64,000 bases of DNA from an uncultured Spirochaetaceae bacterium (GCA_944392985.1 CALXYL010000007.1:15989-79988); one strand, 5' to 3'; shown: positions 1 through 64,000, counted from the first letter of the stretch. Translations and numbers: made by a program. The notes: generated by a model not told the origin, from the sequence alone.

Positions 1-1432
1 TGCCGTTTGCATCGATATCGAAAGTGACCTCGATCTGCGGCACTCCGCGCGGTGCGGGAGCGATGCCCTCGAGATTGAAATTTCCAAGCGTCCTGTTCTG
101 GGAAGCAAGCTCACGCTCACCCTGGAGAACATGGATGGAAACCGCAGTCTGTCCATCGCTTGCCGTCGAGAAGATCTGGCTCTTGCGTGTAGGGATTGTC
201 GTGTTCCTCTCGATCAGCTTCGTGCATACACCACCGAGCGTCTCGATACCGAGTGAAAGCGGAGTTACATCAAGAAGAAGCACATCCTTGACATCACCCT
301 TGAGGATACCGCCCTGGATTGATGCACCGACTGCAACGACCTCATCAGGATTGACTCCCTTATGCGGCTCCTTGCCGAAGAGCTCCTTTACAAGAGCCTG
401 TACGCACGGAATCCTTGAAGAACCTCCGACGAGGATGACCTCATCGACGCCCGAAGCGGAGATGCCAGCATCGCGGAGTGCATTCTCGCACGGAATCCTT
501 GTCCTCTCCACAAGCGGAGCGATCATCTGCTCGAACTTAGCCCTTGTAAGCTCCATCTGAAGGTGCTTAGGACCAGTTGCATCAGCAGTGATGAACGGCA
601 GGTTGATGGTGGTCGTCGTAGAGGAGGAAAGCACGATCTTGGCCTGCTCTGCAGCTTCCTTCAGCCTCTGGAGCGCCATCTTGTCCTGCGAAAGGTCGAT
701 GCCTGTGTTCTTCCTGAAGTCAGCGACCATCCAGTCGATGATCACCTGATCGATATTATCTCCTCCAAGATGGGTGTCACCATTGGTGGACTTCACCTCG
801 AAAACCCCGTCACCCAGCTCAAGGATGGAGATATCGAAGGTACCGCCGCCGAAATCGTAGACAGCAATCGTCTCCTCCTTGTCGGACTTATCCTTACCAA
901 AGCCATATGCAAGTGCAGCGGCTGTCGGCTCATTGACGATCCTCTTGACCTCAAGGCCAGCGATACGTCCAGCATCCTTTGTCGCCTGGCGCTGTGCATC
1001 GTTGAAGTATGCAGGAACTGTGATGACAGCCTCAGTTACCGGCTCGCCAAGATAATCCTCTGCAGTTTTCTTCATCTTCTGCAGGATGATCGCGGAGATC
1101 TCCTGAGGTGAATACTCATGTCCCCTGATGGAGACCTTTATCTCGTCATTGGCACCAGATACAACCTTGTACGGCACCATCTTGATCTCTTCCGAAACCT
1201 CATGGAACTTCCTTCCCATGAATCTCTTGATGGAATAGACAGTGTTCTCAGGATTCGTGACCATCTGGTTCTTTGCGGGCTTTCCCACAAGGCGGTCAGT
1301 ATCGGTGAATCCAACGACGGACGGCGTCGTCCTGTCCCCTTCGCTGTTCGCGATAACAACAGGCTCATTGCCTTCCATCACGGCAACGCAGCTGTTCGTA
1401 GTTCCAAGGTCTATACCTATGATCTTTCCCAT
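1..1432 (-). CDS. dnaK: Chaperone DnaK (Hsp70), first ~477 codons; 3' end runs off the window
   Basis: Reverse translation from ATG at 1432-1430 gives [17 protein letters not shown]. The window edge reads [18 protein letters not shown]. It is missing from the ORF track because there is no stop in the window. The + strand ORFs at 24-1498 are its antisense. Confidence 0.95.
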
Positions 1433-1521
1433 TTTATCTTCTCTCCATATTCAGTCTTGAAAGCTATTCCGGAGCCCAGGCTCCGTATCCAGAGGTAAAA
1501 TAATAAGCGGCGGGTTTATCG

Positions 1522-2127
1522 TCAATTGCCTTTCGGCTTTCCCACGACAACCTTTGCGGCCCTTATCACCTTGCCATGGAGCTTATAGCCCTTGAGGAAT
1601 ACCTGGATGACCTTCTCCTTGTCGATATCATCCATCTCCTTCATCATGCATGCCTCCATATCAGAAGGATCGAAATCCTCACCATCTGGCGAGAACGCCT
1701 CAAGGCCCCAGTTGTTCTTCAGTATCGTGTGGAGCTGGTCCTCAACCATCACGACACCTGTTTTTATCGTATCGAAGTCCTTTGATGTCTCTGCCGCCTC
1801 GATAGCACGCGAGAAGTTATCAAGCGGATCAAGAAGATCACGGATAAGAGCCTCATTTGCATACTTGACCGCATTCTCCTTCTCCTGCCTTAGACGCTTC
1901 TTGTAGTTCTCCGTCTCTGCCGCCTCGCGGAGTTCCTTGTCCTTGAGATCGGCAATGGTCTCCTCGAGCTCCTTCACCTTAGCGCGGAGAAGCTCTGTTT
2001 CAGAAACCTCTTCAGCTGCAGTCTCCGCCGCATTCTCCTGCTCTCCGGCAGTCTCCTTCGATTCCTCTTCCTTCCTGATTTCCTCTTCAGCCATTCCTGA
2101 GCCTCTTCTATTCTTCTTCTTTTTCAT
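1522..2127 (-). CDS. grpE: Nucleotide exchange factor GrpE
   Basis: 201-aa ORF with an acidic N-terminus. The GrpE core reads ETENYKKRLRQEKENAVKYANEALIRDLLDPLDNF. It sits directly upstream of dnaK. The true start may be the internal ATG at 2094 (MAEEE). Confidence 0.9.
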   Translation of the reverse strand: MKKKKNRRGSGMAEEEIRKEEESKETAGEQENAAETAAEEVSETELLRAKVKELEETIADLKDKELREAAETENYKKRLRQEKENAVKYANEALIRDLLDPLDNFSRAIEAAETSKDFDTIKTGVVMVEDQLHTILKNNWGLEAFSPDGEDFDPSDMEACMMKEMDDIDKEKVIQVFLKGYKLHGKVIRAAKVVVGKPKGN

Positions 2128-2156
2128 TTGTCAGCATGCCAAAAGGGCACAAAGGA

Positions 2157-2185
2157 AAGTTAACAACAGTAAGGGAAATGGTCAA
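2157..2185 (-). promoter_or_regulatory. Sigma70-like promoter for grpE-dnaK
   Basis: Minus strand reads TTGACC (2185-2180), a 17-nt spacer, then TAACTT (2162-2157), about 30 nt before the grpE ATG. Confidence 0.4.
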
Positions 2186-2193
2186 ACACCAAT

Positions 2194-2217
2194 GCATCCA
2201 CCCCGAAGGATGGATGC
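2194..2217 (-). terminator. Hairpin downstream of the giant lipoprotein gene (UUCG tetraloop)
   Basis: Minus strand reads GCATCCATCC-TTCG-GGGTGGATGC. This is a 10-bp stem with one G-U pair that exists only on the minus transcript. The trailing U-tract is weak (ATTGGTGTTTG). Confidence 0.4.
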
Positions 2218-2239
2218 AGATTGGCTGGATCAAACAAGA

Positions 2240-5200
2240 TCAGAAGTAGCGGATGCCGTAGGGGCTACCGAATGAGATATTCATATCAAATGTAATAGAT
2301 CCAGAATTCAGCACCCAGCATGATTCAACATCCCTTTCTGTTGAGCTAATAATACGATTTATCCTTTCAGGAAAGAGCAATGTTTCATCAACACTGGGAA
2401 GATACCAATCATCATAGCCATTGATTTCGGCATGATAAACAGCTTCAGCAATACTTACGTCCACCAAATAACCCCCTTCCTTTTCTGAATAAACATTACC
2501 GGCCCTCATCTCAACAAGAAGTTCAGTATTCCTCTTTCCTTCTCCTATTCCAGAGCGAGTGCAATCATATTCGTTGTATGTCTCTGTGCCATTCACGAAA
2601 AGATTTGGCCCATAAGGATCAGTCCGATAATATCCCATACGAAATGAATCAGGAGTATTGCTGAATGTGAATTCAGGGGTGTCTCCAGATGTTGATGTCT
2701 GATCAACCATGCCAGGGCTTATCTCAATGAATCTCCAGCCATCAGCACCAGCAGAATCATTGTCATAGATGATCCGTCCACCAGCAGGGCCCTCAATGCC
2801 GCTGAATAGGTCAATGGCTCTTATCCCAGAACAGTTGCCATCGGCATCCTTCAGCTGTAAAAATACAGATTCAGACTGCAATATGCTTTCCACTTCTTCA
2901 ACACTAAGTGAGTAATCAATCGAAGAAGCAAAGGGCTTCCACGCTGCTTCGGAAATGGCATTAGGATCAGTAGAGATCCTGTATTCCGCAATATCCTTTC
3001 CATTCATGCATTCAACATCAATGTGGAGCCGTCCCGGAGTGATTGAATAGCCATCATCAATCTTCGCATATGCCTCCCCATCCCATTCAGCTGTGTAGGC
3101 AATATATGCATCACCTTTATAGCCAGCATATTCATTCCTGTCCTTCAGCCACCCATCATAGACGACCTTGGTCAGATTGAAGTCATCATAGAAATCCTCG
3201 ATGAATGACAGATTCGCATCCTCACTGCTTGCCTCAAGCTCACGGGTATTCGTATACCCCCAGAAGTTGAAGCGGAAATCGTGTTCAGTTGTCGAGATTC
3301 TTGAGAAATCAGTCGAAACATTATCAAGGTCATTGAAGGAGACTCTGATTGGAATAGAATAATCGGGACGATTCTCCAAGAGTCTTAATTCAGTATCAGC
3401 AAAGTCGTTTGCAAACATCTCAGTCTCTAATCCAAGCAACTCAAGCTCAATACTTTCGCAATCTTCAAATGTATTCGATTCAAGCAGGAAATAACCACCA
3501 AAGCCTCTCTGCTCGATTGAAAAAACATCAAACCCCCGAATCAGATTATCGGCAATAATGTATTGTGGTACGTATTCATTGAATTTAATGGATGAAGAAT
3601 CACCAGAAGCAGAAATCACATTGCCTACAAGATACAGATCCTTATTTTCGCCATATATGTCAGAGAAAAGGTTGGCTGTAACCGAACATCCAACGATCAT
3701 CGAATCCCCAGAGATACGAACATCACCAACCACCTCCGAATCCTTCAGGATGCCTGAGAACTCACTCAGTGCCTCTCCTTCTGATGTGATCCTTGAATCA
3801 GTCACGAAGAGGTTGCCGGAGATACCTTCTACCGGATCGAGCATCAGCACGTGTTCAAGGATACTGCCGCTCTGGTAAACAGGATCATACTCCGATCCCG
3901 AATAAGTAACATCGCTCACGCCCCGAATGCCAAGCCACTTGCCTTCACCCGCATCCGCACCGCGCATCGATATCGGCTCAGCTTCAGTTCCTCTTGCACT
4001 GAGCGTACCTTCCACCTGAATGCAGTAAGGCCCTATGAAGATGACATCGGCACCTGGATCGACAGTCAGCGTATCCCCTTCCTCGACAAGGATGTCGCTT
4101 TCAACAAAGTATGGTCCCTCTTCCTTCGTCCAGTGGAGATCATCCCCTTTGAGAACCCCACCGACAGTCCTCTTCTGGTCTGTCAGCTCTATTGAATCAC
4201 TCTTGATCTCAGAAACATTGCCAGCTTTGTCAAACACCCTTATGTAGACGTTCTTGATGCCATTGACTTCCTCAAGTTCCCGCTCAAAGACAGCATAGTA
4301 GTCCTCGTAATCGACAGGGGTATCGAAATCAGTGTCAAAGAACACCTGCATCTTATCAAGGCCGCTGCCCTCGTCATTTGCATCAATCCCAATCGTGACA
4401 ATCCTGCTGACAGATGTATTCGCACCATCATTGATTGTCACGCTGCTGAGAACAGGAGCTGTTGTATCCACAAGTGTGAAATCCTCCACTTCCCTTGTGG
4501 CAAGCGGCTCAAGCCCTGTGATAACCGTACTCTGGTTATCCCATCCATCCTTGCTGAATGTGACAGTATGGGTACCGGTGGAGATCAGATTCCCAATGTA
4601 GTAATAGCCGGTGGAATCAGTGACAACGGAAAGCTCCCCATCCACCCCTTCTGTCGTGACCGTCACCTTTATTCCCGCATGATAGCTCATATCCTCAAGA
4701 TAGACATGACCTATGATGTTGGAGGAATTCGGAATCATCATAATCGTACCGAGATCACAGACTGGTGAAGCTGAGACTGTGAACTGATGCTCTGCACGCG
4801 GTGTATTCTCACGCTCCGCTATCAACTTGTAGTCTCCGACAGGAACATGCTCAAAGCGGAATCCGCCGCTCTTGTCAGTCACCACACTGAACTGCGTATT
4901 CTCAAGATAGACATGGACACCATCATCATCAGCGGCTGCAACATCGATGCGCCCGGCAACAGGAACGGCGATTGCCTTGAGTTCGCTGTCAGGCACAGAG
5001 AATGTACCATTCGTAAGAACCGTGATTGTCTCCGCAATGGTAACGCTATCGAAATCATCACGGCTGTATCTGATACCGCCAGGATAATTCGCAGATGGCA
5101 CAGAAAGCTCCCAGCTTCCATCATCTGCAGTCTCTGTGGAATAACTGGTGCCGACAAGCTCCACAAGTATCCCGCTATGGTCAGCATACCCCTCAAGCCT

Positions 5201-7207
5201 CGCTATTCCGCTGATCCTGCCCTTATCCACAATGAGCGTCACGGGATCAAGGATATGCTCCCCTTCCCCTGTTATATCGACACTTTCAAGAGTGACGGTA
5301 CCAAACCCCCTTGCACTCAGGGTGATGATATATTCGCCTGGCTTCATGCCGACAAGGGAGAAGCTGCCCTCCGAATTGGAAAGAGCGGAATAGATCAGGC
5401 CGTGATCCGCGACAGAGGTTGCCGTTATCGTGACGCCAGCATAATCAGAGAGCGTCTCAAGCGTGACAGTTCCTGAAACGCTCCTCACCCCGGCTTTGAG
5501 CGTGAGAGCATCCAGCGTCACATCAGAAGCGGGTGCCACCGCGATATCCTCGATCACAGCAGAGACATAGCCATCCTTCGAGATTGTCAGGTCATATGTC
5601 CCGGGGACTACGGAACTGAATACGAAGCTGCCATCCTGCCCAGTCGTCACAGTCCTGCTGTTTGTATCATTCTCCAGGAGAAGAAGGATTCCCTCATGGC
5701 TCGCGGCTCCTTCAAGCGTCACTTTGCCGCTTACTACCGCAGAGCTTCTCTTCAAAGTCACATCATCCATCTGGTACGATCCGCCAAGGCTCACGTTGAC
5801 GATGGTTGGCGACGATGAGATATACCCGCTCATCGAAGCAGAGACAAGGTACTCAGCCTCCTTTTCGATCCTTATGGCAAATGTGCCATCTGCACCGGTT
5901 ACGCCAGTATAGCTGACAGCGTCATCAAGATTGATGCTTGAAGCGGTGACAGTGATGCCGGAATGCACATCGCTGCCGCTGATAAACACCTTGCCTAGAA
6001 CATAGCCATAGGCCGCAGCAAGGGAAGCATTGACAGATGATGATTCCCCTGCCGTGACTGATACGCTCTCCTTGACGGTTGTGTAACCATCCTTCATGAA
6101 TGAGATGGTATATGTTGCCGGAATGACATTGGAAAGGATGAATGCGCCATCCTCACCTGTCTGGATTGAATAGCTGTATCCTTCGCTCTCCGCAAGTATT
6201 GTAACATTCTGAGGCACATTTCCATCAGTAAGGGTGACGCTTCCCTCGATGGTGCCTCCCGCTGAATCGATTGTCACAAAAGGAACATCCGTAATGGCGG
6301 GAGACTTCACTTCTATATCCTTCAGGATGGCATTCTGATAGCGGCTGTCATTGGGAACGAAGCGCAGCGTGTAGATACCATCGGAGAGGTTGCCGATTGT
6401 GTACCTTCCGCTCTCATTGCTCGTCGTTGTGCTGCTGTTCGTCGCATCGTTCTGGTCAGTTGCTGTGACAGTGACGATAGGGAGCTCTGCACCTGTGAAT
6501 CCTCGGAAGATGACACTGCCGCTGATAGCGCCCACATCAGGGACAAGAACCACATCGGGAACAGTGACTGTATTCTCTTCCTTTTCCTCGTCGATATGAA
6601 GCCATATATCTGTCTCATAATGCGTGGAATAGCCATCATGCATGAAAGCGACCCTGTATTCCCCTTCAGGGACATTGGAAATCGTCCACGCTCCGCTTCC
6701 GTCGGTCTTTGCCATATATGATGAACCGGGGATGAATACATCGATGCCTGTGAATTCGCTTTCTCCAGAAAGAGTGACCCTGCCGGTAAGCGATCCCAGT
6801 GGCTTCATGGTCACGATACCGGCATCTCCGCCTTCGCCTTTATCAGCATAGACATCATCCTTCTTGCCGCCATAATGCCCAAGATGAAGGCCATTGTCTC
6901 CCACCTTCCTTGTGACCGTATTGCCGAATGGCTCTGTAGAGAAATAGAGAGTATATGGAACATCCTCCTTGAGCCCGGTGATCACGAAGCTGCCATCTTC
7001 GGAAGCCGTATATTGATTGCCTGTCTGTCCGACCTGGATGAAGATATCAGAAGGAGAGACGCCACTATCCTCTGGCACCATCACCCGCCCTTTGATAGTG
7101 GGTGTCTGGAAATCCTGCTCCGTTATGCTGTCATTGCATGACGCAAACAGTGAAACAAGGATAAGGATGAGAACAACAAAGGAAATCCCGGATATTCTTA
7201 CACGCAT
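2240..7207 (-). CDS. Giant modular surface lipoprotein (1655 aa): lipobox, about 10 CarboxypepD_reg-like repeats, beta-helix-like region, DUF1566-like C-terminus
   Basis: Signal peptide plus lipobox: MRVRISGISFVVLILILVSLFASC. About ten ~85-aa repeats follow the pattern (I/V)xGxVxL...G(I/V)xV......T(D/G)xxGxFxxxxVxxGxYxxxxSxxGY. The region starting GDTLTVDPGADVIFIG looks like a beta-helix. The C-terminus contains GPAGGRIIYD...GWRFIE...GYDDWYLPSVDE. Confidence 0.8.
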   Translation of the reverse strand: MRVRISGISFVVLILILVSLFASCNDSITEQDFQTPTIKGRVMVPEDSGVSPSDIFIQVGQTGNQYTASEDGSFVITGLKEDVPYTLYFSTEPFGNTVTRKVGDNGLHLGHYGGKKDDVYADKGEGGDAGIVTMKPLGSLTGRVTLSGESEFTGIDVFIPGSSYMAKTDGSGAWTISNVPEGEYRVAFMHDGYSTHYETDIWLHIDEEKEENTVTVPDVVLVPDVGAISGSVIFRGFTGAELPIVTVTATDQNDATNSSTTTSNESGRYTIGNLSDGIYTLRFVPNDSRYQNAILKDIEVKSPAITDVPFVTIDSAGGTIEGSVTLTDGNVPQNVTILAESEGYSYSIQTGEDGAFILSNVIPATYTISFMKDGYTTVKESVSVTAGESSSVNASLAAAYGYVLGKVFISGSDVHSGITVTASSINLDDAVSYTGVTGADGTFAIRIEKEAEYLVSASMSGYISSSPTIVNVSLGGSYQMDDVTLKRSSAVVSGKVTLEGAASHEGILLLLENDTNSRTVTTGQDGSFVFSSVVPGTYDLTISKDGYVSAVIEDIAVAPASDVTLDALTLKAGVRSVSGTVTLETLSDYAGVTITATSVADHGLIYSALSNSEGSFSLVGMKPGEYIITLSARGFGTVTLESVDITGEGEHILDPVTLIVDKGRISGIARLEGYADHSGILVELVGTSYSTETADDGSWELSVPSANYPGGIRYSRDDFDSVTIAETITVLTNGTFSVPDSELKAIAVPVAGRIDVAAADDDGVHVYLENTQFSVVTDKSGGFRFEHVPVGDYKLIAERENTPRAEHQFTVSASPVCDLGTIMMIPNSSNIIGHVYLEDMSYHAGIKVTVTTEGVDGELSVVTDSTGYYYIGNLISTGTHTVTFSKDGWDNQSTVITGLEPLATREVEDFTLVDTTAPVLSSVTINDGANTSVSRIVTIGIDANDEGSGLDKMQVFFDTDFDTPVDYEDYYAVFERELEEVNGIKNVYIRVFDKAGNVSEIKSDSIELTDQKRTVGGVLKGDDLHWTKEEGPYFVESDILVEEGDTLTVDPGADVIFIGPYCIQVEGTLSARGTEAEPISMRGADAGEGKWLGIRGVSDVTYSGSEYDPVYQSGSILEHVLMLDPVEGISGNLFVTDSRITSEGEALSEFSGILKDSEVVGDVRISGDSMIVGCSVTANLFSDIYGENKDLYLVGNVISASGDSSSIKFNEYVPQYIIADNLIRGFDVFSIEQRGFGGYFLLESNTFEDCESIELELLGLETEMFANDFADTELRLLENRPDYSIPIRVSFNDLDNVSTDFSRISTTEHDFRFNFWGYTNTRELEASSEDANLSFIEDFYDDFNLTKVVYDGWLKDRNEYAGYKGDAYIAYTAEWDGEAYAKIDDGYSITPGRLHIDVECMNGKDIAEYRISTDPNAISEAAWKPFASSIDYSLSVEEVESILQSESVFLQLKDADGNCSGIRAIDLFSGIEGPAGGRIIYDNDSAGADGWRFIEISPGMVDQTSTSGDTPEFTFSNTPDSFRMGYYRTDPYGPNLFVNGTETYNEYDCTRSGIGEGKRNTELLVEMRAGNVYSEKEGGYLVDVSIAEAVYHAEINGYDDWYLPSVDETLLFPERINRIISSTERDVESCWVLNSGSITFDMNISFGSPYGIRYF

Positions 7208-7285
7208 AGCTCTACCCCCCAGAGAATACAGAATAGAAAGTATTGCGCAATAGAAGATTATTCAATAGCAGGATACAATATTCCC

Positions 7286-8245
7286 ATGAACATCACAGTG
7301 CTTGACGGCTATGTCCTCAATCCAGGGGACCTTACATGGGAAGGCTTCGAGAGCCTTGGGAATCTGACAGTCTATGACAGGACAGCTCCGGAGGATGTGA
7401 TTCCGCGTTGCATCGACAGCGAGATAATCATCACGAACAAGGTTCCGTTCACAAGGGAGATAATGGAAGCCCTGCCTAAGCTGAAGTACATCGGAATCAC
7501 TGCAACCGGCTACAACATAATCGATATCGAAGCCGCGGCAGAGATGGGAATCACTGTCACCAATGTCCCAGAATACAGCACCGAAGGAGTCGCGGAATCC
7601 GTATTCGCGCACATCCTCGCCTTCACACACCGTGTCGAAGAGCACTCAGAGCGTGTCAGGAATGGCGAATGGAGCGCTTCTGGCTCATTCTCCTATGCCT
7701 GCTATCCTCTGATGGAGCTCTATGGCAAGAGACTTGGGATCATAGGCATGGGACATATCGGGATGAGGACAGCGGAGATCGGGGCTGCGTTTGGTATGGA
7801 GGTTGTTTACTTCACCCGCACTCAGAAACCAGAAGCTGAAGAGAAGGACTTTATCCCTCTTCCGCTTGAAGAAGTCCTCTCCACCTCCGATTTCATCTCG
7901 CTCCATGTACCGGAGACAAAGGAGACAAGGGGGATGATCAGCAGGGAACGCCTCAGCATGATGAAGAGAAGCGCCATCCTCATAAACACTGCCAGGGGCG
8001 GTCTTATAGACGAGGATGCGCTCTGTGAGGCACTCAGAAGCGGCACGATTGCAGGCGCTGGCCTTGATGTCATGCGTGAAGAGCCACCGAAAGCCACTTC
8101 AGCGCTTATCGCCCAGAAGGAATGCATCATCACCCCGCATATTGCCTGGGCAGCAAAAGAGACAAGGACGAGGCTGATGAACAACACCCTCGATAACCTT
8201 GTCTCCTTCCTGATCGGCACGCCGAAGAATACAGTCAGGCCCTGA
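7286..8245 (+). CDS. D-isomer-specific 2-hydroxyacid dehydrogenase (glycerate/hydroxypyruvate reductase type)
   Basis: 319 aa. NAD-binding GIIGMGHIGMRTAEIGAAFGMEVVYF. Catalytic-region motifs INTARGGLIDE and ITPHIAW. Confidence 0.85.
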   Translation: MNITVLDGYVLNPGDLTWEGFESLGNLTVYDRTAPEDVIPRCIDSEIIITNKVPFTREIMEALPKLKYIGITATGYNIIDIEAAAEMGITVTNVPEYSTEGVAESVFAHILAFTHRVEEHSERVRNGEWSASGSFSYACYPLMELYGKRLGIIGMGHIGMRTAEIGAAFGMEVVYFTRTQKPEAEEKDFIPLPLEEVLSTSDFISLHVPETKETRGMISRERLSMMKRSAILINTARGGLIDEDALCEALRSGTIAGAGLDVMREEPPKATSALIAQKECIITPHIAWAAKETRTRLMNNTLDNLVSFLIGTPKNTVRP

Positions 8246-8246
8246 G

Positions 8247-10118
8247 TCAGCTCTCATCATCGCCGAGGTCGACTTCCTCGACGTTGCCTGTGAAGATATC
8301 ATCGGGGAACTCCTCGATCATGTCCTCTGGCTTGCGGCGCTCCTCCTTCTTCGGAGCCTCCTCTACAGGGGGCTCTTCCTTTGCCTGTGGTTCCGCCTTC
8401 CTTCTTTCCTTCTCGAGATTCGCGATCTGCAGCTTCAGGCGGACAAGCGCAGCTTCCTCGCTGATCCTCGCGCTCTTGGATTTCTGCATATCATCATTGA
8501 GACGCTCCAGCTCCTTGTTCCGCTCCTCGATCTCCCCATCCATGCGCCCGACATCCTGCTGAGCGGAAAAGAGCTCTTCACGTGATGCGGTGATCTTCTC
8601 CTGAAGCTCCTGAAGCTGCTCCTCTGATGCCTTTATCTTCCTATCAAGCTCCTGAAGCCTCTCGACGGAATCCTGGATCCTCTCCTGCTCTCCCTGCGTC
8701 AGCAGCGTGATCGTCTCCCGTGTATCATTGATACGATCAGCAACAGCTCTGATGAACGCATCGGAATCGCTCTTTATGCGCTCATAGCGCTGGTTCACGC
8801 CCTCCAGCATCTGGGCAAAGCTCTTGGATACAGCATCGCGGGAAGCCTCAATGAACGAACTTCTCTCGCCATCAAGCGCAATACGGGCCGCCTCGATATT
8901 CCTGATGCCCTCAGCCACAGCCTTCGAAGCATTATCCTCTGCCTCGCTGCAGCTTGCGCGGAGCGATTCGGAGGAAGTCTCAAGCGAATGCTTCTCAGCC
9001 TCCACACGCTCAGCGATTGACGCCGCTATATTCTCAAGCTCAGCCTTCTTCCCTTCAAGGAACGCCTCTGCATCAGCTTCCTGCTCCTTGATCAGAGCGC
9101 CGATGCGCCCAGAAAGGGCATCCGCGTTATCTGAAAGATCCCCTTTCCTCTTCTCGATCTCATCAGCACTTGATGCCGAAAGCTCCTCAAGGGCCTTCCG
9201 GGCGGAAGCAATCGCCTCCTCCGCAGCAGAGGAAGCCGCTGCAGCGGATGCCTCGACAGATTCCCTGAAGGAGGCAGCAGCAGCCTCTCCTTCTCCCTTG
9301 ATGCCATCGCGGAGCGAAGAAAGAGAGGAAACTGACTCCTCAAGCTCCTTGCGGAATGCCTCCAGGCTGTCCTTGCCATCTTCGAGGCTTTGCATGATGC
9401 TGCTCCGCCTGTTCTCCGTATCGATCGTGCAATCCTCCGCCTTCTTCATCTCGCTATCGGAGAATGCCTTGAAATCCATCCTCTCCTGCGTGACGAATGA
9501 AGCGAAAAGCTCCTTGGCACGTTCAATCTGATCCCTGAAGGAAGCAAGCATATCCTGGTTATCGCTCTTCTGCATCTCAGCAGCGCTCTTCAGGCTCTCC
9601 TGAGTGGATGCAACGAGCCTGACGTACTCAGCCTTGAGATCCTGCAGCTGGTTGAGGCTCCTCTCCGCCTCCGCACGGAAGCTGTCCATCCTGTCATTGA
9701 CAGCCTCGACCTTGCGCACTTCCTGCTGTACGGCAGAGATCCTTGCCTCCGCCTGATCCGTTGATATCCTCAGCTTCTCAAGTGCCGTCTTGTATTCAGC
9801 GCACACCGCCTGAAGGGCCGAAAGATCCTCCTGATAATCAGAAAGCGTCTTCAGCGAATCGCTGATCTGCCTGACCATATCCGCCGCACTGGAGACCGAG
9901 ATCTCGACATTCTGCTCGCACTCCTTGGATGTAGTCCTCATCCTATCAAGCGTAGCTGCTGCCTCCGTACGGAATGCAGACTGCTGCATCGTGATCATCT
10001 TCGACATCCTGTCATTCCTGATACTGCGCTTTGTCAGCATAGCCACAACGATATCGATCAGCAGTCCTGCAACAAGTATAAGCGCTCCGAAAAGAAGCAT
10101 ATTCGAGTCCATCTGCAT
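8247..10118 (-). CDS. Membrane-anchored long coiled-coil protein (623 aa), unknown function
   Basis: One N-terminal TM helix (LLFGALILVAGLLIDIVVAML). About 550 aa of A/E/S/L/R/K-rich, heptad-like sequence follow. The tail is acidic (EEFPDDIFTGNVEEVDLGDDES). It is 9 nt downstream of the HAD gene. Confidence 0.7.
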   Translation of the reverse strand: MQMDSNMLLFGALILVAGLLIDIVVAMLTKRSIRNDRMSKMITMQQSAFRTEAAATLDRMRTTSKECEQNVEISVSSAADMVRQISDSLKTLSDYQEDLSALQAVCAEYKTALEKLRISTDQAEARISAVQQEVRKVEAVNDRMDSFRAEAERSLNQLQDLKAEYVRLVASTQESLKSAAEMQKSDNQDMLASFRDQIERAKELFASFVTQERMDFKAFSDSEMKKAEDCTIDTENRRSSIMQSLEDGKDSLEAFRKELEESVSSLSSLRDGIKGEGEAAAASFRESVEASAAAASSAAEEAIASARKALEELSASSADEIEKRKGDLSDNADALSGRIGALIKEQEADAEAFLEGKKAELENIAASIAERVEAEKHSLETSSESLRASCSEAEDNASKAVAEGIRNIEAARIALDGERSSFIEASRDAVSKSFAQMLEGVNQRYERIKSDSDAFIRAVADRINDTRETITLLTQGEQERIQDSVERLQELDRKIKASEEQLQELQEKITASREELFSAQQDVGRMDGEIEERNKELERLNDDMQKSKSARISEEAALVRLKLQIANLEKERRKAEPQAKEEPPVEEAPKKEERRKPEDMIEEFPDDIFTGNVEEVDLGDDES

Positions 10119-10127
10119 AGCACCCCT

Positions 10128-10814
10128 TTATAGCACCAGATTCCCGAACTCCGCCCAGGAGGAGAAAACGATGCCAGCTTTATTATATACCTCGCCTCTA
10201 CGTGCGATAAGAGCCGTGTGCATATGAGCATTCGCGGCCCCGTCAACATCCTTGCTGCGGCTGTCCCCGGTATAGAGCGCCTCCTCCGGACGGACACCCA
10301 AGGCTTCCAGCATCATCCGGAAAGGTCTCACGGAAGGCTTCAGCGCTCCAAAGTCCTCCGTGGAGGCAGCCCAGTCGATCAGATCCTCAATCCCAAGCGC
10401 GATCAGCTTTGTCCCGATAGGGAAATCCGAGAGAGCGGCAAGGATATACCCCTCTCCCTTTGCCTTCTCCAGAGTCTCCCTCAGTCCATCAAAGGGTCTT
10501 ATCGTTGAGAAAAGCCGTTCCCACGGGCGGCGGAAGATCCTCTCTTCCTTCGATATGAAATACGAGGCATCCCGCCCCGGGTACATCAGGCCGCTCTCCT
10601 TCTCCTGAAGCTCCTCCAGGCTGCTGCAGTCCCCCTCCGTGAAACCGACCTCCTTCCGGATCCGTTGCCTCATCGCGTTGTACCTGAGCGCAAACGGAAG
10701 ATGGAGCGCGGAAGCGATACCAAGGCGGAGCAGCATATCCCTCTTTGGATAGAACGTCCCATCTATATCAAAGCAGAGCGCCTTGATGCCGTGCTCAGAG
10801 GCGTATCCCATCAC
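10128..10814 (-). CDS. HAD-superfamily hydrolase
   Basis: Motif I is FDIDGTFYP. Motif IV-like sequence is YTGDSRSKDVDGA. It overlaps the der stop by 4 nt. Confidence 0.8.
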   Translation of the reverse strand: MMGYASEHGIKALCFDIDGTFYPKRDMLLRLGIASALHLPFALRYNAMRQRIRKEVGFTEGDCSSLEELQEKESGLMYPGRDASYFISKEERIFRRPWERLFSTIRPFDGLRETLEKAKGEGYILAALSDFPIGTKLIALGIEDLIDWAASTEDFGALKPSVRPFRMMLEALGVRPEEALYTGDSRSKDVDGAANAHMHTALIARRGEVYNKAGIVFSSWAEFGNLVL

Positions 10815-12364
10815 GACCTCCCGGCTCTTTTCTTCTGGCGGGAGTTGCGAACGATGCTCTCAGCCCTCTCACGGGCCTTGCCAGTCCTCGCCTTCCCTCC
10901 CGGCTTACGCGAAGTCCCCTTCGCGCCTTTCTTCGGGGCATTCGACGCCTTGATGACCCGCTGTATCTCAGCTTCCGCCTTCGTCGGCCCGTTATCATTG
11001 AGGCTTGGATTGCGCCGGCGCTCCCTAAGGGAAATCTCAATCGGGATGTACGTGAAGCCGAAATCACGGCGGATCATGTTCTTCAGGTAAGAGACATATG
11101 TATCAGGGAACGCGTGGATGCGATTTACGAAGAAGAGGAAGCGGACAGGGGAAGCGCTGACCTGCGTACCATAAAGCACCTTATAATGACCGGCACTGCC
11201 GCGGGGCGGCTCATTGTCTTTTGTCCATTCCTTCAGAGCCGCATTCAGCGCTGATGTGTCGACACGCTTCGTAAGCTGCTTCCATACGCTCCACACCATA
11301 TCCAGCAGCTTCCCTATATCAATGCCCTTCAGCGCCGATATAGGCATCAAAGGAGCGAAGGAAAGCACGGGGAAGAGGAAGCGCACACGATCCTTGATCG
11401 CATCGATCTCATTCGGGATACCCCGCAGGAGATCAGTCTTGTTGAGGACGATTATGACGCCCTTTCCACGGCGTACGATGAGATCCGCGATCTTCTTGTC
11501 CTGCTCCGTGATCCCTTCCTGTATATCAACCATCAGGAGGACAACATCCGCATCATCGATCGTCTTGATCGCCCTGTTCACAGAGTAATACTCAACATCC
11601 TCCTCCACCTTCGACTTGCGCCGGATGCCCGCCGTATCAAGAACGGTGTATTCCGTCCCCTTATAGATGAAAGTACCGCGCATGACATCACGCGTGGTGC
11701 CGGCAATCGGGCTCACAATTGAGATATCGCGGCCAGTAAGGAGGTTCATCAGCGTCGACTTACCGGTATTGGGCTTGCCAAGGATAGCCAGCTTTATCGT
11801 CTCCGGTTCCTCTGGCTCCTCTTCCTCCCTCTCCAGATCCAGCATGCCGAGAAGGGAATCCTCAAGCTCCTCGATACCACTGCCATGGGCGGCGGAGATA
11901 CCGACGACACGCTGGTAGCCATATGAGAAGAAATTCCACACAAGATCATCCCGCCTCGGGTCATCTACCTTGTTCACTGCCAGCACGACTTTGTCCGTAT
12001 AGGGCCTGAGACGCTCTACAAGCATCAGATCCTCCGCCGTGACCTCTGTACAGTCCATAAGGAAGATGATGGCATCACTCTGCTCAAGGAGGGAAAGGGA
12101 CTTATCCGTGACAGCATAATCGATGCCTTCCTTGTCCAGCTTCACTCCACCCGAATCAACAAGGGTCACAGCATTGTTGCCAAGAAGCCAGCGCTCAGGG
12201 ATGGGATCCCTTGTAACGCCTGGCGTCGGATCCGTGATCGCCCTCCTCTTTCCGATAAGGCGATTGAAGAGAGTGGACTTGCCCGCATTCGGCCGCCCTA
12301 TGATCGAGATAAGGGGAAGATCGGTAGCTATATCCGCTTTGTTCCTGATATCAAGTTTTTCCAT
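10811..12364 (-). CDS. der: Ribosome-biogenesis GTPase Der (EngA) with a long basic C-terminal tail
   Basis: Two G domains (GRPNAGKSTLFN and GKPNTGKSTLMN; DTAG; NKVD/NKTD) plus a KH-like domain. About 70 extra K/R-rich residues sit at the C-terminus. Confidence 0.93.
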   Translation of the reverse strand: MEKLDIRNKADIATDLPLISIIGRPNAGKSTLFNRLIGKRRAITDPTPGVTRDPIPERWLLGNNAVTLVDSGGVKLDKEGIDYAVTDKSLSLLEQSDAIIFLMDCTEVTAEDLMLVERLRPYTDKVVLAVNKVDDPRRDDLVWNFFSYGYQRVVGISAAHGSGIEELEDSLLGMLDLEREEEEPEEPETIKLAILGKPNTGKSTLMNLLTGRDISIVSPIAGTTRDVMRGTFIYKGTEYTVLDTAGIRRKSKVEEDVEYYSVNRAIKTIDDADVVLLMVDIQEGITEQDKKIADLIVRRGKGVIIVLNKTDLLRGIPNEIDAIKDRVRFLFPVLSFAPLMPISALKGIDIGKLLDMVWSVWKQLTKRVDTSALNAALKEWTKDNEPPRGSAGHYKVLYGTQVSASPVRFLFFVNRIHAFPDTYVSYLKNMIRRDFGFTYIPIEISLRERRRNPSLNDNGPTKAEAEIQRVIKASNAPKKGAKGTSRKPGGKARTGKARERAESIVRNSRQKKRAGRS

Positions 12365-14045
12365 TGTTGAATTCCTTTAGAGCCTTCTCTATCGAGGTGG
12401 CATCGGGAAGAGAGAGTATCCTATCGGCAAAATCGGCGCAACTCTCCCATTCAAGGCTCCTGATCCTCCTCCTTACCTCCAGCACGGAATGCGCTGTCAT
12501 GCTCAGCTCATCAAAGCCAAGCCCGACAAGAAGCGGGGCATACTCCGCCTGGCCTGCCATCTCCCCGCACACGGAGACTGTGACACCCTTTGCCTTCGCC
12601 GCGTCAACGACATACTTCAGCAGCCTTATGACAGCAGGATGCAGTGGCCTGTAGAGATGAGCAATCCTCTCGTTGCCTCTGTCGACAGCAATCGTGTACT
12701 GGACAAGGTCATTCGTGCCGATGGACATGAAATCAACATGATCTGCGAGGATATCAGCAGTGATGGCAGCAGAAGGCGTCTCTATCATCGTGCCGATCTT
12801 CATGTTCTCATCGAACGCAATGCCCTCCTTCCTGCAATCTGCCTTCACCTCCTCTAGGTAATCAAGAACCTCCAGAAGCTCCTCCGATCCAGATATCATC
12901 GGGAACATCAGGCGGACGGAGGGGGAAAGTGCCGATGCCTTGAGTATTGATACAAGCTGTGAACGGAAAAGATCCTTCCTCTCCATACAGAACCGTACGG
13001 CGCGCCACCCAAGGACAGGGTTCTCCTCCTCCCTGGCCATCCCATCAGCCATCTTGTCCCCGCCAAGGTCATATGTCCTGAATGTTACCGGGCCATATCC
13101 CCCCATCGCACTGGCAGCCTTTCCGTAGACCTCATCATCGCCATGGAATCCATGGAGCACAAGGAACTCTGTCCTGAAGAGCCCGATTCCCTCAGCCCCA
13201 GCCGCGATAGCGCCATCAATGCCTTCCAGTCCCTCGACATTGCACATGAGATGGATCCTGTGCCCGTCAAGCGTCACCGCAGGAAGCGTTGCCTCCTTCT
13301 TCAGTTCCTTCTCATTGCGCAGCGCAATGCCCTTACGCGCACGGAAGCTCCGTATGGTCTTTTCATCAGGATCGATGATGGCAATCCCATCCCTGGCATC
13401 CATGGCAACAGTAGCACCATCCTCCGTTTCCCCCGAGAAACTCCCAAGTCCCAATATGGCAGGAATCTCATCAGAATGCGCAAGGATAGCGATATGGCTT
13501 GTCTGGCTTCCTGAATCAAGAAGAAGGCCCAGAACACAGCTCCTGTCCATCTGCATCAGCTCTGATGGCAGAAGGTAATCAGCAACGATGATCGAAGGCT
13601 CTGCCAGGGTTATCGACGAGGAAATGCCGGCAATCGCAGAAAGAAGCCGGTTCTCCGCATCCTTTATATCCGAGATGCGCTCAGCAAAATACGCATCCCC
13701 CAGCGCCGCGAGCGCTGCAGTGTATTTCTCTGTCGCAGCCTCCACAGCCCAGGAAGCAGTGTACCTGCCCCTCGTGATGTTATCACGGATAAGCGAAAGG
13801 TAATCAGGATCGGAAAGCATGCTCTCATAGACAGAGAGGATATCCGCATCCTCCTTGGTGGAAGGCTTGATCGCATGGAGATCATCCAGCACGCTGCTGC
13901 GTGCTTCCTCGAATGCCATCTTCTCCATCTCAGGATCATCGGAAAGGCGATGCTCCACATCAAGCGGCGTATGGCGGAACACAGCCGCCTTCGCAACAAC
14001 AACACCTGGAAATACCCCTATACCGCTTCTGCTTATCATCAGCAT
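12351..14045 (-). CDS. ptsI: PEP-protein phosphotransferase (PTS enzyme I)
   Basis: 564 aa. Phospho-His region is GSQTSHIAILA. PEP-utilising motifs are LGGDK, FMSIGTNDLVQYT and SVCGEMAG. Confidence 0.92.
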   Translation of the reverse strand: MLMISRSGIGVFPGVVVAKAAVFRHTPLDVEHRLSDDPEMEKMAFEEARSSVLDDLHAIKPSTKEDADILSVYESMLSDPDYLSLIRDNITRGRYTASWAVEAATEKYTAALAALGDAYFAERISDIKDAENRLLSAIAGISSSITLAEPSIIVADYLLPSELMQMDRSCVLGLLLDSGSQTSHIAILAHSDEIPAILGLGSFSGETEDGATVAMDARDGIAIIDPDEKTIRSFRARKGIALRNEKELKKEATLPAVTLDGHRIHLMCNVEGLEGIDGAIAAGAEGIGLFRTEFLVLHGFHGDDEVYGKAASAMGGYGPVTFRTYDLGGDKMADGMAREEENPVLGWRAVRFCMERKDLFRSQLVSILKASALSPSVRLMFPMISGSEELLEVLDYLEEVKADCRKEGIAFDENMKIGTMIETPSAAITADILADHVDFMSIGTNDLVQYTIAVDRGNERIAHLYRPLHPAVIRLLKYVVDAAKAKGVTVSVCGEMAGQAEYAPLLVGLGFDELSMTAHSVLEVRRRIRSLEWESCADFADRILSLPDATSIEKALKEFNNGKT

Positions 14046-14081
14046 CCATCATCGCACAATTCAGGAAGATTGAGAAATACC

Positions 14082-14113
14082 AAAAAAGAGGGCATCCCAT
14101 ATGGAACACCCTC
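14082..14113 (-). terminator. Rho-independent terminator, copy 1 of a repeated hairpin
   Basis: Minus strand reads GAGGGTGTTCC-ATAT-GGGATGCCCTC followed by TTTTTT. The stem is 11 bp with 3 G-U pairs, so it forms only in the minus-strand RNA. It lies 70 nt after the stop at 14183. Confidence 0.7.
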
Positions 14114-14182
14114 TCCTTCACTGTGCTTATCTTCAAAGCCCCCTCTGCATTCAGATTGCAGAGAGCTCTGAAGGCATTGGAA

Positions 14183-15037
14183 TCAGCCTTCTGTACCAGC
14201 AGCCGCTGTCGCAGTTACATGCACATTAAGCGTGAATGTACCCTTGTAAGCTGCGGTGCTATCAAGAACTGTATATTCCTTGACCAAGGTCTTGTCCGTA
14301 TTTTCAAGAGGCTGCTTATATGGAACAGGGTATGTGCCGAAATCAGCAGCATCCTTGGTCAGGATAGAGATTCCTGTAACCGCATCGTTTTCCTTTGTGA
14401 CGACATAAACAAGATCTCCAGCCGCAGAGTCATCATAATCATACGAAAGAAGCGTAGTCGAATCCGTGCACTTGACTGTATATACACCATCTTCTACGAT
14501 CAGAGCGGCATCGCCATATTTCACATCTTTCGCACTGAGAGGCTTTGTTTCTGCTGAAATCACCGCATATCCATCATATTCCATTCCATTGACCTCAACA
14601 GACGTACCAGCAAGGATCGAGAACAGCAGGGCAGCCTTGTTGACCATAAGATTGCCATCCTCCATCTTCCATGCCTTCTCCCTATAGAAAACGTTCATAC
14701 CAATGGATACAGCCATCGCATCGTCATCTTCTGCATACTCATGCCCAAGAAGCGTAACACTCGTTACATTCTCTGCTGCTCCAAGATTGACGTACATGTC
14801 ACTGATTGTGGAAACAGCCTCTGTGATTTTGTCTGCACCAACATAATCGGCTTTGCCATCATTGGAATTTGCGACCTTGTTATGTACAGAAACAAAGTCC
14901 TTGAGGAATGCTGTCATCTCAGTATTGACTTCAGCCACATCCCTCTGATCAAGGGCCGGCACAGCAGTTGAATCATCGCATGCCGCAAACATAAACAGCA
15001 TCATTACCGCAATAAGCATAGAAAGGATTCTCTTCAT
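14183..15037 (-). CDS. Putative lipoprotein (284 aa), unknown function
   Basis: Signal peptide plus lipobox: MKRILSMLIAVMMLFMFAAC. A GGAGG SD lies upstream of the ATG. No recognisable catalytic motif. Confidence 0.75.
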   Translation of the reverse strand: MKRILSMLIAVMMLFMFAACDDSTAVPALDQRDVAEVNTEMTAFLKDFVSVHNKVANSNDGKADYVGADKITEAVSTISDMYVNLGAAENVTSVTLLGHEYAEDDDAMAVSIGMNVFYREKAWKMEDGNLMVNKAALLFSILAGTSVEVNGMEYDGYAVISAETKPLSAKDVKYGDAALIVEDGVYTVKCTDSTTLLSYDYDDSAAGDLVYVVTKENDAVTGISILTKDAADFGTYPVPYKQPLENTDKTLVKEYTVLDSTAAYKGTFTLNVHVTATAAAGTEG

Positions 15038-15068
15038 TCTTTACCTCCAGGAAAACAATCCTTTTCAA

Positions 15069-15100
15069 AGTTTACCCCCCCCCCGGTAGCTTATCGTCAA
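15069..15100 (-). promoter_or_regulatory. Promoter cassette with a G10 tract in the -35/-10 spacer
   Basis: Minus strand reads TTGACG (15100-15095), ATAAGCTACC, G10, then TAAACT (15074-15069). The spacer is 20 nt. The SD and ATG at 15037 follow about 30 nt later. Confidence 0.55.
15075..15084 (-). repeat. Homopolymeric G10 tract (C10 on the + strand)
   Basis: Counted directly: tttaCCCCCCCCCCggtagc. Confidence 0.9.
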
Positions 15101-15132
15101 GGGAAATCAACCACTTATTCCCTAGAATAATC

Positions 15133-15163
15133 AAAAGAGGGCATCCCAAAAGGAACACCCTCT
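15133..15163 (-). terminator. Rho-independent terminator, copy 2 of the repeated hairpin
   Basis: Minus strand reads GAGGGTGTTCC-TTTT-GGGATGCCCTC followed by TTTT, about 20 nt after the stop at 15183. Confidence 0.7.
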
Positions 15164-15182
15164 CATTGAGCTATGCAATTAA

Positions 15183-16619
15183 TTACAGCCTTGATACGGA
15201 ATACATCTGCCGCACATCCATCTGATCATTGGAAAGGAGGCTGCTTTCTTTGTTCTCATGATTCCATCTGAATGTACCAATAGCATTGCCTGCAGTCTGT
15301 GCCGTGTAGATTATGTCCCCATTACCGCTTACGAAAAGTGAACCATCAAGAAGAGGGTGCTCAACCGTAATTGTCGTTATCTCTTTGGCATTGAAATCCG
15401 CCATATAGATTACTTTCTCGCCTTCATTTCCCCAATACACCGCTTCATCCGTGATCTCAGCAGTTGAGAGGGAAGGGAATTCACTTCCATCCGTGAGCCT
15501 CATCGTCCTTATGTTGCTGATACTTCCTTCTTCATCTACATCAACAACGGAAAGAAGGGGTTCAACATAGCGATTCTCAGCCCTTATAAGTGTTGTGGTA
15601 TCACCATTGAAAACAGATACACCGGAATTCTTGTTGTAGTCATGTTCTTCGTTATGTTCTTCTCCCGGCTTCTCCTCAATCAGCGCATACTCTCCCTCAC
15701 CAGATACAGATACACTCATACCCTCATCTATCACCAGTTTGTATATCCTGAATCCATAATTTCCATCTGACATTTCCAGCTCACGGGCAAAGAGATTTCC
15801 ACCTACACGGAAGATCATGTTATCAAGAGGAGAACCAGGCTCAAATACGGTTTTCTTTTCCACATTCTTTCCTGTAGCGTCATACACCATCAGATATTGC
15901 TCTTTCGGTTCATCTTCCTTAAAATCCTCCGATGATTTGATGAAAACGATATAATCATCGGTATAGACCTCTGCACGTCCTTCTATTGGAGCACGCTCAT
16001 GATTCACCGCAGTCATATTTGACGGGCTGTCTTTGAGGAACGTCCTGAGCACTCCATCCTTGTCGAGAAGATAGACCCTATTATCTGAATAGGCGATAGC
16101 TCCATCCGCAGGCTCATCATAAAAGACAAGGAAGTCATCCCCGCTGTCCGCAGAGAACGGCTCATTCACGAGATAAGCCTCCCCTCTTTCCAAATCTATG
16201 AAAGCCGCATTATCATCACGATCAACATCCACGATATCAAGGGACAGCCCTCCAGGGATGAACACAGGAATGCTTTTTACCCTGACAAGCCTGTCAAAGA
16301 CACAGAGGAAGGTATTGCCTCCTGTCTGGTGGATCGTGACAGAACCATCAGAAGAACCCATTATGACAAAGCTGTTGCCTGAGCGGAATACAATCGGAGA
16401 AAAGCCACCATCGGCAGTATACGAAAGATACTCCTCCACATCATCAGATACCGCTCTTGAACCACTCTGGAAACCCGATGATGCAATCTCATTGATCGCA
16501 CTGGCATCTTCCACAGACAGTGACTGCCTGATCTCTTCAGCAACGGTATCATCAGATTCCGGAACCTGACATGAAGAAAGAACCAGCGGGATAAGAAGGA
16601 AAAGCAACAACCTTACCAT
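15183..16619 (-). CDS. Putative lipoprotein (~478 aa), unknown function
   Basis: The track ORF starts at a TTG (16637). The ATG at 16619 has a GGAGGG SD and gives MVRLLLFLLIPLVLSSC (signal peptide plus lipobox). Confidence 0.75.
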   Translation of the reverse strand: MVRLLLFLLIPLVLSSCQVPESDDTVAEEIRQSLSVEDASAINEIASSGFQSGSRAVSDDVEEYLSYTADGGFSPIVFRSGNSFVIMGSSDGSVTIHQTGGNTFLCVFDRLVRVKSIPVFIPGGLSLDIVDVDRDDNAAFIDLERGEAYLVNEPFSADSGDDFLVFYDEPADGAIAYSDNRVYLLDKDGVLRTFLKDSPSNMTAVNHERAPIEGRAEVYTDDYIVFIKSSEDFKEDEPKEQYLMVYDATGKNVEKKTVFEPGSPLDNMIFRVGGNLFARELEMSDGNYGFRIYKLVIDEGMSVSVSGEGEYALIEEKPGEEHNEEHDYNKNSGVSVFNGDTTTLIRAENRYVEPLLSVVDVDEEGSISNIRTMRLTDGSEFPSLSTAEITDEAVYWGNEGEKVIYMADFNAKEITTITVEHPLLDGSLFVSGNGDIIYTAQTAGNAIGTFRWNHENKESSLLSNDQMDVRQMYSVSRL

Positions 16620-16646
16620 TGAGAGAGCCCTCCGCAACTCCCCTGA

Positions 16647-16676
16647 ATGCTACCCCCCCCCGTGGAAAATCGTCAA
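16647..16676 (-). promoter_or_regulatory. Promoter cassette with a G9 tract in the -35/-10 spacer
   Basis: Minus strand reads TTGACG (16676-16671), ATTTTCCAC, G9, then TAGCAT (16652-16647). The spacer is 18 nt. Confidence 0.5.
16653..16661 (-). repeat. Homopolymeric G9 tract (C9 on the + strand)
   Basis: Counted directly: gctaCCCCCCCCCgtgg. Confidence 0.9.
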
Positions 16677-16688
16677 GAAGTGGCTATC

Positions 16689-16720
16689 AAAAAAGAGGGC
16701 ATCCCATAAGGAACACCCTC
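16689..16720 (-). terminator. Rho-independent terminator, copy 3 of the repeated hairpin
   Basis: Minus strand reads GAGGGTGTTCC-TTAT-GGGATGCCCTC followed by TTTTTT, 66 nt after the stop at 16786. Confidence 0.7.
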
Positions 16721-16785
16721 TCCATTGAACCTGCCTCCAAAACATTCCCTGCATTCAAGCAGCAGAGAGTTCTGGATGCAATGTC

Positions 16786-17538
16786 TTAGGCAGGATCAGT
16801 CTCAGTAACAACTGGCCTTACCTCAATGCCAGAATCCTTATATGCTTCCCTTACATCCGCAATATCGGCACCTGCGACATTGGAGAAATCAATATTGGCC
16901 TTATCCCAGTTCTCTGTTGCAACAAGCTGGAGGCCAACAAGGTTCTCTGCAGCCACATCAGCACCAAATACGATACCACTGTTGAACTTGACGACATTCA
17001 GGGACACATCCGAAGCATTCACATAAATCGGAGTATAGCAATCTGTGAACTCACAGTTCTCTACTTTTCCACCTGTTGAAAGGTTGAGACCGATTGTAAC
17101 AGAAGCATCAAGTCCTTCATTCTCAGTTGACCAGGTTTCACCCTTGATTGCGCTGTCTTTGAATGTGAATCCTGTTGCACCGACATTGCCAGCTTCAATA
17201 AGATAAACACCGGTAGCCTTAACATCAAACTTCACATTGGAAATTGTGACATTTGAAGCTGTGACATTGATGAGATAGCTTGTTCCAAGATCAGCGGGCT
17301 TCTTGTTGACAATCATTGAGTGATCATTGCCATTGATTGTCAGACCTTCGACATCAAGTTCGAGCTTATCAGTGATCTCAATATCAGCAGCAAGGGAAAT
17401 ATCTGTCTCACCAGCCTCAATCTTCTCAACGAGCTCATCATAGCTCTTTACGCCTTCTGTTTCACTGGCATTTGGGTCACATGCAGTGAATGCGAAAAGC
17501 ATCAGAGCAGCAAGAAGCAGGATAGAAATCTTCTTCAT
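16786..17538 (-). CDS. Putative lipoprotein (250 aa) with parallel beta-helix-like repeats
   Basis: Signal peptide plus lipobox: MKKISILLLAALMLFAFTAC. Repetitive turns include NVTASNVTISNVKF, GKVENCEFTDC and ASDVSLNVVKF. An AGGAGG SD is present. Confidence 0.75.
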   Translation of the reverse strand: MKKISILLLAALMLFAFTACDPNASETEGVKSYDELVEKIEAGETDISLAADIEITDKLELDVEGLTINGNDHSMIVNKKPADLGTSYLINVTASNVTISNVKFDVKATGVYLIEAGNVGATGFTFKDSAIKGETWSTENEGLDASVTIGLNLSTGGKVENCEFTDCYTPIYVNASDVSLNVVKFNSGIVFGADVAAENLVGLQLVATENWDKANIDFSNVAGADIADVREAYKDSGIEVRPVVTETDPA

Positions 17539-17566
17539 AATGTCCTCCTAAATGATTTCTCCCTAA

Positions 17567-17597
17567 ACTTTACCCCCCCCCGGTAGCTTGTCGTCAA
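17567..17597 (-). promoter_or_regulatory. Promoter cassette with a G9 tract in the -35/-10 spacer
   Basis: Minus strand reads TTGACG (17597-17592), ACAAGCTACC, G9, then TAAAGT (17572-17567). The spacer is 19 nt. It is nearly identical to the cassette at 15069-15100. Confidence 0.55.
17573..17581 (-). repeat. Homopolymeric G9 tract (C9 on the + strand)
   Basis: Counted directly: ctttaCCCCCCCCCggtagc. Confidence 0.9.
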
Positions 17598-17648
17598 GAG
17601 AAAATCCACCCGTTGAGCACATCTGCTGCAAGCAGTAGAATACGGGCT

Positions 17649-18149
17649 ATGGTAAAGCAGAAAAGGAAGGGGGATGCATTGCCTAAGGTAATCCTTGCTG
17701 CCCTCTTTGCTCTTATTATCGCATCTGCAGCCGCCATTGTCGCTGTGCGTCTGCCATATGTCCGCTCCTATCTGAGGCTGGATGAGCACATCGCGTTATG
17801 GAAGGAAGGGCCTGACCAAGGGGCGATGATCAGGGTTCCCCGCATTGTCTATACAGCAGACGGAGAAGAGGCTGTAGAGGATGTCACGCTTCCATCATTC
17901 GGACGTGATATACTCCACCTCAGCGCTGAAGCAGCCCTTATCCCAGCGGGAGAAGGCTTTGTATCATATATTCCAGATGGGACAAAACTGATAGGCATCT
18001 CAGAAAGGGATGGATATATCTACATCAACCTTACTGATGAAATACGCGATGCAGACAGGATGGCCTTCAAGGAAATAGAGAGGACTCTCGCCCTCTCGGT
18101 TGATTTCATTGAGATCAGATTCATGATCAACGGGAAGCTCATCGGGTAA
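17649..18149 (+). CDS. Membrane-anchored GerMN-like domain protein
   Basis: The track ORF begins at a TTG (17613). The ATG at 17649 gives MVKQKRKGD plus a TM helix (VILAALFALIIASAAAIVAV). GerM-like pattern: LIPAGEGFVSYIPDGTKLIGISERDGYIYINLTDEI...IEIRFMINGK. Confidence 0.6.
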   Translation: MVKQKRKGDALPKVILAALFALIIASAAAIVAVRLPYVRSYLRLDEHIALWKEGPDQGAMIRVPRIVYTADGEEAVEDVTLPSFGRDILHLSAEAALIPAGEGFVSYIPDGTKLIGISERDGYIYINLTDEIRDADRMAFKEIERTLALSVDFIEIRFMINGKLIG

Positions 18150-18921
18150 AGCGCTCGATGCTGATGGCCTTTCCCGTGACAGCATCGGCCTCGATCACCA
18201 CTCCCTGAATATGGGCTGGCCCTGACGCGACCTCGCTCTTCATCGGAAGCTGGGTAAGCTGTCTCTCGATGCTCTTTGCGGGGTCGGAGCCTATCACCGC
18301 ATCAGTGACGCCGGTCAGCCCCAGATCCGTGATATAAGCAGTTCCCTTTGGAAGTATCTTCTCATCCGCAGTCTGCACATGCGTATGCGTACCTGCAACA
18401 GCCGTGACAGCGCCATCAAGCGCAAACGCGAAAGCCTCCTTCTCAAGGGTATCCTCCGCATGGAAATCGACGAAGATGAGCTTCGTCTCCTTCTGGATAT
18501 CCCTGAGCACCTTCTCAACGCGCTTCACAGGATCATCAATCGGAGACATCATCACGCGGCCCTGCACATTGATCACAGCAAACGAAAAGCCATTCTTCTT
18601 CCTGACGGTATAGCCATGGCCGATGCAGGGATCAGGGTAATTCAGAGGACGGAGGATATCCTCGCTGGAATCGAGGATGGGGTATATCTCCTCCTTCTGC
18701 CATATATGGTTGCCGCTTGTTATGACATCGGCACCCATGCTCTTCATTGACTGGTAATCGGAGACAGAGATGCCGAAACCGCCAGCGGCGTTCTCACCAT
18801 TGAGTATGACCGCATCAGCCTTCATCTCCTTCACAAGCGAAGAGAGCCCTACGAAAAGGGCTCCCATTCCTGCGCCTCCGGATACGTCCCCGATCATGAG
18901 GACACGGACACGATCCTTCAC
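18139..18921 (-). CDS. ymdB: YmdB-family metallophosphoesterase (TIGR00282 type)
   Basis: RVLMIGDVSGGAG...AVILNGENAAGGFGIS...SGNHIW...DFHAE...GTHTHVQTADE. It lies immediately downstream of rny, as in Bacillus. Confidence 0.88.
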   Translation of the reverse strand: MKDRVRVLMIGDVSGGAGMGALFVGLSSLVKEMKADAVILNGENAAGGFGISVSDYQSMKSMGADVITSGNHIWQKEEIYPILDSSEDILRPLNYPDPCIGHGYTVRKKNGFSFAVINVQGRVMMSPIDDPVKRVEKVLRDIQKETKLIFVDFHAEDTLEKEAFAFALDGAVTAVAGTHTHVQTADEKILPKGTAYITDLGLTGVTDAVIGSDPAKSIERQLTQLPMKSEVASGPAHIQGVVIEADAVTGKAISIERFTR

Positions 18922-20447
18922 TTCGCGTACTCCACAACCCTCGTCTCGCGGATGATCGTCACCTTGATCTTCCCAGGATACCTGAGTTCAGCCTCGATGC
19001 GATCGGCGATGCCGCGGGCAATCTTCTTCGCACTTTCATCAGAGACAGTATCGCTATTGACCATGATCCTCAGCTCGCGGCCAGCCTGGATGGCAAACGC
19101 GTTATCAACACCATCAAAGCCCTTCGCGATATTCTCCAGCGATTCAAGCCTCTTGATATAATTGTCAAGGCTCTCACGGCGTGCGCCCGGACGTGCGGCA
19201 GAGATCGCATCAGCAATCTGCACGATAATCGCCTCAGGGCATGACGGATCAACATCGTTGTGGTGCGCGAGCACACAGTTGACGACCCGGGGATCCTCAC
19301 CAAGCCTCTTGACGAGCTCTCCGCCGAGCTCTGCGTGATTCGCCTCGCTCTCCGTCTCCGCTCCCTTTCCGATATCATGCAGAAGGCCACCGCGCTTCGC
19401 GATCTCTGGATCCGCTCCCACCTCAGAGGCAATCATGCCAGCAAGTATCGCGACTTCCTTTGAGTGAAGAAGGACATTCTGGCCATAGCTTGTCCTGAAA
19501 TGGAGGCGGCCAAGCGCCTTTATGAGCTCAGGCCCCATATTATGGAAGCCAAGATCGAATACGACCTTCTCGCCTTCATCGACGATGATGCGTCCGACTT
19601 CCTTGGAGACCTTGTTGACCATCTCCTCGATGCGCGCCGGGTGGATCCTTCCATCCTGCACGAGGCGCTCAAGTGCAACACGGGCAATCTCCTTCCTCAC
19701 AGGATCGAAGCATGAGATAACAACCGCCTCTGGAGTATCATCGATGATGATATCAACGCCGGTAAGCGTCTCCAGCGTACGGATGTTCCTTCCCTCACGG
19801 CCGATGATACGGCCCTTCATCTCGTCACTTGGAAGTGATACGGAAGCTGTCGTGATCTCACCCGACACCTCTGTTGCAAGGCGCTGGATGGATGTCACGA
19901 TGATATCCCTGGCAACCTTGTCAGCCTGGATCTGGGCCTCCTGCTCGATCTTGTTGATATACACCTGCCCATCGTGCTCAGCTTCCTTCCTCATCTCCTC
20001 GATGATCAGATGCTTAGCCTCCTCACGGGTCATAGCTGCAACCCTCTCAAGTTCGGCTGTCAGCTGGAGATGCTTTTCCTCCGCTTCCTTCTCTGCAGCT
20101 GCAAGCGCTGCGTCCCTCTCTCCCAGTTGTCGCTTTACGGCTTCAAGCTCCTGCTGCCTGTGTTCAAGATTTTCCTCTTTCTGCAGAAGCCTCCTCTCGG
20201 ATTTCTGCAGTTCAAATCGTCTCTCCCTCGCTTCCCGTTCCTGCTGCTGCTGTTCCTGCAGAAGCCTGTCACGGGTCTCCAGCTCAATCTCCTTAGCCTG
20301 CGCTTCTGCCTTTGAGACAGCTTCCTCGCTGATCCTCTCGGCACTCTGCTCCGCAGAAGTGAGCTTGGATTTGGCATATATCCAACGGCAAACAAAACCT
20401 ATTGCTATACCAGCAACAAGACACAGGAGGGAAACAATCACTGTCAT
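18918..20447 (-). CDS. rny: Ribonuclease Y
   Basis: N-terminal TM helix, coiled coil, KH domain (IGREGRNIRTLETLTGVDIIIDD) and HD domain (LLHDIGK...LAHHND). Confidence 0.93.
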   Translation of the reverse strand: MTVIVSLLCLVAGIAIGFVCRWIYAKSKLTSAEQSAERISEEAVSKAEAQAKEIELETRDRLLQEQQQQEREARERRFELQKSERRLLQKEENLEHRQQELEAVKRQLGERDAALAAAEKEAEEKHLQLTAELERVAAMTREEAKHLIIEEMRKEAEHDGQVYINKIEQEAQIQADKVARDIIVTSIQRLATEVSGEITTASVSLPSDEMKGRIIGREGRNIRTLETLTGVDIIIDDTPEAVVISCFDPVRKEIARVALERLVQDGRIHPARIEEMVNKVSKEVGRIIVDEGEKVVFDLGFHNMGPELIKALGRLHFRTSYGQNVLLHSKEVAILAGMIASEVGADPEIAKRGGLLHDIGKGAETESEANHAELGGELVKRLGEDPRVVNCVLAHHNDVDPSCPEAIIVQIADAISAARPGARRESLDNYIKRLESLENIAKGFDGVDNAFAIQAGRELRIMVNSDTVSDESAKKIARGIADRIEAELRYPGKIKVTIIRETRVVEYAK

Positions 20448-20481
20448 ATGTCATTTCCTCCTTATGAATCATTAATGTCTA

Positions 20482-20510
20482 ATTATTGCTACATAACATA
20501 CAGGTGTCAA
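20482..20510 (-). promoter_or_regulatory. Sigma70-like promoter for rny
   Basis: Minus strand reads TTGACA (20510-20505), a 17-nt spacer, then AATAAT (20487-20482), about 35 nt before the ATG at 20447. Confidence 0.4.
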
Positions 20511-20587
20511 TAATCAAACCGGAACAATAGCCTCTGTGGAAGAAATCATCAACAAACATCGTTGTTTAGCTGGATATAGGCAATCAA

Positions 20588-20615
20588 AGAAAAAACCGTC
20601 ACATCAATGTGACGG
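20588..20615 (-). terminator. Rho-independent terminator after rplQ
   Basis: Minus strand reads CCGTCACA-TTGA-TGTGACGG followed by TTTTTTCTTT, about 50 nt after the rplQ stop. Confidence 0.75.
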
Positions 20616-20662
20616 CTTCAGACCATTCAGTCTGCTTTCTGCTTCCCAGTCCAGGAAGCGTG

Positions 20663-21076
20663 TCAGGCCTTCTCAGCCTTTGCCTTTGCCTTCTTTCCGG
20701 CGGCCTTCTCCTCCTTCTTCGTCTTCTCGACGAGTTCGAGGATCACCATCTCTGCGGCGTCTCCAAGCCTGTTGCCAGTCTTGAGTATCCTTGTGTAGCC
20801 ACCCTTCCTCTCGGCAAAGAGAGGTGCGATCTCCTTGAAGAGCTTGTTGACGACGGCCTCGTCATAGACATCACGTGCAATCATGCGGCGGTTGTGAACT
20901 GAATCAACCTTTGCCCTCGTGATCATCTTCTCGGCCATCCTTCTGACTTCAAGAGCCTTTGCCTTCGTGGTCTCAATCCTCTCATACCTGAAGAGGGATG
21001 TGACCATGTTGCGCTTAAGCGCCTTGCGTTCGCTGGATTTGCGTGAAAGCGCGTTGAATCCGATCCTATGCTTCAT
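20663..21076 (-). CDS. rplQ: Ribosomal protein L17
   Basis: [37 protein letters not shown], with a K/A-rich tail. Confidence 0.95.
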
Positions 21077-22127
21077 TGTTCTCTACTTCCTTGTTCTCTG
21101 GAACTTTGATAGACGTCTTTAATACACTGAAGTCGGACATACCAAGCGTAAGACCCCACTCCCTGAGCTTATCCTTGATCTCAGAAAGCGACTTCTTTCC
21201 GAAGTTCCTTGTCTTGGCAATCTCATCCTCAGTCTTCCTTGCAAGATCCCCGATGGTCTTGATGCCAGCGTTCTTGAGGCAGTTCGAAGAGCGGACAGTG
21301 AGCTCAAGCTCCTCAACAGGAGTATCGAGCAGCTTCCTGATCCTCTCCTCCTCCTCATCGATCTCCTCTGTGGTGCATACCTGCCCCTCATCGAAGTTGA
21401 TGAAGATGGTGAAATGCTCCTTGACGATCTTCGCAGCCTCACCGAGAGCATTCTCCGGCGTGATAGTCCCGTCGGTATAGATCTCAAGCGTCAGCTTCTC
21501 ATAATCGTTCCTCTGGCCGACCCTGGTAGGCTCGATTGAATACAGAACCCTCTTGACCGGCGAGAAGAAAGCATCGATGGCAATCGTTCCCGGCTCCTCT
21601 GAATACTTCTCATTGAGCTCGGAAGGCACATAGCCCCTGCCGAAATCGATCTGTACTTCCATCTCAAGATCGCAGTCATCCATCATCGTGAAGATCGGGA
21701 GATCAGGGTTCGTGACCGTCACCTGATCGCGCTCGAAATCCTTTCCGGTGATAACACCAGGCCCCTTGCAGGGAATGGTGATGACAGTGCCCTCTGAGTC
21801 ATCGGGCATGGAGATCTGCAGTTTCTTAATGGCTGCTATGATATCATTGATATCTTCCTTCACACCGCGCAGCGGCTCGAACTCGGACGTGACCATATGA
21901 GCCTCACGGGAATCTCCGTTGCCGAAGGTCGTGAAGCGGATGGCTGTCACTGCATAGCCCTGGATCGAGGAAAGGAGGACGCGGCGAAGGGTATTGCCGA
22001 CTGTCGTTCCAAAACCTCTCTCGAACGGATAAGCAACGAACTTGCCGTAGTCTGCTGTCGAGACAGTGTGATCAGAGATGATTCCCGAAGGCCTCTTGAA
22101 TCCCTTGAGAAGATTTTTTCTAGCCAT
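21066..22127 (-). CDS. rpoA: RNA polymerase alpha subunit
   Basis: 353 aa. The N-terminal domain reads [17 protein letters not shown]. The C-terminal domain reads [23 protein letters not shown]. Confidence 0.95.
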
Positions 22128-22166
22128 TATCGCTCCTTATTATGCAGCTCTGAGAGCCGGAATCAA

Positions 22167-22541
22167 TCAGACACGGCGTGTCTTGCGCGGCCTGCATCCA
22201 TTGTGCGGAATCGGGGTGACGTCCCTGATCGAGCGGACCTTGAGGCCAAGCACACCGAGAGTCCTGATAGCGCTCTCGCGGCCCACGCCGGGTCCCTTCA
22301 CGAATACATTGACTTCCCTGAGACCGAAATCCATCGCCTTCTTGGCAGCTGTCTCGCATGTTGTCTGAGCAGCATACGGGGTGGACTTCTTCGCACCGCG
22401 GAATCCGAGCATACCAGCCGATGCCCAGGAAACAGCATTACCGGCAAGATCGGTAACTGTGATGATCGTGTTATTGAAGGTAGCCTGGATATAGACATTG
22501 CCCTCGAGTACGGTCTTCTTAGTCTTCTTTACATTAGCCAT
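22167..22541 (-). CDS. rpsK: Ribosomal protein S11
   Basis: [28 protein letters not shown]...[14 protein letters not shown]. Confidence 0.95.
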
Positions 22542-22557
22542 TTCTTCTCACCTGCCC

Positions 22558-22923
22558 TTACTTCTTCTTGTTGGCAACGGTCTTCTTCTTGCCCTTTCTG
22601 GTTCTGGCATTGGTCTTTGTCCTCTGCCCTCTCACCGGAAGACCCTTCCTGTGCCTGAGTCCCCTGTAGCAGCCGATGTCCATGAGCCTCTTGATATTAA
22701 GAGCGACTTCGGTGCGGAGATGTCCTTCGATCTTGTACTCATCCTCGATGACCTTCCTCAGAAGGGCAAGGTCATCGTTGGAGAGGGAGTTGATCCTGAC
22801 ATCCGGGTCGATATTCGTCTTCTGACAGATCTGCATCGCCGAAACCCTTCCGATTCCGTAGATATATGTCAGTGCGATCTTAACTGCCTTATTGGGCAGG
22901 TCAACACCTGCAATACGCGCCAT
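22558..22923 (-). CDS. rpsM: Ribosomal protein S13
   Basis: [25 protein letters not shown]...[21 protein letters not shown]. Confidence 0.95.
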
Positions 22924-22936
22924 TCACGGCCTCCTG

Positions 22937-23050
22937 TTATTTCTGTCTCTGCTTGTGCTTCGGATTGTCGCAGATGATGCGGACAACGCCAGCACGTCTG
23001 ATAACTTTGCACTTATCGCAAATAGGTTTTACACTAGCTCTGACCTTCAT
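22937..23050 (-). CDS. rpmJ: Ribosomal protein L36
   Basis: Hand translation gives [37 protein letters not shown] (37 aa). It falls below the ORF-track size cutoff. Confidence 0.93.
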
Positions 23051-23065
23051 TTCCTAGAACTCCTA

Positions 23066-24391
23066 TCAGAATTTCTTCAGTCTCCGCTTTCTCGCATCCA
23101 CGAAGCCATCATGATGATGCATCTTCATAAGTCCGTCAAGCTGTCTCATCGTCTCAAGGTCAACGCCTACGAGGATGATGAGCGATGTTCCGCCGAACAG
23201 CATAGCAACATTTGCCGGGAAATGGAAGAACATCTGGATCAGTGTCGGGATCAGCGCGATGAAAGCGAGGAAGATCGCTCCAGGAAGGACGATGCGGTTG
23301 AGCACCTTGGTAAGATACTCCTCCAGCTTCTCGTTCCTTACGCCGGGGATGGATCCTCCGTTGTCCCTTATATTCTTCGCCATCTCAATCGGGTTAAGAG
23401 AAACCTGCGTGTAGAAGAATGCAAACGCGATGATGAGAAGAGTATAGATGATGAGATACGGCGCACCCTGCGGATTGAGGAAGTTCGCCACTGCCTCGAG
23501 CCAGCCTATGCCTGAATTGTATCCAAGCTGGACAGGGAAGGAGAGCAGCGTTGAAGCGAAGATGACCGGAATAACGCCCGAGGGGTTGATCTTGAAGGGG
23601 ATGAATGAGCTCTGCGAGCCATACATCTTCCTTCCGACAACACGGCGGGAATACTGCACCGGGATCTTCCTCTGACCCTTCTCCTCGTAAACGACAAGCG
23701 CAACGACGAAGAAGAACATCACGACGACAGCGACAATCGCGAACGGATTGAGTGCAGCCGCCGGACGCGGATCCTGGAACCACATCTGGACATACCTGAA
23801 CATGGTGTAGGAAGCGGACGGAATACGCGCGACGATACCAGCGAAGATCAGGAGGGAGATACCGTTTCCGATACCGTTCTTCGTGATCTTCTCACCAAGC
23901 CATACCATGAGCATCGAGCCCGCGGTGACCGTGATGATCGAGACAATGGTGAAAGCGCCATCACCGATAGCAAGCGCACCGGGGATGCTGCGGGCGTACA
24001 TCGAAGCCGCAAGCGACTGGATGGCAGCCACGACAATCGTACCATAGCGCGTGTACTGCTGAATCTTCTTCGAACCCTGCGGATCCTGCGAAAGTTTCTT
24101 CAGCGAGGGGATTACCAGCATCAGCAGCTGCATGATGATCTGAGTGCTGATGTATGGCATGACCCCAAGCATGAAGATCGAGTAATTCGCAAAGGCACCG
24201 CCTGAGAAGAAGTTCAGATACTCGGTGAAGGAATTCGAGTTGGACTCAAAATAGGTAAGGATAGCCCCAGGATTGATCCCAGGAATCGGAAGAGCCGCTC
24301 CAATCCTCGTCACCGCAAGGATAGCGAAGGTGAAGAGTATCTTCTTCTTGATATCCTTCATTCTGAACATTTCAACCAGAGTGTTTGCCAT
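23066..24391 (-). CDS. secY: Preprotein translocase SecY
   Basis: 441 aa, 10-TM pattern. FSGGAFANYSIFMLGVMPYISTQIIMQLL. Confidence 0.95.
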   Translation of the reverse strand: MANTLVEMFRMKDIKKKILFTFAILAVTRIGAALPIPGINPGAILTYFESNSNSFTEYLNFFSGGAFANYSIFMLGVMPYISTQIIMQLLMLVIPSLKKLSQDPQGSKKIQQYTRYGTIVVAAIQSLAASMYARSIPGALAIGDGAFTIVSIITVTAGSMLMVWLGEKITKNGIGNGISLLIFAGIVARIPSASYTMFRYVQMWFQDPRPAAALNPFAIVAVVVMFFFVVALVVYEEKGQRKIPVQYSRRVVGRKMYGSQSSFIPFKINPSGVIPVIFASTLLSFPVQLGYNSGIGWLEAVANFLNPQGAPYLIIYTLLIIAFAFFYTQVSLNPIEMAKNIRDNGGSIPGVRNEKLEEYLTKVLNRIVLPGAIFLAFIALIPTLIQMFFHFPANVAMLFGGTSLIILVGVDLETMRQLDGLMKMHHHDGFVDARKRRLKKF

Positions 24392-24404
24392 TATGTTCCT
24401 TCTC

Positions 24405-24839
24405 TTACCTGATTTCGCCGCCTGCTGCCTTGATCTTCTCAGAAGCAGAGCCGGAGATCTTCACCCCATCGATGACGAGCTTCTTCGTCACCTCGCCATC
24501 GGCAAGGATCTTGGCTGTCACCGTTCCCTTAAGAAGCCCCTTCTGGCGAAGTGTCTCATCAGAGACTGTCTCGCCATCGGCAAAAGCCTTGTCGAGAGCA
24601 GAAAGGGAGATAGCCTGCCTCTCCACCTTGAATGGATAATTGGAGAAGCCACGCCTTGCGATGCGGCGATAGAGCGGCATCTGGCCGCCCTCGAAACCGA
24701 GGCGGACACCACCGCCGGAGCGGCTGTTCTGGCCATCATGTCCACGGCCGCATGAGCGTCCGATACCGGAGCCGTTTCCGCGGCCTACTATGGTCTTGCG
24801 GGTCGTTGCTCCCGCTGGCTTAACGATCTGTGCCATCAC
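24405..24839 (-). CDS. rplO: Ribosomal protein L15
   Basis: GRGNGSGIGRSCGRGHDGQNSRSGGGVRLGFEGGQMPLYRRI. Confidence 0.95.
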   Translation of the reverse strand: MMAQIVKPAGATTRKTIVGRGNGSGIGRSCGRGHDGQNSRSGGGVRLGFEGGQMPLYRRIARRGFSNYPFKVERQAISLSALDKAFADGETVSDETLRQKGLLKGTVTAKILADGEVTKKLVIDGVKISGSASEKIKAAGGEIR

Positions 24840-25021
24840 TGGACCTCCTCAACCTTCACAAGGTGAGCGACTGTGCGAACCATGCCGAGATTGACAGGAT
24901 TCGCCTCACGGACGACGGAGCTGGAGATCTTCCCAAGCCCAAGGGCCTTGATGGTCCTCCTCTGCACAGGAAGGGTGCCCGCAAGCCCCTTGACGAGTGT
25001 TATCTTGATCTGCTTTGCCAT
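24836..25021 (-). CDS. rpmD: Ribosomal protein L30
   Basis: MAKQIKITLVKGLAGTLPVQRRTIKALGL. The ATG at 25021 has a GGAG SD. The track start at 25033 is a GTG inside that SD region. Confidence 0.92.
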   Translation of the reverse strand: MAKQIKITLVKGLAGTLPVQRRTIKALGLGKISSSVVREANPVNLGMVRTVAHLVKVEEVQ

Positions 25022-25023
25022 GA

Positions 25024-25530
25024 TTAACTCCACATTTCCTTCAGCGTCTTGCCCCTGCCCTTCGCAACGGCCGCTGCATCATACATATGCTCGAGAGCAT
25101 CGAATGCTGCCTTGACCGTATTGATTCCATTCCTAGAACCAAGCGACTTCGAGAGGACATCCCTGATACCGGCCGCATCACAGACGAGACGGACAGCACC
25201 ACCTGCCTTGACACCTGTTCCAGGAACAGCCGGCCTGAGGAGCACGGAAGCGCTCTTGTACTTGCCGATGATGTCATGGGGGATCGTTGTTCCCCTGAGA
25301 GGAACATTGATGAGGTGGGCCTTAGCCTTATCCGTTGCCTTCCTTATTGCGTCGGACACATCATTGGCCTTTCCAAAGCCATAGCCTACCCTGCCATCAC
25401 CGTAGCCTACGACGACAAGAGCTGAGAAAGAGAATCTCTTACCACCCTTGACGACCTTTGCAACACGGTTGAGCTTCACCAGCTTCTCGATGCATCCGTC
25501 CTTGACTTCTCTGTCTTTTCCCTTTTCCAT
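25024..25530 (-). CDS. rpsE: Ribosomal protein S5
   Basis: [36 protein letters not shown]. Confidence 0.95.
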
Positions 25531-25539
25531 ACCGCTCTC

Positions 25540-25899
25540 CTAGAACTTGATCCCGGCCTTTCTGGCGCCGTCGGCGATGCTCTTCACGATTCCGTGATAG
25601 ATATAGCCGTTGCGATCGAACACGACGGAATCGATGTTCTTCTCAAGAAGCCTCTTGCCGACGATCTCGCCGAGCTTCTCCGCATCCGCTGTCGTGTTCC
25701 TCATATTCCTGAGATCGGCTTCAACGGTAGAGGCAGCGACCAGAGTATTGCCCACTGTGTCATCGATGACCTGGACATACATATGGTAGTTGCTCCTGAA
25801 AACAGTCATTCTCGGTCTTGAGGCTGTGCCGGAAATCCTCTTCCTGATGTGAGCCTTCCTCTTGGCGTGCCTTCTGTTCTTATCGATCATTCTGTTCAT
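25540..25899 (-). CDS. rplR: Ribosomal protein L18
   Basis: RPRMTVFRSNYHMYVQVIDD...FDRNGYIYHGIVKSIADGARKAGIKF. Confidence 0.95.
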   Translation of the reverse strand: MNRMIDKNRRHAKRKAHIRKRISGTASRPRMTVFRSNYHMYVQVIDDTVGNTLVAASTVEADLRNMRNTTADAEKLGEIVGKRLLEKNIDSVVFDRNGYIYHGIVKSIADGARKAGIKF

Positions 25900-25912
25900 A
25901 CTCTAAACCGCC

Positions 25913-26455
25913 TTATTTCTTGCCACCGGACTTACCGACCTTGCGGCGGATCGTCTCGTCTTCGTACTTGATGCCCTTGCCCTTATACGGCTCAGGTCCC
26001 CTGAGAGAGCGGATCTCTGCGGCGCACTTGCCGACCTTCTCCTTGCTGATTCCGCTGATAGTGAGCTTTGAGGGCCCATCGGCGGCAATCGTGATTCCCT
26101 CCGGGATGATGTACTCAATCGGCATGGAATAGCCAAGGTTAAGAGTAAGGATATTTCCCTTCACCTCTGCCCTGTAGCCGACTCCATTGATCAGGAGGAC
26201 CTTCTGGAAGCCTGCGGAGACACCTGTGACCATATTGAGGATCAGCTGGCGATAAAGGCCATGATAGCTCTTCGACAGCTTCTCGTCATTGATCCTGGTC
26301 ACGATGATCTCATTACCCTGAACAGCGACGTTGACCTCCGGCCTCGTCTGCAGCTCAAGCTCACCCTTCGGTCCCTTGACTGAAACAAGGGTACCATCGA
26401 CCTTGACCTCTACCTTCTCCGGAATCTGCACCGGGAGCTTTCCGATTCTTGACAC
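25913..26455 (-). CDS. rplF: Ribosomal protein L6
   Basis: MSRIGKLPVQIPEKVEVKVDG...PEPYKGKGIKYEDE. Confidence 0.95.
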   Translation of the reverse strand: MSRIGKLPVQIPEKVEVKVDGTLVSVKGPKGELELQTRPEVNVAVQGNEIIVTRINDEKLSKSYHGLYRQLILNMVTGVSAGFQKVLLINGVGYRAEVKGNILTLNLGYSMPIEYIIPEGITIAADGPSKLTISGISKEKVGKCAAEIRSLRGPEPYKGKGIKYEDETIRRKVGKSGGKK

Positions 26456-26466
26456 TTTCGGCCTCC

Positions 26467-26871
26467 TTACCAGATCGTGCAGATGAGCTCGCCACCGACC
26501 TTGGCCTCCTTGGCCTTCTTGCCGGTGATGACACCCGTCGAAGAAGAGACAACCACGACACCGATTCCGTTATAGACGGACGGCATATCCTTGTAGCCGC
26601 AGTAGACACGGCGGCCAGGCGTGGAGATACGCTTCAGGCCATGAAGCACAGGTGACTGGTCGTCGCTGTACTTGAGGAAGACGCGGATGTATGTCGCATC
26701 ATCCTTCGTGACCTTCTTGAAATTCTTGATGAAGCCTTCGTTCTTAAGGATCTTGATGATCTGCAGCTTAAGATTTGAGGCTGTCACATCCACTTTATCA
26801 TGCTTTGCCTGACTAGCATTCCTGATCTTAGTCAGCATATCTGCAATTGGATCACTAACTGCCATACTCAA
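26467..26871 (-). CDS. rpsH: Ribosomal protein S8
   Basis: [23 protein letters not shown]...GGELICTIW. Confidence 0.95.
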
Positions 26872-26874
26872 CTC

Positions 26875-27060
26875 CTACCAGCTCGACTTCGTTACGCCAG
26901 GGATCTGGCCTTCGCTAGCCAGCTTCCTGAAGCAGATCCTGCACATATCAAACTGGCGCATATATCCACGCGGGCGGCCACAGATCCTGCAGCGGTTGTA
27001 CCTGCGTGTGGAGAACTTAGGCTCCCTCTTTGACTTTACGATAAGTGACGTCTTTGCCAT
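26875..27060 (-). CDS. rpsN: Ribosomal protein S14, short zinc-ribbon (type Z) form
   Basis: 61 aa. [22 protein letters not shown] carries two CxxC pairs. Confidence 0.95.
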
Positions 27061-27071
27061 CTATAAGCTCC

Positions 27072-27632
27072 TTACTTTGCAGCGAACGGCATCCCGAGCG
27101 CCTTGAGAAGAGCATAGCCCTGCTCATCGTTCGGAGCTGTCGTAACGATAGCGACGTTGAGGCCGCTGATCCTCTCGATCTTGTCATAGTCGATCTCAGG
27201 GAAGATGATCTGCTCAGTGATACCGAGCGAGTAGTTCCCATGACCATCGAAAGCATTGGGATTGACTCCCCTGAAGTCCTTGACACGAGGAAGTGCGATC
27301 GAGATAAGGCGCTCCAGGAAATACCACATATTGTCTCCCCTGAGCGTGACCATAGCACCGATCTCCTGACCCTCGCGGACCTTGAAGTTAGCAATGGACT
27401 TGCGGGCCTTCGTCTTCACGACATGCTGTCCTGTGATCTGCTCCAGCTCCTTGACAGCAGCATCGAGGAGCTTCTTGTTCGTCGTTGCCTCACCGACACC
27501 GACGGAGACAGTGATCTTCTCGAGCTTAGGGATCTGCATAGGCGACTTGAAGCCAAAATCCTTCATCAGCTGAGGAGCAACCGTCTCGGTATACTTCCTC
27601 TTGAAATTAGGTACGAACTTCTCTTCTGCCAT
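27072..27632 (-). CDS. rplE: Ribosomal protein L5
   Basis: The track ORF (to 27788) overruns into rplX. The ATG at 27632 gives [40 protein letters not shown]. Confidence 0.95.
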
Positions 27633-27633
27633 A

Positions 27634-27933
27634 TCAGAGCACCTCTCCTGTCTTCTTCGCATAGCGGATCTTCTTTCCGTTCTCAATCCTGTATCCAACC
27701 CTGGACACCTTGTCCTTGGAGACAAGCTGCACGTTGGAGACGTGGATCGGAGCCTCGACTTCCATGATTCCGCCCTTATCCTGAGCATTCCTCTTCTTCA
27801 TGGTCTTCATGACCATGTTGGCGCCCTGGACGATGACCCTCTCACTTACCGGGTCAATCTGGATGATCTTACCGGTACGGCCCTTGTCCTTTCCGGCAAT
27901 GATCCTGACTGTGTCATTCTTCTTCAGTCTCAT
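27634..27933 (-). CDS. rplX: Ribosomal protein L24
   Basis: [23 protein letters not shown]. Confidence 0.95.
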
Positions 27934-27942
27934 ACAGAACTC

Positions 27943-28308
27943 CTACAACACTTCCGGCGCGAGCGAAACGATCTTCATGTAATTCTCGCGAAGCTCTCTC
28001 GCGACAGGTCCGAAGATGCGCTTTCCGCGCGGGTTATTGTTGGCATCAATGACAACACAGGCGTTGTCATCGAACCTGATATAGGTACCGTCAGGTCTGC
28101 GGTATTCCTTCTTCGTGCGGACGATAACCGCCTTGAGAACATCGCCCTTCTTGATGGCTCCGTTCGGGAGTGCGTCCTTGACCGCCACGACGATGATGTC
28201 GCCTACTCCGGCAACGTACCTGTGGCTGCCGCCGAGAACCTTGATGCACTGCACACGCTTTGCACCGCTGTTATCCGCGACATTGAGATATGTCTGCATC
28301 TGTATCAT
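27943..28308 (-). CDS. rplN: Ribosomal protein L14
   Basis: [27 protein letters not shown]. Confidence 0.95.
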
Positions 28309-28320
28309 GACGATTCTCCT

Positions 28321-28572
28321 TTAGCGTGCCCTGGCGACGATCTCTTCAAGGCGCCAGCACTTATCCTTTGAAAGGTGGCGGCACTCGACAACGCGGACCG
28401 TATCTCCGATATGGGCCTCATTATTCTCATCGTGAGCCTTCACCTTCTTCGTTGAGACAACGTACTTCTTGTAGATCGGATGAAGAGTCCTGCCCGAGAT
28501 TGCGACGACAATGGTCTTATCCATCTTGTCGCTGACAACGAGCCCTGTCATTTTCTTCTTGTTCGCTTCCAT
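28321..28572 (-). CDS. rpsQ: Ribosomal protein S17
   Basis: [30 protein letters not shown]. Confidence 0.95.
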
Positions 28573-28586
28573 TTTCCGTGCCTCTC

Positions 28587-28799
28587 TTACTTATCTCCGC
28601 CGTTCTTCGCAATCCCGATATCAATCGCATGGATACGGGTATTGAGACGGGCGATATCCCTTCTGGTTGTCCTGAGGAGCATTGGGTTATCGAGATGCCC
28701 GAGGACCTTCTGCAGCCTGAGATCCACCAGTTCCTTCCTGAGCTTGGCGCGCTCTGCCTCAAGCTCCTTGTAACTGAGATTCCTATAAGACTTCTTCAT
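28587..28799 (-). CDS. rpmC: Ribosomal protein L29
   Basis: The track ORF overruns into rplP. The ATG at 28799 gives [30 protein letters not shown] (70 aa). Confidence 0.92.
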
Positions 28800-28803
28800 A
28801 AAC

Positions 28804-29220
28804 TCACTCCATATCCGAGCGGACGACGAACCTTGTCTTGATGGGGAGCTTCGACGCCGCCAGAGCAAGGGCTTCCCTTGCGAGCTGCTCATCGACACCG
28901 CCCATCTCGAACATGATGGCTCCTGTCTTGACGACTGCGACCCATCCCTCCGGACTTCCCTTTCCGTTGCCCTGCCTGGTCTCAGCGGGCTTCTTTGTGT
29001 ACGGCATATCGGGGAAGATGCGGATCCAGACCTTGCCACCGCGCTTTACATGACGTGTCATGGCAACACGGGCAGCCTCGATCTGGCGGTTGGTGATCCA
29101 CCTAGGCTCAGCAGCCATCAGTCCATACTCACCGAATGCAAGCGCATTTCCCCTGTGCGCAACACCATTGCGCTCGCCGCGCTGCTTCTTCCTGAATTTG
29201 ATTCTCTTCGGACTAAGCAT
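28804..29220 (-). CDS. rplP: Ribosomal protein L16
   Basis: [25 protein letters not shown]. Confidence 0.95.
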
Positions 29221-29224
29221 ACTA

Positions 29225-29935
29225 TCAGCTCCTTGCCTCAGCTTCTGCAGCTGTCTTCTTCTTCACCAGGGTTCCGACGGTATCGTCCTCTGCCTTGCCA
29301 TGGTCATAGATCTCACCGTTGAAGACCCATACCTTGACACCGATGCAACCGAACGTCGTATTCGCCGTTGCCGTACCGTAGTCGATATCAGCGCGGAGGG
29401 TGTGAAGTGGCACGCGGCCATCCTTCATCCACTCTGTTCTCTTCATCTCAGCACCGCCGAGACGGCCAGAGCACTGGATTTTGATTCCCTGGACACCGCC
29501 ATTCATCGCCCTTGAAATCGCATTCTTGAGGGCGCGGCGGAATGCTCCGCGGTTCTCAAGCTGGCGTGCGATGCTCTGAGCGATAAGCTGTGCGTCGCAC
29601 TCTGCCTTCTTGATCTCCCTGATCTTGATCTGGACCTTCTTCTCCGTCAGCTTCTGGATCTTCTCGCAGAGCTTCTCGACATTGGCACCCTTCGCTCCGA
29701 TGATGATACCGGGGCGTGCGGTTCCGACGACGAGCGTGATGCGACCCGGCTTGCGGATGATCTCGACATCGCTGATCTCCGCTCCAGCCACCTCGGGAGC
29801 TGCAAGAAGAGCCTTCCTCAGCTTAAGGTCCTCATGAAGCGTCTCCTTGTACTCCCTGGGGTCAACATACCACTTGGATTCCCAGGTCTTGTTTACGCCT
29901 AACCTAAGTCCGATTGGATTAACTTTCTGGCCCAT
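29225..29935 (-). CDS. rpsC: Ribosomal protein S3
   Basis: [23 protein letters not shown]; KH domain. Confidence 0.95.
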
Positions 29936-30291
29936 TATCTTCCCACCTTCTCATCTACAACGACAGTGATATGGCTCATTCTCCTCAGGAGGATGTCACG
30001 CTTTCCATGGGAGCGCGGCCATACCCTCTTGAGCCTCGGACCGTCATCGATCTTCAGCTCGGAGACAACGAGCGAATCCTCATCCAGCATCCTGTTCTGG
30101 TTAAGTGCATTGGCACCTGCGGACTTAAGAACCTTGAGTATCAGCCTAGCACCCTTCTGAGGCATAGCCTCGAGGATGGCAGAGGCCTGGGTGTATCCCT
30201 TGCCGCGCACGAGGTCTGCAACCGGGCGCACCTTGGAAGGAGATACCAGAAGATACTTGGCAACTGCTTTATAACCTTTCTTAGTTTCCAT
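29935..30291 (-). CDS. rplV: Ribosomal protein L22
   Basis: [22 protein letters not shown]...[21 protein letters not shown]. Confidence 0.95.
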
Positions 30292-30303
30292 CGCTCTTAC
30301 CTT

Positions 30304-30576
30304 TTACTTACCAGACTTATCGGATGCATGTCCGCGGAAGATGCGGGTAGGAGCGAACTCGCCGAGCTTGTGTCCTACCAGATTCTCCGTAACATAGACA
30401 GGAACCCATGTCTTTCCATTGTAAACGGAGATTGTCTGCCCGACCATCTCCGGGATGATCGTTGAGCTACGCGAGTAGGTCTTGATCATCTGCTTCTGAC
30501 CAGTCTTATTCGATTCCATGACCCTCTTAAGGAGCTTAGCCTCGATAAAAGGACCTTTCTTGATTGACCTTGCCAC
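30304..30576 (-). CDS. rpsS: Ribosomal protein S19
   Basis: [19 protein letters not shown]...[16 protein letters not shown]. Confidence 0.95.
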
Positions 30577-30588
30577 TTTCTACTCCTA

Positions 30589-31413
30589 CTACTTGCGTCT
30601 CTTGACGATGAAGCTGTTGGACGGCTTCTTCTTCGAGCGGGTCTTGCCTCCCTTCGTCGGCTTGCCCCACGGCGTGACAGGATGGCGTCCAGCTGCTGTC
30701 TTGCCTTCGCCGCCTCCATGCGGATGGTCGATCGGGTTCATGACAACACCCCTGACCTTCGGCCTTCTGCCAAGATGCCTTGAGGCACCAGCCTTGCCAA
30801 GCGAGACATTCATATGATCCTCGTTGCCGAGCACACCGATGGTGGCATAGCACTCACCAAAGACCATCCTCATCTCACCCGAGGGAAGGCGAAGCGTGAC
30901 ATAGTCACCTTCCTTGGCGACGACGGCAGCACCAAGACCAGCAGAGCGGACAAGCTGTCCACCACGGCCTAGGTTGAGCTCAACATTGTGGACCGTCATA
31001 CCAAGCGGGATGTTCTTCAGAGGAAGAGCATTGCCCACTGTAAGCGGAGCTGCAGGTCCGGAAACGACTGTCGTTCCTACCGCGATTCCCTTCGGAGCGA
31101 GGATATAGCGCTTCTCGCCATCCTTATAGAATACGAGCGCGATGTTGACGCTCCTGTTCGGATCATACTCGATCGTCTTGACAACGCCAGGAACACCATA
31201 CTTGTCGCGGCGGAAATCAATGATCCTGTATGCCCTTCTATGGCCACCACCGCGGCGGCGTACGCTTACGCGGCCGAAGTCATCGCGTCCCGCTCTCCTG
31301 TGGAGATTCTTCGTGAGGGACTTCTCAGGCTTGTCAGCCGTAACCTCGGAGCGTACGAGGACGATTCTCTGGCGGAGTCCAGGAGTATTTGGTTTATATT
31401 TCTTAAGAGCCAT
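30589..31413 (-). CDS. rplB: Ribosomal protein L2
   Basis: [15 protein letters not shown]...[15 protein letters not shown]. Confidence 0.95.
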
Positions 31414-31427
31414 CTTTCCTTATCTCC

Positions 31428-31730
31428 TTATACACCCTCGATGGCCTGGATCGACTGTCCCTTGGCCAAGGTCACGATTGCCTTCTTCCAGGAAGGGGTA
31501 TATCCCTTGATATATCCGCCCTTGCCCCTGGAGAACTTCGGCTTGCCACCGACATTCATCACGTTGCACTTTGTGCAGTCGACGTTGAAGATCTCCTTGA
31601 CTGCTGCCATGATCTCATACTTGTTGGCCGCCGGATCGACACGGAATGTGTACTTCTTGCACTCACCCTCGCGTGCGATGTTCGACTTCTCGCTGAGAAC
31701 CGGTGCAATGATTACTCTATCTGCTCTCAT
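31428..31730 (-). CDS. rplW: Ribosomal protein L23
   Basis: The track ORF overruns into rplD. The ATG at 31730 gives MRADRVIIAPVLSEKSNIAREGECKKYTFRVDP (100 aa). Confidence 0.92.
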   Translation of the reverse strand: MRADRVIIAPVLSEKSNIAREGECKKYTFRVDPAANKYEIMAAVKEIFNVDCTKCNVMNVGGKPKFSRGKGGYIKGYTPSWKKAIVTLAKGQSIQAIEGV

Positions 31731-31740
31731 ACGTCTCTCC

Positions 31741-32370
31741 TTACCTCTCACCATAGAAGCTATTGAGATTGGAAGCCGCACCCTGGAGGAGCAGTATCTT
31801 CTTCCCATAGAGAAGCTCTTTTGCTGAGAGCTTGTCATACGCCTGCACATGGACATTCGGGATGTTCCTTGCAGCGCGGCGGATAGCAGCATCATCGTCC
31901 TTCATGATGATGAGCGTGCGCTCCGTGCTGACACCGAAAGCCTTGATGATGCTGACGATATCCTTTGTCTTGCCATTCTCGCTTGTGAAATCCTCAACAA
32001 CGACAAGCCTCTCCTCCTGGACGCCCAGAGTCAGAAGGCTCTTCATAGCAAGCCTCTTGACCTTCTTGGGGATCGAATAGGAGTAATCCCTTGGCTTCGG
32101 TCCGAAGATCGTGCCGCCGCCAACTGCGATCGGTGACTTCTTGTCGCCGCGGCGAGCATTGCCCGTGCCCTTCTGCTTGTAGGGCTTGGTGTTGCTGTAA
32201 TTCACCTCTGCACGTGTCTTCGTGCAGGCCGTACCTACACGGCGATTAGCAAGCTCGTTCCTTATGGCATGGTAGATCGATCCTGTGGATACCGCTACAT
32301 TGAACACGGCATCGGAAAGCTCGATCGTTCCCTTTTCCTTTCCATCAATGGAAAAAACTTTCTGTTCCAT
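31741..32370 (-). CDS. rplD: Ribosomal protein L4
   Basis: KPYKQKGTGNARRGDKKSPIAVGGGTIFGPKPRDY. Confidence 0.95.
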   Translation of the reverse strand: MEQKVFSIDGKEKGTIELSDAVFNVAVSTGSIYHAIRNELANRRVGTACTKTRAEVNYSNTKPYKQKGTGNARRGDKKSPIAVGGGTIFGPKPRDYSYSIPKKVKRLAMKSLLTLGVQEERLVVVEDFTSENGKTKDIVSIIKAFGVSTERTLIIMKDDDAAIRRAARNIPNVHVQAYDKLSAKELLYGKKILLLQGAASNLNSFYGER

Positions 32371-32380
32371 AGTCTGCCTC

Positions 32381-33001
32381 TTACTTCTTCACCGCTTTCC
32401 TGACGACTACAGTGCTCTGAGCAGGGCCTGGAATAGCGCCCTTGACCATAAGAACCTGCATCTCGCTATCGATAGCGACGACCTTGAGATTAAGTACAGT
32501 TGTCCTCACATTGCCCATGTGTCCAGCCATGCGATGGCCCTTGAACGTATGGGACGGAGTCGATGACATAGCCGTACCACCGAGATCCCTGTGGAACTTC
32601 GAGCCATGGGTAGCCCTTCCGCCGCCGAAGCCATAGCGCTTCATGCCGCCCTGGTAACCCTTGCCCTTCGATGTTCCGGTGACATCAACGAACGTCACAT
32701 CCTTGAAGAGATCCACACCGAGCACATCACCGACATTCACCTCATTGTCATAATCCCTGAACTCCATCACGGTCTGACTTGGAGCGGTGATGTCCTTGAA
32801 CTGTCCGGCATATGGCTTTGTCGTCTGGCTCTTCTTCTTCGTGCCAGTTCCCAGCACTGCTGCTGAGTAGCCATTCTTCTCCTCGGTCCTGTTTGCGATG
32901 ACTACGTTGTCCTCTATCTTGATAACAGTCACAGGGGTAAGCCTGCCATTGGCATCAAACACCTGTGTCATTCCAACTTTTTTGCCGATAAGCCCTAACA
33001 T
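32381..33001 (-). CDS. rplC: Ribosomal protein L3
   Basis: [16 protein letters not shown]...[26 protein letters not shown]. Confidence 0.95.
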
Positions 33002-33015
33002 CTCTTACCTCAACT

Positions 33016-33324
33016 TTACTGTCTTATTTCAACGTCCACACCGGCAGGGAGTTCAAGTTTCATCAGGGCTTCCACTACCTTCTGCGTGGGATCGAGAATG
33101 TCAATCAGTCTCTTGTGTGTTCTCATCTCGAACTGTTCGCGACTCTTCTTGTCTACATGCGGCGATCTGAGGACAGTGTACCTGTTGATACGAGTCGGGA
33201 GAGGTACTGGGCCCGAAACACTGGCACCCGCCTTCACAACTGTCTGAACGATTGCCTTGGAGCTCTGCTCCACAAGCTCAACGTCAAATCCTCTCAGCTT
33301 AACCCGGATTCTTTCATTTGCCAT
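33016..33324 (-). CDS. rpsJ: Ribosomal protein S10
   Basis: The ATG at 33324 gives [21 protein letters not shown]...[24 protein letters not shown]. The track start at 33342 is a TTG overlapping the GGAG SD. Confidence 0.94.
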
Positions 33325-33385
33325 TTTCTTAAAAATCTCCAAAAATCACTGTCCGCCGGGTTTCCCCGGCAGACTCAGGAATCAA

Positions 33386-34576
33386 TTACTCGACGATCTC
33401 GGTAACCTGACCGGATGCAACAGTCCTACCACCCTCGCGGATAGCGAAGCGGAGTCCCTTGTCCATAGCGACCGGGTGGATCAGCTCGACGTTGATAGTC
33501 GTGTGATCGCCAGGCATGACCATCTCCTTGCCTTCCGGAAGGTGAACGGTACCTGTGATATCGGTCGTCCTGAAATAGAACTGCGGCCTGTAGCCGTCGA
33601 AGAACGGGGAGTGCCTACCACCCTCTTCCTTGGAGAGAACGTAGACAGTTCCAACGAACTTCTGATGAGGTGTGATTGAATTCGGCTTTGCAAGAACCTG
33701 GCCACGAACGACCTCCTTCTTGTCAATACCGCGGAGGAGAGCTCCGATGTTGTCGCCTGCCTGGCCCTCGTCGAGGATCTTGTTGAACATCTCAACACCA
33801 GTGACAACTGTGTTCTGGGTCGGCTTGATACCGACGATCTGGACAGGATCGTTCACATGAACGACACCGCGCTCGACCCTACCAGTAACAACTGTTCCAC
33901 GGCCGGAGATCGAGAAGATGTCCTCAATAGGCATAAGGAACGGCTGATCAACAGCTCTCTCCGGAAGCGGGATGTAGCTGTCCATAGCTGCAAGAAGGTC
34001 GTCGATGCACTTTGTAGCCTCCGGGTTGTCCGGCTGTGTCATAGCGAGGTATGCAGAGCCGCGGATAACAGGAGCATTAGCACCATCGAAGCCATACTCA
34101 GTAAGAAGATCCCTCATCTCCTCCTCAACGAGGTCAACGAGCTCAGGATCATCAACCTGATCGCACTTGTTGATGAAAACGATGATTGCAGGTACACCAA
34201 CCTGGCGAGCAAGAAGAAGGTGCTCCCTTGTCTGAGCCATAGCACCATCAGTTGCAGCGACAACGATGATAGCGCCATCCATCTGAGCAGCACCAGTGAT
34301 CATGTTCTTGATGTAGTCAGCGTGGCCCGGGCAGTCAACGTGAGCATAGTGCCTGTTCGGGGACTGATACTCAACATGCCTTGTGTTGATGGTGATACCA
34401 CGAGCCTTCTCTTCCGGTGCATTGTCGATTGCATCGTAAGCAAGGGCCTTGTCACCGAACAGCTTGGCGCAATGCATCGTGATCGCAGCTGTAAGGGTGG
34501 TCTTGCCGTGGTCGACGTGACCAATCGTACCTACGTTTACATGTGGCTTAGTTCTTTCGAATTTTTCCTTAGCCAT
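33386..34576 (-). CDS. tuf: Elongation factor Tu
   Basis: The ATG at 34576, after an AAGGAGG SD, gives [36 protein letters not shown] and NKCD motifs are present. 396 aa. Confidence 0.97.
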
Positions 34577-34823
34577 CAGTTCCTCCTTGTGGCCTGAGCC
34601 ACAAAAAACAAAGATATCCAATAAAGGCCCATGCCTTTATATCTCAGAGACAGCTGATCGCGTCAGGAATCAAAGGGTTTCCAGAGGTCGGTAGGATCAA
34701 GTCCGCCGACAATGGCCATATTATCCAAAAAGACCCGTTCCGGAACCACCTTATCGCCATCGGCAATCGGTTTGGCTCTTCTGTCCAACGCACACCATAA
34801 GGGCATGGTCAGACACCTTGACC

Positions 34824-34852
34824 AATTTACACAAAGGGAACTTCTTTGTCAA
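34824..34852 (-). promoter_or_regulatory. Strong sigma70-like promoter upstream of tuf
   Basis: Minus strand reads TTGACA (34852-34847), a 17-nt spacer, then TAAATT (34829-34824). This implies a leader of about 240 nt before the tuf ATG. Confidence 0.55.
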
Positions 34853-34882
34853 CAGTTTTCCAAATCTTTCACGGAAAATGAT

Positions 34883-35344
34883 TTACAAACGCTCTTCCTT
34901 CACCATGAGCCAGTTGCGGAGCGCAGTTCCACGCCTTATTACAGTATTCTCACGCATGATTTCATATCCCCTGTACAGGAAGAAACCCCTCGCCGTATCG
35001 GAGGCATGCACGTGAAACGGCAGACTTCCCCTTTCCTCCAGCGCAGCGAGGATGAGGCTGCCGATACCGCGCCCAGTGTGATCTGGCGCAGTGTAAAGCC
35101 TGTCGATATATCCCCGCCGCACATCGATGTTCCCGAATCCAAGGAGACTGCCCTCATCTGAAACCGCAAGAAGCGTGTAGGTATCAAGAAGCGCTTCGCA
35201 CCATGACTGCGGATCAAGATCATCGGGAGCCCATGCGGCAAGCTGGACAGGATCATAATCGGAGGAGCACGAGATATGCACTGCCTCATGGAAAAGAGCG
35301 GTGACAGCCTCCGCCCAAGGCTGGGAATATCTGATCAGATGCAT
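34883..35344 (-). CDS. GNAT-family N-acetyltransferase (~153 aa)
   Basis: The ATG at 35344 gives MHLIRYSQPW. The acetyl-CoA motif region reads IDRLYTAPDHTGRGIGSLILAALE...ASDTARGFFLYRGYE. The track N-terminal extension overlaps the divergent gene. Confidence 0.75.
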   Translation of the reverse strand: MHLIRYSQPWAEAVTALFHEAVHISCSSDYDPVQLAAWAPDDLDPQSWCEALLDTYTLLAVSDEGSLLGFGNIDVRRGYIDRLYTAPDHTGRGIGSLILAALEERGSLPFHVHASDTARGFFLYRGYEIMRENTVIRRGTALRNWLMVKEERL

Positions 35345-35392
35345 CTTGCCCTCCGCACGTCCTTTTCTGTATCTTACAGCGAGGAGAAAGAA

Positions 35393-35647
35393 ATGAGAAC
35401 AATCGAATACACGACGCATGGAACCTGCTCCAGGATCATCAGGTTCGACCTCGATGATGAGAACAGGATACACAACCTCTCGTTCCAGGGCGGCTGCAAT
35501 GGCAATCTCCAGGGAATCGGGAAGCTCTGCGAGGGGATGAAGGCAGAGGAGATCAAGGACAGGATAAAGGGAATCAGATGCGGGGCGAAGCCCACATCAT
35601 GCCCGGATCAGCTTTCCGCCGCTATAGAGAAAGCACTTGCAGAGTGA
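35393..35647 (+). CDS. Small TSCPD-domain protein (TIGR03905-like, 84 aa)
   Basis: The ATG at 35393 follows a GAGGAG SD. MRTIEYTTHGTCSRIIRFDLDDENRIHNLSFQGGCNGNLQGIGKLCEGMKAEEI...CGAKPTSCPDQL shows the conserved Cys pattern of that family. Recognised from memory. Confidence 0.6.
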   Translation: MRTIEYTTHGTCSRIIRFDLDDENRIHNLSFQGGCNGNLQGIGKLCEGMKAEEIKDRIKGIRCGAKPTSCPDQLSAAIEKALAE

Positions 35648-35650
35648 ACC

Positions 35651-35673
35651 GAACCCCTCAGCGCGAGGGGTTC
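35651..35673. terminator. Bidirectional hairpin between convergent genes
   Basis: GAACCCCTC-AGCGC-GAGGGGTTC is a perfect 9-bp stem. It is followed by TTCTTC on the + strand. It lies between the stops at 35647 (+) and 35679 (-). Confidence 0.6.
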
Positions 35674-35678
35674 TTCAA

Positions 35679-36296
35679 TCACACAGAGAGGGGCTTTCCG
35701 AAAAGCACGCCGACACCGACCCTGCCCTGCGGCCTGAAACGGACACCTCCTACCGACCCCTCTGTCGACAGCATCATCTGCAGGACATCGAAGCACGGGT
35801 TGAACATCACCGACAGATACATCCAGTCATTGAAGGCATACTGCATCTCCGTCAGCACCTCCACACCGAAGCTGGAATCCCACTGCGTGGCCTTTGACGT
35901 GATATCAACAAGGAAGTAAAGGGAAGCACCAGCACCGAGAGCAAGTGCGAAACGCTCGGAGAGGAAGAACCTCCAGCCAAGGCCCATAGAGAAGGACATG
36001 TCGATCGCGAAGAATCCCGTCCCCTCAGGAAGAGGCGGCCTGGTGAAAGGATAACCGAAATACGAATCCACATAGTAGAACAGCGGCAAGGAGAAGAGAT
36101 GGGTCTTGTACTGGGCGCCAGCACCGACACTGTTCGTCATCTCCTTCCCCTGCGTGAGCGCACCGAGATAACCGCCATAAAGCGTCGTGCTCTTTGTCTG
36201 CGAAAGCAGGGAGAATCCCTCCTCCAGGGCTGTTGAAGCGAATGCCGATGAAGCCAGGACAGCCAGAACCACAAGCACCACTGCTATTCTTTTCAT
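35679..36296 (-). CDS. Putative small outer-membrane beta-barrel protein (~205 aa)
   Basis: The ATG at 36296 follows a GGAGGG SD. The signal peptide is MKRIAVVLVVLAVLASSAFA. The body is G/Y/F/S-rich with an alternating amphipathic pattern (GAGAQYKTHLF, GLGWRFFLSERFALALGAGASLYF). Confidence 0.5.
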   Translation of the reverse strand: MKRIAVVLVVLAVLASSAFASTALEEGFSLLSQTKSTTLYGGYLGALTQGKEMTNSVGAGAQYKTHLFSLPLFYYVDSYFGYPFTRPPLPEGTGFFAIDMSFSMGLGWRFFLSERFALALGAGASLYFLVDITSKATQWDSSFGVEVLTEMQYAFNDWMYLSVMFNPCFDVLQMMLSTEGSVGGVRFRPQGRVGVGVLFGKPLSV

Positions 36297-36433
36297 TGAA
36301 TACCCTCCTTCTTTCGGAATGCCATAGGTTTCAGGAAAAAAGGACAAGGCATGAAGCACCCAAAGGCATCCTATATACAGAAACCCTAAGGGATGGAAAT
36401 GCAGCAGTCAAGGAAAAACAGCATCTGCAGCTC

Positions 36434-36769
36434 TCAGACATTCACGCCGCGCGCTGTCAGGAATGCGACGAAATCGTTGTAGATATCAATGTCAGCAATA
36501 ACCTCTTCCCCATCAAGGGCGAGTCCTTGGCATGATGTAAGGGCTATGAAATCAGGAACGGTGATGACCTCGTCACGCTCAGCCCTCTCGAAAAGATACG
36601 GGATGCTCGATTCCCGGAAGCTCTCATTGCCATTCCGCTTCTCCCAGTCAACGATGGCGGCAACCGTCGACTTCTGCGACAGCCATCCCTCGATCTCGCG
36701 CATTGGCGTCCTTATGAATCTCCTGCAGTATGCAGTAAGGGAATAGTAATCATCGTAATCGGGAATCAT
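36434..36769 (-). CDS. Hypothetical protein (111 aa)
   Basis: Intact acidic ORF 83 nt downstream of rpsG. No motif recognised. Confidence 0.4.
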   Translation of the reverse strand: MIPDYDDYYSLTAYCRRFIRTPMREIEGWLSQKSTVAAIVDWEKRNGNESFRESSIPYLFERAERDEVITVPDFIALTSCQGLALDGEEVIADIDIYNDFVAFLTARGVNV

Positions 36770-36852
36770 GGCGCCTCCTTCCCTGATGATAGCATATCCC
36801 CGGAGATGCAGAAACCTCCCCGAAGGGAGGCTTCCTGGAAATGAGGCATTGA

Positions 36853-37332
<480 letters not shown>

Positions 37333-37335
37333 CTA

Positions 37336-37710
37336 TCAGGCCTTTGGCTTCTTCGCACCGTACTTGGAGCGGCTGCGCTTGCGATCTGCAACACCAAGCG
37401 TATCCTTGGTGCCGCGGATGATGTGATACCTGACACCCGGAAGGTCCTTGACCCTGCCTCCCCTGATGAGAACAACTGAGTGCTCCTGCAGGTTATGGCC
37501 GATACCCGGGATGTATGCGGTTACTTCGATTCCGTTGGAAAGACGCACACGGGCGACCTTCCTGAGAGCGGAGTTCGGCTTCTTCGGGGTGACTGTCATG
37601 ACCCTCGTGCAGACTCCTCTCTTCTGCGGGCAGCCCTGGAGAGCCGGAGACTTCGTCTTCGACTTCGAGGTTTCCCTGCCCTTTCTGATAAGCTGATTAA
37701 TAGTAGGCAT
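37336..37710 (-). CDS. rpsL: Ribosomal protein S12
   Basis: The ATG at 37710 gives [13 protein letters not shown]...[19 protein letters not shown]. Confidence 0.95.
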
Positions 37711-37846
37711 CTTACGATACACTCCTTAAAATTGATCCACTCCTCTCACAGCAGAGGGATCTATGCCGCACAAGCGGCACATCTATTCAGAACGGCGGTC
37801 AGCATGAGAACAGCCGCGAAAGCCCGGAATGGGCGCCGACAGGCGC

Positions 37847-40800
37847 TCACTCCTCTTCCTGGCCCTCGTCTATATCGACCGGTTCTCCCACCGTCTTCAT
37901 ATCACCAAGCTCTTCTGCATCGAAGTCATCGGCAAAGGCGGCTTCAGCCTTCTGCTCGCGGCGTGCCCTGTCGACTTCCTTCTGCAGCTCAAGCAGCTTC
38001 TCATCCTCATCGAGATGGACTCCCCTATAGCGCTTCATACCAGTACCTGCGGGGATGAGATGCCCGATGATGACGTTCTCCTTGAGACCTCTCAGCTCAT
38101 CCTTCTTACCAGCAATGGCCGCATTGGTCAATACCCTCGTCGTCGAGAGGAAGGATGCCGCGGAGATGAAGGAATCCACGGAAAGCGCAGCCTCAGAAAC
38201 ACCCTGGAGGACCGGCCTTGCGATAGCAGGTGTCTTTCCCTGCTTCTTCATCTCGGCATTCACCTTGTCGAAGAGGTTCTTATCGACACGCTGCATCTTG
38301 ACGAACTGCGTGTCTCCAGCCCTGAGGACCTCAACCTTGCGGAGCATCTGGCGGATGATGATGCCAAGGTGCTTCTCATTGATCTCAACACCCTGCATCC
38401 TGTAGACCTTCTGGATCTCATTGACAAGGAAGGAGAGAACAGCATTCTCACCAAGGACCTCAAGCACCTCACGCGATGTGACAGGCTCGTCGCACAGCGG
38501 CTCACCGGCCTTGACCTCGTCGCCCTCACGGACAAGGAGCAGCGCATCCTTTGTATAGACCTTGTGCGGATGGAGCGCTCCAAACGCATCGCGGATCGTT
38601 ACCGTTGTGGTGGATCCATTCGCAGCGCCTGCCTGCACTCCGACAACCGTACCGGTCACGCGGGCAAGGATGATCGGGTTGACCTTGTTGGACGAAGAGA
38701 CCTTTCCATGGCGTGCCTCAAAGAGGGAGTCGACCTGCGGGAGACCGCCAGCGATATCCTTCGTGGTCGTGCTGTCCTTGGAGACCTTTGCGATGATGTC
38801 ACCGGCCTCGACCCTTTCACCCTTCTCCTTGACGACCATGTATGCGCCGCCTGGGATCTGGTACTGGTTGAGCTCTCCATTATCCTGCTTTACAAGCACG
38901 GATGGACGGAACGCTCCAAGGTGCGAGGATGGAACGACAATCATCTCCGTGTCGCCCGCCTCATTGTAGATCTTCCTATATGACTTGTCCTCGACGAAGT
39001 CATTCATCTCCTCAACCACACCGGAGAACTCCGCTATGATCGGTTCGGAGAATGGATCGAACATGATGATGGCATCCCCTGCCTGGACGACCTGTCCTTC
39101 AGAGACAAGCAGCTCAGAACCGGCCGGAACCTGGTATTCAGCCTCAGGTCCGACTACGAATGTCCTCATTCCGCTGCCCGAGATATCAGCACTCTGCAGG
39201 AGCCTTCCATTCTCTCCCGCTGCGACATCCCTTCCATCCTTCCTGTAGAACGGATAGCCCTTTCCAACCGCATCTCCATTGTTCACAAGCAGCTCATCGA
39301 ACTGGCCAGTGATCTCCTCGAACACGCGGGAGATGGTGATGTGTCCCTTCCTCGGGAAGAGGCTGCTTCCCTGGCTGTTGTGGATGATGAGTCCCTTCAG
39401 GCCACGAACGATCGTAGGATAGCTGAACGAGAGCTTGTTCTCCTTTGTCGATGTCGATGCAGTGCCTCCGACATGGAACGTACGCATCGTAAGCTGGGTT
39501 CCCGGCTGTCCGATGGACTGTGCTGCGATGATACCGACAGCCTCGCCGATCTCAACAGGACGGTTCGTCGCCAGATTGCGTCCATAGCACTTGCGGCATA
39601 CACCGTGCTCGGATTCACAGGTAAGGACGGTGCGGAGAAGCACGCGCTCAACACCCGCTTCCTCGATGGCGGCAGCCGTATCATCAGAGATCTCCTCGTT
39701 TGCCCTTGCAAGCACAACGGGGCTTCCATTCTCATCCTTGAGGAATGGATGAAGCACATCCTCAACCGGGCATGAGCCAGTGATGCGGGATGCAAGCGTC
39801 TCGACGACAGCATCGCCGTCCTTGACTGCGCTGACCCAGATGCCGTTGATGGTATGGCAATCCTCTTCGGATACAACCACGTCCTGCGCGACATCGACGA
39901 GCTTACGCGTAAGGTAACCTGCCTTAGCTGTCTTGAGAGCAGTATCGGTAAGACCCTTCCTAGCGCCGTTGGATGAGATGAAGAACTCCATGATGGAAAG
40001 ACCTTCCTTGAAGTTCGACTTGATCGGGAGCTCGATGATCTTGCCGTTCGGCTTTGCCATGAGACCTCTCATTCCACCCAGCTGCCTGATCTGGTTCTTC
40101 GATCCTCTAGCGCCCGACTCAACCATGAGATAAAGCGGGTTGAAGCCATGCTGGCTCCTCTTCAGCTCATCCATGAGCTTGTCCGTCAGCTCCTCATTGG
40201 TCTCCGTCCAGACCTCGATTACACGGTTATAGCGCTCTTCCTGCGTGATCTGGCCCTCATGATACTGCTTGAAGACAACGGACTGCTTCTCATTCGCGTC
40301 CTCGATCAGCCCAGCCTTCTCCTCTGGAACGACCATATCGGAAAGGCCGATGGTAGCACCGAAGAGCGTCGCGTACTTGAAGCCAAGATCCTTCACGGAG
40401 TCGAGAAGCTCAACAGCAACAGACGGCTTCTTGTTCCTGATCGTCTCGCCGATCACCTTCCTCAGCTGCTTATCGCCAAGGCAGTAGTTCTGATACGGGA
40501 TGCCCTCCGGGATCGCTGCATTGAAGATGATGCGGCCTGGAGTCGTCGCATACCAGCTCTTTCCATCAGCCGTCTGGGAAACACCCTTCTCATCTACAAT
40601 CTCAAGCCCCTTCTTGAAGCGGTAATAGATCTTCTCATTGTACGAGATGGAAGAGGCATCGATAGCCGCCTCGATCTCAGCGACGTTGTCAAAATGCTTG
40701 ATCTTCCTATCCGGATCGAGATCCGTCCTCTCCTTCGTAAGATAGAAGATTCCAAGGACCATATCCTGGGATGGGAATGCAATCGGCTTTCCGTTGGCAG

Positions 40801-42256
40801 GATCAAGGAGGTTCGTCGTACTGAGCATCAGCGTCCAGCACTCCAGCTGTGCCGCCTGTGTGAGAGGCACATGGATAGCCATCTGGTCACCATCGAAGTC
40901 AGCATTGAATGCATGGCATACGAGAGGATGGAGCTTGAGCGCCTTTCCCTCGACAAGCACAGGTTCGAATGCCTGGATACCGAGGCGGTGGAGCGTAGGA
41001 GCCCTGTTGAGCATGACAGGATGCTCCTTGACGACTTCATCAAGGACTCCCCATACCTCAGGTGCCTCCTGCTCAACAAGCAGCTTGGCCCTCTTCACAT
41101 TCTGTGCAATCTCCTTCTGCTCCAGCTTGCGCATGATGAATGGCTTGAAGAGCTCAAGAGCCATCTTAGAAGGAACGCCGCACTGATGCATCCTCAGCTC
41201 AGGACCGACGACGATAACGGAACGGCCGGAGTAATCGACACGCTTTCCAAGGAGATTCTGCCTGAACCTGCCCTGCTTGCCCTTGAGGACATCGGAAAGC
41301 GACTTGAGATCCCTCTTGCTGCTGCCCTTCGTCGGATTCGGGGTCTTTGAGTTGTCGAAGAGGGAATCCACGGCTTCCTGGAGCATCCTCTTCTCATTGC
41401 GGATGATGATGTCTGGCGCCTGGATCTTGATGAGCCTGTCAAGACGGTTGTTCCTGTTGATGACCCTTCTGTATAGCTCATTGAGATCAGTCGTGGCGAA
41501 GCGTCCGCCATCAAGCTGCACCATCGGGCGCAGATCTGGCGGTATGACAGGGATGACCTTGAGGATCATCCATTCCGGCTTGTTGCCTGATGCAAGGAAC
41601 TCCTCGCAGTAGCGGATGCGGGAAAGGAGCTTGTTGTCGATCTTGTTGTTCGCCTCTTCCTTCTGTGAAAGCTGCTCCCTGAGCTCCGCTGAAAGGCTCT
41701 CCAGATCGAGATCCTTCAGCAGATCATAGATCGCCTCCGCGCCCATTCCTGCCTTGAATGTATCGCCATACTTATCGACAGCTGCATAATACTGATCCTC
41801 ATCGAGGACCTGGTACTTCCTCAGATCCGTCTCCTGGCCAGGATCGGTGACAACATACTTCTCATATGAGAGTATCTCCATCAGCTCCGAACGCTTGATG
41901 TCCAGAAGATAGCTCATGATGGACGGTGTCGAGCGATAGAACCAGATGTGGGCGACAGGGGCCGCAAGCGTGATGTGGCCGATGCGCTCACGGCGCACCT
42001 TCGTGTCGGTGACCTCAACGCCGCAGCGATCGCACACGACACCCTTGTACCTGTTGGACTTGAACTTTCCACACCAGCATTCCCAGGCCTTTGTCGTACC
42101 GAAGATCCTCTCGCAGAAGAGGCCGTCCCTCTCCGGGCGGAGAGAACGGTAATTGATGGTCTCAGGCTTCTTGACCTCACCATAGGACCATGCGAGGATC
42201 TGCTCAGGCGAAGCGAGCTTGATCCTGATTGAGCTGAAATCCTGTATTTCCTTCAT
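37847..42256 (-). CDS. rpoC: RNA polymerase beta-prime subunit
   Basis: 1469 aa. Zinc motif CWCGKFKSNRYKGVVCDRCGV. Catalytic NADFDGDQMAIH. Acidic C-terminal tail. Confidence 0.97.
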   Translation of the reverse strand: MKEIQDFSSIRIKLASPEQILAWSYGEVKKPETINYRSLRPERDGLFCERIFGTTKAWECWCGKFKSNRYKGVVCDRCGVEVTDTKVRRERIGHITLAAPVAHIWFYRSTPSIMSYLLDIKRSELMEILSYEKYVVTDPGQETDLRKYQVLDEDQYYAAVDKYGDTFKAGMGAEAIYDLLKDLDLESLSAELREQLSQKEEANNKIDNKLLSRIRYCEEFLASGNKPEWMILKVIPVIPPDLRPMVQLDGGRFATTDLNELYRRVINRNNRLDRLIKIQAPDIIIRNEKRMLQEAVDSLFDNSKTPNPTKGSSKRDLKSLSDVLKGKQGRFRQNLLGKRVDYSGRSVIVVGPELRMHQCGVPSKMALELFKPFIMRKLEQKEIAQNVKRAKLLVEQEAPEVWGVLDEVVKEHPVMLNRAPTLHRLGIQAFEPVLVEGKALKLHPLVCHAFNADFDGDQMAIHVPLTQAAQLECWTLMLSTTNLLDPANGKPIAFPSQDMVLGIFYLTKERTDLDPDRKIKHFDNVAEIEAAIDASSISYNEKIYYRFKKGLEIVDEKGVSQTADGKSWYATTPGRIIFNAAIPEGIPYQNYCLGDKQLRKVIGETIRNKKPSVAVELLDSVKDLGFKYATLFGATIGLSDMVVPEEKAGLIEDANEKQSVVFKQYHEGQITQEERYNRVIEVWTETNEELTDKLMDELKRSQHGFNPLYLMVESGARGSKNQIRQLGGMRGLMAKPNGKIIELPIKSNFKEGLSIMEFFISSNGARKGLTDTALKTAKAGYLTRKLVDVAQDVVVSEEDCHTINGIWVSAVKDGDAVVETLASRITGSCPVEDVLHPFLKDENGSPVVLARANEEISDDTAAAIEEAGVERVLLRTVLTCESEHGVCRKCYGRNLATNRPVEIGEAVGIIAAQSIGQPGTQLTMRTFHVGGTASTSTKENKLSFSYPTIVRGLKGLIIHNSQGSSLFPRKGHITISRVFEEITGQFDELLVNNGDAVGKGYPFYRKDGRDVAAGENGRLLQSADISGSGMRTFVVGPEAEYQVPAGSELLVSEGQVVQAGDAIIMFDPFSEPIIAEFSGVVEEMNDFVEDKSYRKIYNEAGDTEMIVVPSSHLGAFRPSVLVKQDNGELNQYQIPGGAYMVVKEKGERVEAGDIIAKVSKDSTTTKDIAGGLPQVDSLFEARHGKVSSSNKVNPIILARVTGTVVGVQAGAANGSTTTVTIRDAFGALHPHKVYTKDALLLVREGDEVKAGEPLCDEPVTSREVLEVLGENAVLSFLVNEIQKVYRMQGVEINEKHLGIIIRQMLRKVEVLRAGDTQFVKMQRVDKNLFDKVNAEMKKQGKTPAIARPVLQGVSEAALSVDSFISAASFLSTTRVLTNAAIAGKKDELRGLKENVIIGHLIPAGTGMKRYRGVHLDEDEKLLELQKEVDRARREQKAEAAFADDFDAEELGDMKTVGEPVDIDEGQEEE

Positions 42257-42269
42257 TCCGTCTTTCCTC

Positions 42270-45866
<3,597 letters not shown>

Positions 45867-45921
45867 TGTACCTCCATAGCACACTGGATAGCATTTTAGT
45901 TCTGCGCCAGCAGACGCCTAA

Positions 45922-45971
45922 GCCATCGGGGTTACCGATGGCATATCCCAGGCCCCGGAAAGGAGCCTGGG
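45922..45971 (-). promoter_or_regulatory. Two hairpins in the rplL-rpoB intergenic region (attenuator or processing-site candidate)
   Basis: Hairpin 1: CCCAGGC...GCCTGGG (45947-45971). Hairpin 2: GCCATCGG-loop-CCGATGGC (45922-45942). Neither has a U-tract. The position matches the classic rplL-rpoB attenuation and processing region. Confidence 0.35.
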
Positions 45972-45993
45972 GAAAGAATATTGAAGGCCTGTG

Positions 45994-46371
45994 TTATTTG
46001 ACTTCGATAACACAGCCAGCAGCTTCGAGCTTCTCCTTGATGGAAGCAGACTCTTCCTTGCTGACGCCTTCCTTGATGTTGCCGCCGTTCTCGCAGAGAT
46101 CCTTTGCCTCCTTGAGACCAAGACCTGTGACAGCCCTGACTTCCTTGATGCATGCGATCTTCTTTGCAGCATCCACGCTCTTGAGGACGACTGTGAACTC
46201 AGTCTGCTCCTCCTCTGCGGGAGCATCAGAAGCAGCACCAGCTGCAGGACCGGCAACAGCTGCCGCAGCAGCAACGACACCGAACTTCTCCTCCATCATC
46301 TTGATGAGGTCCGCAACGTCCATGACGCTCATCTGAGCGATGGATTCGAGGATTTCTTCCTTTGTAGCCAT
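45994..46371 (-). CDS. rplL: Ribosomal protein L7/L12
   Basis: Ala-rich hinge [15 protein letters not shown]-terminal domain reads [22 protein letters not shown]. Confidence 0.95.
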
Positions 46372-46428
46372 ATTATCTTCTCCTTATAAAACCACGGTCT
46401 AGCAGGTTACTTGAAGACTAGGACCGTA

Positions 46429-46962
46429 TTAGTTCGTTTCCTCAGAAGCAGCAGGGGCGCCACCCTTCGACTCGAGATAAGCGAGGAGCGTAGCAGCGAG
46501 CTTCTGTACAGGTGCCTTCATCGTACCCATAAGGGAAGCGATGAGTTCGAGCTTCGTCGGGAGCTTGGAAAGCGCCTCGACTTCCTCGGCAGAGAGGAAC
46601 TTCCCGTCAAGGAGAGCACCCTTGACCTGGACGTTCACACCATCCTTGTTTGCACTGAAGAGCACCTTAGCGACCGAATTGGCTGTATCTCCCTTGATGA
46701 GGGCAACAGCAGTAGGTCCCTTGAGCTGCTCATCAGCTCCGTTCTGATCAAGCTCCTTGAGAGCGATCTTCGCATAGCGGTTCTTGACAACACGGTATGC
46801 AGCCTCATCCTTCTTCAGGGCCTTCCTGATGTCGGTGATCTGCTGGACCGTCATGCCTCTGTAGTCCGTGAAGATGAATCCGCCGTAATCCTTGAATTCA
46901 TCCCTGAGGGCTGCGACCGCATCTTCCTTCGCAGGGGTTACACGTGTCTCATAATTCTCCAT
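46429..46962 (-). CDS. rplJ: Ribosomal protein L10
   Basis: FIFTDYRGMTVQQITDIRKALKK...YRVVKNRYAKIAL. Confidence 0.93.
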   Translation of the reverse strand: MENYETRVTPAKEDAVAALRDEFKDYGGFIFTDYRGMTVQQITDIRKALKKDEAAYRVVKNRYAKIALKELDQNGADEQLKGPTAVALIKGDTANSVAKVLFSANKDGVNVQVKGALLDGKFLSAEEVEALSKLPTKLELIASLMGTMKAPVQKLAATLLAYLESKGGAPAASEETN

Positions 46963-46974
46963 GTCGTCCCTCCA

Positions 46975-47673
46975 TTACACCGCCGCCGAAGCGTCTGCGG
47001 CATCCTTATAGTTAACGCGGATCCCAGGTCCCATCGTCGATGAGAGCGCAACGGATACGATGAAATCACCCTTCGCATCTGCAGGCTTCTTCCTCATGAT
47101 CTCCTGGATCGTCACACGAGCGTTCTCCGCAACCTTCTCAGGATCCATGTCGACCTTGCCGACTGCCATGTGGACAACACCCGTCTTGTCGGAACGGAAC
47201 TCAACACGGCCCCTTCCGAGCTCCTCAAGGGCTTCCTTGATATCATTCGTGACGGTGTGTGTCTTGGGGTTCGGCATGAGTCCCCTTCTTCCGAGGATAG
47301 GACCAAGCCTACCTACATCCTTCATCATGTCTGGGGTAGCGACAGCGATATCGAAATCCATCCAGCCGCCCCTGATCTTGTCGATGAGGTCTGTATCGCC
47401 GACATATGCAGCACCTGCAGCCTTTGCCTCTTCAGCCTTGTCACCCTTTGCGAAAACAAGGATCCTCTTCTGCGCCATGAACTGGTTCGGAAGGACAACG
47501 GTGTCCCTGACGGACTGGCTCTTCTTAAGGGAAAGCGCGACCGAAAGCTCTACAGTCTCTGTGAACTTCGCATATGCGCACTCCTTAGCAAGCTGAGCAG
47601 CCTCAAGGAGCGTATACTCCTTTGACCTGTCGATCTTCTTGAGCGCTTCCTGATATTTCTTTCCTCTCTTCAT
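46975..47673 (-). CDS. rplA: Ribosomal protein L1
   Basis: MKRGKKYQEALKKIDRSKEYTLLEA...GRLGPILGRRGLMPNPKTHTVT. Confidence 0.95.
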   Translation of the reverse strand: MKRGKKYQEALKKIDRSKEYTLLEAAQLAKECAYAKFTETVELSVALSLKKSQSVRDTVVLPNQFMAQKRILVFAKGDKAEEAKAAGAAYVGDTDLIDKIRGGWMDFDIAVATPDMMKDVGRLGPILGRRGLMPNPKTHTVTNDIKEALEELGRGRVEFRSDKTGVVHMAVGKVDMDPEKVAENARVTIQEIMRKKPADAKGDFIVSVALSSTMGPGIRVNYKDAADASAAV

Positions 47674-47674
47674 C

Positions 47675-48106
47675 TTACTTCTCCACCTCTACACCCATTG
47701 AACGGGCCGTGCCGGCGATGATCCTCTTTGCAGCATCGAGATCGTTTGCATTGAGGTCCTCCAGCTTCGTCTTGGCGATTTCCGTAAGCTGTGCATCGGT
47801 GATAGTGCCGACCTTTACCTTATTGGGCTGGCCGGAAGCTGTCTGGATGCCGAGTGCCTTCTTGATAAGGACAGCTGCAGGAGGTGTCTTGAGGATGAAA
47901 GAGAAGCTCTTATCCTGATAGACAGTGATGATAACAGGAAGGATGAGTCCAGGTTCATAACCCTTTGTCTTGTCATTGAACTGCTGGACGAACTGAGGGG
48001 CGCTGACGCCATGAGGTCCAAGTGCCGGTCCGATAGGAGGTGCCGGTGTGGCCTTCTGGGCAGGGCACTGCAGCTTGATGACGGCAGTAACCTTCTTCTT
48101 TGCCAT
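47675..48106 (-). CDS. rplK: Ribosomal protein L11
   Basis: [25 protein letters not shown]...[17 protein letters not shown]. Confidence 0.95.
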
Positions 48107-48215
48107 TTCTTTTTCTCTCCTTACGCATGGAGCATCTGCTCCGCGCTGGTATTAACGCTCTTCAACGAAGAGCTCCCACCCCGACAAGCGGGGGAGAATA
48201 TTGCATTGCAATGTC

Positions 48216-48243
48216 AAAAAACGGTTCTGGTCAGACCAGAACC
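48216..48243 (-). terminator. Terminator overlapping the nusG stop codon
   Basis: Minus strand reads GGTTCTGG-TCTGA-CCAGAACC followed by GTTTTTT. The loop contains the nusG TGA. Confidence 0.6.
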
Positions 48244-48803
48244 TTCTCCACCTGGGAGAAATCAACCTCGACAGGAGTTGACCTGCCGAAGATCTGAACC
48301 GAGAGGCGAAGCCTTCCCTTGGCAGCATCGATATCGTCGATGGTACCATTGAAGGAAGCGAACGGACCGGAGATGACGCGCACCTCCTCGCCTTTCTCGA
48401 AATCCTGCTTGGGACGGAATACCTTCTCCTCCGGCATCTCACCTGTGCGGCGAAGGATATCAGTGTGCTCCCTCTGCGAAAGCGGCTTCGGGGGATTCTT
48501 TCCCGTCTTGTCCGCTGTAAGGAACCCGGTGACGCCAGGGATCCTCGCTATCTTCGCAGTAACCGTACGCCATGTGTTCTCAGGCAGATCCAGCTCCACG
48601 AGGATATAGCCGGGAAGGACCTTCTTGAGCTCGATCTTCTTCTCGCCCTTCTCGGTCACGACAGGAACCTGCTCCATCGGAACGCTCACGCCCGTGCAGT
48701 ATGCAGAGAACTCCGCATCCGAGGAGCGGAGCTTATTGATGATCCTCTCGATCTTCTGCTCGTAGCCTGAATATGTATGGACGACGTACCAGCCTCTGGC
48801 CAT
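48231..48803 (-). CDS. nusG: Transcription antitermination factor NusG
   Basis: WYVVHTYSGYEQKIERII...PGYILVELDL; KOW region GEEVRVISGPFASFNGTIDDID. Confidence 0.95.
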   Translation of the reverse strand: MARGWYVVHTYSGYEQKIERIINKLRSSDAEFSAYCTGVSVPMEQVPVVTEKGEKKIELKKVLPGYILVELDLPENTWRTVTAKIARIPGVTGFLTADKTGKNPPKPLSQREHTDILRRTGEMPEEKVFRPKQDFEKGEEVRVISGPFASFNGTIDDIDAAKGRLRLSVQIFGRSTPVEVDFSQVEKVLV

Positions 48804-48811
48804 TTCCTCTC

Positions 48812-48991
48812 CTAGAATATGAAGTCAAGGCAGAGACCGAGAACGGTATCCACAAGACCGAGAACGATAGCAAAGACTATCGTTGAGATAATGACAACCC
48901 AAGTCGAATGGATGACGACAGCCCTTGAAGGCCATGACACCTTCTTCATCTCGAGCCAGCATTCCTTGAAATATCTTGCGATCTTCTTCAT
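48812..48991 (-). CDS. secE: Preprotein translocase SecE
   Basis: MKKIARYFKECWLEMKKVSWPS plus one TM helix. The ATG at 48991 follows a GAGGA SD. The track start at 48997 is a TTG. Confidence 0.88.
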   Translation of the reverse strand: MKKIARYFKECWLEMKKVSWPSRAVVIHSTWVVIISTIVFAIVLGLVDTVLGLCLDFIF

Positions 48992-49020
48992 AGACAATCC
49001 TCTTTCTCTCGGAGTGCCAG

Positions 49021-49094
49021 CAGGCCAGGTAGGATTCGAACCTACAACACCCGGTTTTGGAGACCAGTGCTCTAGCCGTTGGAGCTACTGACCT
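49021..49094 (-). tRNA. tRNA-Trp (anticodon CCA)
   Basis: Hand-folded 74-nt cloverleaf. Acceptor AGGTCAG/CTGGCCT, D arm GCTC/GAGC, anticodon arm CTGGT-CTCCAAA-ACCGG, T arm GTAGG-TTCGAAT-CCTAC. The position between rpmG and secE is canonical. CCA is not encoded. Confidence 0.9.
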
Positions 49095-49119
49095 GCTCGC
49101 ACCCCGAAGGCGGCCGATC

Positions 49120-49299
49120 TTATTTGATCTTGGTCTCGCGATGCAGCGTGTGCTTATGCTCGAACGGGCAATACTTCATAAGCTCCAGCTTATTCGGTGT
49201 ATTGCGGCGGTTCTTCTGGGTCGTATAGTTCTTCTGCTTGCACTCCGTGCACTGGAGGGCGATCTTCTCTACAGGACCTTTCTTCTTTGAACTTGCCAT
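49120..49299 (-). CDS. rpmG: Ribosomal protein L33
   Basis: Hand translation gives [59 protein letters not shown] (59 aa). It is below the track cutoff. Confidence 0.92.
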
Positions 49300-49388
49300 G
49301 TTTATCTCCTCGGCATTGCCGTTTTATCTAGGGTAAGGGCATCGCCGAGGGACACTTCCCCCTCCGCATTGCCAGCTACCGTCGGTAC

Positions 49389-49417
49389 ATCTTAGCCAAT
49401 GGGGAGGGCTTCGTCAA
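49389..49417 (-). promoter_or_regulatory. Sigma70-like promoter for rpmG-tRNA-Trp-secE-nusG
   Basis: Minus strand reads TTGACG (49417-49412), a 17-nt spacer, then TAAGAT (49394-49389), about 85 nt before the rpmG ATG. Confidence 0.5.
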
Positions 49418-49549
49418 TAGATGCGGCGGTTAAAATGAAAATCAGAGGCAGAGGCATAGCTTTCCCTTCCATTCTCCGGGGAAATAATCCAATCTGGTAA
49501 CAGGCAGGAGAGCCAGCGACGGTCTCCTGGAACCATGGAGGTTGCCATA

Positions 49550-50713
49550 ATGCTCAGGATCTCGGAACTCACCTCATTCTGCCAGGAGCTTGTCGAAGCA
49601 GTATCGAACCTTCTCGGCGGAAGGACAATAAACATAATGGATCTCGACGGCACGATCATTGCCTCAACTGACAGATCACGGATATCAACGGTGCATACCG
49701 GCGCGAAGCATGTCGTTGCATCAGGGCACGATCTCGCGATCACAGCGGGCAATGTCAACAACTATCCGGGAGCAAAGGTCGGATACAACATGCCGCTTAC
49801 CTTCCATGGACAGATCATCGGGGCAATAGGGATATTCGGCATACCTGAACAGGTACAGGACCTGACGAAGCTGCTGAAGATCTACGCGGACAAGTATTTT
49901 GAGCTGCAGGGCAACATGGAGGCGAAGCTCGTCGATCTCTCGCTCCGGTCAAAGCTGTTCGGACTGCTGACAGCGGAGAATGCAGACAGGAAGAACATAG
50001 AGGATGCAATGGAGCTTCTGGATGTCTCCTTCATCTTCCCCGTCCAGTTCGTGAGGATACTGCAGAGGGCATCGCATCCGGAGGCGATACCGTTCGAGCA
50101 GATACTCTCATCCCTGTTCTCACGCGGGATCCTTGACCCGAAGCACGACTTCTGGAGCTTCGAGGCGGATTCCCTCTCGATAATCTGCAGCTCAAAGGTG
50201 AAGAGCTCCGACCTTATGGGAATCGATGAGATGGCAGGGTGCAGGATAATAATGCCCCACCCCGCTTCGGACTATGACTCGATCTGCGGGGCATCATCGG
50301 CTTCCCTCTGGATAAGCAAGCATATGGATGCAAAGATAGTTGACCTTTCGGATCCAATGACAAGGCTCAGTTACATGCTGTACTGGACCGCCTATTCCAA
50401 CAGTGACATCATCGACTCGTTCATAGATGAGATGAAGCGTTACCTTGATGAACGGAACCTCAGGAAATGCATGGATGCCGTACGGAGCTACTACAGCGCC
50501 GACATGAGCGTGACAGAAGCTGCGGCAGCACTGGGAATACACAAGAACACACTGCAGGCAAGGGTCAGGAGGGCGATGGAGGCGGCAGGCATCGAGGATT
50601 ATCCTATATCAGAGAAGATATATCTGATGCGTCTGATCCACATCAGGCTCCAGCTGCTATCAAACCAAGGGACATCTGAGGACGATGATACAAACCTCTT
50701 ACGTGTTCGATGA
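49550..50713 (+). CDS. cdaR: CdaR/PucR-type sugar-diacid regulator
   Basis: N-terminal diacid-recognition pattern: INIMDLDGTIIASTDRSRISTVHTGAKHVVASG. C-terminal HTH: EAAAALGIHKNTLQARVRR. The ATG at 49550 has a GGAGG SD. The in-frame ATG at 49535 is an alternative start. Confidence 0.8.
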   Translation: MLRISELTSFCQELVEAVSNLLGGRTINIMDLDGTIIASTDRSRISTVHTGAKHVVASGHDLAITAGNVNNYPGAKVGYNMPLTFHGQIIGAIGIFGIPEQVQDLTKLLKIYADKYFELQGNMEAKLVDLSLRSKLFGLLTAENADRKNIEDAMELLDVSFIFPVQFVRILQRASHPEAIPFEQILSSLFSRGILDPKHDFWSFEADSLSIICSSKVKSSDLMGIDEMAGCRIIMPHPASDYDSICGASSASLWISKHMDAKIVDLSDPMTRLSYMLYWTAYSNSDIIDSFIDEMKRYLDERNLRKCMDAVRSYYSADMSVTEAAAALGIHKNTLQARVRRAMEAAGIEDYPISEKIYLMRLIHIRLQLLSNQGTSEDDDTNLLRVR

Positions 50714-50818
50714 TACAGCGGCAAAGGATCCTTCAGGATCTTCAGCAAGAAATATACAATCATCTCGAAATTACCAATGTGAAAGCGGAATGATAATTGG
50801 ATCTTAATTTTCAAATCA

Positions 50819-51101
50819 TTATTTCAGCACAACCCAGGTTCCTTTCTTATCTGAACCTTCACGCACTATCTCACCGCTCTCTGTCATTTTGCTTATTGCC
50901 CTCGCAACGGTTGCACGGCTGAATCCAGATTTGTCTGCTATATATTGATATGTAGCAGTCGGAACAAGGCGCATGATATCCTTGACCTTTTTCTTTACTG
51001 GATAGCTTACAGTCTCATTTACAGTCTCGTTTACAGTGCCATTTACAGTGCCATTTACAGTGCCATCGTCTGTCTTTGCCTGATTCTTGGGAGCTTCTCA
51101 T
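50819..51101 (-). pseudogene. Decayed or frameshifted small winged-helix DNA-binding gene carrying a 12-bp tandem repeat
   Basis: The ATG at 51101 opens a 28-codon frame (MRSSQESGKDRRWHCKWHCK...) that stops inside the repeat. A second frame is open from 51097 to 50819. It reads ...DDGTVNGTVNGTVNETVNETVSYPVKKKVKDIMRLVPTATYQYIADKSGFSRATVARAISKMTESGEIVREGSDKKGTWVVLK, which is a wHTH. It has no start codon before the Met at 50974. Confidence 0.5.
51005..51064 (-). repeat. Five tandem 12-bp units (GGCACTGTAAAT x2, GGCACTGTAAAC, GAGACTGTAAAT, GAGACTGTAAGC)
   Basis: Read directly. On the + strand: gcttacagtctc atttacagtctc gtttacagtgcc atttacagtgcc atttacagtgcc. Confidence 0.9.
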
Positions 51102-51263
51102 TAGGAGATTCAGTAAACGGGAATGCCACACGGATGAAATGCTCTGGGATTCTGAATATCCTCATCAGTTACCTATTTCGTGGCATAGATGCACCTGAGA
51201 AGAAATCCTCCTCGCTCTGACCAAGGACAAATCCACTGTGCATTTCCGAGTGAAAAAAAAAAG

Positions 51264-51336
51264 AGCCCCCGCGCGGATTCGAACCGCGGACCTCAACCTT
51301 ACCATGGTTGCGCTCTACCGACTGAGCTACAAGGGC
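51264..51336 (-). tRNA. tRNA-Thr (anticodon GGT)
   Basis: Hand-folded 73-nt cloverleaf. Acceptor GCCCTTG/CGGGGGC (two G-U pairs), D arm GCTC/GAGC, anticodon arm CAACC-ATGGTAA-GGTTG, T arm CGCGG-TTCGAAT-CCGCG. A T10 run follows. Confidence 0.88.
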
Positions 51337-51441
51337 ATTGCATTGGCTACCATACCCAAACAATGCATCCGTGTCAATATTAACCCATGCATTCTTGTCT
51401 TATGGCGGCGGCTGCTTTATAGTCTCTTGTGGAGGATTCTG

Positions 51442-51780
51442 ATGCCAGAAGTACAGAATGTCTTTTATGGAAAGGATTATCCTGCAGGTCCTGCAGGAGA
51501 GGGAGTGACGAGGAAGATCCTTGCTCATTCAGATAAGCTGATGGTCTGCGAGATGCATTTCGCAACTGGTGCTGTCGGTGCTCCGCACAGCCATCCACAT
51601 GAGCAGATCTCATATGTGATCTCAGGCAAGTTCGAGTTCACCATCGGCGGGAAGAAGATCGTTGTCGGACCTGGCGATACAACCTACAAGGAGCCGAACG
51701 TCGTCCACGGCGCGGTCTGCCTTGAGGAAGGCGTCATGCTCGACATCTTCACACCGGAGAGGAAGGATTTCCTCGCCTGA
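51442..51780 (+). CDS. Cupin-domain protein (112 aa)
   Basis: The ATG at 51442 follows a GGAGG SD. Cupin motifs: GAPHSHPHEQISYVISG and PNVVHGAV. The track N-terminal extension would overlap tRNA-Thr. Confidence 0.8.
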   Translation: MPEVQNVFYGKDYPAGPAGEGVTRKILAHSDKLMVCEMHFATGAVGAPHSHPHEQISYVISGKFEFTIGGKKIVVGPGDTTYKEPNVVHGAVCLEEGVMLDIFTPERKDFLA

Positions 51781-51808
51781 CGGAGCGCCTCCCAGGAGGC
51801 GTTCTTCT

Positions 51809-52492
51809 TTACAGGAAAAGCATCGCTATGATGGCGGTGCTGATCCCGGAGAACGAAAGGGCTATACCGCTTATCGCCCCGATATCCTCACCCATCTCAA
51901 GCGCCTTTGATGTGCCTACGACATGGCTTGCGGTACCGATGGCGACTCCCTGGGCCACCCGGCTTCTCACATGGAAGAGACTGATCATGAATGGTGCCAG
52001 TATATTCCCCATTACACCCGTGAAGAGAAGCGAGGTCACAGTGATGGCCCTGGTACCGCCCAGCGTCTCGGAGATCGCAATCGCTATCGGTGTCGTGACG
52101 CTCTTAGGCAGAAGCGAAGCCCCCAGCTCGGGGCTCAGATGGAAAAGGCGTGAAAGCAGGAGTATCGTGACAATGGATGCGACGCTTCCAGCGACTGTAC
52201 CGGCGATGATCGGCATAATATGCTTTCCAACGAGTTTCCGCTCCCTGTAGATCGACCAGGCAAGCATCGCTGTCACAGGCCCAAGGAACATATTGATGAT
52301 CTCCCCGCCCTTGCTATATGCAGAAAACGGGATATGGAAGGCAAGAAGCACAGCGATTATGATGATCTCCGCGATCAGGAGAGGATTGAACACAGCCTTC
52401 CTCGTCCTTCTGCTGAGATACAGCCCGAAGCAGTATGCAAGTATCGTTATCGTCAGGCCGAACAATGGCGTTTCAGTGATTACAGCCCTCAT
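51809..52492 (-). CDS. lrgB: LrgB/CidB-family membrane protein
   Basis: 227 aa, polytopic. The pattern GLYLSRRTRKAVFNPLL...PKSVTTPIAIAISETLGG is typical of LrgB. Confidence 0.85.
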   Translation of the reverse strand: MRAVITETPLFGLTITILAYCFGLYLSRRTRKAVFNPLLIAEIIIIAVLLAFHIPFSAYSKGGEIINMFLGPVTAMLAWSIYRERKLVGKHIMPIIAGTVAGSVASIVTILLLSRLFHLSPELGASLLPKSVTTPIAIAISETLGGTRAITVTSLLFTGVMGNILAPFMISLFHVRSRVAQGVAIGTASHVVGTSKALEMGEDIGAISGIALSFSGISTAIIAMLFL

Positions 52493-52854
52493 TCCTCCCT
52501 CTCCTTGCCCATCATCAGGCGCTCTGTGATCTCAACAGCCTTCGCGGCTACGAGGAATGTAACGAAAAGCGATATCAATGAGATAAGCACTATAGAAAGC
52601 CATGAAGAACGCAGGAGCTCAAGGCTCTCAATGATCTCAACTCCTGCAGGAACGAAGAAAAGAGCCATATAACGGGAGAAGAATGAAGCGCTCTCGCTCA
52701 GCTGCTCCTCGCGGATGATGCCCGAAGCAAGAAGGACAAGGAGCAGGAAAAGCGCAATGAGAGTACCGGGGAATGTGAACGGCAGCACCGATGATACGGC
52801 ATTGCCTATGATGGTCAGCAGGAACAGAAGGGATAGCTGGAGAAGGATCCTCAT
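52489..52854 (-). CDS. lrgA: LrgA/CidA-family membrane protein
   Basis: 121 aa, 4 TM. LQLSLLFLLTIIGNAVSSVLPFTFPGTLIALFLLLVLL. It overlaps the lrgB start by 4 nt. Confidence 0.85.
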   Translation of the reverse strand: MRILLQLSLLFLLTIIGNAVSSVLPFTFPGTLIALFLLLVLLASGIIREEQLSESASFFSRYMALFFVPAGVEIIESLELLRSSWLSIVLISLISLFVTFLVAAKAVEITERLMMGKEREE

Positions 52855-52884
52855 GGGTGCGATGATAGCCTTTTGCGCTTAGCT

Positions 52885-52910
52885 GGAAAAGGGAGGCCGG
52901 AGCCTCCCTT
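52885..52910 (-). terminator. Rho-independent terminator between the glycerate kinase gene and lrgA
   Basis: Minus strand reads AAGGGAGGC-TCCG-GCCTCCCTT followed by TT. Confidence 0.6.
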
Positions 52911-52912
52911 CG

Positions 52913-54046
52913 TCAGATTCCCATGCGCTGCATGAATCTCATGATGTTGTCCATCGTGAGCTTCATGTCATTCTTTGCGCGCGGGCGGGCCTCCTTATAT
53001 GGAACAGCGACCCTGTTGATGCTGAAGATACCGGCAACGCCTTCATCATATGCCGCATCGATATCGTCCCCGATATCCCCGACGACAGCAATGACGGGAA
53101 TGCCCATCGCCTTGGCCTTCCTGGCAACTCCTATAACGACCTTGCCACGGAGCGACTGGCTGTCGATCTTCCCTTCCCCGGTAAAGACCATGTCAGCGCC
53201 TTCAGCGAGCTTCTCGAAGCCCGTGATCTCAAGCACAGCATCGATTCCCATCTGCATCCTGGCACCGAAGAAGGCTTTCATGCCTCCCCCCATGCCGCCA
53301 GCAGCACCGCTTCCGGGAATCCCCTGCAGCGCGATTCCGAGATGGGCCTCTATTACGGAAGCGAGCTTCATCATCTTGCCATCGAGAACCTCGACCATAT
53401 GGGGATCGGCCCCCTTCTGCGGGCCATATATCGCCGCTGCACCTGTCGGGCCATAGAACGGGTTGTCGATATCACACATAGCTGTGATCGGAAGAGCCTT
53501 GACACGCTCATCCATCGTCGAGAGATCAACGCTCTCTATCCTATCGAGAGTATCGCCAACCGGAACAAAGCTGTTTCCGTCCTTGTCCCTGAACGTAACA
53601 CCGCAGGCGGCAGCTGCACCGCAGCCCGCGTCATTCGTGGCACTGCCTCCGAGGCCGATGACAAGGCGCTTGGCTCCGCGCTTCGCGGCATCGAGGATGA
53701 GCTCTCCGACTCCATATGTCGTCGTCTTTGACGGATCCTTGCGGTCTCCGACAAGCGGAAGCCCTGCAGAAGCCGCCATCTCTATGACTGCCGTCCCATC
53801 AGGAAGCATGCCATAGAAGCTCTCCATTTCCTCATTCCAAGGGCCTCTTGTTTTCAGCGTGATCCTCTCCCCGCCAAGGGCAGTGAGGAAGGAATCAACA
53901 CTTCCCTCACCGCCATCAGCAACAGGGATGGAGACAATGCTACACTGAGGATGGTAAGCGAGGATCCTCTCCTTCATGATGGAGATTATCTCTGCGCTGG
54001 ACATCGTTCCCTTGAATGAATCAGGTATCAGTACCGCCTTTCTCAT
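52913..54046 (-). CDS. glxK: Glycerate kinase
   Basis: MRKAVLIPDSFKGTMSSAEI...IPVADGGEGS...GLGGSATNDAGCG...VFTGEGKIDSQSLRGKV. Confidence 0.9.
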   Translation of the reverse strand: MRKAVLIPDSFKGTMSSAEIISIMKERILAYHPQCSIVSIPVADGGEGSVDSFLTALGGERITLKTRGPWNEEMESFYGMLPDGTAVIEMAASAGLPLVGDRKDPSKTTTYGVGELILDAAKRGAKRLVIGLGGSATNDAGCGAAAACGVTFRDKDGNSFVPVGDTLDRIESVDLSTMDERVKALPITAMCDIDNPFYGPTGAAAIYGPQKGADPHMVEVLDGKMMKLASVIEAHLGIALQGIPGSGAAGGMGGGMKAFFGARMQMGIDAVLEITGFEKLAEGADMVFTGEGKIDSQSLRGKVVIGVARKAKAMGIPVIAVVGDIGDDIDAAYDEGVAGIFSINRVAVPYKEARPRAKNDMKLTMDNIMRFMQRMGI

Positions 54047-54056
54047 ACTTCACCTA

Positions 54057-55430
54057 TCAGATAAGGAAGAGAGAGAGGATCCAGACGAAGATCATGCCGA
54101 CAACGCCCATGATTCCGGTCATTGCGGACTGTGTCTTGTATCCATCTTCCATCTCGATGTGACCGAACTTCGTGACAACCCAGAAGTAGGAGTCGTTCGC
54201 ATGGGAAACCGTCATAGCACCAGCTGCGATTGCCATAACCGTAAGAGTACCAGCCATCGGTGTCGTAAGGCCGAGAAGGCTCATCATTGAACCCGGGTCG
54301 GTGATCATGCCCATGATGCCAGCCGTTGTCGTGAGAGCGACAGTGGAGGAACCCTGAGCCGTCTTGAGGATCGCGGAAACGATGAACGGGAAGAAGATTC
54401 CGATTGTGGCAAGCACCGCTGCATGCTCCTGCATATAGCCAACGAAACCAGCCTCGGAGATGACCTTTCCAAGAACACCGCCAGCTGCTGTGATGAAGAG
54501 GATCGGTCCGACAGTCTTGAGTGTCTCATCGACGAGGGAATAGAAATCCTTCATCTGATGCCTCTGTGCGAGGAGAATGACACCGAAGATCACGCCGATT
54601 GCGAGAGCGATGATAGGCGTTCCGATGAATGCGCAGAATGTAGCGAACGGTCCGGTCCAGCCAGCCATGGAGGAAATCGAGCCGATAGCCATCGCGATGA
54701 TAGGAACGATGATCGGAGCAAGAGCCATGAAGCCGTTGGGGAGCTTTCCAAAGCTCTTAAGGAGCTTCTCATACTCTTCCTGGCTGACATCATTCTTGTC
54801 CTCGCTTGTCTTGACGCGCTTGCCGATGTAGTTCGCATAGAAGTATGCCGCGATGAGACACGGGATCGAGACAAGAGCACCGATACCCATGACGAGAAGC
54901 AGATGATCACCTACTCCAAGGGAGCTTGCTGCTGCAATCGGGCCCGGTGTTGGCGGGATGAATACGTGGGATGTATAGAGTCCTGCGGAAAGAGCCACTG
55001 TGAGGGCAACAGAGGAGTAGCCTGTCCTCTTCTGCAGAGCGCTCCTGATCGGATCGAGGATAACGAAGCCTGAATCGCAGAAAACAGGGATCGATACGAC
55101 CCAGCCCATGAGCTCAACAGCGATGTCAGGGTGCTTCTTGCCGACAAGGCGCACGACCATCTCTGCCAGCTTGAGCGCGCCGCCGGTCTTTTCAAGGATC
55201 GTTCCTACAAGGGCGCCAAGGATGATGACGATACCGATGCTTGTGAACGTTCCGGAGAATCCGGCGCCTATCATGTTCGGTATGCTTGCCAATGGGATTC
55301 CAACTACGATAGCGAGTATCAGCGAAATGCCCATCAGAGCAATGAACGGATGGAGCTTGAACTTGCTGATTGCGACGATCATCACGACGATTGCGATGAC
55401 GAATGAGATAATCAGTCCGATTCCAGACAT
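54057..55430 (-). CDS. GntP-family organic-acid permease (gluconate/glycerate/diacid type)
   Basis: 457 aa, about 12 TM. The overall GntP pattern includes VSIPVFCDSGFVIL and TVSHANDSYFWVV. Confidence 0.88.
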   Translation of the reverse strand: MSGIGLIISFVIAIVVMIVAISKFKLHPFIALMGISLILAIVVGIPLASIPNMIGAGFSGTFTSIGIVIILGALVGTILEKTGGALKLAEMVVRLVGKKHPDIAVELMGWVVSIPVFCDSGFVILDPIRSALQKRTGYSSVALTVALSAGLYTSHVFIPPTPGPIAAASSLGVGDHLLLVMGIGALVSIPCLIAAYFYANYIGKRVKTSEDKNDVSQEEYEKLLKSFGKLPNGFMALAPIIVPIIAMAIGSISSMAGWTGPFATFCAFIGTPIIALAIGVIFGVILLAQRHQMKDFYSLVDETLKTVGPILFITAAGGVLGKVISEAGFVGYMQEHAAVLATIGIFFPFIVSAILKTAQGSSTVALTTTAGIMGMITDPGSMMSLLGLTTPMAGTLTVMAIAAGAMTVSHANDSYFWVVTKFGHIEMEDGYKTQSAMTGIMGVVGMIFVWILSLFLI

Positions 55431-55537
55431 TTTTCTCTACCTCCTGTTTTCAAGGTTACACACGGGCTTTTTCCAAAGTCTCGCATGTTCCTAAGACTAT
55501 TCTAGAGGCATGAAAACCAAATTCAACAGGAATTTTT

Positions 55538-55551
55538 TGTTACCTGTAACA
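55538..55551. promoter_or_regulatory. Perfect 6-2-6 palindrome TGTTACctGTAACA (operator candidate)
   Basis: It lies in the AT-rich 200-nt region upstream of the GntP permease gene. Confidence 0.3.
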
Positions 55552-55633
55552 TTATTTCATATAAAATCCATAGAAAAATTGTTATGCACAATAAATGAAG
55601 GGGATGTGGCCGGCATAGCCGGGCCATAGGAGG

Positions 55634-56392
55634 TCAATGGGCCTTCTCTGAGCAGGCGATGAGATCCAGGAGGGAGGCCGCATCCTCCATCAGCTGTTTC
55701 CCGGAATCATTGCGGACGAACTCAAGAAGCAGATACCTGCTTGGCTCCGGATCAAGATTGGCAAGATAGCCCTTCCATGCATCAAGTCCATCACGAAGAG
55801 GAAGCCTCTCCTCATCAACCCAATGGAATACATGGATATTCCCTACGCGGCTTCCAAGAGCCGCAAGACCTTCTTCCCTCTCCTTCTGTCCAAGCATCTG
55901 CAACGGCTGCCACAGGGTACGGAGATTCTCTGCAGCCACATCATCGATGAACCTTCTGCCGCTTTCATTGGAATCCATGACAGTGCGCCGATGCCACTCC
56001 ATGACAACAGTCATTCCCGCTGATGCGGCATCCGATGCAACGCGCCTCGCTTCATCGACAAGAGCGCGGTACTGATTCCCATCCAACTCTGCGGAAGGTA
56101 CTGAGCCTCCCCAGATGCGGATGGTGTCTGCCCCCAGAGCCTCTGCGTTGCGAAGCCTGGAATGGAAATCCATATTCTCTCCCAGACGGTAGTATGAGCC
56201 GTACTCCACCACCGAAAGCCCGTTCTCCCGCGTCCTCTGTCCGACCTGACGGGACTTTGAAGGGTCATCCTCCCCAATATGCCATCCCTCGCTCCATTCG
56301 ATTCCCCTTAGCCCTGCCTGGAGGGCAAGGTCAATGACTGCCTCAAAAGGCTTTGATCTGAATGTTACGGAAACGATTCCGGGAATGAGCAT
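55634..56392 (-). CDS. Xylose-isomerase-like TIM-barrel sugar-phosphate isomerase/epimerase (SgbU/UlaE-like)
   Basis: The ATG at 56392 follows a GGAGGTGG SD. VSVTFRS...GLRGIEWSE...IRIWGG...MEWHRRT are motifs typical of the AP-endonuclease-2 / xylose-isomerase TIM barrel. Confidence 0.7.
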   Translation of the reverse strand: MLIPGIVSVTFRSKPFEAVIDLALQAGLRGIEWSEGWHIGEDDPSKSRQVGQRTRENGLSVVEYGSYYRLGENMDFHSRLRNAEALGADTIRIWGGSVPSAELDGNQYRALVDEARRVASDAASAGMTVVMEWHRRTVMDSNESGRRFIDDVAAENLRTLWQPLQMLGQKEREEGLAALGSRVGNIHVFHWVDEERLPLRDGLDAWKGYLANLDPEPSRYLLLEFVRNDSGKQLMEDAASLLDLIACSEKAH

Positions 56393-56440
56393 ATCCACCT
56401 CCGCCCTCCATGATAGCACGGAAGGAGGAGGCAGTGACCA

Positions 56441-57673
56441 TCAGACTCCCCACATATAGGCAATGGCGGGAATGATTCCGAACATCGCGATAGTGCAGAC
56501 TGTCAGCAGGATGAAGAGAACGCGGAGCTTGATGCCGTTATATGCGATCAGGACCTTGTCCTTCCTCACCTGTGCCCTCTTCGCCGCGATCGCCTGATAC
56601 GTCATGATCATTATGACTGCAAGCGTGAATATGTTTATCATCGTGATAAGCGAGAAGATACCGGCGTCAGAGACCATCGAAAGCCCGACAAGCATAGAGG
56701 AAATGACACCGAAGAGACCTGTGCCAAGCATGCCGACGCTGTCCTCTCCCGTATAGCTCTGGCTGTAGAATGCGATGATGATCCAGATCACGACGCTGAA
56801 GAGGTTGATGAACGCCTGGAGGAAGAGCGATATACCCGCTCTGTTCGCCCTCACGATGATCTCGAGCTGTGTCCTCACTGAATCATCGAAATGCACCGCA
56901 GGATCATTGTTTGTATCATAGTAGTAGTTCAGCCTGAGCGTGAAGTTGTCGACGGTTTCCGTATCATGTATCAGGCGGTAGCCCGATGTGATGCCGAAGT
57001 ACGGGGTGAACCCGCTGACAAGGATGCCATCGGAGTCAGTTGACCTATCTGGGACATACCTGATGTAATCCGCATCCATCGTCGGCAGGATGTACATCTT
57101 GAACTGCACAGAGTCCAGAGGATAGCGCACGCTGTCGAAAGCCTTCTCAAAGGCCCCGTTGAAGCGTATCTTCTGGTAACACATCGTCCTGAGATTGCCC
57201 GACTCATCATAATACTGGACTTCCTCGAGCTCCTTGAGCATGCCAAGCGAATCGGGCACGAACTCCCCATTGCCGAGCACGAACATCGTCTCCTTGTCAG
57301 TAAGCACATTGGAAGGAGTCTCGCCAGGATAATACTCATGATCATGCGAATCGACCCACGTCTCGAAGTAGTCGGAATGGGCATCAAGCCATTCATCATG
57401 TGAGAATGTCCCATGCGGCCGCTCCTCACCTGTCTCGGCGTAATAATCATCGATGATCTGGTCGGCAAGGACATTCCTCGAATAATGGCGGAACATCTCG
57501 CGGAACTCATCCTTGTCGAACTTGAAGTAGATCTGCATCCTCGCCTCATAGGAGGATGTCGCAGATGAGATGTTCTTGATCTTCTCCAGAACCGCCCCGA
57601 CAGTCACCTCGACATAATAGGCATCGGGATTATTGGCCCGCGACGTGCTTTCGAGATCGTCATGGTACTTCAC
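56441..57673 (-). CDS. Pentameric ligand-gated ion channel (Cys-loop superfamily)-like membrane protein, 410 aa, no evident signal peptide
   Basis: Beta-1/beta-2-like start: YVEVTVGAVLEKIKNISSATSSYEARMQIYFKFDKDEF. Loop-7 signature FDSVRYPLDSVQFKMYIL (compare GLIC LDFRRYPFDSQTLHIYL). Pre-M1 Arg, then four TM helices with a K/R-rich M3-M4 loop. GTG start. Confidence 0.5.
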   Translation of the reverse strand: MKYHDDLESTSRANNPDAYYVEVTVGAVLEKIKNISSATSSYEARMQIYFKFDKDEFREMFRHYSRNVLADQIIDDYYAETGEERPHGTFSHDEWLDAHSDYFETWVDSHDHEYYPGETPSNVLTDKETMFVLGNGEFVPDSLGMLKELEEVQYYDESGNLRTMCYQKIRFNGAFEKAFDSVRYPLDSVQFKMYILPTMDADYIRYVPDRSTDSDGILVSGFTPYFGITSGYRLIHDTETVDNFTLRLNYYYDTNNDPAVHFDDSVRTQLEIIVRANRAGISLFLQAFINLFSVVIWIIIAFYSQSYTGEDSVGMLGTGLFGVISSMLVGLSMVSDAGIFSLITMINIFTLAVIMIMTYQAIAAKRAQVRKDKVLIAYNGIKLRVLFILLTVCTIAMFGIIPAIAYMWGV

Positions 57674-57911
57674 CTGTAATGAAGAAATAGGATGCGACGC
57701 GCATCGCGATGCGGTAGCTAGGCTCCTCCTCTCCCGAGAGGATCCTCTCCATCTTCGCTGGATTGACCGATACCGCCCTTGCGAGCGTTATCCCGTATCT
57801 GCTTTCAATGTAGGCAGCAAGCGTTCTGAGCTTATCTGCAGTTCTTTTCCCACACTGTTCATAGTGCAACAGCATATAGGAGCCGGAGGACAATGAGAAG
57901 AAGGGTATCAT
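57660..57911 (-). CDS. Small XRE-family helix-turn-helix protein (83 aa or shorter)
   Basis: [34 protein letters not shown] has the same spacing as the canonical LAEKLGVSRSTISRIENGKRNPS...IA HTH_3 pattern. An ATGA start/stop overlap links it to the upstream epimerase gene. It overlaps the downstream gene by 14 nt. Confidence 0.5.
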
Positions 57912-58603
57912 TGTCCGTAGTAGGCGTCCTTTCCATGCTTGCGTAGATAGTGCTTGTCCAGAAGGCTCTGCTGCATCGGGGCCAGCGATGGATTGAGCAT
58001 CCGGGCATGGAAGGCCATGAACGCGACCTCCTCAAGCACCACCGCATTGTGAACGGCATTCCCCGGATCCTTGCCCCAAGCGAACGGGCCATGGGAATGA
58101 ACCAGCACTGCAGGGATGTCGTCAGGGGAAATGGAGGAGAACGCCTCGACAATGACATTCCCTGTCTCCTTCTCATACTCTCCCCCGATCTCCGCGTCAG
58201 TCATAAGCCTTGTACACGGGATCTCCCCATAGAAATAATCCCCCTGCGTCGTTCCATATGCAGGAATCCCACACCCCGCCTGCGCAAATGAGGTTGCCCA
58301 TCTGGAATGGGTATGCACTACTCCCCCGATACCAGGGAACGCGTTGTAGAGCACAATGTGCGTAGGTGTATCAGAGGAAGGCTTCCACCTTCCCTCCACC
58401 CTCTCTCCCGTTTCCAAGGATACGACAACCATGTCATCAGCGCTCATTGCATCATACTCAACCCCGCTCGGCTTGATGACCATAAGCCCCCGCTTTCTGT
58501 CAACACCGGAGACATTGCCCCAGGTGAATGTGACAAGCCCGTGCTTAGGCAGTGCAAGATTCGCCCTCAGCACCTCTTCCTTCAATGATTCAAGCATCTG
58601 CAC
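57908..58603 (-). CDS. araD: L-ribulose-5-phosphate 4-epimerase (AraD/SgbE/UlaF family)
   Basis: [30 protein letters not shown]...[10 protein letters not shown]...[16 protein letters not shown]...HGKDAYYGQ. Confidence 0.9.
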
Positions 58604-60164
58604 CCTCCATTGGCAGGCAATCTATCGCGGCCTTTTCCACAGGCAGGACTGAAAGGAACCTCGAAAGATAATCCCTGAACCCCTCCACAACGGCAGGATC
58701 AGGATCCATCCGCGTGCCTTCCGTATTGCAGAATACACGGCTGTCGAGGTAATCCTCAAGGCTCATGCCGTCTCCTGAGATCATATAGGATGCAAGAAGA
58801 GCCATGCCGTATGGCCCTCCCTCTCCCGCACTCCTCATCGTATGGACAGGAGCATCGACTGCCCCAGCAAGGAAGCTGGAGCCTGTCACCGGATGCCGGA
58901 AAAGACCGCCATGTGCCATCATGCGATCGATCCTGACTCCATCAGAGCGCAGGATCTCCATGCCATGGGAAAGCGTTGCAAGCGCTGAATAGAGATGCGC
59001 CCTGGCAAAATCCGCAAGCGTTGCCTTCCTGTCAGGACGGCGGATGATCAAAGGGCGGCCATCGGAGAATCCCGTAACAGGCTCGCCGGAGATATAGTTT
59101 ATGACAGTGAATCCACCGCAGTCAGGACTGCCCTTGAGGCTCTCCTCATAGAGCATCGTGAATATCGCATCAGGATCATCATTCCCTCCCATAAGGCGAA
59201 CGGCTTCCTGGATGATGGATACATAGCTGTTCATGTCGGTTGTGCAGTTATTGCAGTGGACCATCGCGACAGGACGTCCTGTTGGTGTTGTCACGATATC
59301 GATCTCCTCATGGACGCTCTTCGGCATCTTCTCAAGCACGACCATTGAGAATATCGAGGTACCGGCAGAGACATTGCCAGTTCTTTCCCTCACCGCATCA
59401 GTCGCGCTCATTCCCGTACCGGCATCGCCTTCAGGAGGCGCAAGGGGAATACGAGCCTCAAGATCTCCATCCACATCAAGCCAGGATGCACCTTCAGGCG
59501 TGAGCACCCCAGCATTCTCCCCAGCCTTGAGCACCTTCGGGAAGATGCCATCGATCCCGATTCCCGTGAGCTTCATGAACTTCCCTGCCATCTCCGCATC
59601 CCAGGTACATGTGGCAGGATCAATCGGGAACATGCCGGATGCATCACCGATTCCAAGCACCTTCTCCCCCGTCAGGCGCTGATGAACATAGCCGGAGAGC
59701 GTTGTCATGAAGGCTATGCGTGATGCAAAAGGCTCACCATCGAGAATCGACTGATAGAGGTGCGCGATGCTCCAGCGCTGCGGGATATTGAAGCCGAAAA
59801 GCCGGGTAAGATCTGCCGAGGCCTCCGATGTCGTGGTATTGCGCCAAGTACGGAATGGCGTGAGAAGGCATCCTTCATCATCGAATGCCAGAAGCCCATG
59901 CATCATCGCGGAGATCCCGATGGAAGCGACCCTGTGCAGCTTTTTCCCCGTTCTGCTCTCGAAAACCTTCTTCAAAGAGCTGTAGCAGGCTCTCAGTCCC
60001 TTTTCGACCTCATCAAGACCATATGTCCAGTAGCCACCTTCAAGATGGTCCTTCCAGCTGTAGCTTCCCGAAGCAACAGGAATGAAATCAGGGCCGATCA
60101 TAACGGCCTTTATGCGTGTTGAACCTAGTTCGATGCCGATGCAGCATGATTCCTGGTCTATCAT
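58590..60164 (-). CDS. FGGY-family pentulose kinase (ribulokinase/L-xylulokinase-like)
   Basis: The ATG at 60164 follows a GGAGG SD and gives [29 protein letters not shown]- and C-domain patterns are present. The track N-terminal extension was trimmed. Confidence 0.82.
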
Positions 60165-60268
60165 CCAATCCTCCCCGGCACCTTGTGCCGCCATCACTGA
60201 TGATAACACGAAGCAGGGAAATCGGTGCATTCTCTTATCTTCTCCTCTCGAACATCGCCAGAGCCTTA

Positions 60269-60297
60269 TGTACACGCATTATCAATATCCGTATAAT
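60269..60297 (+). promoter_or_regulatory. Promoter with a consensus -10 placed 6 nt from the start codon (leaderless-mRNA candidate)
   Basis: TGTACA (60269-60274), a 17-nt spacer, then TATAAT (60292-60297). The ATG is at 60304. No SD is present. Confidence 0.45.
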
Positions 60298-60303
60298 CTA
60301 TGC

Positions 60304-61311
60304 ATGAAAAAACTTGTTTCACTCCTTCTGATGACAGCAATCATCATCTCAGCGGCAACTGCAGCCGATCCTGTGAAGATCGATGCGCTGATTCTTCCGA
60401 AATTCGAGAATGGCGAGATGAGCGGGGACTTCCCCGGCGAAGCCCAGTATTACCATGAGGCATACACCGAAGGCGGTGATGTCTATGATATCCCTGGCGC
60501 CCCGGCAGGACACCAGCTCTATGTCAAGGATGGCATCGCCCTCTTCGTGACGGGCATGGGAAAGGTCAACACCGCAGTCAGCCTGACATCGCTCCTTACC
60601 GATGACCGCTTCGATTTCTCCGATGCATACTTCCTTGCAACAGGATGCGCAGGATCATCCACAGAGTACACAGTCATGGGGGATGTATTCATCATCACAG
60701 CCACGATCGACTTCGATCTTGGCCACCATGCAGATCCACGCGAGATGACCTCCGGCGCTGTGGAGACATGGTTCCATGATGCATCATATGATGACGCTTC
60801 CTTCAAGCTGCTCAATCAGGAGCTTGCGGAAACCGTCTACCAGATGACGAAGGATGCAGATGTCAGGACAACGGAAAAGACCGCTGCATTCATGGCTGCG
60901 GCATTCCCCGGAGAGGAGTGGGCACAGAGGGAGCCGATGGTTCTCAAGGGCACCACGGTTACCGCCGACAACTACTGGAAGGGATACTATGATGAAGCCA
61001 ATGCAAGGCTCATGACAGAGACATATGGAGCGCCTGATCCGTATGCCCTTTCCGAGATGGAGGACAACGCAATCGCTGTGACACTTGACAGATTCGGGCT
61101 TCTTGACCAGCTCATCATCATCCGTGACAGCGTCAACATGGATGTGTTCATGCTTGGAGCCACACCCGAGAGCCTCTGGGATCCGAACTTCCAGGATTCG
61201 CTCTCGTCCGAGGACAGCGTCGAAGCCGCTGACATCTTCGCCACTGCCATGGAAAACAACTTCAAGGTCGGCAGCATCGTCATTGATGCCATCAAAGCCG
61301 GTACCCTCTGA
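60304..61311 (+). CDS. NUP-family (purine nucleoside permease-like) secreted protein
   Basis: Signal peptide MKKLVSLLLMTAIIISAATA. KIDALILPKFENGEMSGDFPGEAQYY...VTGMGKVNTAVSLTSLLTDDRFDFSDAYFLATGCAGS matches the family pattern as I recall it. Confidence 0.65.
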   Translation: MKKLVSLLLMTAIIISAATAADPVKIDALILPKFENGEMSGDFPGEAQYYHEAYTEGGDVYDIPGAPAGHQLYVKDGIALFVTGMGKVNTAVSLTSLLTDDRFDFSDAYFLATGCAGSSTEYTVMGDVFIITATIDFDLGHHADPREMTSGAVETWFHDASYDDASFKLLNQELAETVYQMTKDADVRTTEKTAAFMAAAFPGEEWAQREPMVLKGTTVTADNYWKGYYDEANARLMTETYGAPDPYALSEMEDNAIAVTLDRFGLLDQLIIIRDSVNMDVFMLGATPESLWDPNFQDSLSSEDSVEAADIFATAMENNFKVGSIVIDAIKAGTL

Positions 61312-61385
61312 TCATTGCAGATCACTCCAGACGGCCCTTCGGGGCCGTTCTTCTTTCCGCAAGCATATGTGGTTATAATGATCCC

Positions 61386-62039
61386 ATGGAAGAGACACTG
61401 AGAACGATCCTCTGCTTCGGGGACTCGAATACCAATGGCTGCAACCCTGAGGACGGGACAAGGTGGCCTTATAACGTGAGATGGACAGGTGTAATGCAGC
61501 GGGAGCTCGGCGAAAACTACCTTGTCATAGAAGAAGGACTTGGCGGAAGGACGACCGCATTCGAGGATCCTTTCTACCCCGGAAGGAAAGGCATCGATTC
61601 ACTTCCTTCCATACTTGAAACGCATTACCCCCTGTCTCTTGTGATCATCATGCTCGGGACAAATGACTGCAAATCATGCTACAGCGCCACTCCTGAAGCA
61701 ATCGCATTCGGCATGCGCCGCATCGCGGAGACTATAAATTCATTTCCGTATCCAGTCTGGATCCAGAAGCCAAGGATACTGATCGTCTCACCAGTGCATA
61801 TCGGGAAGGAGACGGAAAGATCAGGATGCGCTGTCTTTGACCATTCATCGCATCTGAAATCGCTGAAGCTCGCACCGCTTGCAAAAGCGGAGGCGGAAAA
61901 GGCAGGGGCCTCCTTCTTTGATGCGGCATCGGTTGCAGAACCCGGCGTTGACAGCATCCATCTCGGGAAGGACGGACATCTCGCACTCGGCCTTGCACTC
62001 GCTGGAAAGGTACGGGAAATGCTGGAAGGACAATGCTGA
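61386..62039 (+). CDS. SGNH/GDSL-family hydrolase
   Basis: Block I ILCFGDSNTNG, block II GLGGRTT, block III MLGTNDC, block V DSIHL. Confidence 0.85.
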   Translation: MEETLRTILCFGDSNTNGCNPEDGTRWPYNVRWTGVMQRELGENYLVIEEGLGGRTTAFEDPFYPGRKGIDSLPSILETHYPLSLVIIMLGTNDCKSCYSATPEAIAFGMRRIAETINSFPYPVWIQKPRILIVSPVHIGKETERSGCAVFDHSSHLKSLKLAPLAKAEAEKAGASFFDAASVAEPGVDSIHLGKDGHLALGLALAGKVREMLEGQC

Positions 62040-62713
62040 GCATAGGGAAGTACCGCATAGCGATACACACGGAGAGGATGCTGAGCCCATCCCCTCTCAT
62101 CATCATCCCATCCGCTGACGGGGAAAGCGAGGGAATCTGGCACGCCTCCTCTACGGTAAACTCCCCTTTTGCGCTTGCGGCCATAGAGGGAATCAACTGG
62201 AATGATGATCTCTCTCCCTGGCCTTTCACTCCAGGAAAAGGCTCTGCATTCGGCGGCAAGGCTGACTCCTTCCTTGAGGATCTGGAGCACTCCCTGATCC
62301 CTTCCATTCTCCCCTATCTCCCATCAACGCCGTCCTCATACGCTATCGCAGGCTATTCCCTCGCGGGGCTGTTTGCCATGTACGCGGCATTCAAGGCAAG
62401 GATATTCCGATACTGCATGAGCGTCTCAGGTTCCCTGTGGTATCCGGGATTCAGGGAATACACCGGAAAGGCCCATGAGTGCAGTGTCGAACTGGCCTAT
62501 CTCTCACTCGGGAACCATGAAGGGGACAGGGGCAGCACCCTGATACGGTCAGCCGGGAAGGGGACTGAAGAGATATGCAGGATCCTGAGGGAAATCGGGG
62601 TGGAAACCGTGTATGAGATCAACCCGGGCGGCCATTTCACAGACCCACCAGGCCGGATTGCAAAGGCAATCGCCTGCATCGCCAGAAAAGCGGCAGATCA
62701 TGGGCAAAGATAA
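62033..62713 (+). CDS. Alpha/beta-fold esterase (putative esterase family)
   Basis: Nucleophile elbow IAGYSLAGLFA. Terminal GGHF motif. It overlaps the SGNH gene by 7 nt. Confidence 0.7.
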   Translation: MLSIGKYRIAIHTERMLSPSPLIIIPSADGESEGIWHASSTVNSPFALAAIEGINWNDDLSPWPFTPGKGSAFGGKADSFLEDLEHSLIPSILPYLPSTPSSYAIAGYSLAGLFAMYAAFKARIFRYCMSVSGSLWYPGFREYTGKAHECSVELAYLSLGNHEGDRGSTLIRSAGKGTEEICRILREIGVETVYEINPGGHFTDPPGRIAKAIACIARKAADHGQR

Positions 62714-62935
62714 GAATATATACAAAATTAAATCATAATATTTGATTTTACTTTTACTATCCTCACAACTACCCTACTGCATAGGATAGTGTTTTTTATC
62801 TATGCAGTTCTAGTCATAGCAACTATTTATATTCATTTCGCACGCACAGGAGAAAAACTCCCGGCTATTTTTATTGACAAAAAGCCAGATTCTGTCAGAT
62901 TGTATTAGCAGCATTCATGCTAAAGGAGTTCTAAG

Positions 62936-63169
62936 ATGACAGAACAGGATGTATTCAAGGCAATCGCTGAAACAGTTGCAGAGAGAACTGACTGCAGTGC
63001 AGATGATGTGAAGATGGAGAGCACATTCAAGGATCTCGGTATCGATTCGCTTGATACAGTCGAGCTTCTCATGGAGCTTGAGGACAAGCTGGGAATCTCC
63101 ATCGAGCTTGACAGGAAGATCGAGACTGTCGGAGACCTTGTTTCCTTCATCATCAGCAAGGAGAACTAA
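62936..63169 (+). CDS. acpP: Acyl carrier protein
   Basis: Phosphopantetheine site LGIDSLDTVELLMELE. 77 aa. AAGGAG SD. Confidence 0.93.
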   Translation: MTEQDVFKAIAETVAERTDCSADDVKMESTFKDLGIDSLDTVELLMELEDKLGISIELDRKIETVGDLVSFIISKEN

Positions 63170-63172
63170 GAG

Positions 63173-64000
63173 ATGATCGAGACACCGATCTGCTCGCTTC
63201 TGGGTATCAGATACCCTGTGCTTCAGGGCGGCATGGCCTGGATAGCCGATGGCCGCCTTGCCGCCGCTGTCTCCAATGGAGGCGGACTTGGCATCATAGC
63301 CGCGGGAAATGCTCCTGCTGACTATGTGCGCTCGGAGATCAGGACAGCACGCTCGCTGACAGACAAGCCCTTCGGTGTGAACATCATGCTGATGAGCCCG
63401 TATGCGGATGAGGTTGCCGCGGTCGCTGCCGAGGAGAAGGTCAGCGTCGTCACCACTGGTGCTGGCAACCCATCGAAGTATATGGCCTCATGGAAGGATG
63501 CTGGGATCAAGGTGATTCCCGTCGTGGCCTCTGTCGCAATGGCAAAGCTCATGACCCGGCTCGGTGCTTCTGCTGTGATCGCTGAAGGCGGTGAAAGCGG
63601 AGGACATGTCGGAGAGCTGACAACGATGGTGCTTGTCGCCCTCGTCGCGGACGCTACCGATCTTCCCGTTATAGCAGCAGGAGGAATCGCTGATGGCCGC
63701 GGAGTGGCCGCAGCCTTCATGCTTGGCGCTTCCGGGGTGCAGATGGGAACCCGCTTCCTCAGCGCAGAGGAGTGTTCGATCAATCCTGTATACAAGGAGA
63801 AGATCATCAAGGCCGGCGATCTCTGCACGATGGTCACAGGAAAGAGGCTCGGACATCCGGTGCGCTCACTCAGGACAACCTTCGCACGCGACTACGCAAA
63901 GGCTGAGTACAGCGGAATGGATGATGAATCGCTTGAGGCGCTTGGAGTCGGCGCGCTGAGGAAAGCTGTCAAGGATGGCGATCTCCAGCATGGCTGCTTC
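63173..64000 (+). CDS. fabK: Enoyl-ACP reductase FabK (nitronate monooxygenase fold), 5' 276 codons; runs off the window
   Basis: The ATG at 63173 gives MIETPICSLLGIRYPVLQGGMAWIADGRLAAAVSNGGGLGIIAAG...AEGGESGGHVG. There is no stop in the window, so it is absent from the ORF track. Confidence 0.88.
   Translation, partial: MIETPICSLLGIRYPVLQGGMAWIADGRLAAAVSNGGGLGIIAAGNAPADYVRSEIRTARSLTDKPFGVNIMLMSPYADEVAAVAAEEKVSVVTTGAGNPSKYMASWKDAGIKVIPVVASVAMAKLMTRLGASAVIAEGGESGGHVGELTTMVLVALVADATDLPVIAAGGIADGRGVAAAFMLGASGVQMGTRFLSAEECSINPVYKEKIIKAGDLCTMVTGKRLGHPVRSLRTTFARDYAKAEYSGMDDESLEALGVGALRKAVKDGDLQHGCF

What the first reader, a model, noticed from the sequence alone, without database searches (positions are those of the whole stretch)
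15069..17597. Three tandem lipoprotein genes each driven by the same promoter cassette with a poly-G tract in the -35/-10 spacer (candidate combinatorial phase variation)
On the minus strand, each of the three lipoprotein genes (14183-15037, 15183-16619, 16786-17538) is preceded by the same cassette. It consists of TTGACG, a short spacer, an uninterrupted G-run, and then directly a -10-like hexamer. The G-runs are G10 at 15075-15084, G9 at 16653-16661 and G9 at 17573-17581. The hexamers are TAAACT, TAGCAT and TAAAGT, with an SD and ATG about 25-30 nt further on. The resulting -35/-10 spacings are 20, 18 and 19 nt. All are longer than the 17-nt optimum, and each changes by one with every slippage event. 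Copies 1 and 3 are nearly identical over about 40 nt (TTGACGAyAAGCTACC-Gn-TAAAsTTT), although the downstream ORFs are unrelated. Homopolymer tracts inside promoter spacers are an established phase-variation switch. Examples are poly-G upstream of Treponema pallidum tpr genes, poly-A in Mycoplasma hyorhinis vlp promoters, and homopolymer tracts in Neisseria opc/porA promoters. Three independent switches on three surface lipoproteins would allow eight expression states.
Basis: partly seen in the sequence, partly recalled or inferred. Interest (0 to 1): 0.8.

Follow-up and report, generated by a model that had tools for sequence, protein, structure and literature searches.

The report
Poly-G promoter switches on three lipoprotein genes
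An uncultured spirochaete carries three neighbouring surface-lipoprotein genes, each behind its own promoter with a slippery run of 8-10 G's between the two promoter boxes, a known way for bacteria to switch surface proteins randomly, and here the runs do differ in length between near-identical strains.

Summary
On the minus strand, three separate gene units each read TTGACG, 9-10 nt, G9-10, TAnnnT, Shine-Dalgarno, ATG, lipoprotein ORF, then a near-identical terminator hairpin. These are the only G/C runs of 7 or more in the 64 kb.

- **Spacing:** five of the six ordinary TTGACn/TAnnnT pairs that sit outside the called ORFs have 17-nt spacers. The poly-G promoters have 18-20.
- **Tract variation:** across 31 metagenome records of the same species, all three tracts vary from G8 to G10, with G9 the commonest. 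In contigs at least 99.9% identical to the window, the only indels lie in the tracts.
- **Relatives:** related spirochaete species carry the same design (G8, G9, G11, G12) in front of other lipoprotein genes.
- **Island:** the three-gene block is a low-GC insertion absent from relatives. Its proteins are near-orphans and diverge fast. In some strains the mature part of gene 3 is replaced by unrelated sequence, exactly between the signal-peptide cysteine and the stop codon.

Verdict: a well-supported candidate promoter-spacer phase-variation locus of the porA / tp0126 / vlp type, so a new member of a known kind. Expression switching itself is not tested.

In passing, the same design is abundant upstream of Tat-lipoprotein genes in human-gut metagenomes.

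The parts
17567..17597 (-). Promoter cassette 3: -35 TTGACG (17592-17597), 10-nt ACAAGCTACC, G9 tract (17573-17581), -10 TAAAGT (17567-17572). Spacer 19 nt.
   Evidence: Tract is G8x2, G9x21, G10x1 among 24 records.
16786..17538 (-). lp3: 250-aa lipoprotein, signal peptide MKKISILLLAALMLFAFTAC (17479-17538), SD AGGAGG 17544-17549. Beta-helix-like mature part.
   Evidence: Weak Pectate_lyase_5 hit; homologues carry PF13229 Beta_helix. The mature part 16786-17476 is replaced by unrelated sequence in L243/L244 and L245/L246.
16685..16783 (-). 3' module of lp3: 3' UTR plus intrinsic terminator hairpin (16685-16723, GGAGAGGGTGTTCCTTATGGGATGCCCTCTTTTTT).
   Evidence: family D2.: -30.1 kcal/mol, z -6.3. 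About 75% identical over about 100 nt to the 3' module of lp1. Homology with the replaced alleles resumes here.
16647..16676 (-). Promoter cassette 2: -35 TTGACG (16671-16676), 9-nt ATTTTCCAC, G9 tract (16653-16661), -10 TAGCAT (16647-16652). Spacer 18 nt.
   Evidence: Tract is G8x1, G9x15, G10x5 and GGGGGTGG x1 among 22 records.
15183..16619 (-). lp2: 478-aa lipoprotein, signal peptide MVRLLLFLLIPLVLSSC, SD GGAGG 16629-16633. All-beta prediction.
   Evidence: (gene callers use the ATG at 16619). Only 2 homologue clusters. AF2 pLDDT 45.9, all strands.
15127..15165 (-). Intrinsic terminator after lp2 (GAGAGGGTGTTCCTTTTGGGATGCCCTCTTTT).
   Evidence: (D2).: -23.6 kcal/mol, z -3.6.
15069..15100 (-). 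Promoter cassette 1: -35 TTGACG (15095-15100), 10-nt ATAAGCTACC, G10 tract (15075-15084), -10 TAAACT (15069-15074). Spacer 20 nt in the window, 19 in most strains.
   Evidence: Tract is G8x5, G9x19, G10x4 among 28 records.
14183..15037 (-). lp1: 284-aa lipoprotein, signal peptide MKRILSMLIAVMMLFMFAAC, SD GGAGG 15044-15048. Predicted helix plus beta-sandwich-like domains.
   Evidence: 6 homologue clusters. AF2 pLDDT 68.7 with no PDB match above TM 0.28. 62 nt and 28 aa differences to strain L238, while ptsI has 0.
14078..14179 (-). 3' module of lp1: 3' UTR plus intrinsic terminator hairpin (14081-14120).
   Evidence: (D2).: -24.1 kcal/mol, z -4.1..
14078..17597 (-). The whole three-gene island, inserted between ptsI (12351-14045) and the gerM-like gene (17613-18149, + strand). 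GC 43-49% against 53-56% in the flanks.
   Evidence: In related species L011, L012, L015, L016, L017 and L019, ptsI lies directly after ymdB/gerM. Composition.

Best explanation
The locus is a 3.5-kb accessory island in an uncultured Spirochaetaceae bacterium. It holds three separate single-gene transcription units for lipoproteins.

Each unit is driven by a sigma-70-type promoter. Its spacer between -35 (TTGACG) and -10 (TAnnnT) consists of 9-10 ordinary bases plus a G8-10 homopolymer that abuts the -10 hexamer.

Inferred mechanism: slipped-strand mispairing during replication adds or removes single G's. That changes the -35/-10 spacing one base at a time between 17 and 20 nt, and so turns transcription of each gene up or down, heritably, reversibly and independently of the other two.

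By analogy with this organism's other promoters (17 nt) and with T. pallidum tp0126 and N. meningitidis porA, the commonest state (G9, spacer 18-19) is predicted to be weak or off. Shorter tracts (spacer 17-18) are predicted to be the 'on' states.

A second layer of variation acts on the same units. The promoter, 5' UTR and signal peptide on one side, and the 3' UTR with its terminator on the other, are conserved. The mature-protein coding part between them diverges quickly, or is exchanged outright between strains.

Shown here: the architecture, its non-random nature, tract-length polymorphism among strains, conservation of the design in related species, the island status, and the fast divergence and replacement of the proteins. 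Inferred only: that the hexamers are the promoter actually used, that expression depends on tract length, and that the proteins are surface-exposed.
For: - **Architecture and chance:**. These are the only G/C runs of 7 or more in 64 kb, with 0.02 expected against 3 sites found.
- **-10 position:** the G-run is followed directly by TAnnnT in every independent spirochaete cassette. These are the window's three, plus L011/L012 (TAGGCT), L016 (TATATT) and L091-L099 (TAGCCT/TAGCTT). The same holds in 106 of 123 metagenome hits whose search pattern did not require it.
- **17 nt is the local norm:** five of the six other TTGACn/TAnnnT pairs outside called ORFs have 17-nt spacers. One of them sits upstream of tRNA-Thr.
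- **Tract polymorphism:** (31 records; G8-G10 at all three tracts, and spacer 17 reached twice at t2). One search shows no indel outside the tracts in contigs at least 99.9% identical to the window. L005 has 0 mismatches over 9.2 kb but three indel bases, all in two tracts.
- **Control homopolymer:** the T10 run at 51253-51262 is unchanged in the four contigs that cover it and are otherwise 98-100% identical.
- **Other species:** G8 against G9 at one orthologous gene (L012 and L011); G12 in L016; G8, G9 and G11 at the 257-aa gene of L091-L099.
- **Transcriptional insulation:** three near-identical strong terminators.
- **Targets:** lipobox signal peptides; near-orphan families; excess amino-acid divergence against the flanks; exact replacement of the mature part.
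- **Precedent:** T. pallidum tp0126 has poly-G between -35 and -10 with an optimum at 17 nt. In tprL most tracts are G9 in vivo, G8 is active and G10 is not. porA works the same way (PMC7864442). Spacer indels switch vlp, maa2 and vmm in mycoplasmas (PMC2268961).
Against: - No transcription data exist, so the promoter assignment rests on consensus matches alone.
- The length differences come from assembly consensus sequences, several of them at 2-6x coverage. Homopolymers of 9-10 are error-prone. Some ENA and Logan records may be the same sample assembled twice, so the counts are not fully independent.
- The distribution is narrow: G9 in 55 of 74 calls, and t3 is G9 in 21 of 24. The predicted optimum of 17 nt is reached only twice. 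No G7 was seen at the two cassettes with a 10-nt pre-G segment. Either the genes are mostly off everywhere, or the optimum for a G-rich spacer is not 17.
- G9 is the commonest length whether the pre-G segment is 9 or 10 nt. Selection on total spacing would not predict that.
- The control T10 run is T8 in one slightly divergent strain. Long homopolymers therefore vary at neutral sites too.
Confidence: 0.72

Rival explanations
1. The G-run is a fixed-length promoter element: a DNA-structural spacer or the binding site of a regulator, kept at G9 by selection. It sets a constant or factor-regulated promoter strength. The few plus-or-minus-one differences are noise or mildly harmful variants, not a switch.
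For: - G9 dominates at all three tracts.
- G9 is also the commonest length in other species: L011 and 7 of the 8 loci L091-L098.
- The commonest length does not shift when the pre-G segment is 9 rather than 10 nt.
- TACC-Gn-GGTA is partly palindromic in most cassettes.
Against: - Lengths range from 8 to 12 across species and strains.
- In the human-gut family with the same design, near-identical cassettes spread widely: G7x3, G8x33, G9x40, G10x16.
- Interrupted tracts exist (GGGGGTGG in L004, GGGGGAGGGG in L091).
- A run of 9-10 G's is intrinsically unstable, whatever else it does.
Confidence: 0.12
2. The tracts are real, but the observed length differences are sequencing or assembly errors at G homopolymers in low-coverage Illumina assemblies. 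There is no evidence of biological hypervariability.
For: - Contig coverages are 2-8x where stated.
- Several contigs break exactly at a tract: L242, and L227 at t2.
- Read data cannot be inspected here.
Against: - Independent records that share one allele agree on non-modal lengths. G8 occurs in BRZ_QM, ONAT_4499, ERZ16268146 and ERR10610537. G10 at t2 occurs in BRZ_QL and ERR4096590.
- t3 is G9 in 21 of 24 records, while t1 and t2 vary more. Uniform error would not predict that.
- Differences between species (G8, G11, G12) are too large to be error.
- The T10 control is unchanged in contigs of identical background.
Confidence: 0.1
3. The functional promoter has a different geometry, as at T. 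pallidum tprL, where the start site lies 4 nt after the poly-G and the tract overlaps the -10 region. Alternatively the tract is transcribed. Tract length would then act through open-complex formation, reiterative transcription or the mRNA leader, not through -35/-10 spacing.
For: PMC7864442 reports that geometry for tprL and other tpr genes in another spirochaete. No start sites are known here.
Against: TTGACR lies a constant 9-10 nt upstream of the tract, and TAnnnT lies directly downstream, in all cassettes. That fits the spacer geometry. With a start site 4 nt after the tract, TTGACG would sit at about -24 to -29, which is not a -35 position.
Confidence: 0.06

Closest known systems
Treponema pallidum poly-G promoter tracts (tp0126 OmpW homologue; tprE/G/J, tprF/I, tprL)
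   Same: - Spirochaete host.
- Poly-G of 7-12 on the sense strand, upstream of genes for envelope proteins.
- For tp0126 the tract lies between -35 and -10, with the optimum at a 17-nt spacing.
- In vivo the tracts are mostly G9, with minor G8 and G10 classes; 8 or fewer is permissive and 10 is off (PMC7864442).
- The window's tracts show the same G8-G10 range centred on G9.
   Different: - The proteins are unrelated: no Tpr/MOSP or OmpW domain. They are lipoproteins, not beta-barrel porins.
- The organism is an uncultured, Sphaerochaeta-related lineage, not a Treponema pathogen.
- The three units are tandem, each with a shared promoter design and a shared terminator.
- For most tpr genes the tract sits next to the start site rather than in the spacer.
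Neisseria meningitidis porA (poly-G between -35 and -10)
   Same: A poly-G in the spacer, where one-base slippage changes the spacing and grades transcription from high to none (as summarised in PMC7864442).
   Different: - In porA the full-length tract (G11) gives 17 nt, and shortening turns the gene off. Here the commonest tract gives 18-19 nt, so shortening is predicted to turn the genes on.
- porA is a single porin gene, not a tandem lipoprotein set.
Mycoplasma hyorhinis vlp family (also M. arthritidis maa2, M. mycoides vmm)
   Same: - Several adjacent single-gene units for surface lipoproteins.
- Each has its own promoter with a homopolymer in the -35/-10 spacer, which allows combinatorial expression (PMC2268961).
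- A conserved 5' region (promoter and signal peptide) precedes divergent mature parts, as at slot 3 here.
   Different: - The tract is poly-A in vlp, poly-G here.
- Vlp mature regions contain in-frame tandem repeats that give size variation. None are present here.
- There is no sequence homology.
- Here the 5' regions of the three genes are only partly alike.

Membership tests
Promoter-spacer homopolymer phase-variation switch (porA / tp0126 / vlp type) | A homopolymer of about 8 nt or more lies between a -35-like and a -10-like hexamer. | tested here: met
   TTGACG, 9-10 nt, G9-10, TAnnnT at three sites. Expected 0.02 by chance.
Promoter-spacer homopolymer phase-variation switch (porA / tp0126 / vlp type) | Tract length differs among otherwise near-identical genomes. 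| tested here: met
   G8-G10 at all three tracts in 31 records. No indel lies outside the tracts in contigs at least 99.9% identical to the window. Caveat: these are low-coverage assembly consensus sequences.
Promoter-spacer homopolymer phase-variation switch (porA / tp0126 / vlp type) | Mixed tract lengths within one population, and reversible switching. | not testable with these tools
   Needs raw reads or clonal lineages. Only contig breaks at tracts hint at heterogeneity.
Promoter-spacer homopolymer phase-variation switch (porA / tp0126 / vlp type) | The transcription start lies downstream of the -10 hexamer that flanks the tract. | not testable with these tools
   No transcript data. Indirect support: TAnnnT abuts the tract in every spirochaete cassette and in 106 of 123 metagenome hits.
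Promoter-spacer homopolymer phase-variation switch (porA / tp0126 / vlp type) | Expression depends on tract length, with an optimum near a 17-nt spacing. | not testable with these tools
   Indirect only: five of the six other TTGACn/TAnnnT pairs outside called ORFs in the window have 17-nt spacers.
Promoter-spacer homopolymer phase-variation switch (porA / tp0126 / vlp type) | The controlled gene encodes a surface or secreted protein. | tested here: inconclusive
   All three have signal peptides ending in a lipobox cysteine. Surface exposure cannot be tested. Fast amino-acid divergence fits exposure.
Mycoplasma Vlp-type variable lipoprotein family | Tandem single-gene units, each with its own homopolymer promoter. 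| tested here: met
   Three units, each bounded by its own promoter and terminator.
Mycoplasma Vlp-type variable lipoprotein family | In-frame tandem repeats in the mature region (size variation). | tested here: not met
   Tandem Repeats Finder finds only one weak 15-nt, 2.4-copy array in lp3.
Mycoplasma Vlp-type variable lipoprotein family | Sequence homology to Vlp proteins. | tested here: not met
   No Pfam or NCBIfam family is assigned.
T. pallidum Tpr / TP0126 protein families | Homology of the regulated proteins (Tpr/MOSP or OmpW domains). | tested here: not met
   No such domains are found. lp1's structure model matches nothing above TM 0.28.
Invertible promoter (inverton) | Inverted repeats flanking the promoter, and a nearby site-specific recombinase. 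| tested here: not met
   No flanking inverted repeats around the promoters. The neighbours are rny, ymdB, a gerM-like gene, ptsI, der, a HAD hydrolase and a dehydrogenase.
Integron gene-cassette array | Promoterless cassettes bounded by attC sites, next to an intI gene. | tested here: not met
   Each gene has its own promoter. The hairpins are terminators followed by T-runs. No integrase lies within the surrounding 20 kb. The replacement boundaries lie at the signal-peptide end and the stop codon, not at the hairpins. No formal attC model was run.

The most novel reading that the evidence does not exclude
The window shows one instance of a general, so far undescribed 'poly-G expression site' for variable surface lipoproteins in host-associated commensals.

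- **5' module:** a conserved unit of TTGACR, 10 nt, Gn, TAnnnT, UTR and signal peptide.
- **3' module:** a conserved 3' UTR and terminator.
- **Proposed roles:** together they would act as a slippage-driven expression switch and as recombination anchors for exchanging unrelated mature domains.
- **Possible reach:** the same promoter design appears in spirochaetes and, very abundantly, in a family of small Tat-lipoproteins in human-gut bacteria of 54-60% GC. This would make repeat-based phase variation a widespread companion to the well-studied invertons of the gut microbiome.
Probability: 0.35. Interest if true: 0.75.

Novelty: new member of a known kind. Interest (0 to 1): 0.6.

Why it matters
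Promoter-spacer homopolymer switches are textbook in a few pathogens (Neisseria, T. pallidum, mycoplasmas). They are hardly documented in uncultured commensal or environmental lineages, where gut work on phase variation has centred on DNA inversion.

This locus is a clean, testable example in an uncultured Spirochaetaceae. It has three independent switches, natural length variants already present in public metagenomes, and a second layer of variation through exchange of the mature domain behind a fixed promoter and signal peptide.

It also suggests a cheap metagenome-wide screen: TTGACR, 10 nt, Gn, TAnnnT upstream of signal peptides. In one scan that screen recovered more than a hundred similar sites in human-gut contigs.

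If expression really follows tract length, homopolymer lengths in metagenomic reads could be read as the expression state of surface antigens in organisms that cannot be grown.

Tried and rejected
- **Exact cassette in species-representative genomes.** TTGACGANAAGCTACCG7 gave no match. The species, or this cassette sequence, is not among the representatives.
- **Rfam.** Searched over 13800-18200 at E up to 1: nothing, so no known leader or riboswitch.
- **Plasmid collection.** No match for the island DNA, or for the human-gut Tat-lipoprotein.
- **Inverton and integron readings.** Rejected: no flanking inverted repeats, no recombinase, and each gene has its own promoter.
- **Vlp-like size variation.** Rejected: no tandem repeats in the ORFs.
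- **Function of the proteins.** Pfam and NCBIfam gave nothing usable beyond a weak pectate-lyase-like or beta-helix signal for lp3. The AF2 model of lp1 (pLDDT 68.7) matched only generic Ig/cadherin-like sandwiches at TM 0.28 or below. The lp2 model was too poor to search (pLDDT 45.9).
- **Habitat of the source samples.** The sample accessions appear in no paper of the library.
- **Earlier descriptions in gut commensals.** Two literature searches for promoter poly-G switches there found none. They returned papers on invertons and on pathogens. That is not proof of absence.
- **Compensation test.** I asked whether tracts are longer where the pre-G segment is 9 rather than 10 nt. The trend is right (G10 in 7 of 25 complete G-runs behind a 9-nt segment, against 3 of 48 behind a 10-nt one; G8 in 1 of 25 against 7 of 48). 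The records are not independent, so I draw no conclusion.
- **Control homopolymer.** The T10 run at 51253-51262 is stable in identical backgrounds but is T8 in one divergent strain. The control is too small to be decisive.


Full report
**1. The observation**

On the minus strand of 14078-17597 there are three tandem genes. Each is preceded by TTGACG, 9 or 10 further bases, an uninterrupted G-run, and directly afterwards a TAnnnT hexamer.
- G10 at 15075-15084, followed by TAAACT.
- G9 at 16653-16661, followed by TAGCAT.
- G9 at 17573-17581, followed by TAAAGT.

The spacers are 20, 18 and 19 nt. A Shine-Dalgarno and an ATG follow 27-31 nt later.

These are the only G or C runs of 7 or more in the 64 kb; the next longest is 6. 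The motif TTGACG-N8-14-G7 is expected 0.02 times in shuffled sequence.

Cassettes 1 and 3 share 31 nt at 94% identity. Cassette 2 shares only the design.

All three products begin with a signal peptide ending in a lipobox cysteine.

These fold at -23.6 to -30.1 kcal/mol, with z-scores of -3.6 to -6.3. The three genes are therefore three insulated transcription units.

**2. Organism and context**

The neighbours are der, ptsI, a gerM-like gene, ymdB, rny and the ribosomal-protein/rpoA cluster.

The closest YmdB relatives among species-representative genomes are uncultured Spirochaetaceae/Spirochaetales MAGs, at 81% identity or less. Sphaerochaeta lies at about 55%. The habitat of the samples could not be established.

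In six related species, ptsI lies directly after ymdB or the gerM-like gene. The 3.5-kb three-gene block is therefore an insertion. Its GC is 43-49%, against 53-56% in the flanks.

The three proteins are near-orphans: 7, 6 and 2 clusters among 5.8 billion proteins.
- lp3 is beta-helix-like.
- lp1 is modelled as a helix plus beta-sandwich-like domains, with no structural match above TM 0.28.
- lp2 is predicted all-beta, but at low confidence.

**3. Is the hexamer pair a promoter, and what spacing is normal here?**

A scan of the window for TTGACn followed by TAnnnT at 14-22 nt found eight sites outside called ORFs.
- Three are the poly-G cassettes (spacers 18, 19 and 20).
- Five have exactly 17 nt. 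They include sites upstream of tRNA-Thr, of the tuf region, and of a putative outer-membrane protein gene at 36383-36411.
- One site has 16 nt, and one site is ambiguous (two possible -10 hexamers, 15 or 20 nt).

So 17 nt is this organism's norm, and the poly-G promoters are 1-3 nt too long in the states observed.

No Rfam family, no inverton-type inverted repeats and no in-frame tandem repeats are present.

**4. Tract-length polymorphism**

Exact-protein look-ups returned the same locus from many metagenome assemblies. Over 31 records:

| Tract | Gene | G8 | G9 | G10 | Other |
|---|---|---|---|---|---|
| t1 | lp1 | 5 | 19 | 4 | none |
| t2 | lp2 | 1 | 15 | 5 | GGGGGTGG x1 |
| t3 | lp3 | 2 | 21 | 1 | none |

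Spacers run from 17 to 20 nt. Seventeen is reached only twice, both at t2.

In contigs at least 99.9% identical to the window over 5-10 kb, no indel lies outside the tracts. L005 has no mismatch in 9.2 kb but three indel bases in two tracts. L008 and L009 have no mismatch and differ only at t1.

Records that share one lp1 allele agree on non-modal lengths. Several distinct length combinations occur, as independent switches would produce.

As a control, the T10 run at 51253-51262 is unchanged in the four contigs that cover it and are 98-100% identical to the window. It is T8 in one slightly divergent strain.

Caveats:
- Coverage of many contigs is 2-8x.
- Some ENA and Logan records may be the same sample.
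- The distribution is narrow around G9.

**5. Conservation of the design**

Related species carry the same layout in front of other lipoprotein genes:
- L011: TTGACA, 10 nt, G9, TAGGCT before an 809-aa lipoprotein. Its orthologue in L012 has G8.
- L016: TTGACA, 10 nt, G12, TATATT before a 403-aa lipoprotein.

A further species (L091-L099) has an island between rpsG and tuf. There, two unrelated lipoprotein genes share an identical promoter, 5' UTR and signal-peptide start.
- One is the 68%-identical homologue of lp3, with an interrupted tract, GGGGGAGGGG.
- The other, of 257 aa, has G9 in seven contigs, G8 in one and G11 in one.

In about 170 kb of this clade's DNA, every G-run of 8 or more but one lies in this cassette context.

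**6. A second layer of variation**

In strains L243/L244 and L245/L246, homology to the window runs through the promoter, the UTR and the whole signal peptide of lp3. It stops at window 17476/17477, just after the lipobox cysteine codon. It resumes at 16780-16782, a few bases after the stop codon. Between those points lie unrelated 217-aa and 200-aa proteins.

Protein divergence against the flanks:
- lp1 differs from strain L238 by 62 nt and 28 aa, while ptsI is identical and der has 6 silent changes.
- lp2 differs from L245 by 58 nt and 28 aa, while der has 47 nt changes and none in the protein.

The 3' UTR and terminator modules of slots 3 and 1 are about 75% identical over about 100 nt.

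The conserved 5' and 3' modules thus bracket a fast-changing or exchangeable mature domain. This fits diversifying selection on exposed proteins, with homologous recombination in the conserved flanks. That last step is inferred.

**7. Mechanism proposed**

Slipped-strand mispairing at the G-run changes the -35/-10 spacing one base at a time. It thereby sets the transcription of each lipoprotein gene independently.

Given the 17-nt norm, the dominant G9 state (18-19 nt) is predicted to be weak or off, and shorter tracts to be on.

The precedent is close. In T. pallidum the tp0126 poly-G lies between -35 and -10, with an optimum at 17 nt. The tprL tract is mostly G9 in vivo, with G8 and G10 minorities; G8 is active and G10 is not. 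N. meningitidis porA works through the same spacing principle (PMC7864442). Spacer indels switch vlp, maa2 and vmm in mycoplasmas (PMC2268961).

I put this at 0.72. The rivals are:
- A fixed-length regulatory or structural element, with the variation being noise (0.12).
- Pure sequencing or assembly artefact for the length differences (0.10).
- A different promoter geometry, as at tprL (0.06).

**8. Comparison and novelty**

The locus works like the porA / tp0126 / vlp class and meets the features of that class that can be tested from sequence. It is not a member of the Tpr, OmpW or Vlp protein families, and it lacks Vlp-type repeats. It is neither an inverton nor an integron array.

It is a new member of a known kind. 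What is new is the host lineage, the triple tandem arrangement with shared terminators, and the coupling to exchange of the mature domain.

**9. Seen in passing**

One metagenome scan used TTGACRA-N5-TACC-G7 or longer.
- In 106 of 123 sites a TAnnnT hexamer follows the G-run directly, although the pattern did not ask for it.
- 92 sites precede small (about 170-270 aa) lipoproteins with a conserved twin-arginine signal peptide, MSNISRR[KQS]FLKGAGVAALAVAAAGVLAGC, and variable mature parts. Some sit in tandem pairs 710-790 bp apart.
- Among these, tract lengths are G7x3, G8x33, G9x40 and G10x16, and they vary between cassettes with identical flanks.
- Contig GC is 54-60%. The host taxon was not determined.

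I found no description of this in the searchable literature. It suggests that the design is widespread in gut bacteria.

**10. Verdict**

Function remains to be shown by read-level tract analysis, start-site mapping and reporter assays.

Noticed in passing
L100-L219 (metagenome contigs, mostly human gut), e.g. L158 7268-7290, L166 58-80 and 794-816, L174 3531-3553 and 4324-4346: The same promoter design (TTGACA, 10 nt ending TACC, G7-10, then TATTAT/TATATT/TAAAAT) is very common in human-gut contigs of 54-60% GC. It sits upstream of a family of small Tat-signal lipoproteins (MSNISRRKFLKGAGVAALAVAAAGVLAGC...) with variable mature parts, sometimes as tandem pairs. Tract lengths are G7x3, G8x33, G9x40 and G10x16. 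The host taxon is not identified, and no description turned up in the searchable literature.
   Followed up: partly
L091 9935-10003 and 12296-12367 (also L092-L099): A second spirochaete species has an island between rpsG and tuf. Two unrelated lipoprotein genes there (244 aa, 68% identical to lp3, and 257 aa) share an identical promoter, 5' UTR and signal-peptide start. The first has an interrupted tract, GGGGGAGGGG, which may be a 'locked' variant. The second has G9x7, G8 and G11.
   Followed up: partly
window 36383-36411 (minus strand) and ORF about 35679-36299: At the equivalent rpsG-tuf slot, after the same 111-aa KilA-N-like gene, the window has an ordinary promoter, TTGACT-17 nt-TAGGGT, with no G-run. 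It precedes a 206-aa protein with a type I signal peptide that looks like a small beta-barrel outer-membrane protein.
   Followed up: partly
window 15022-15064 (minus strand): A 14-nt inverted repeat (86% complementary) pairs the 5' UTR of lp1 with its first codons. The Shine-Dalgarno and ATG lie in the 15-nt loop. This could add translational control (pair I16).
   Followed up: no
window 51253-51262: A T10 run lies directly after tRNA-Thr on the minus strand. I used it as a control homopolymer. It is T10 in four contigs and T8 in one slightly divergent strain (L259). One contig (L255) ends at this run.
   Followed up: yes
window 51009-51060 (+ strand): About four tandem copies of a 12-nt unit (CTCATTTACAGT / CTCGTTTACAGT / GCCATTTACAGT ...) lie just after a TTGACC hexamer, between the Diacid_rec/HTH_30 regulator gene and tRNA-Thr. 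Seen in the output. One strain has an indel at 51097.
   Followed up: no
window 2240-7207 (minus strand): A 1655-aa protein made of at least 8 CarboxypepD_reg / transthyretin-like repeats, probably a large surface protein.
   Followed up: no
L099 1760-1768 (minus strand): Another G9 run follows a perfect hairpin (GCGGGAGTGCTTATACTCCCGC) and lies 5 nt before TATAAT. It is next to a D5_N/DUF5906 primase-like gene, so the context is that of a mobile element.
   Followed up: no
L005 5992-6003, corresponding to window about 13936-13982: One otherwise identical contig lacks about 35 bp at the 5' end of ptsI, and the gene call is shortened to 539 aa. This is either an assembly artefact or a real deletion.
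   Followed up: no
L242 position 1; L227 (t2 at the contig start); L109, L131, L151 (contig ends): Several contigs begin or end exactly at a poly-G tract. Mixed tract lengths, or poor reads across the run, would produce this. In L145 the tract and its -10 hexamer run into Nextera adaptor sequence.
   Followed up: no
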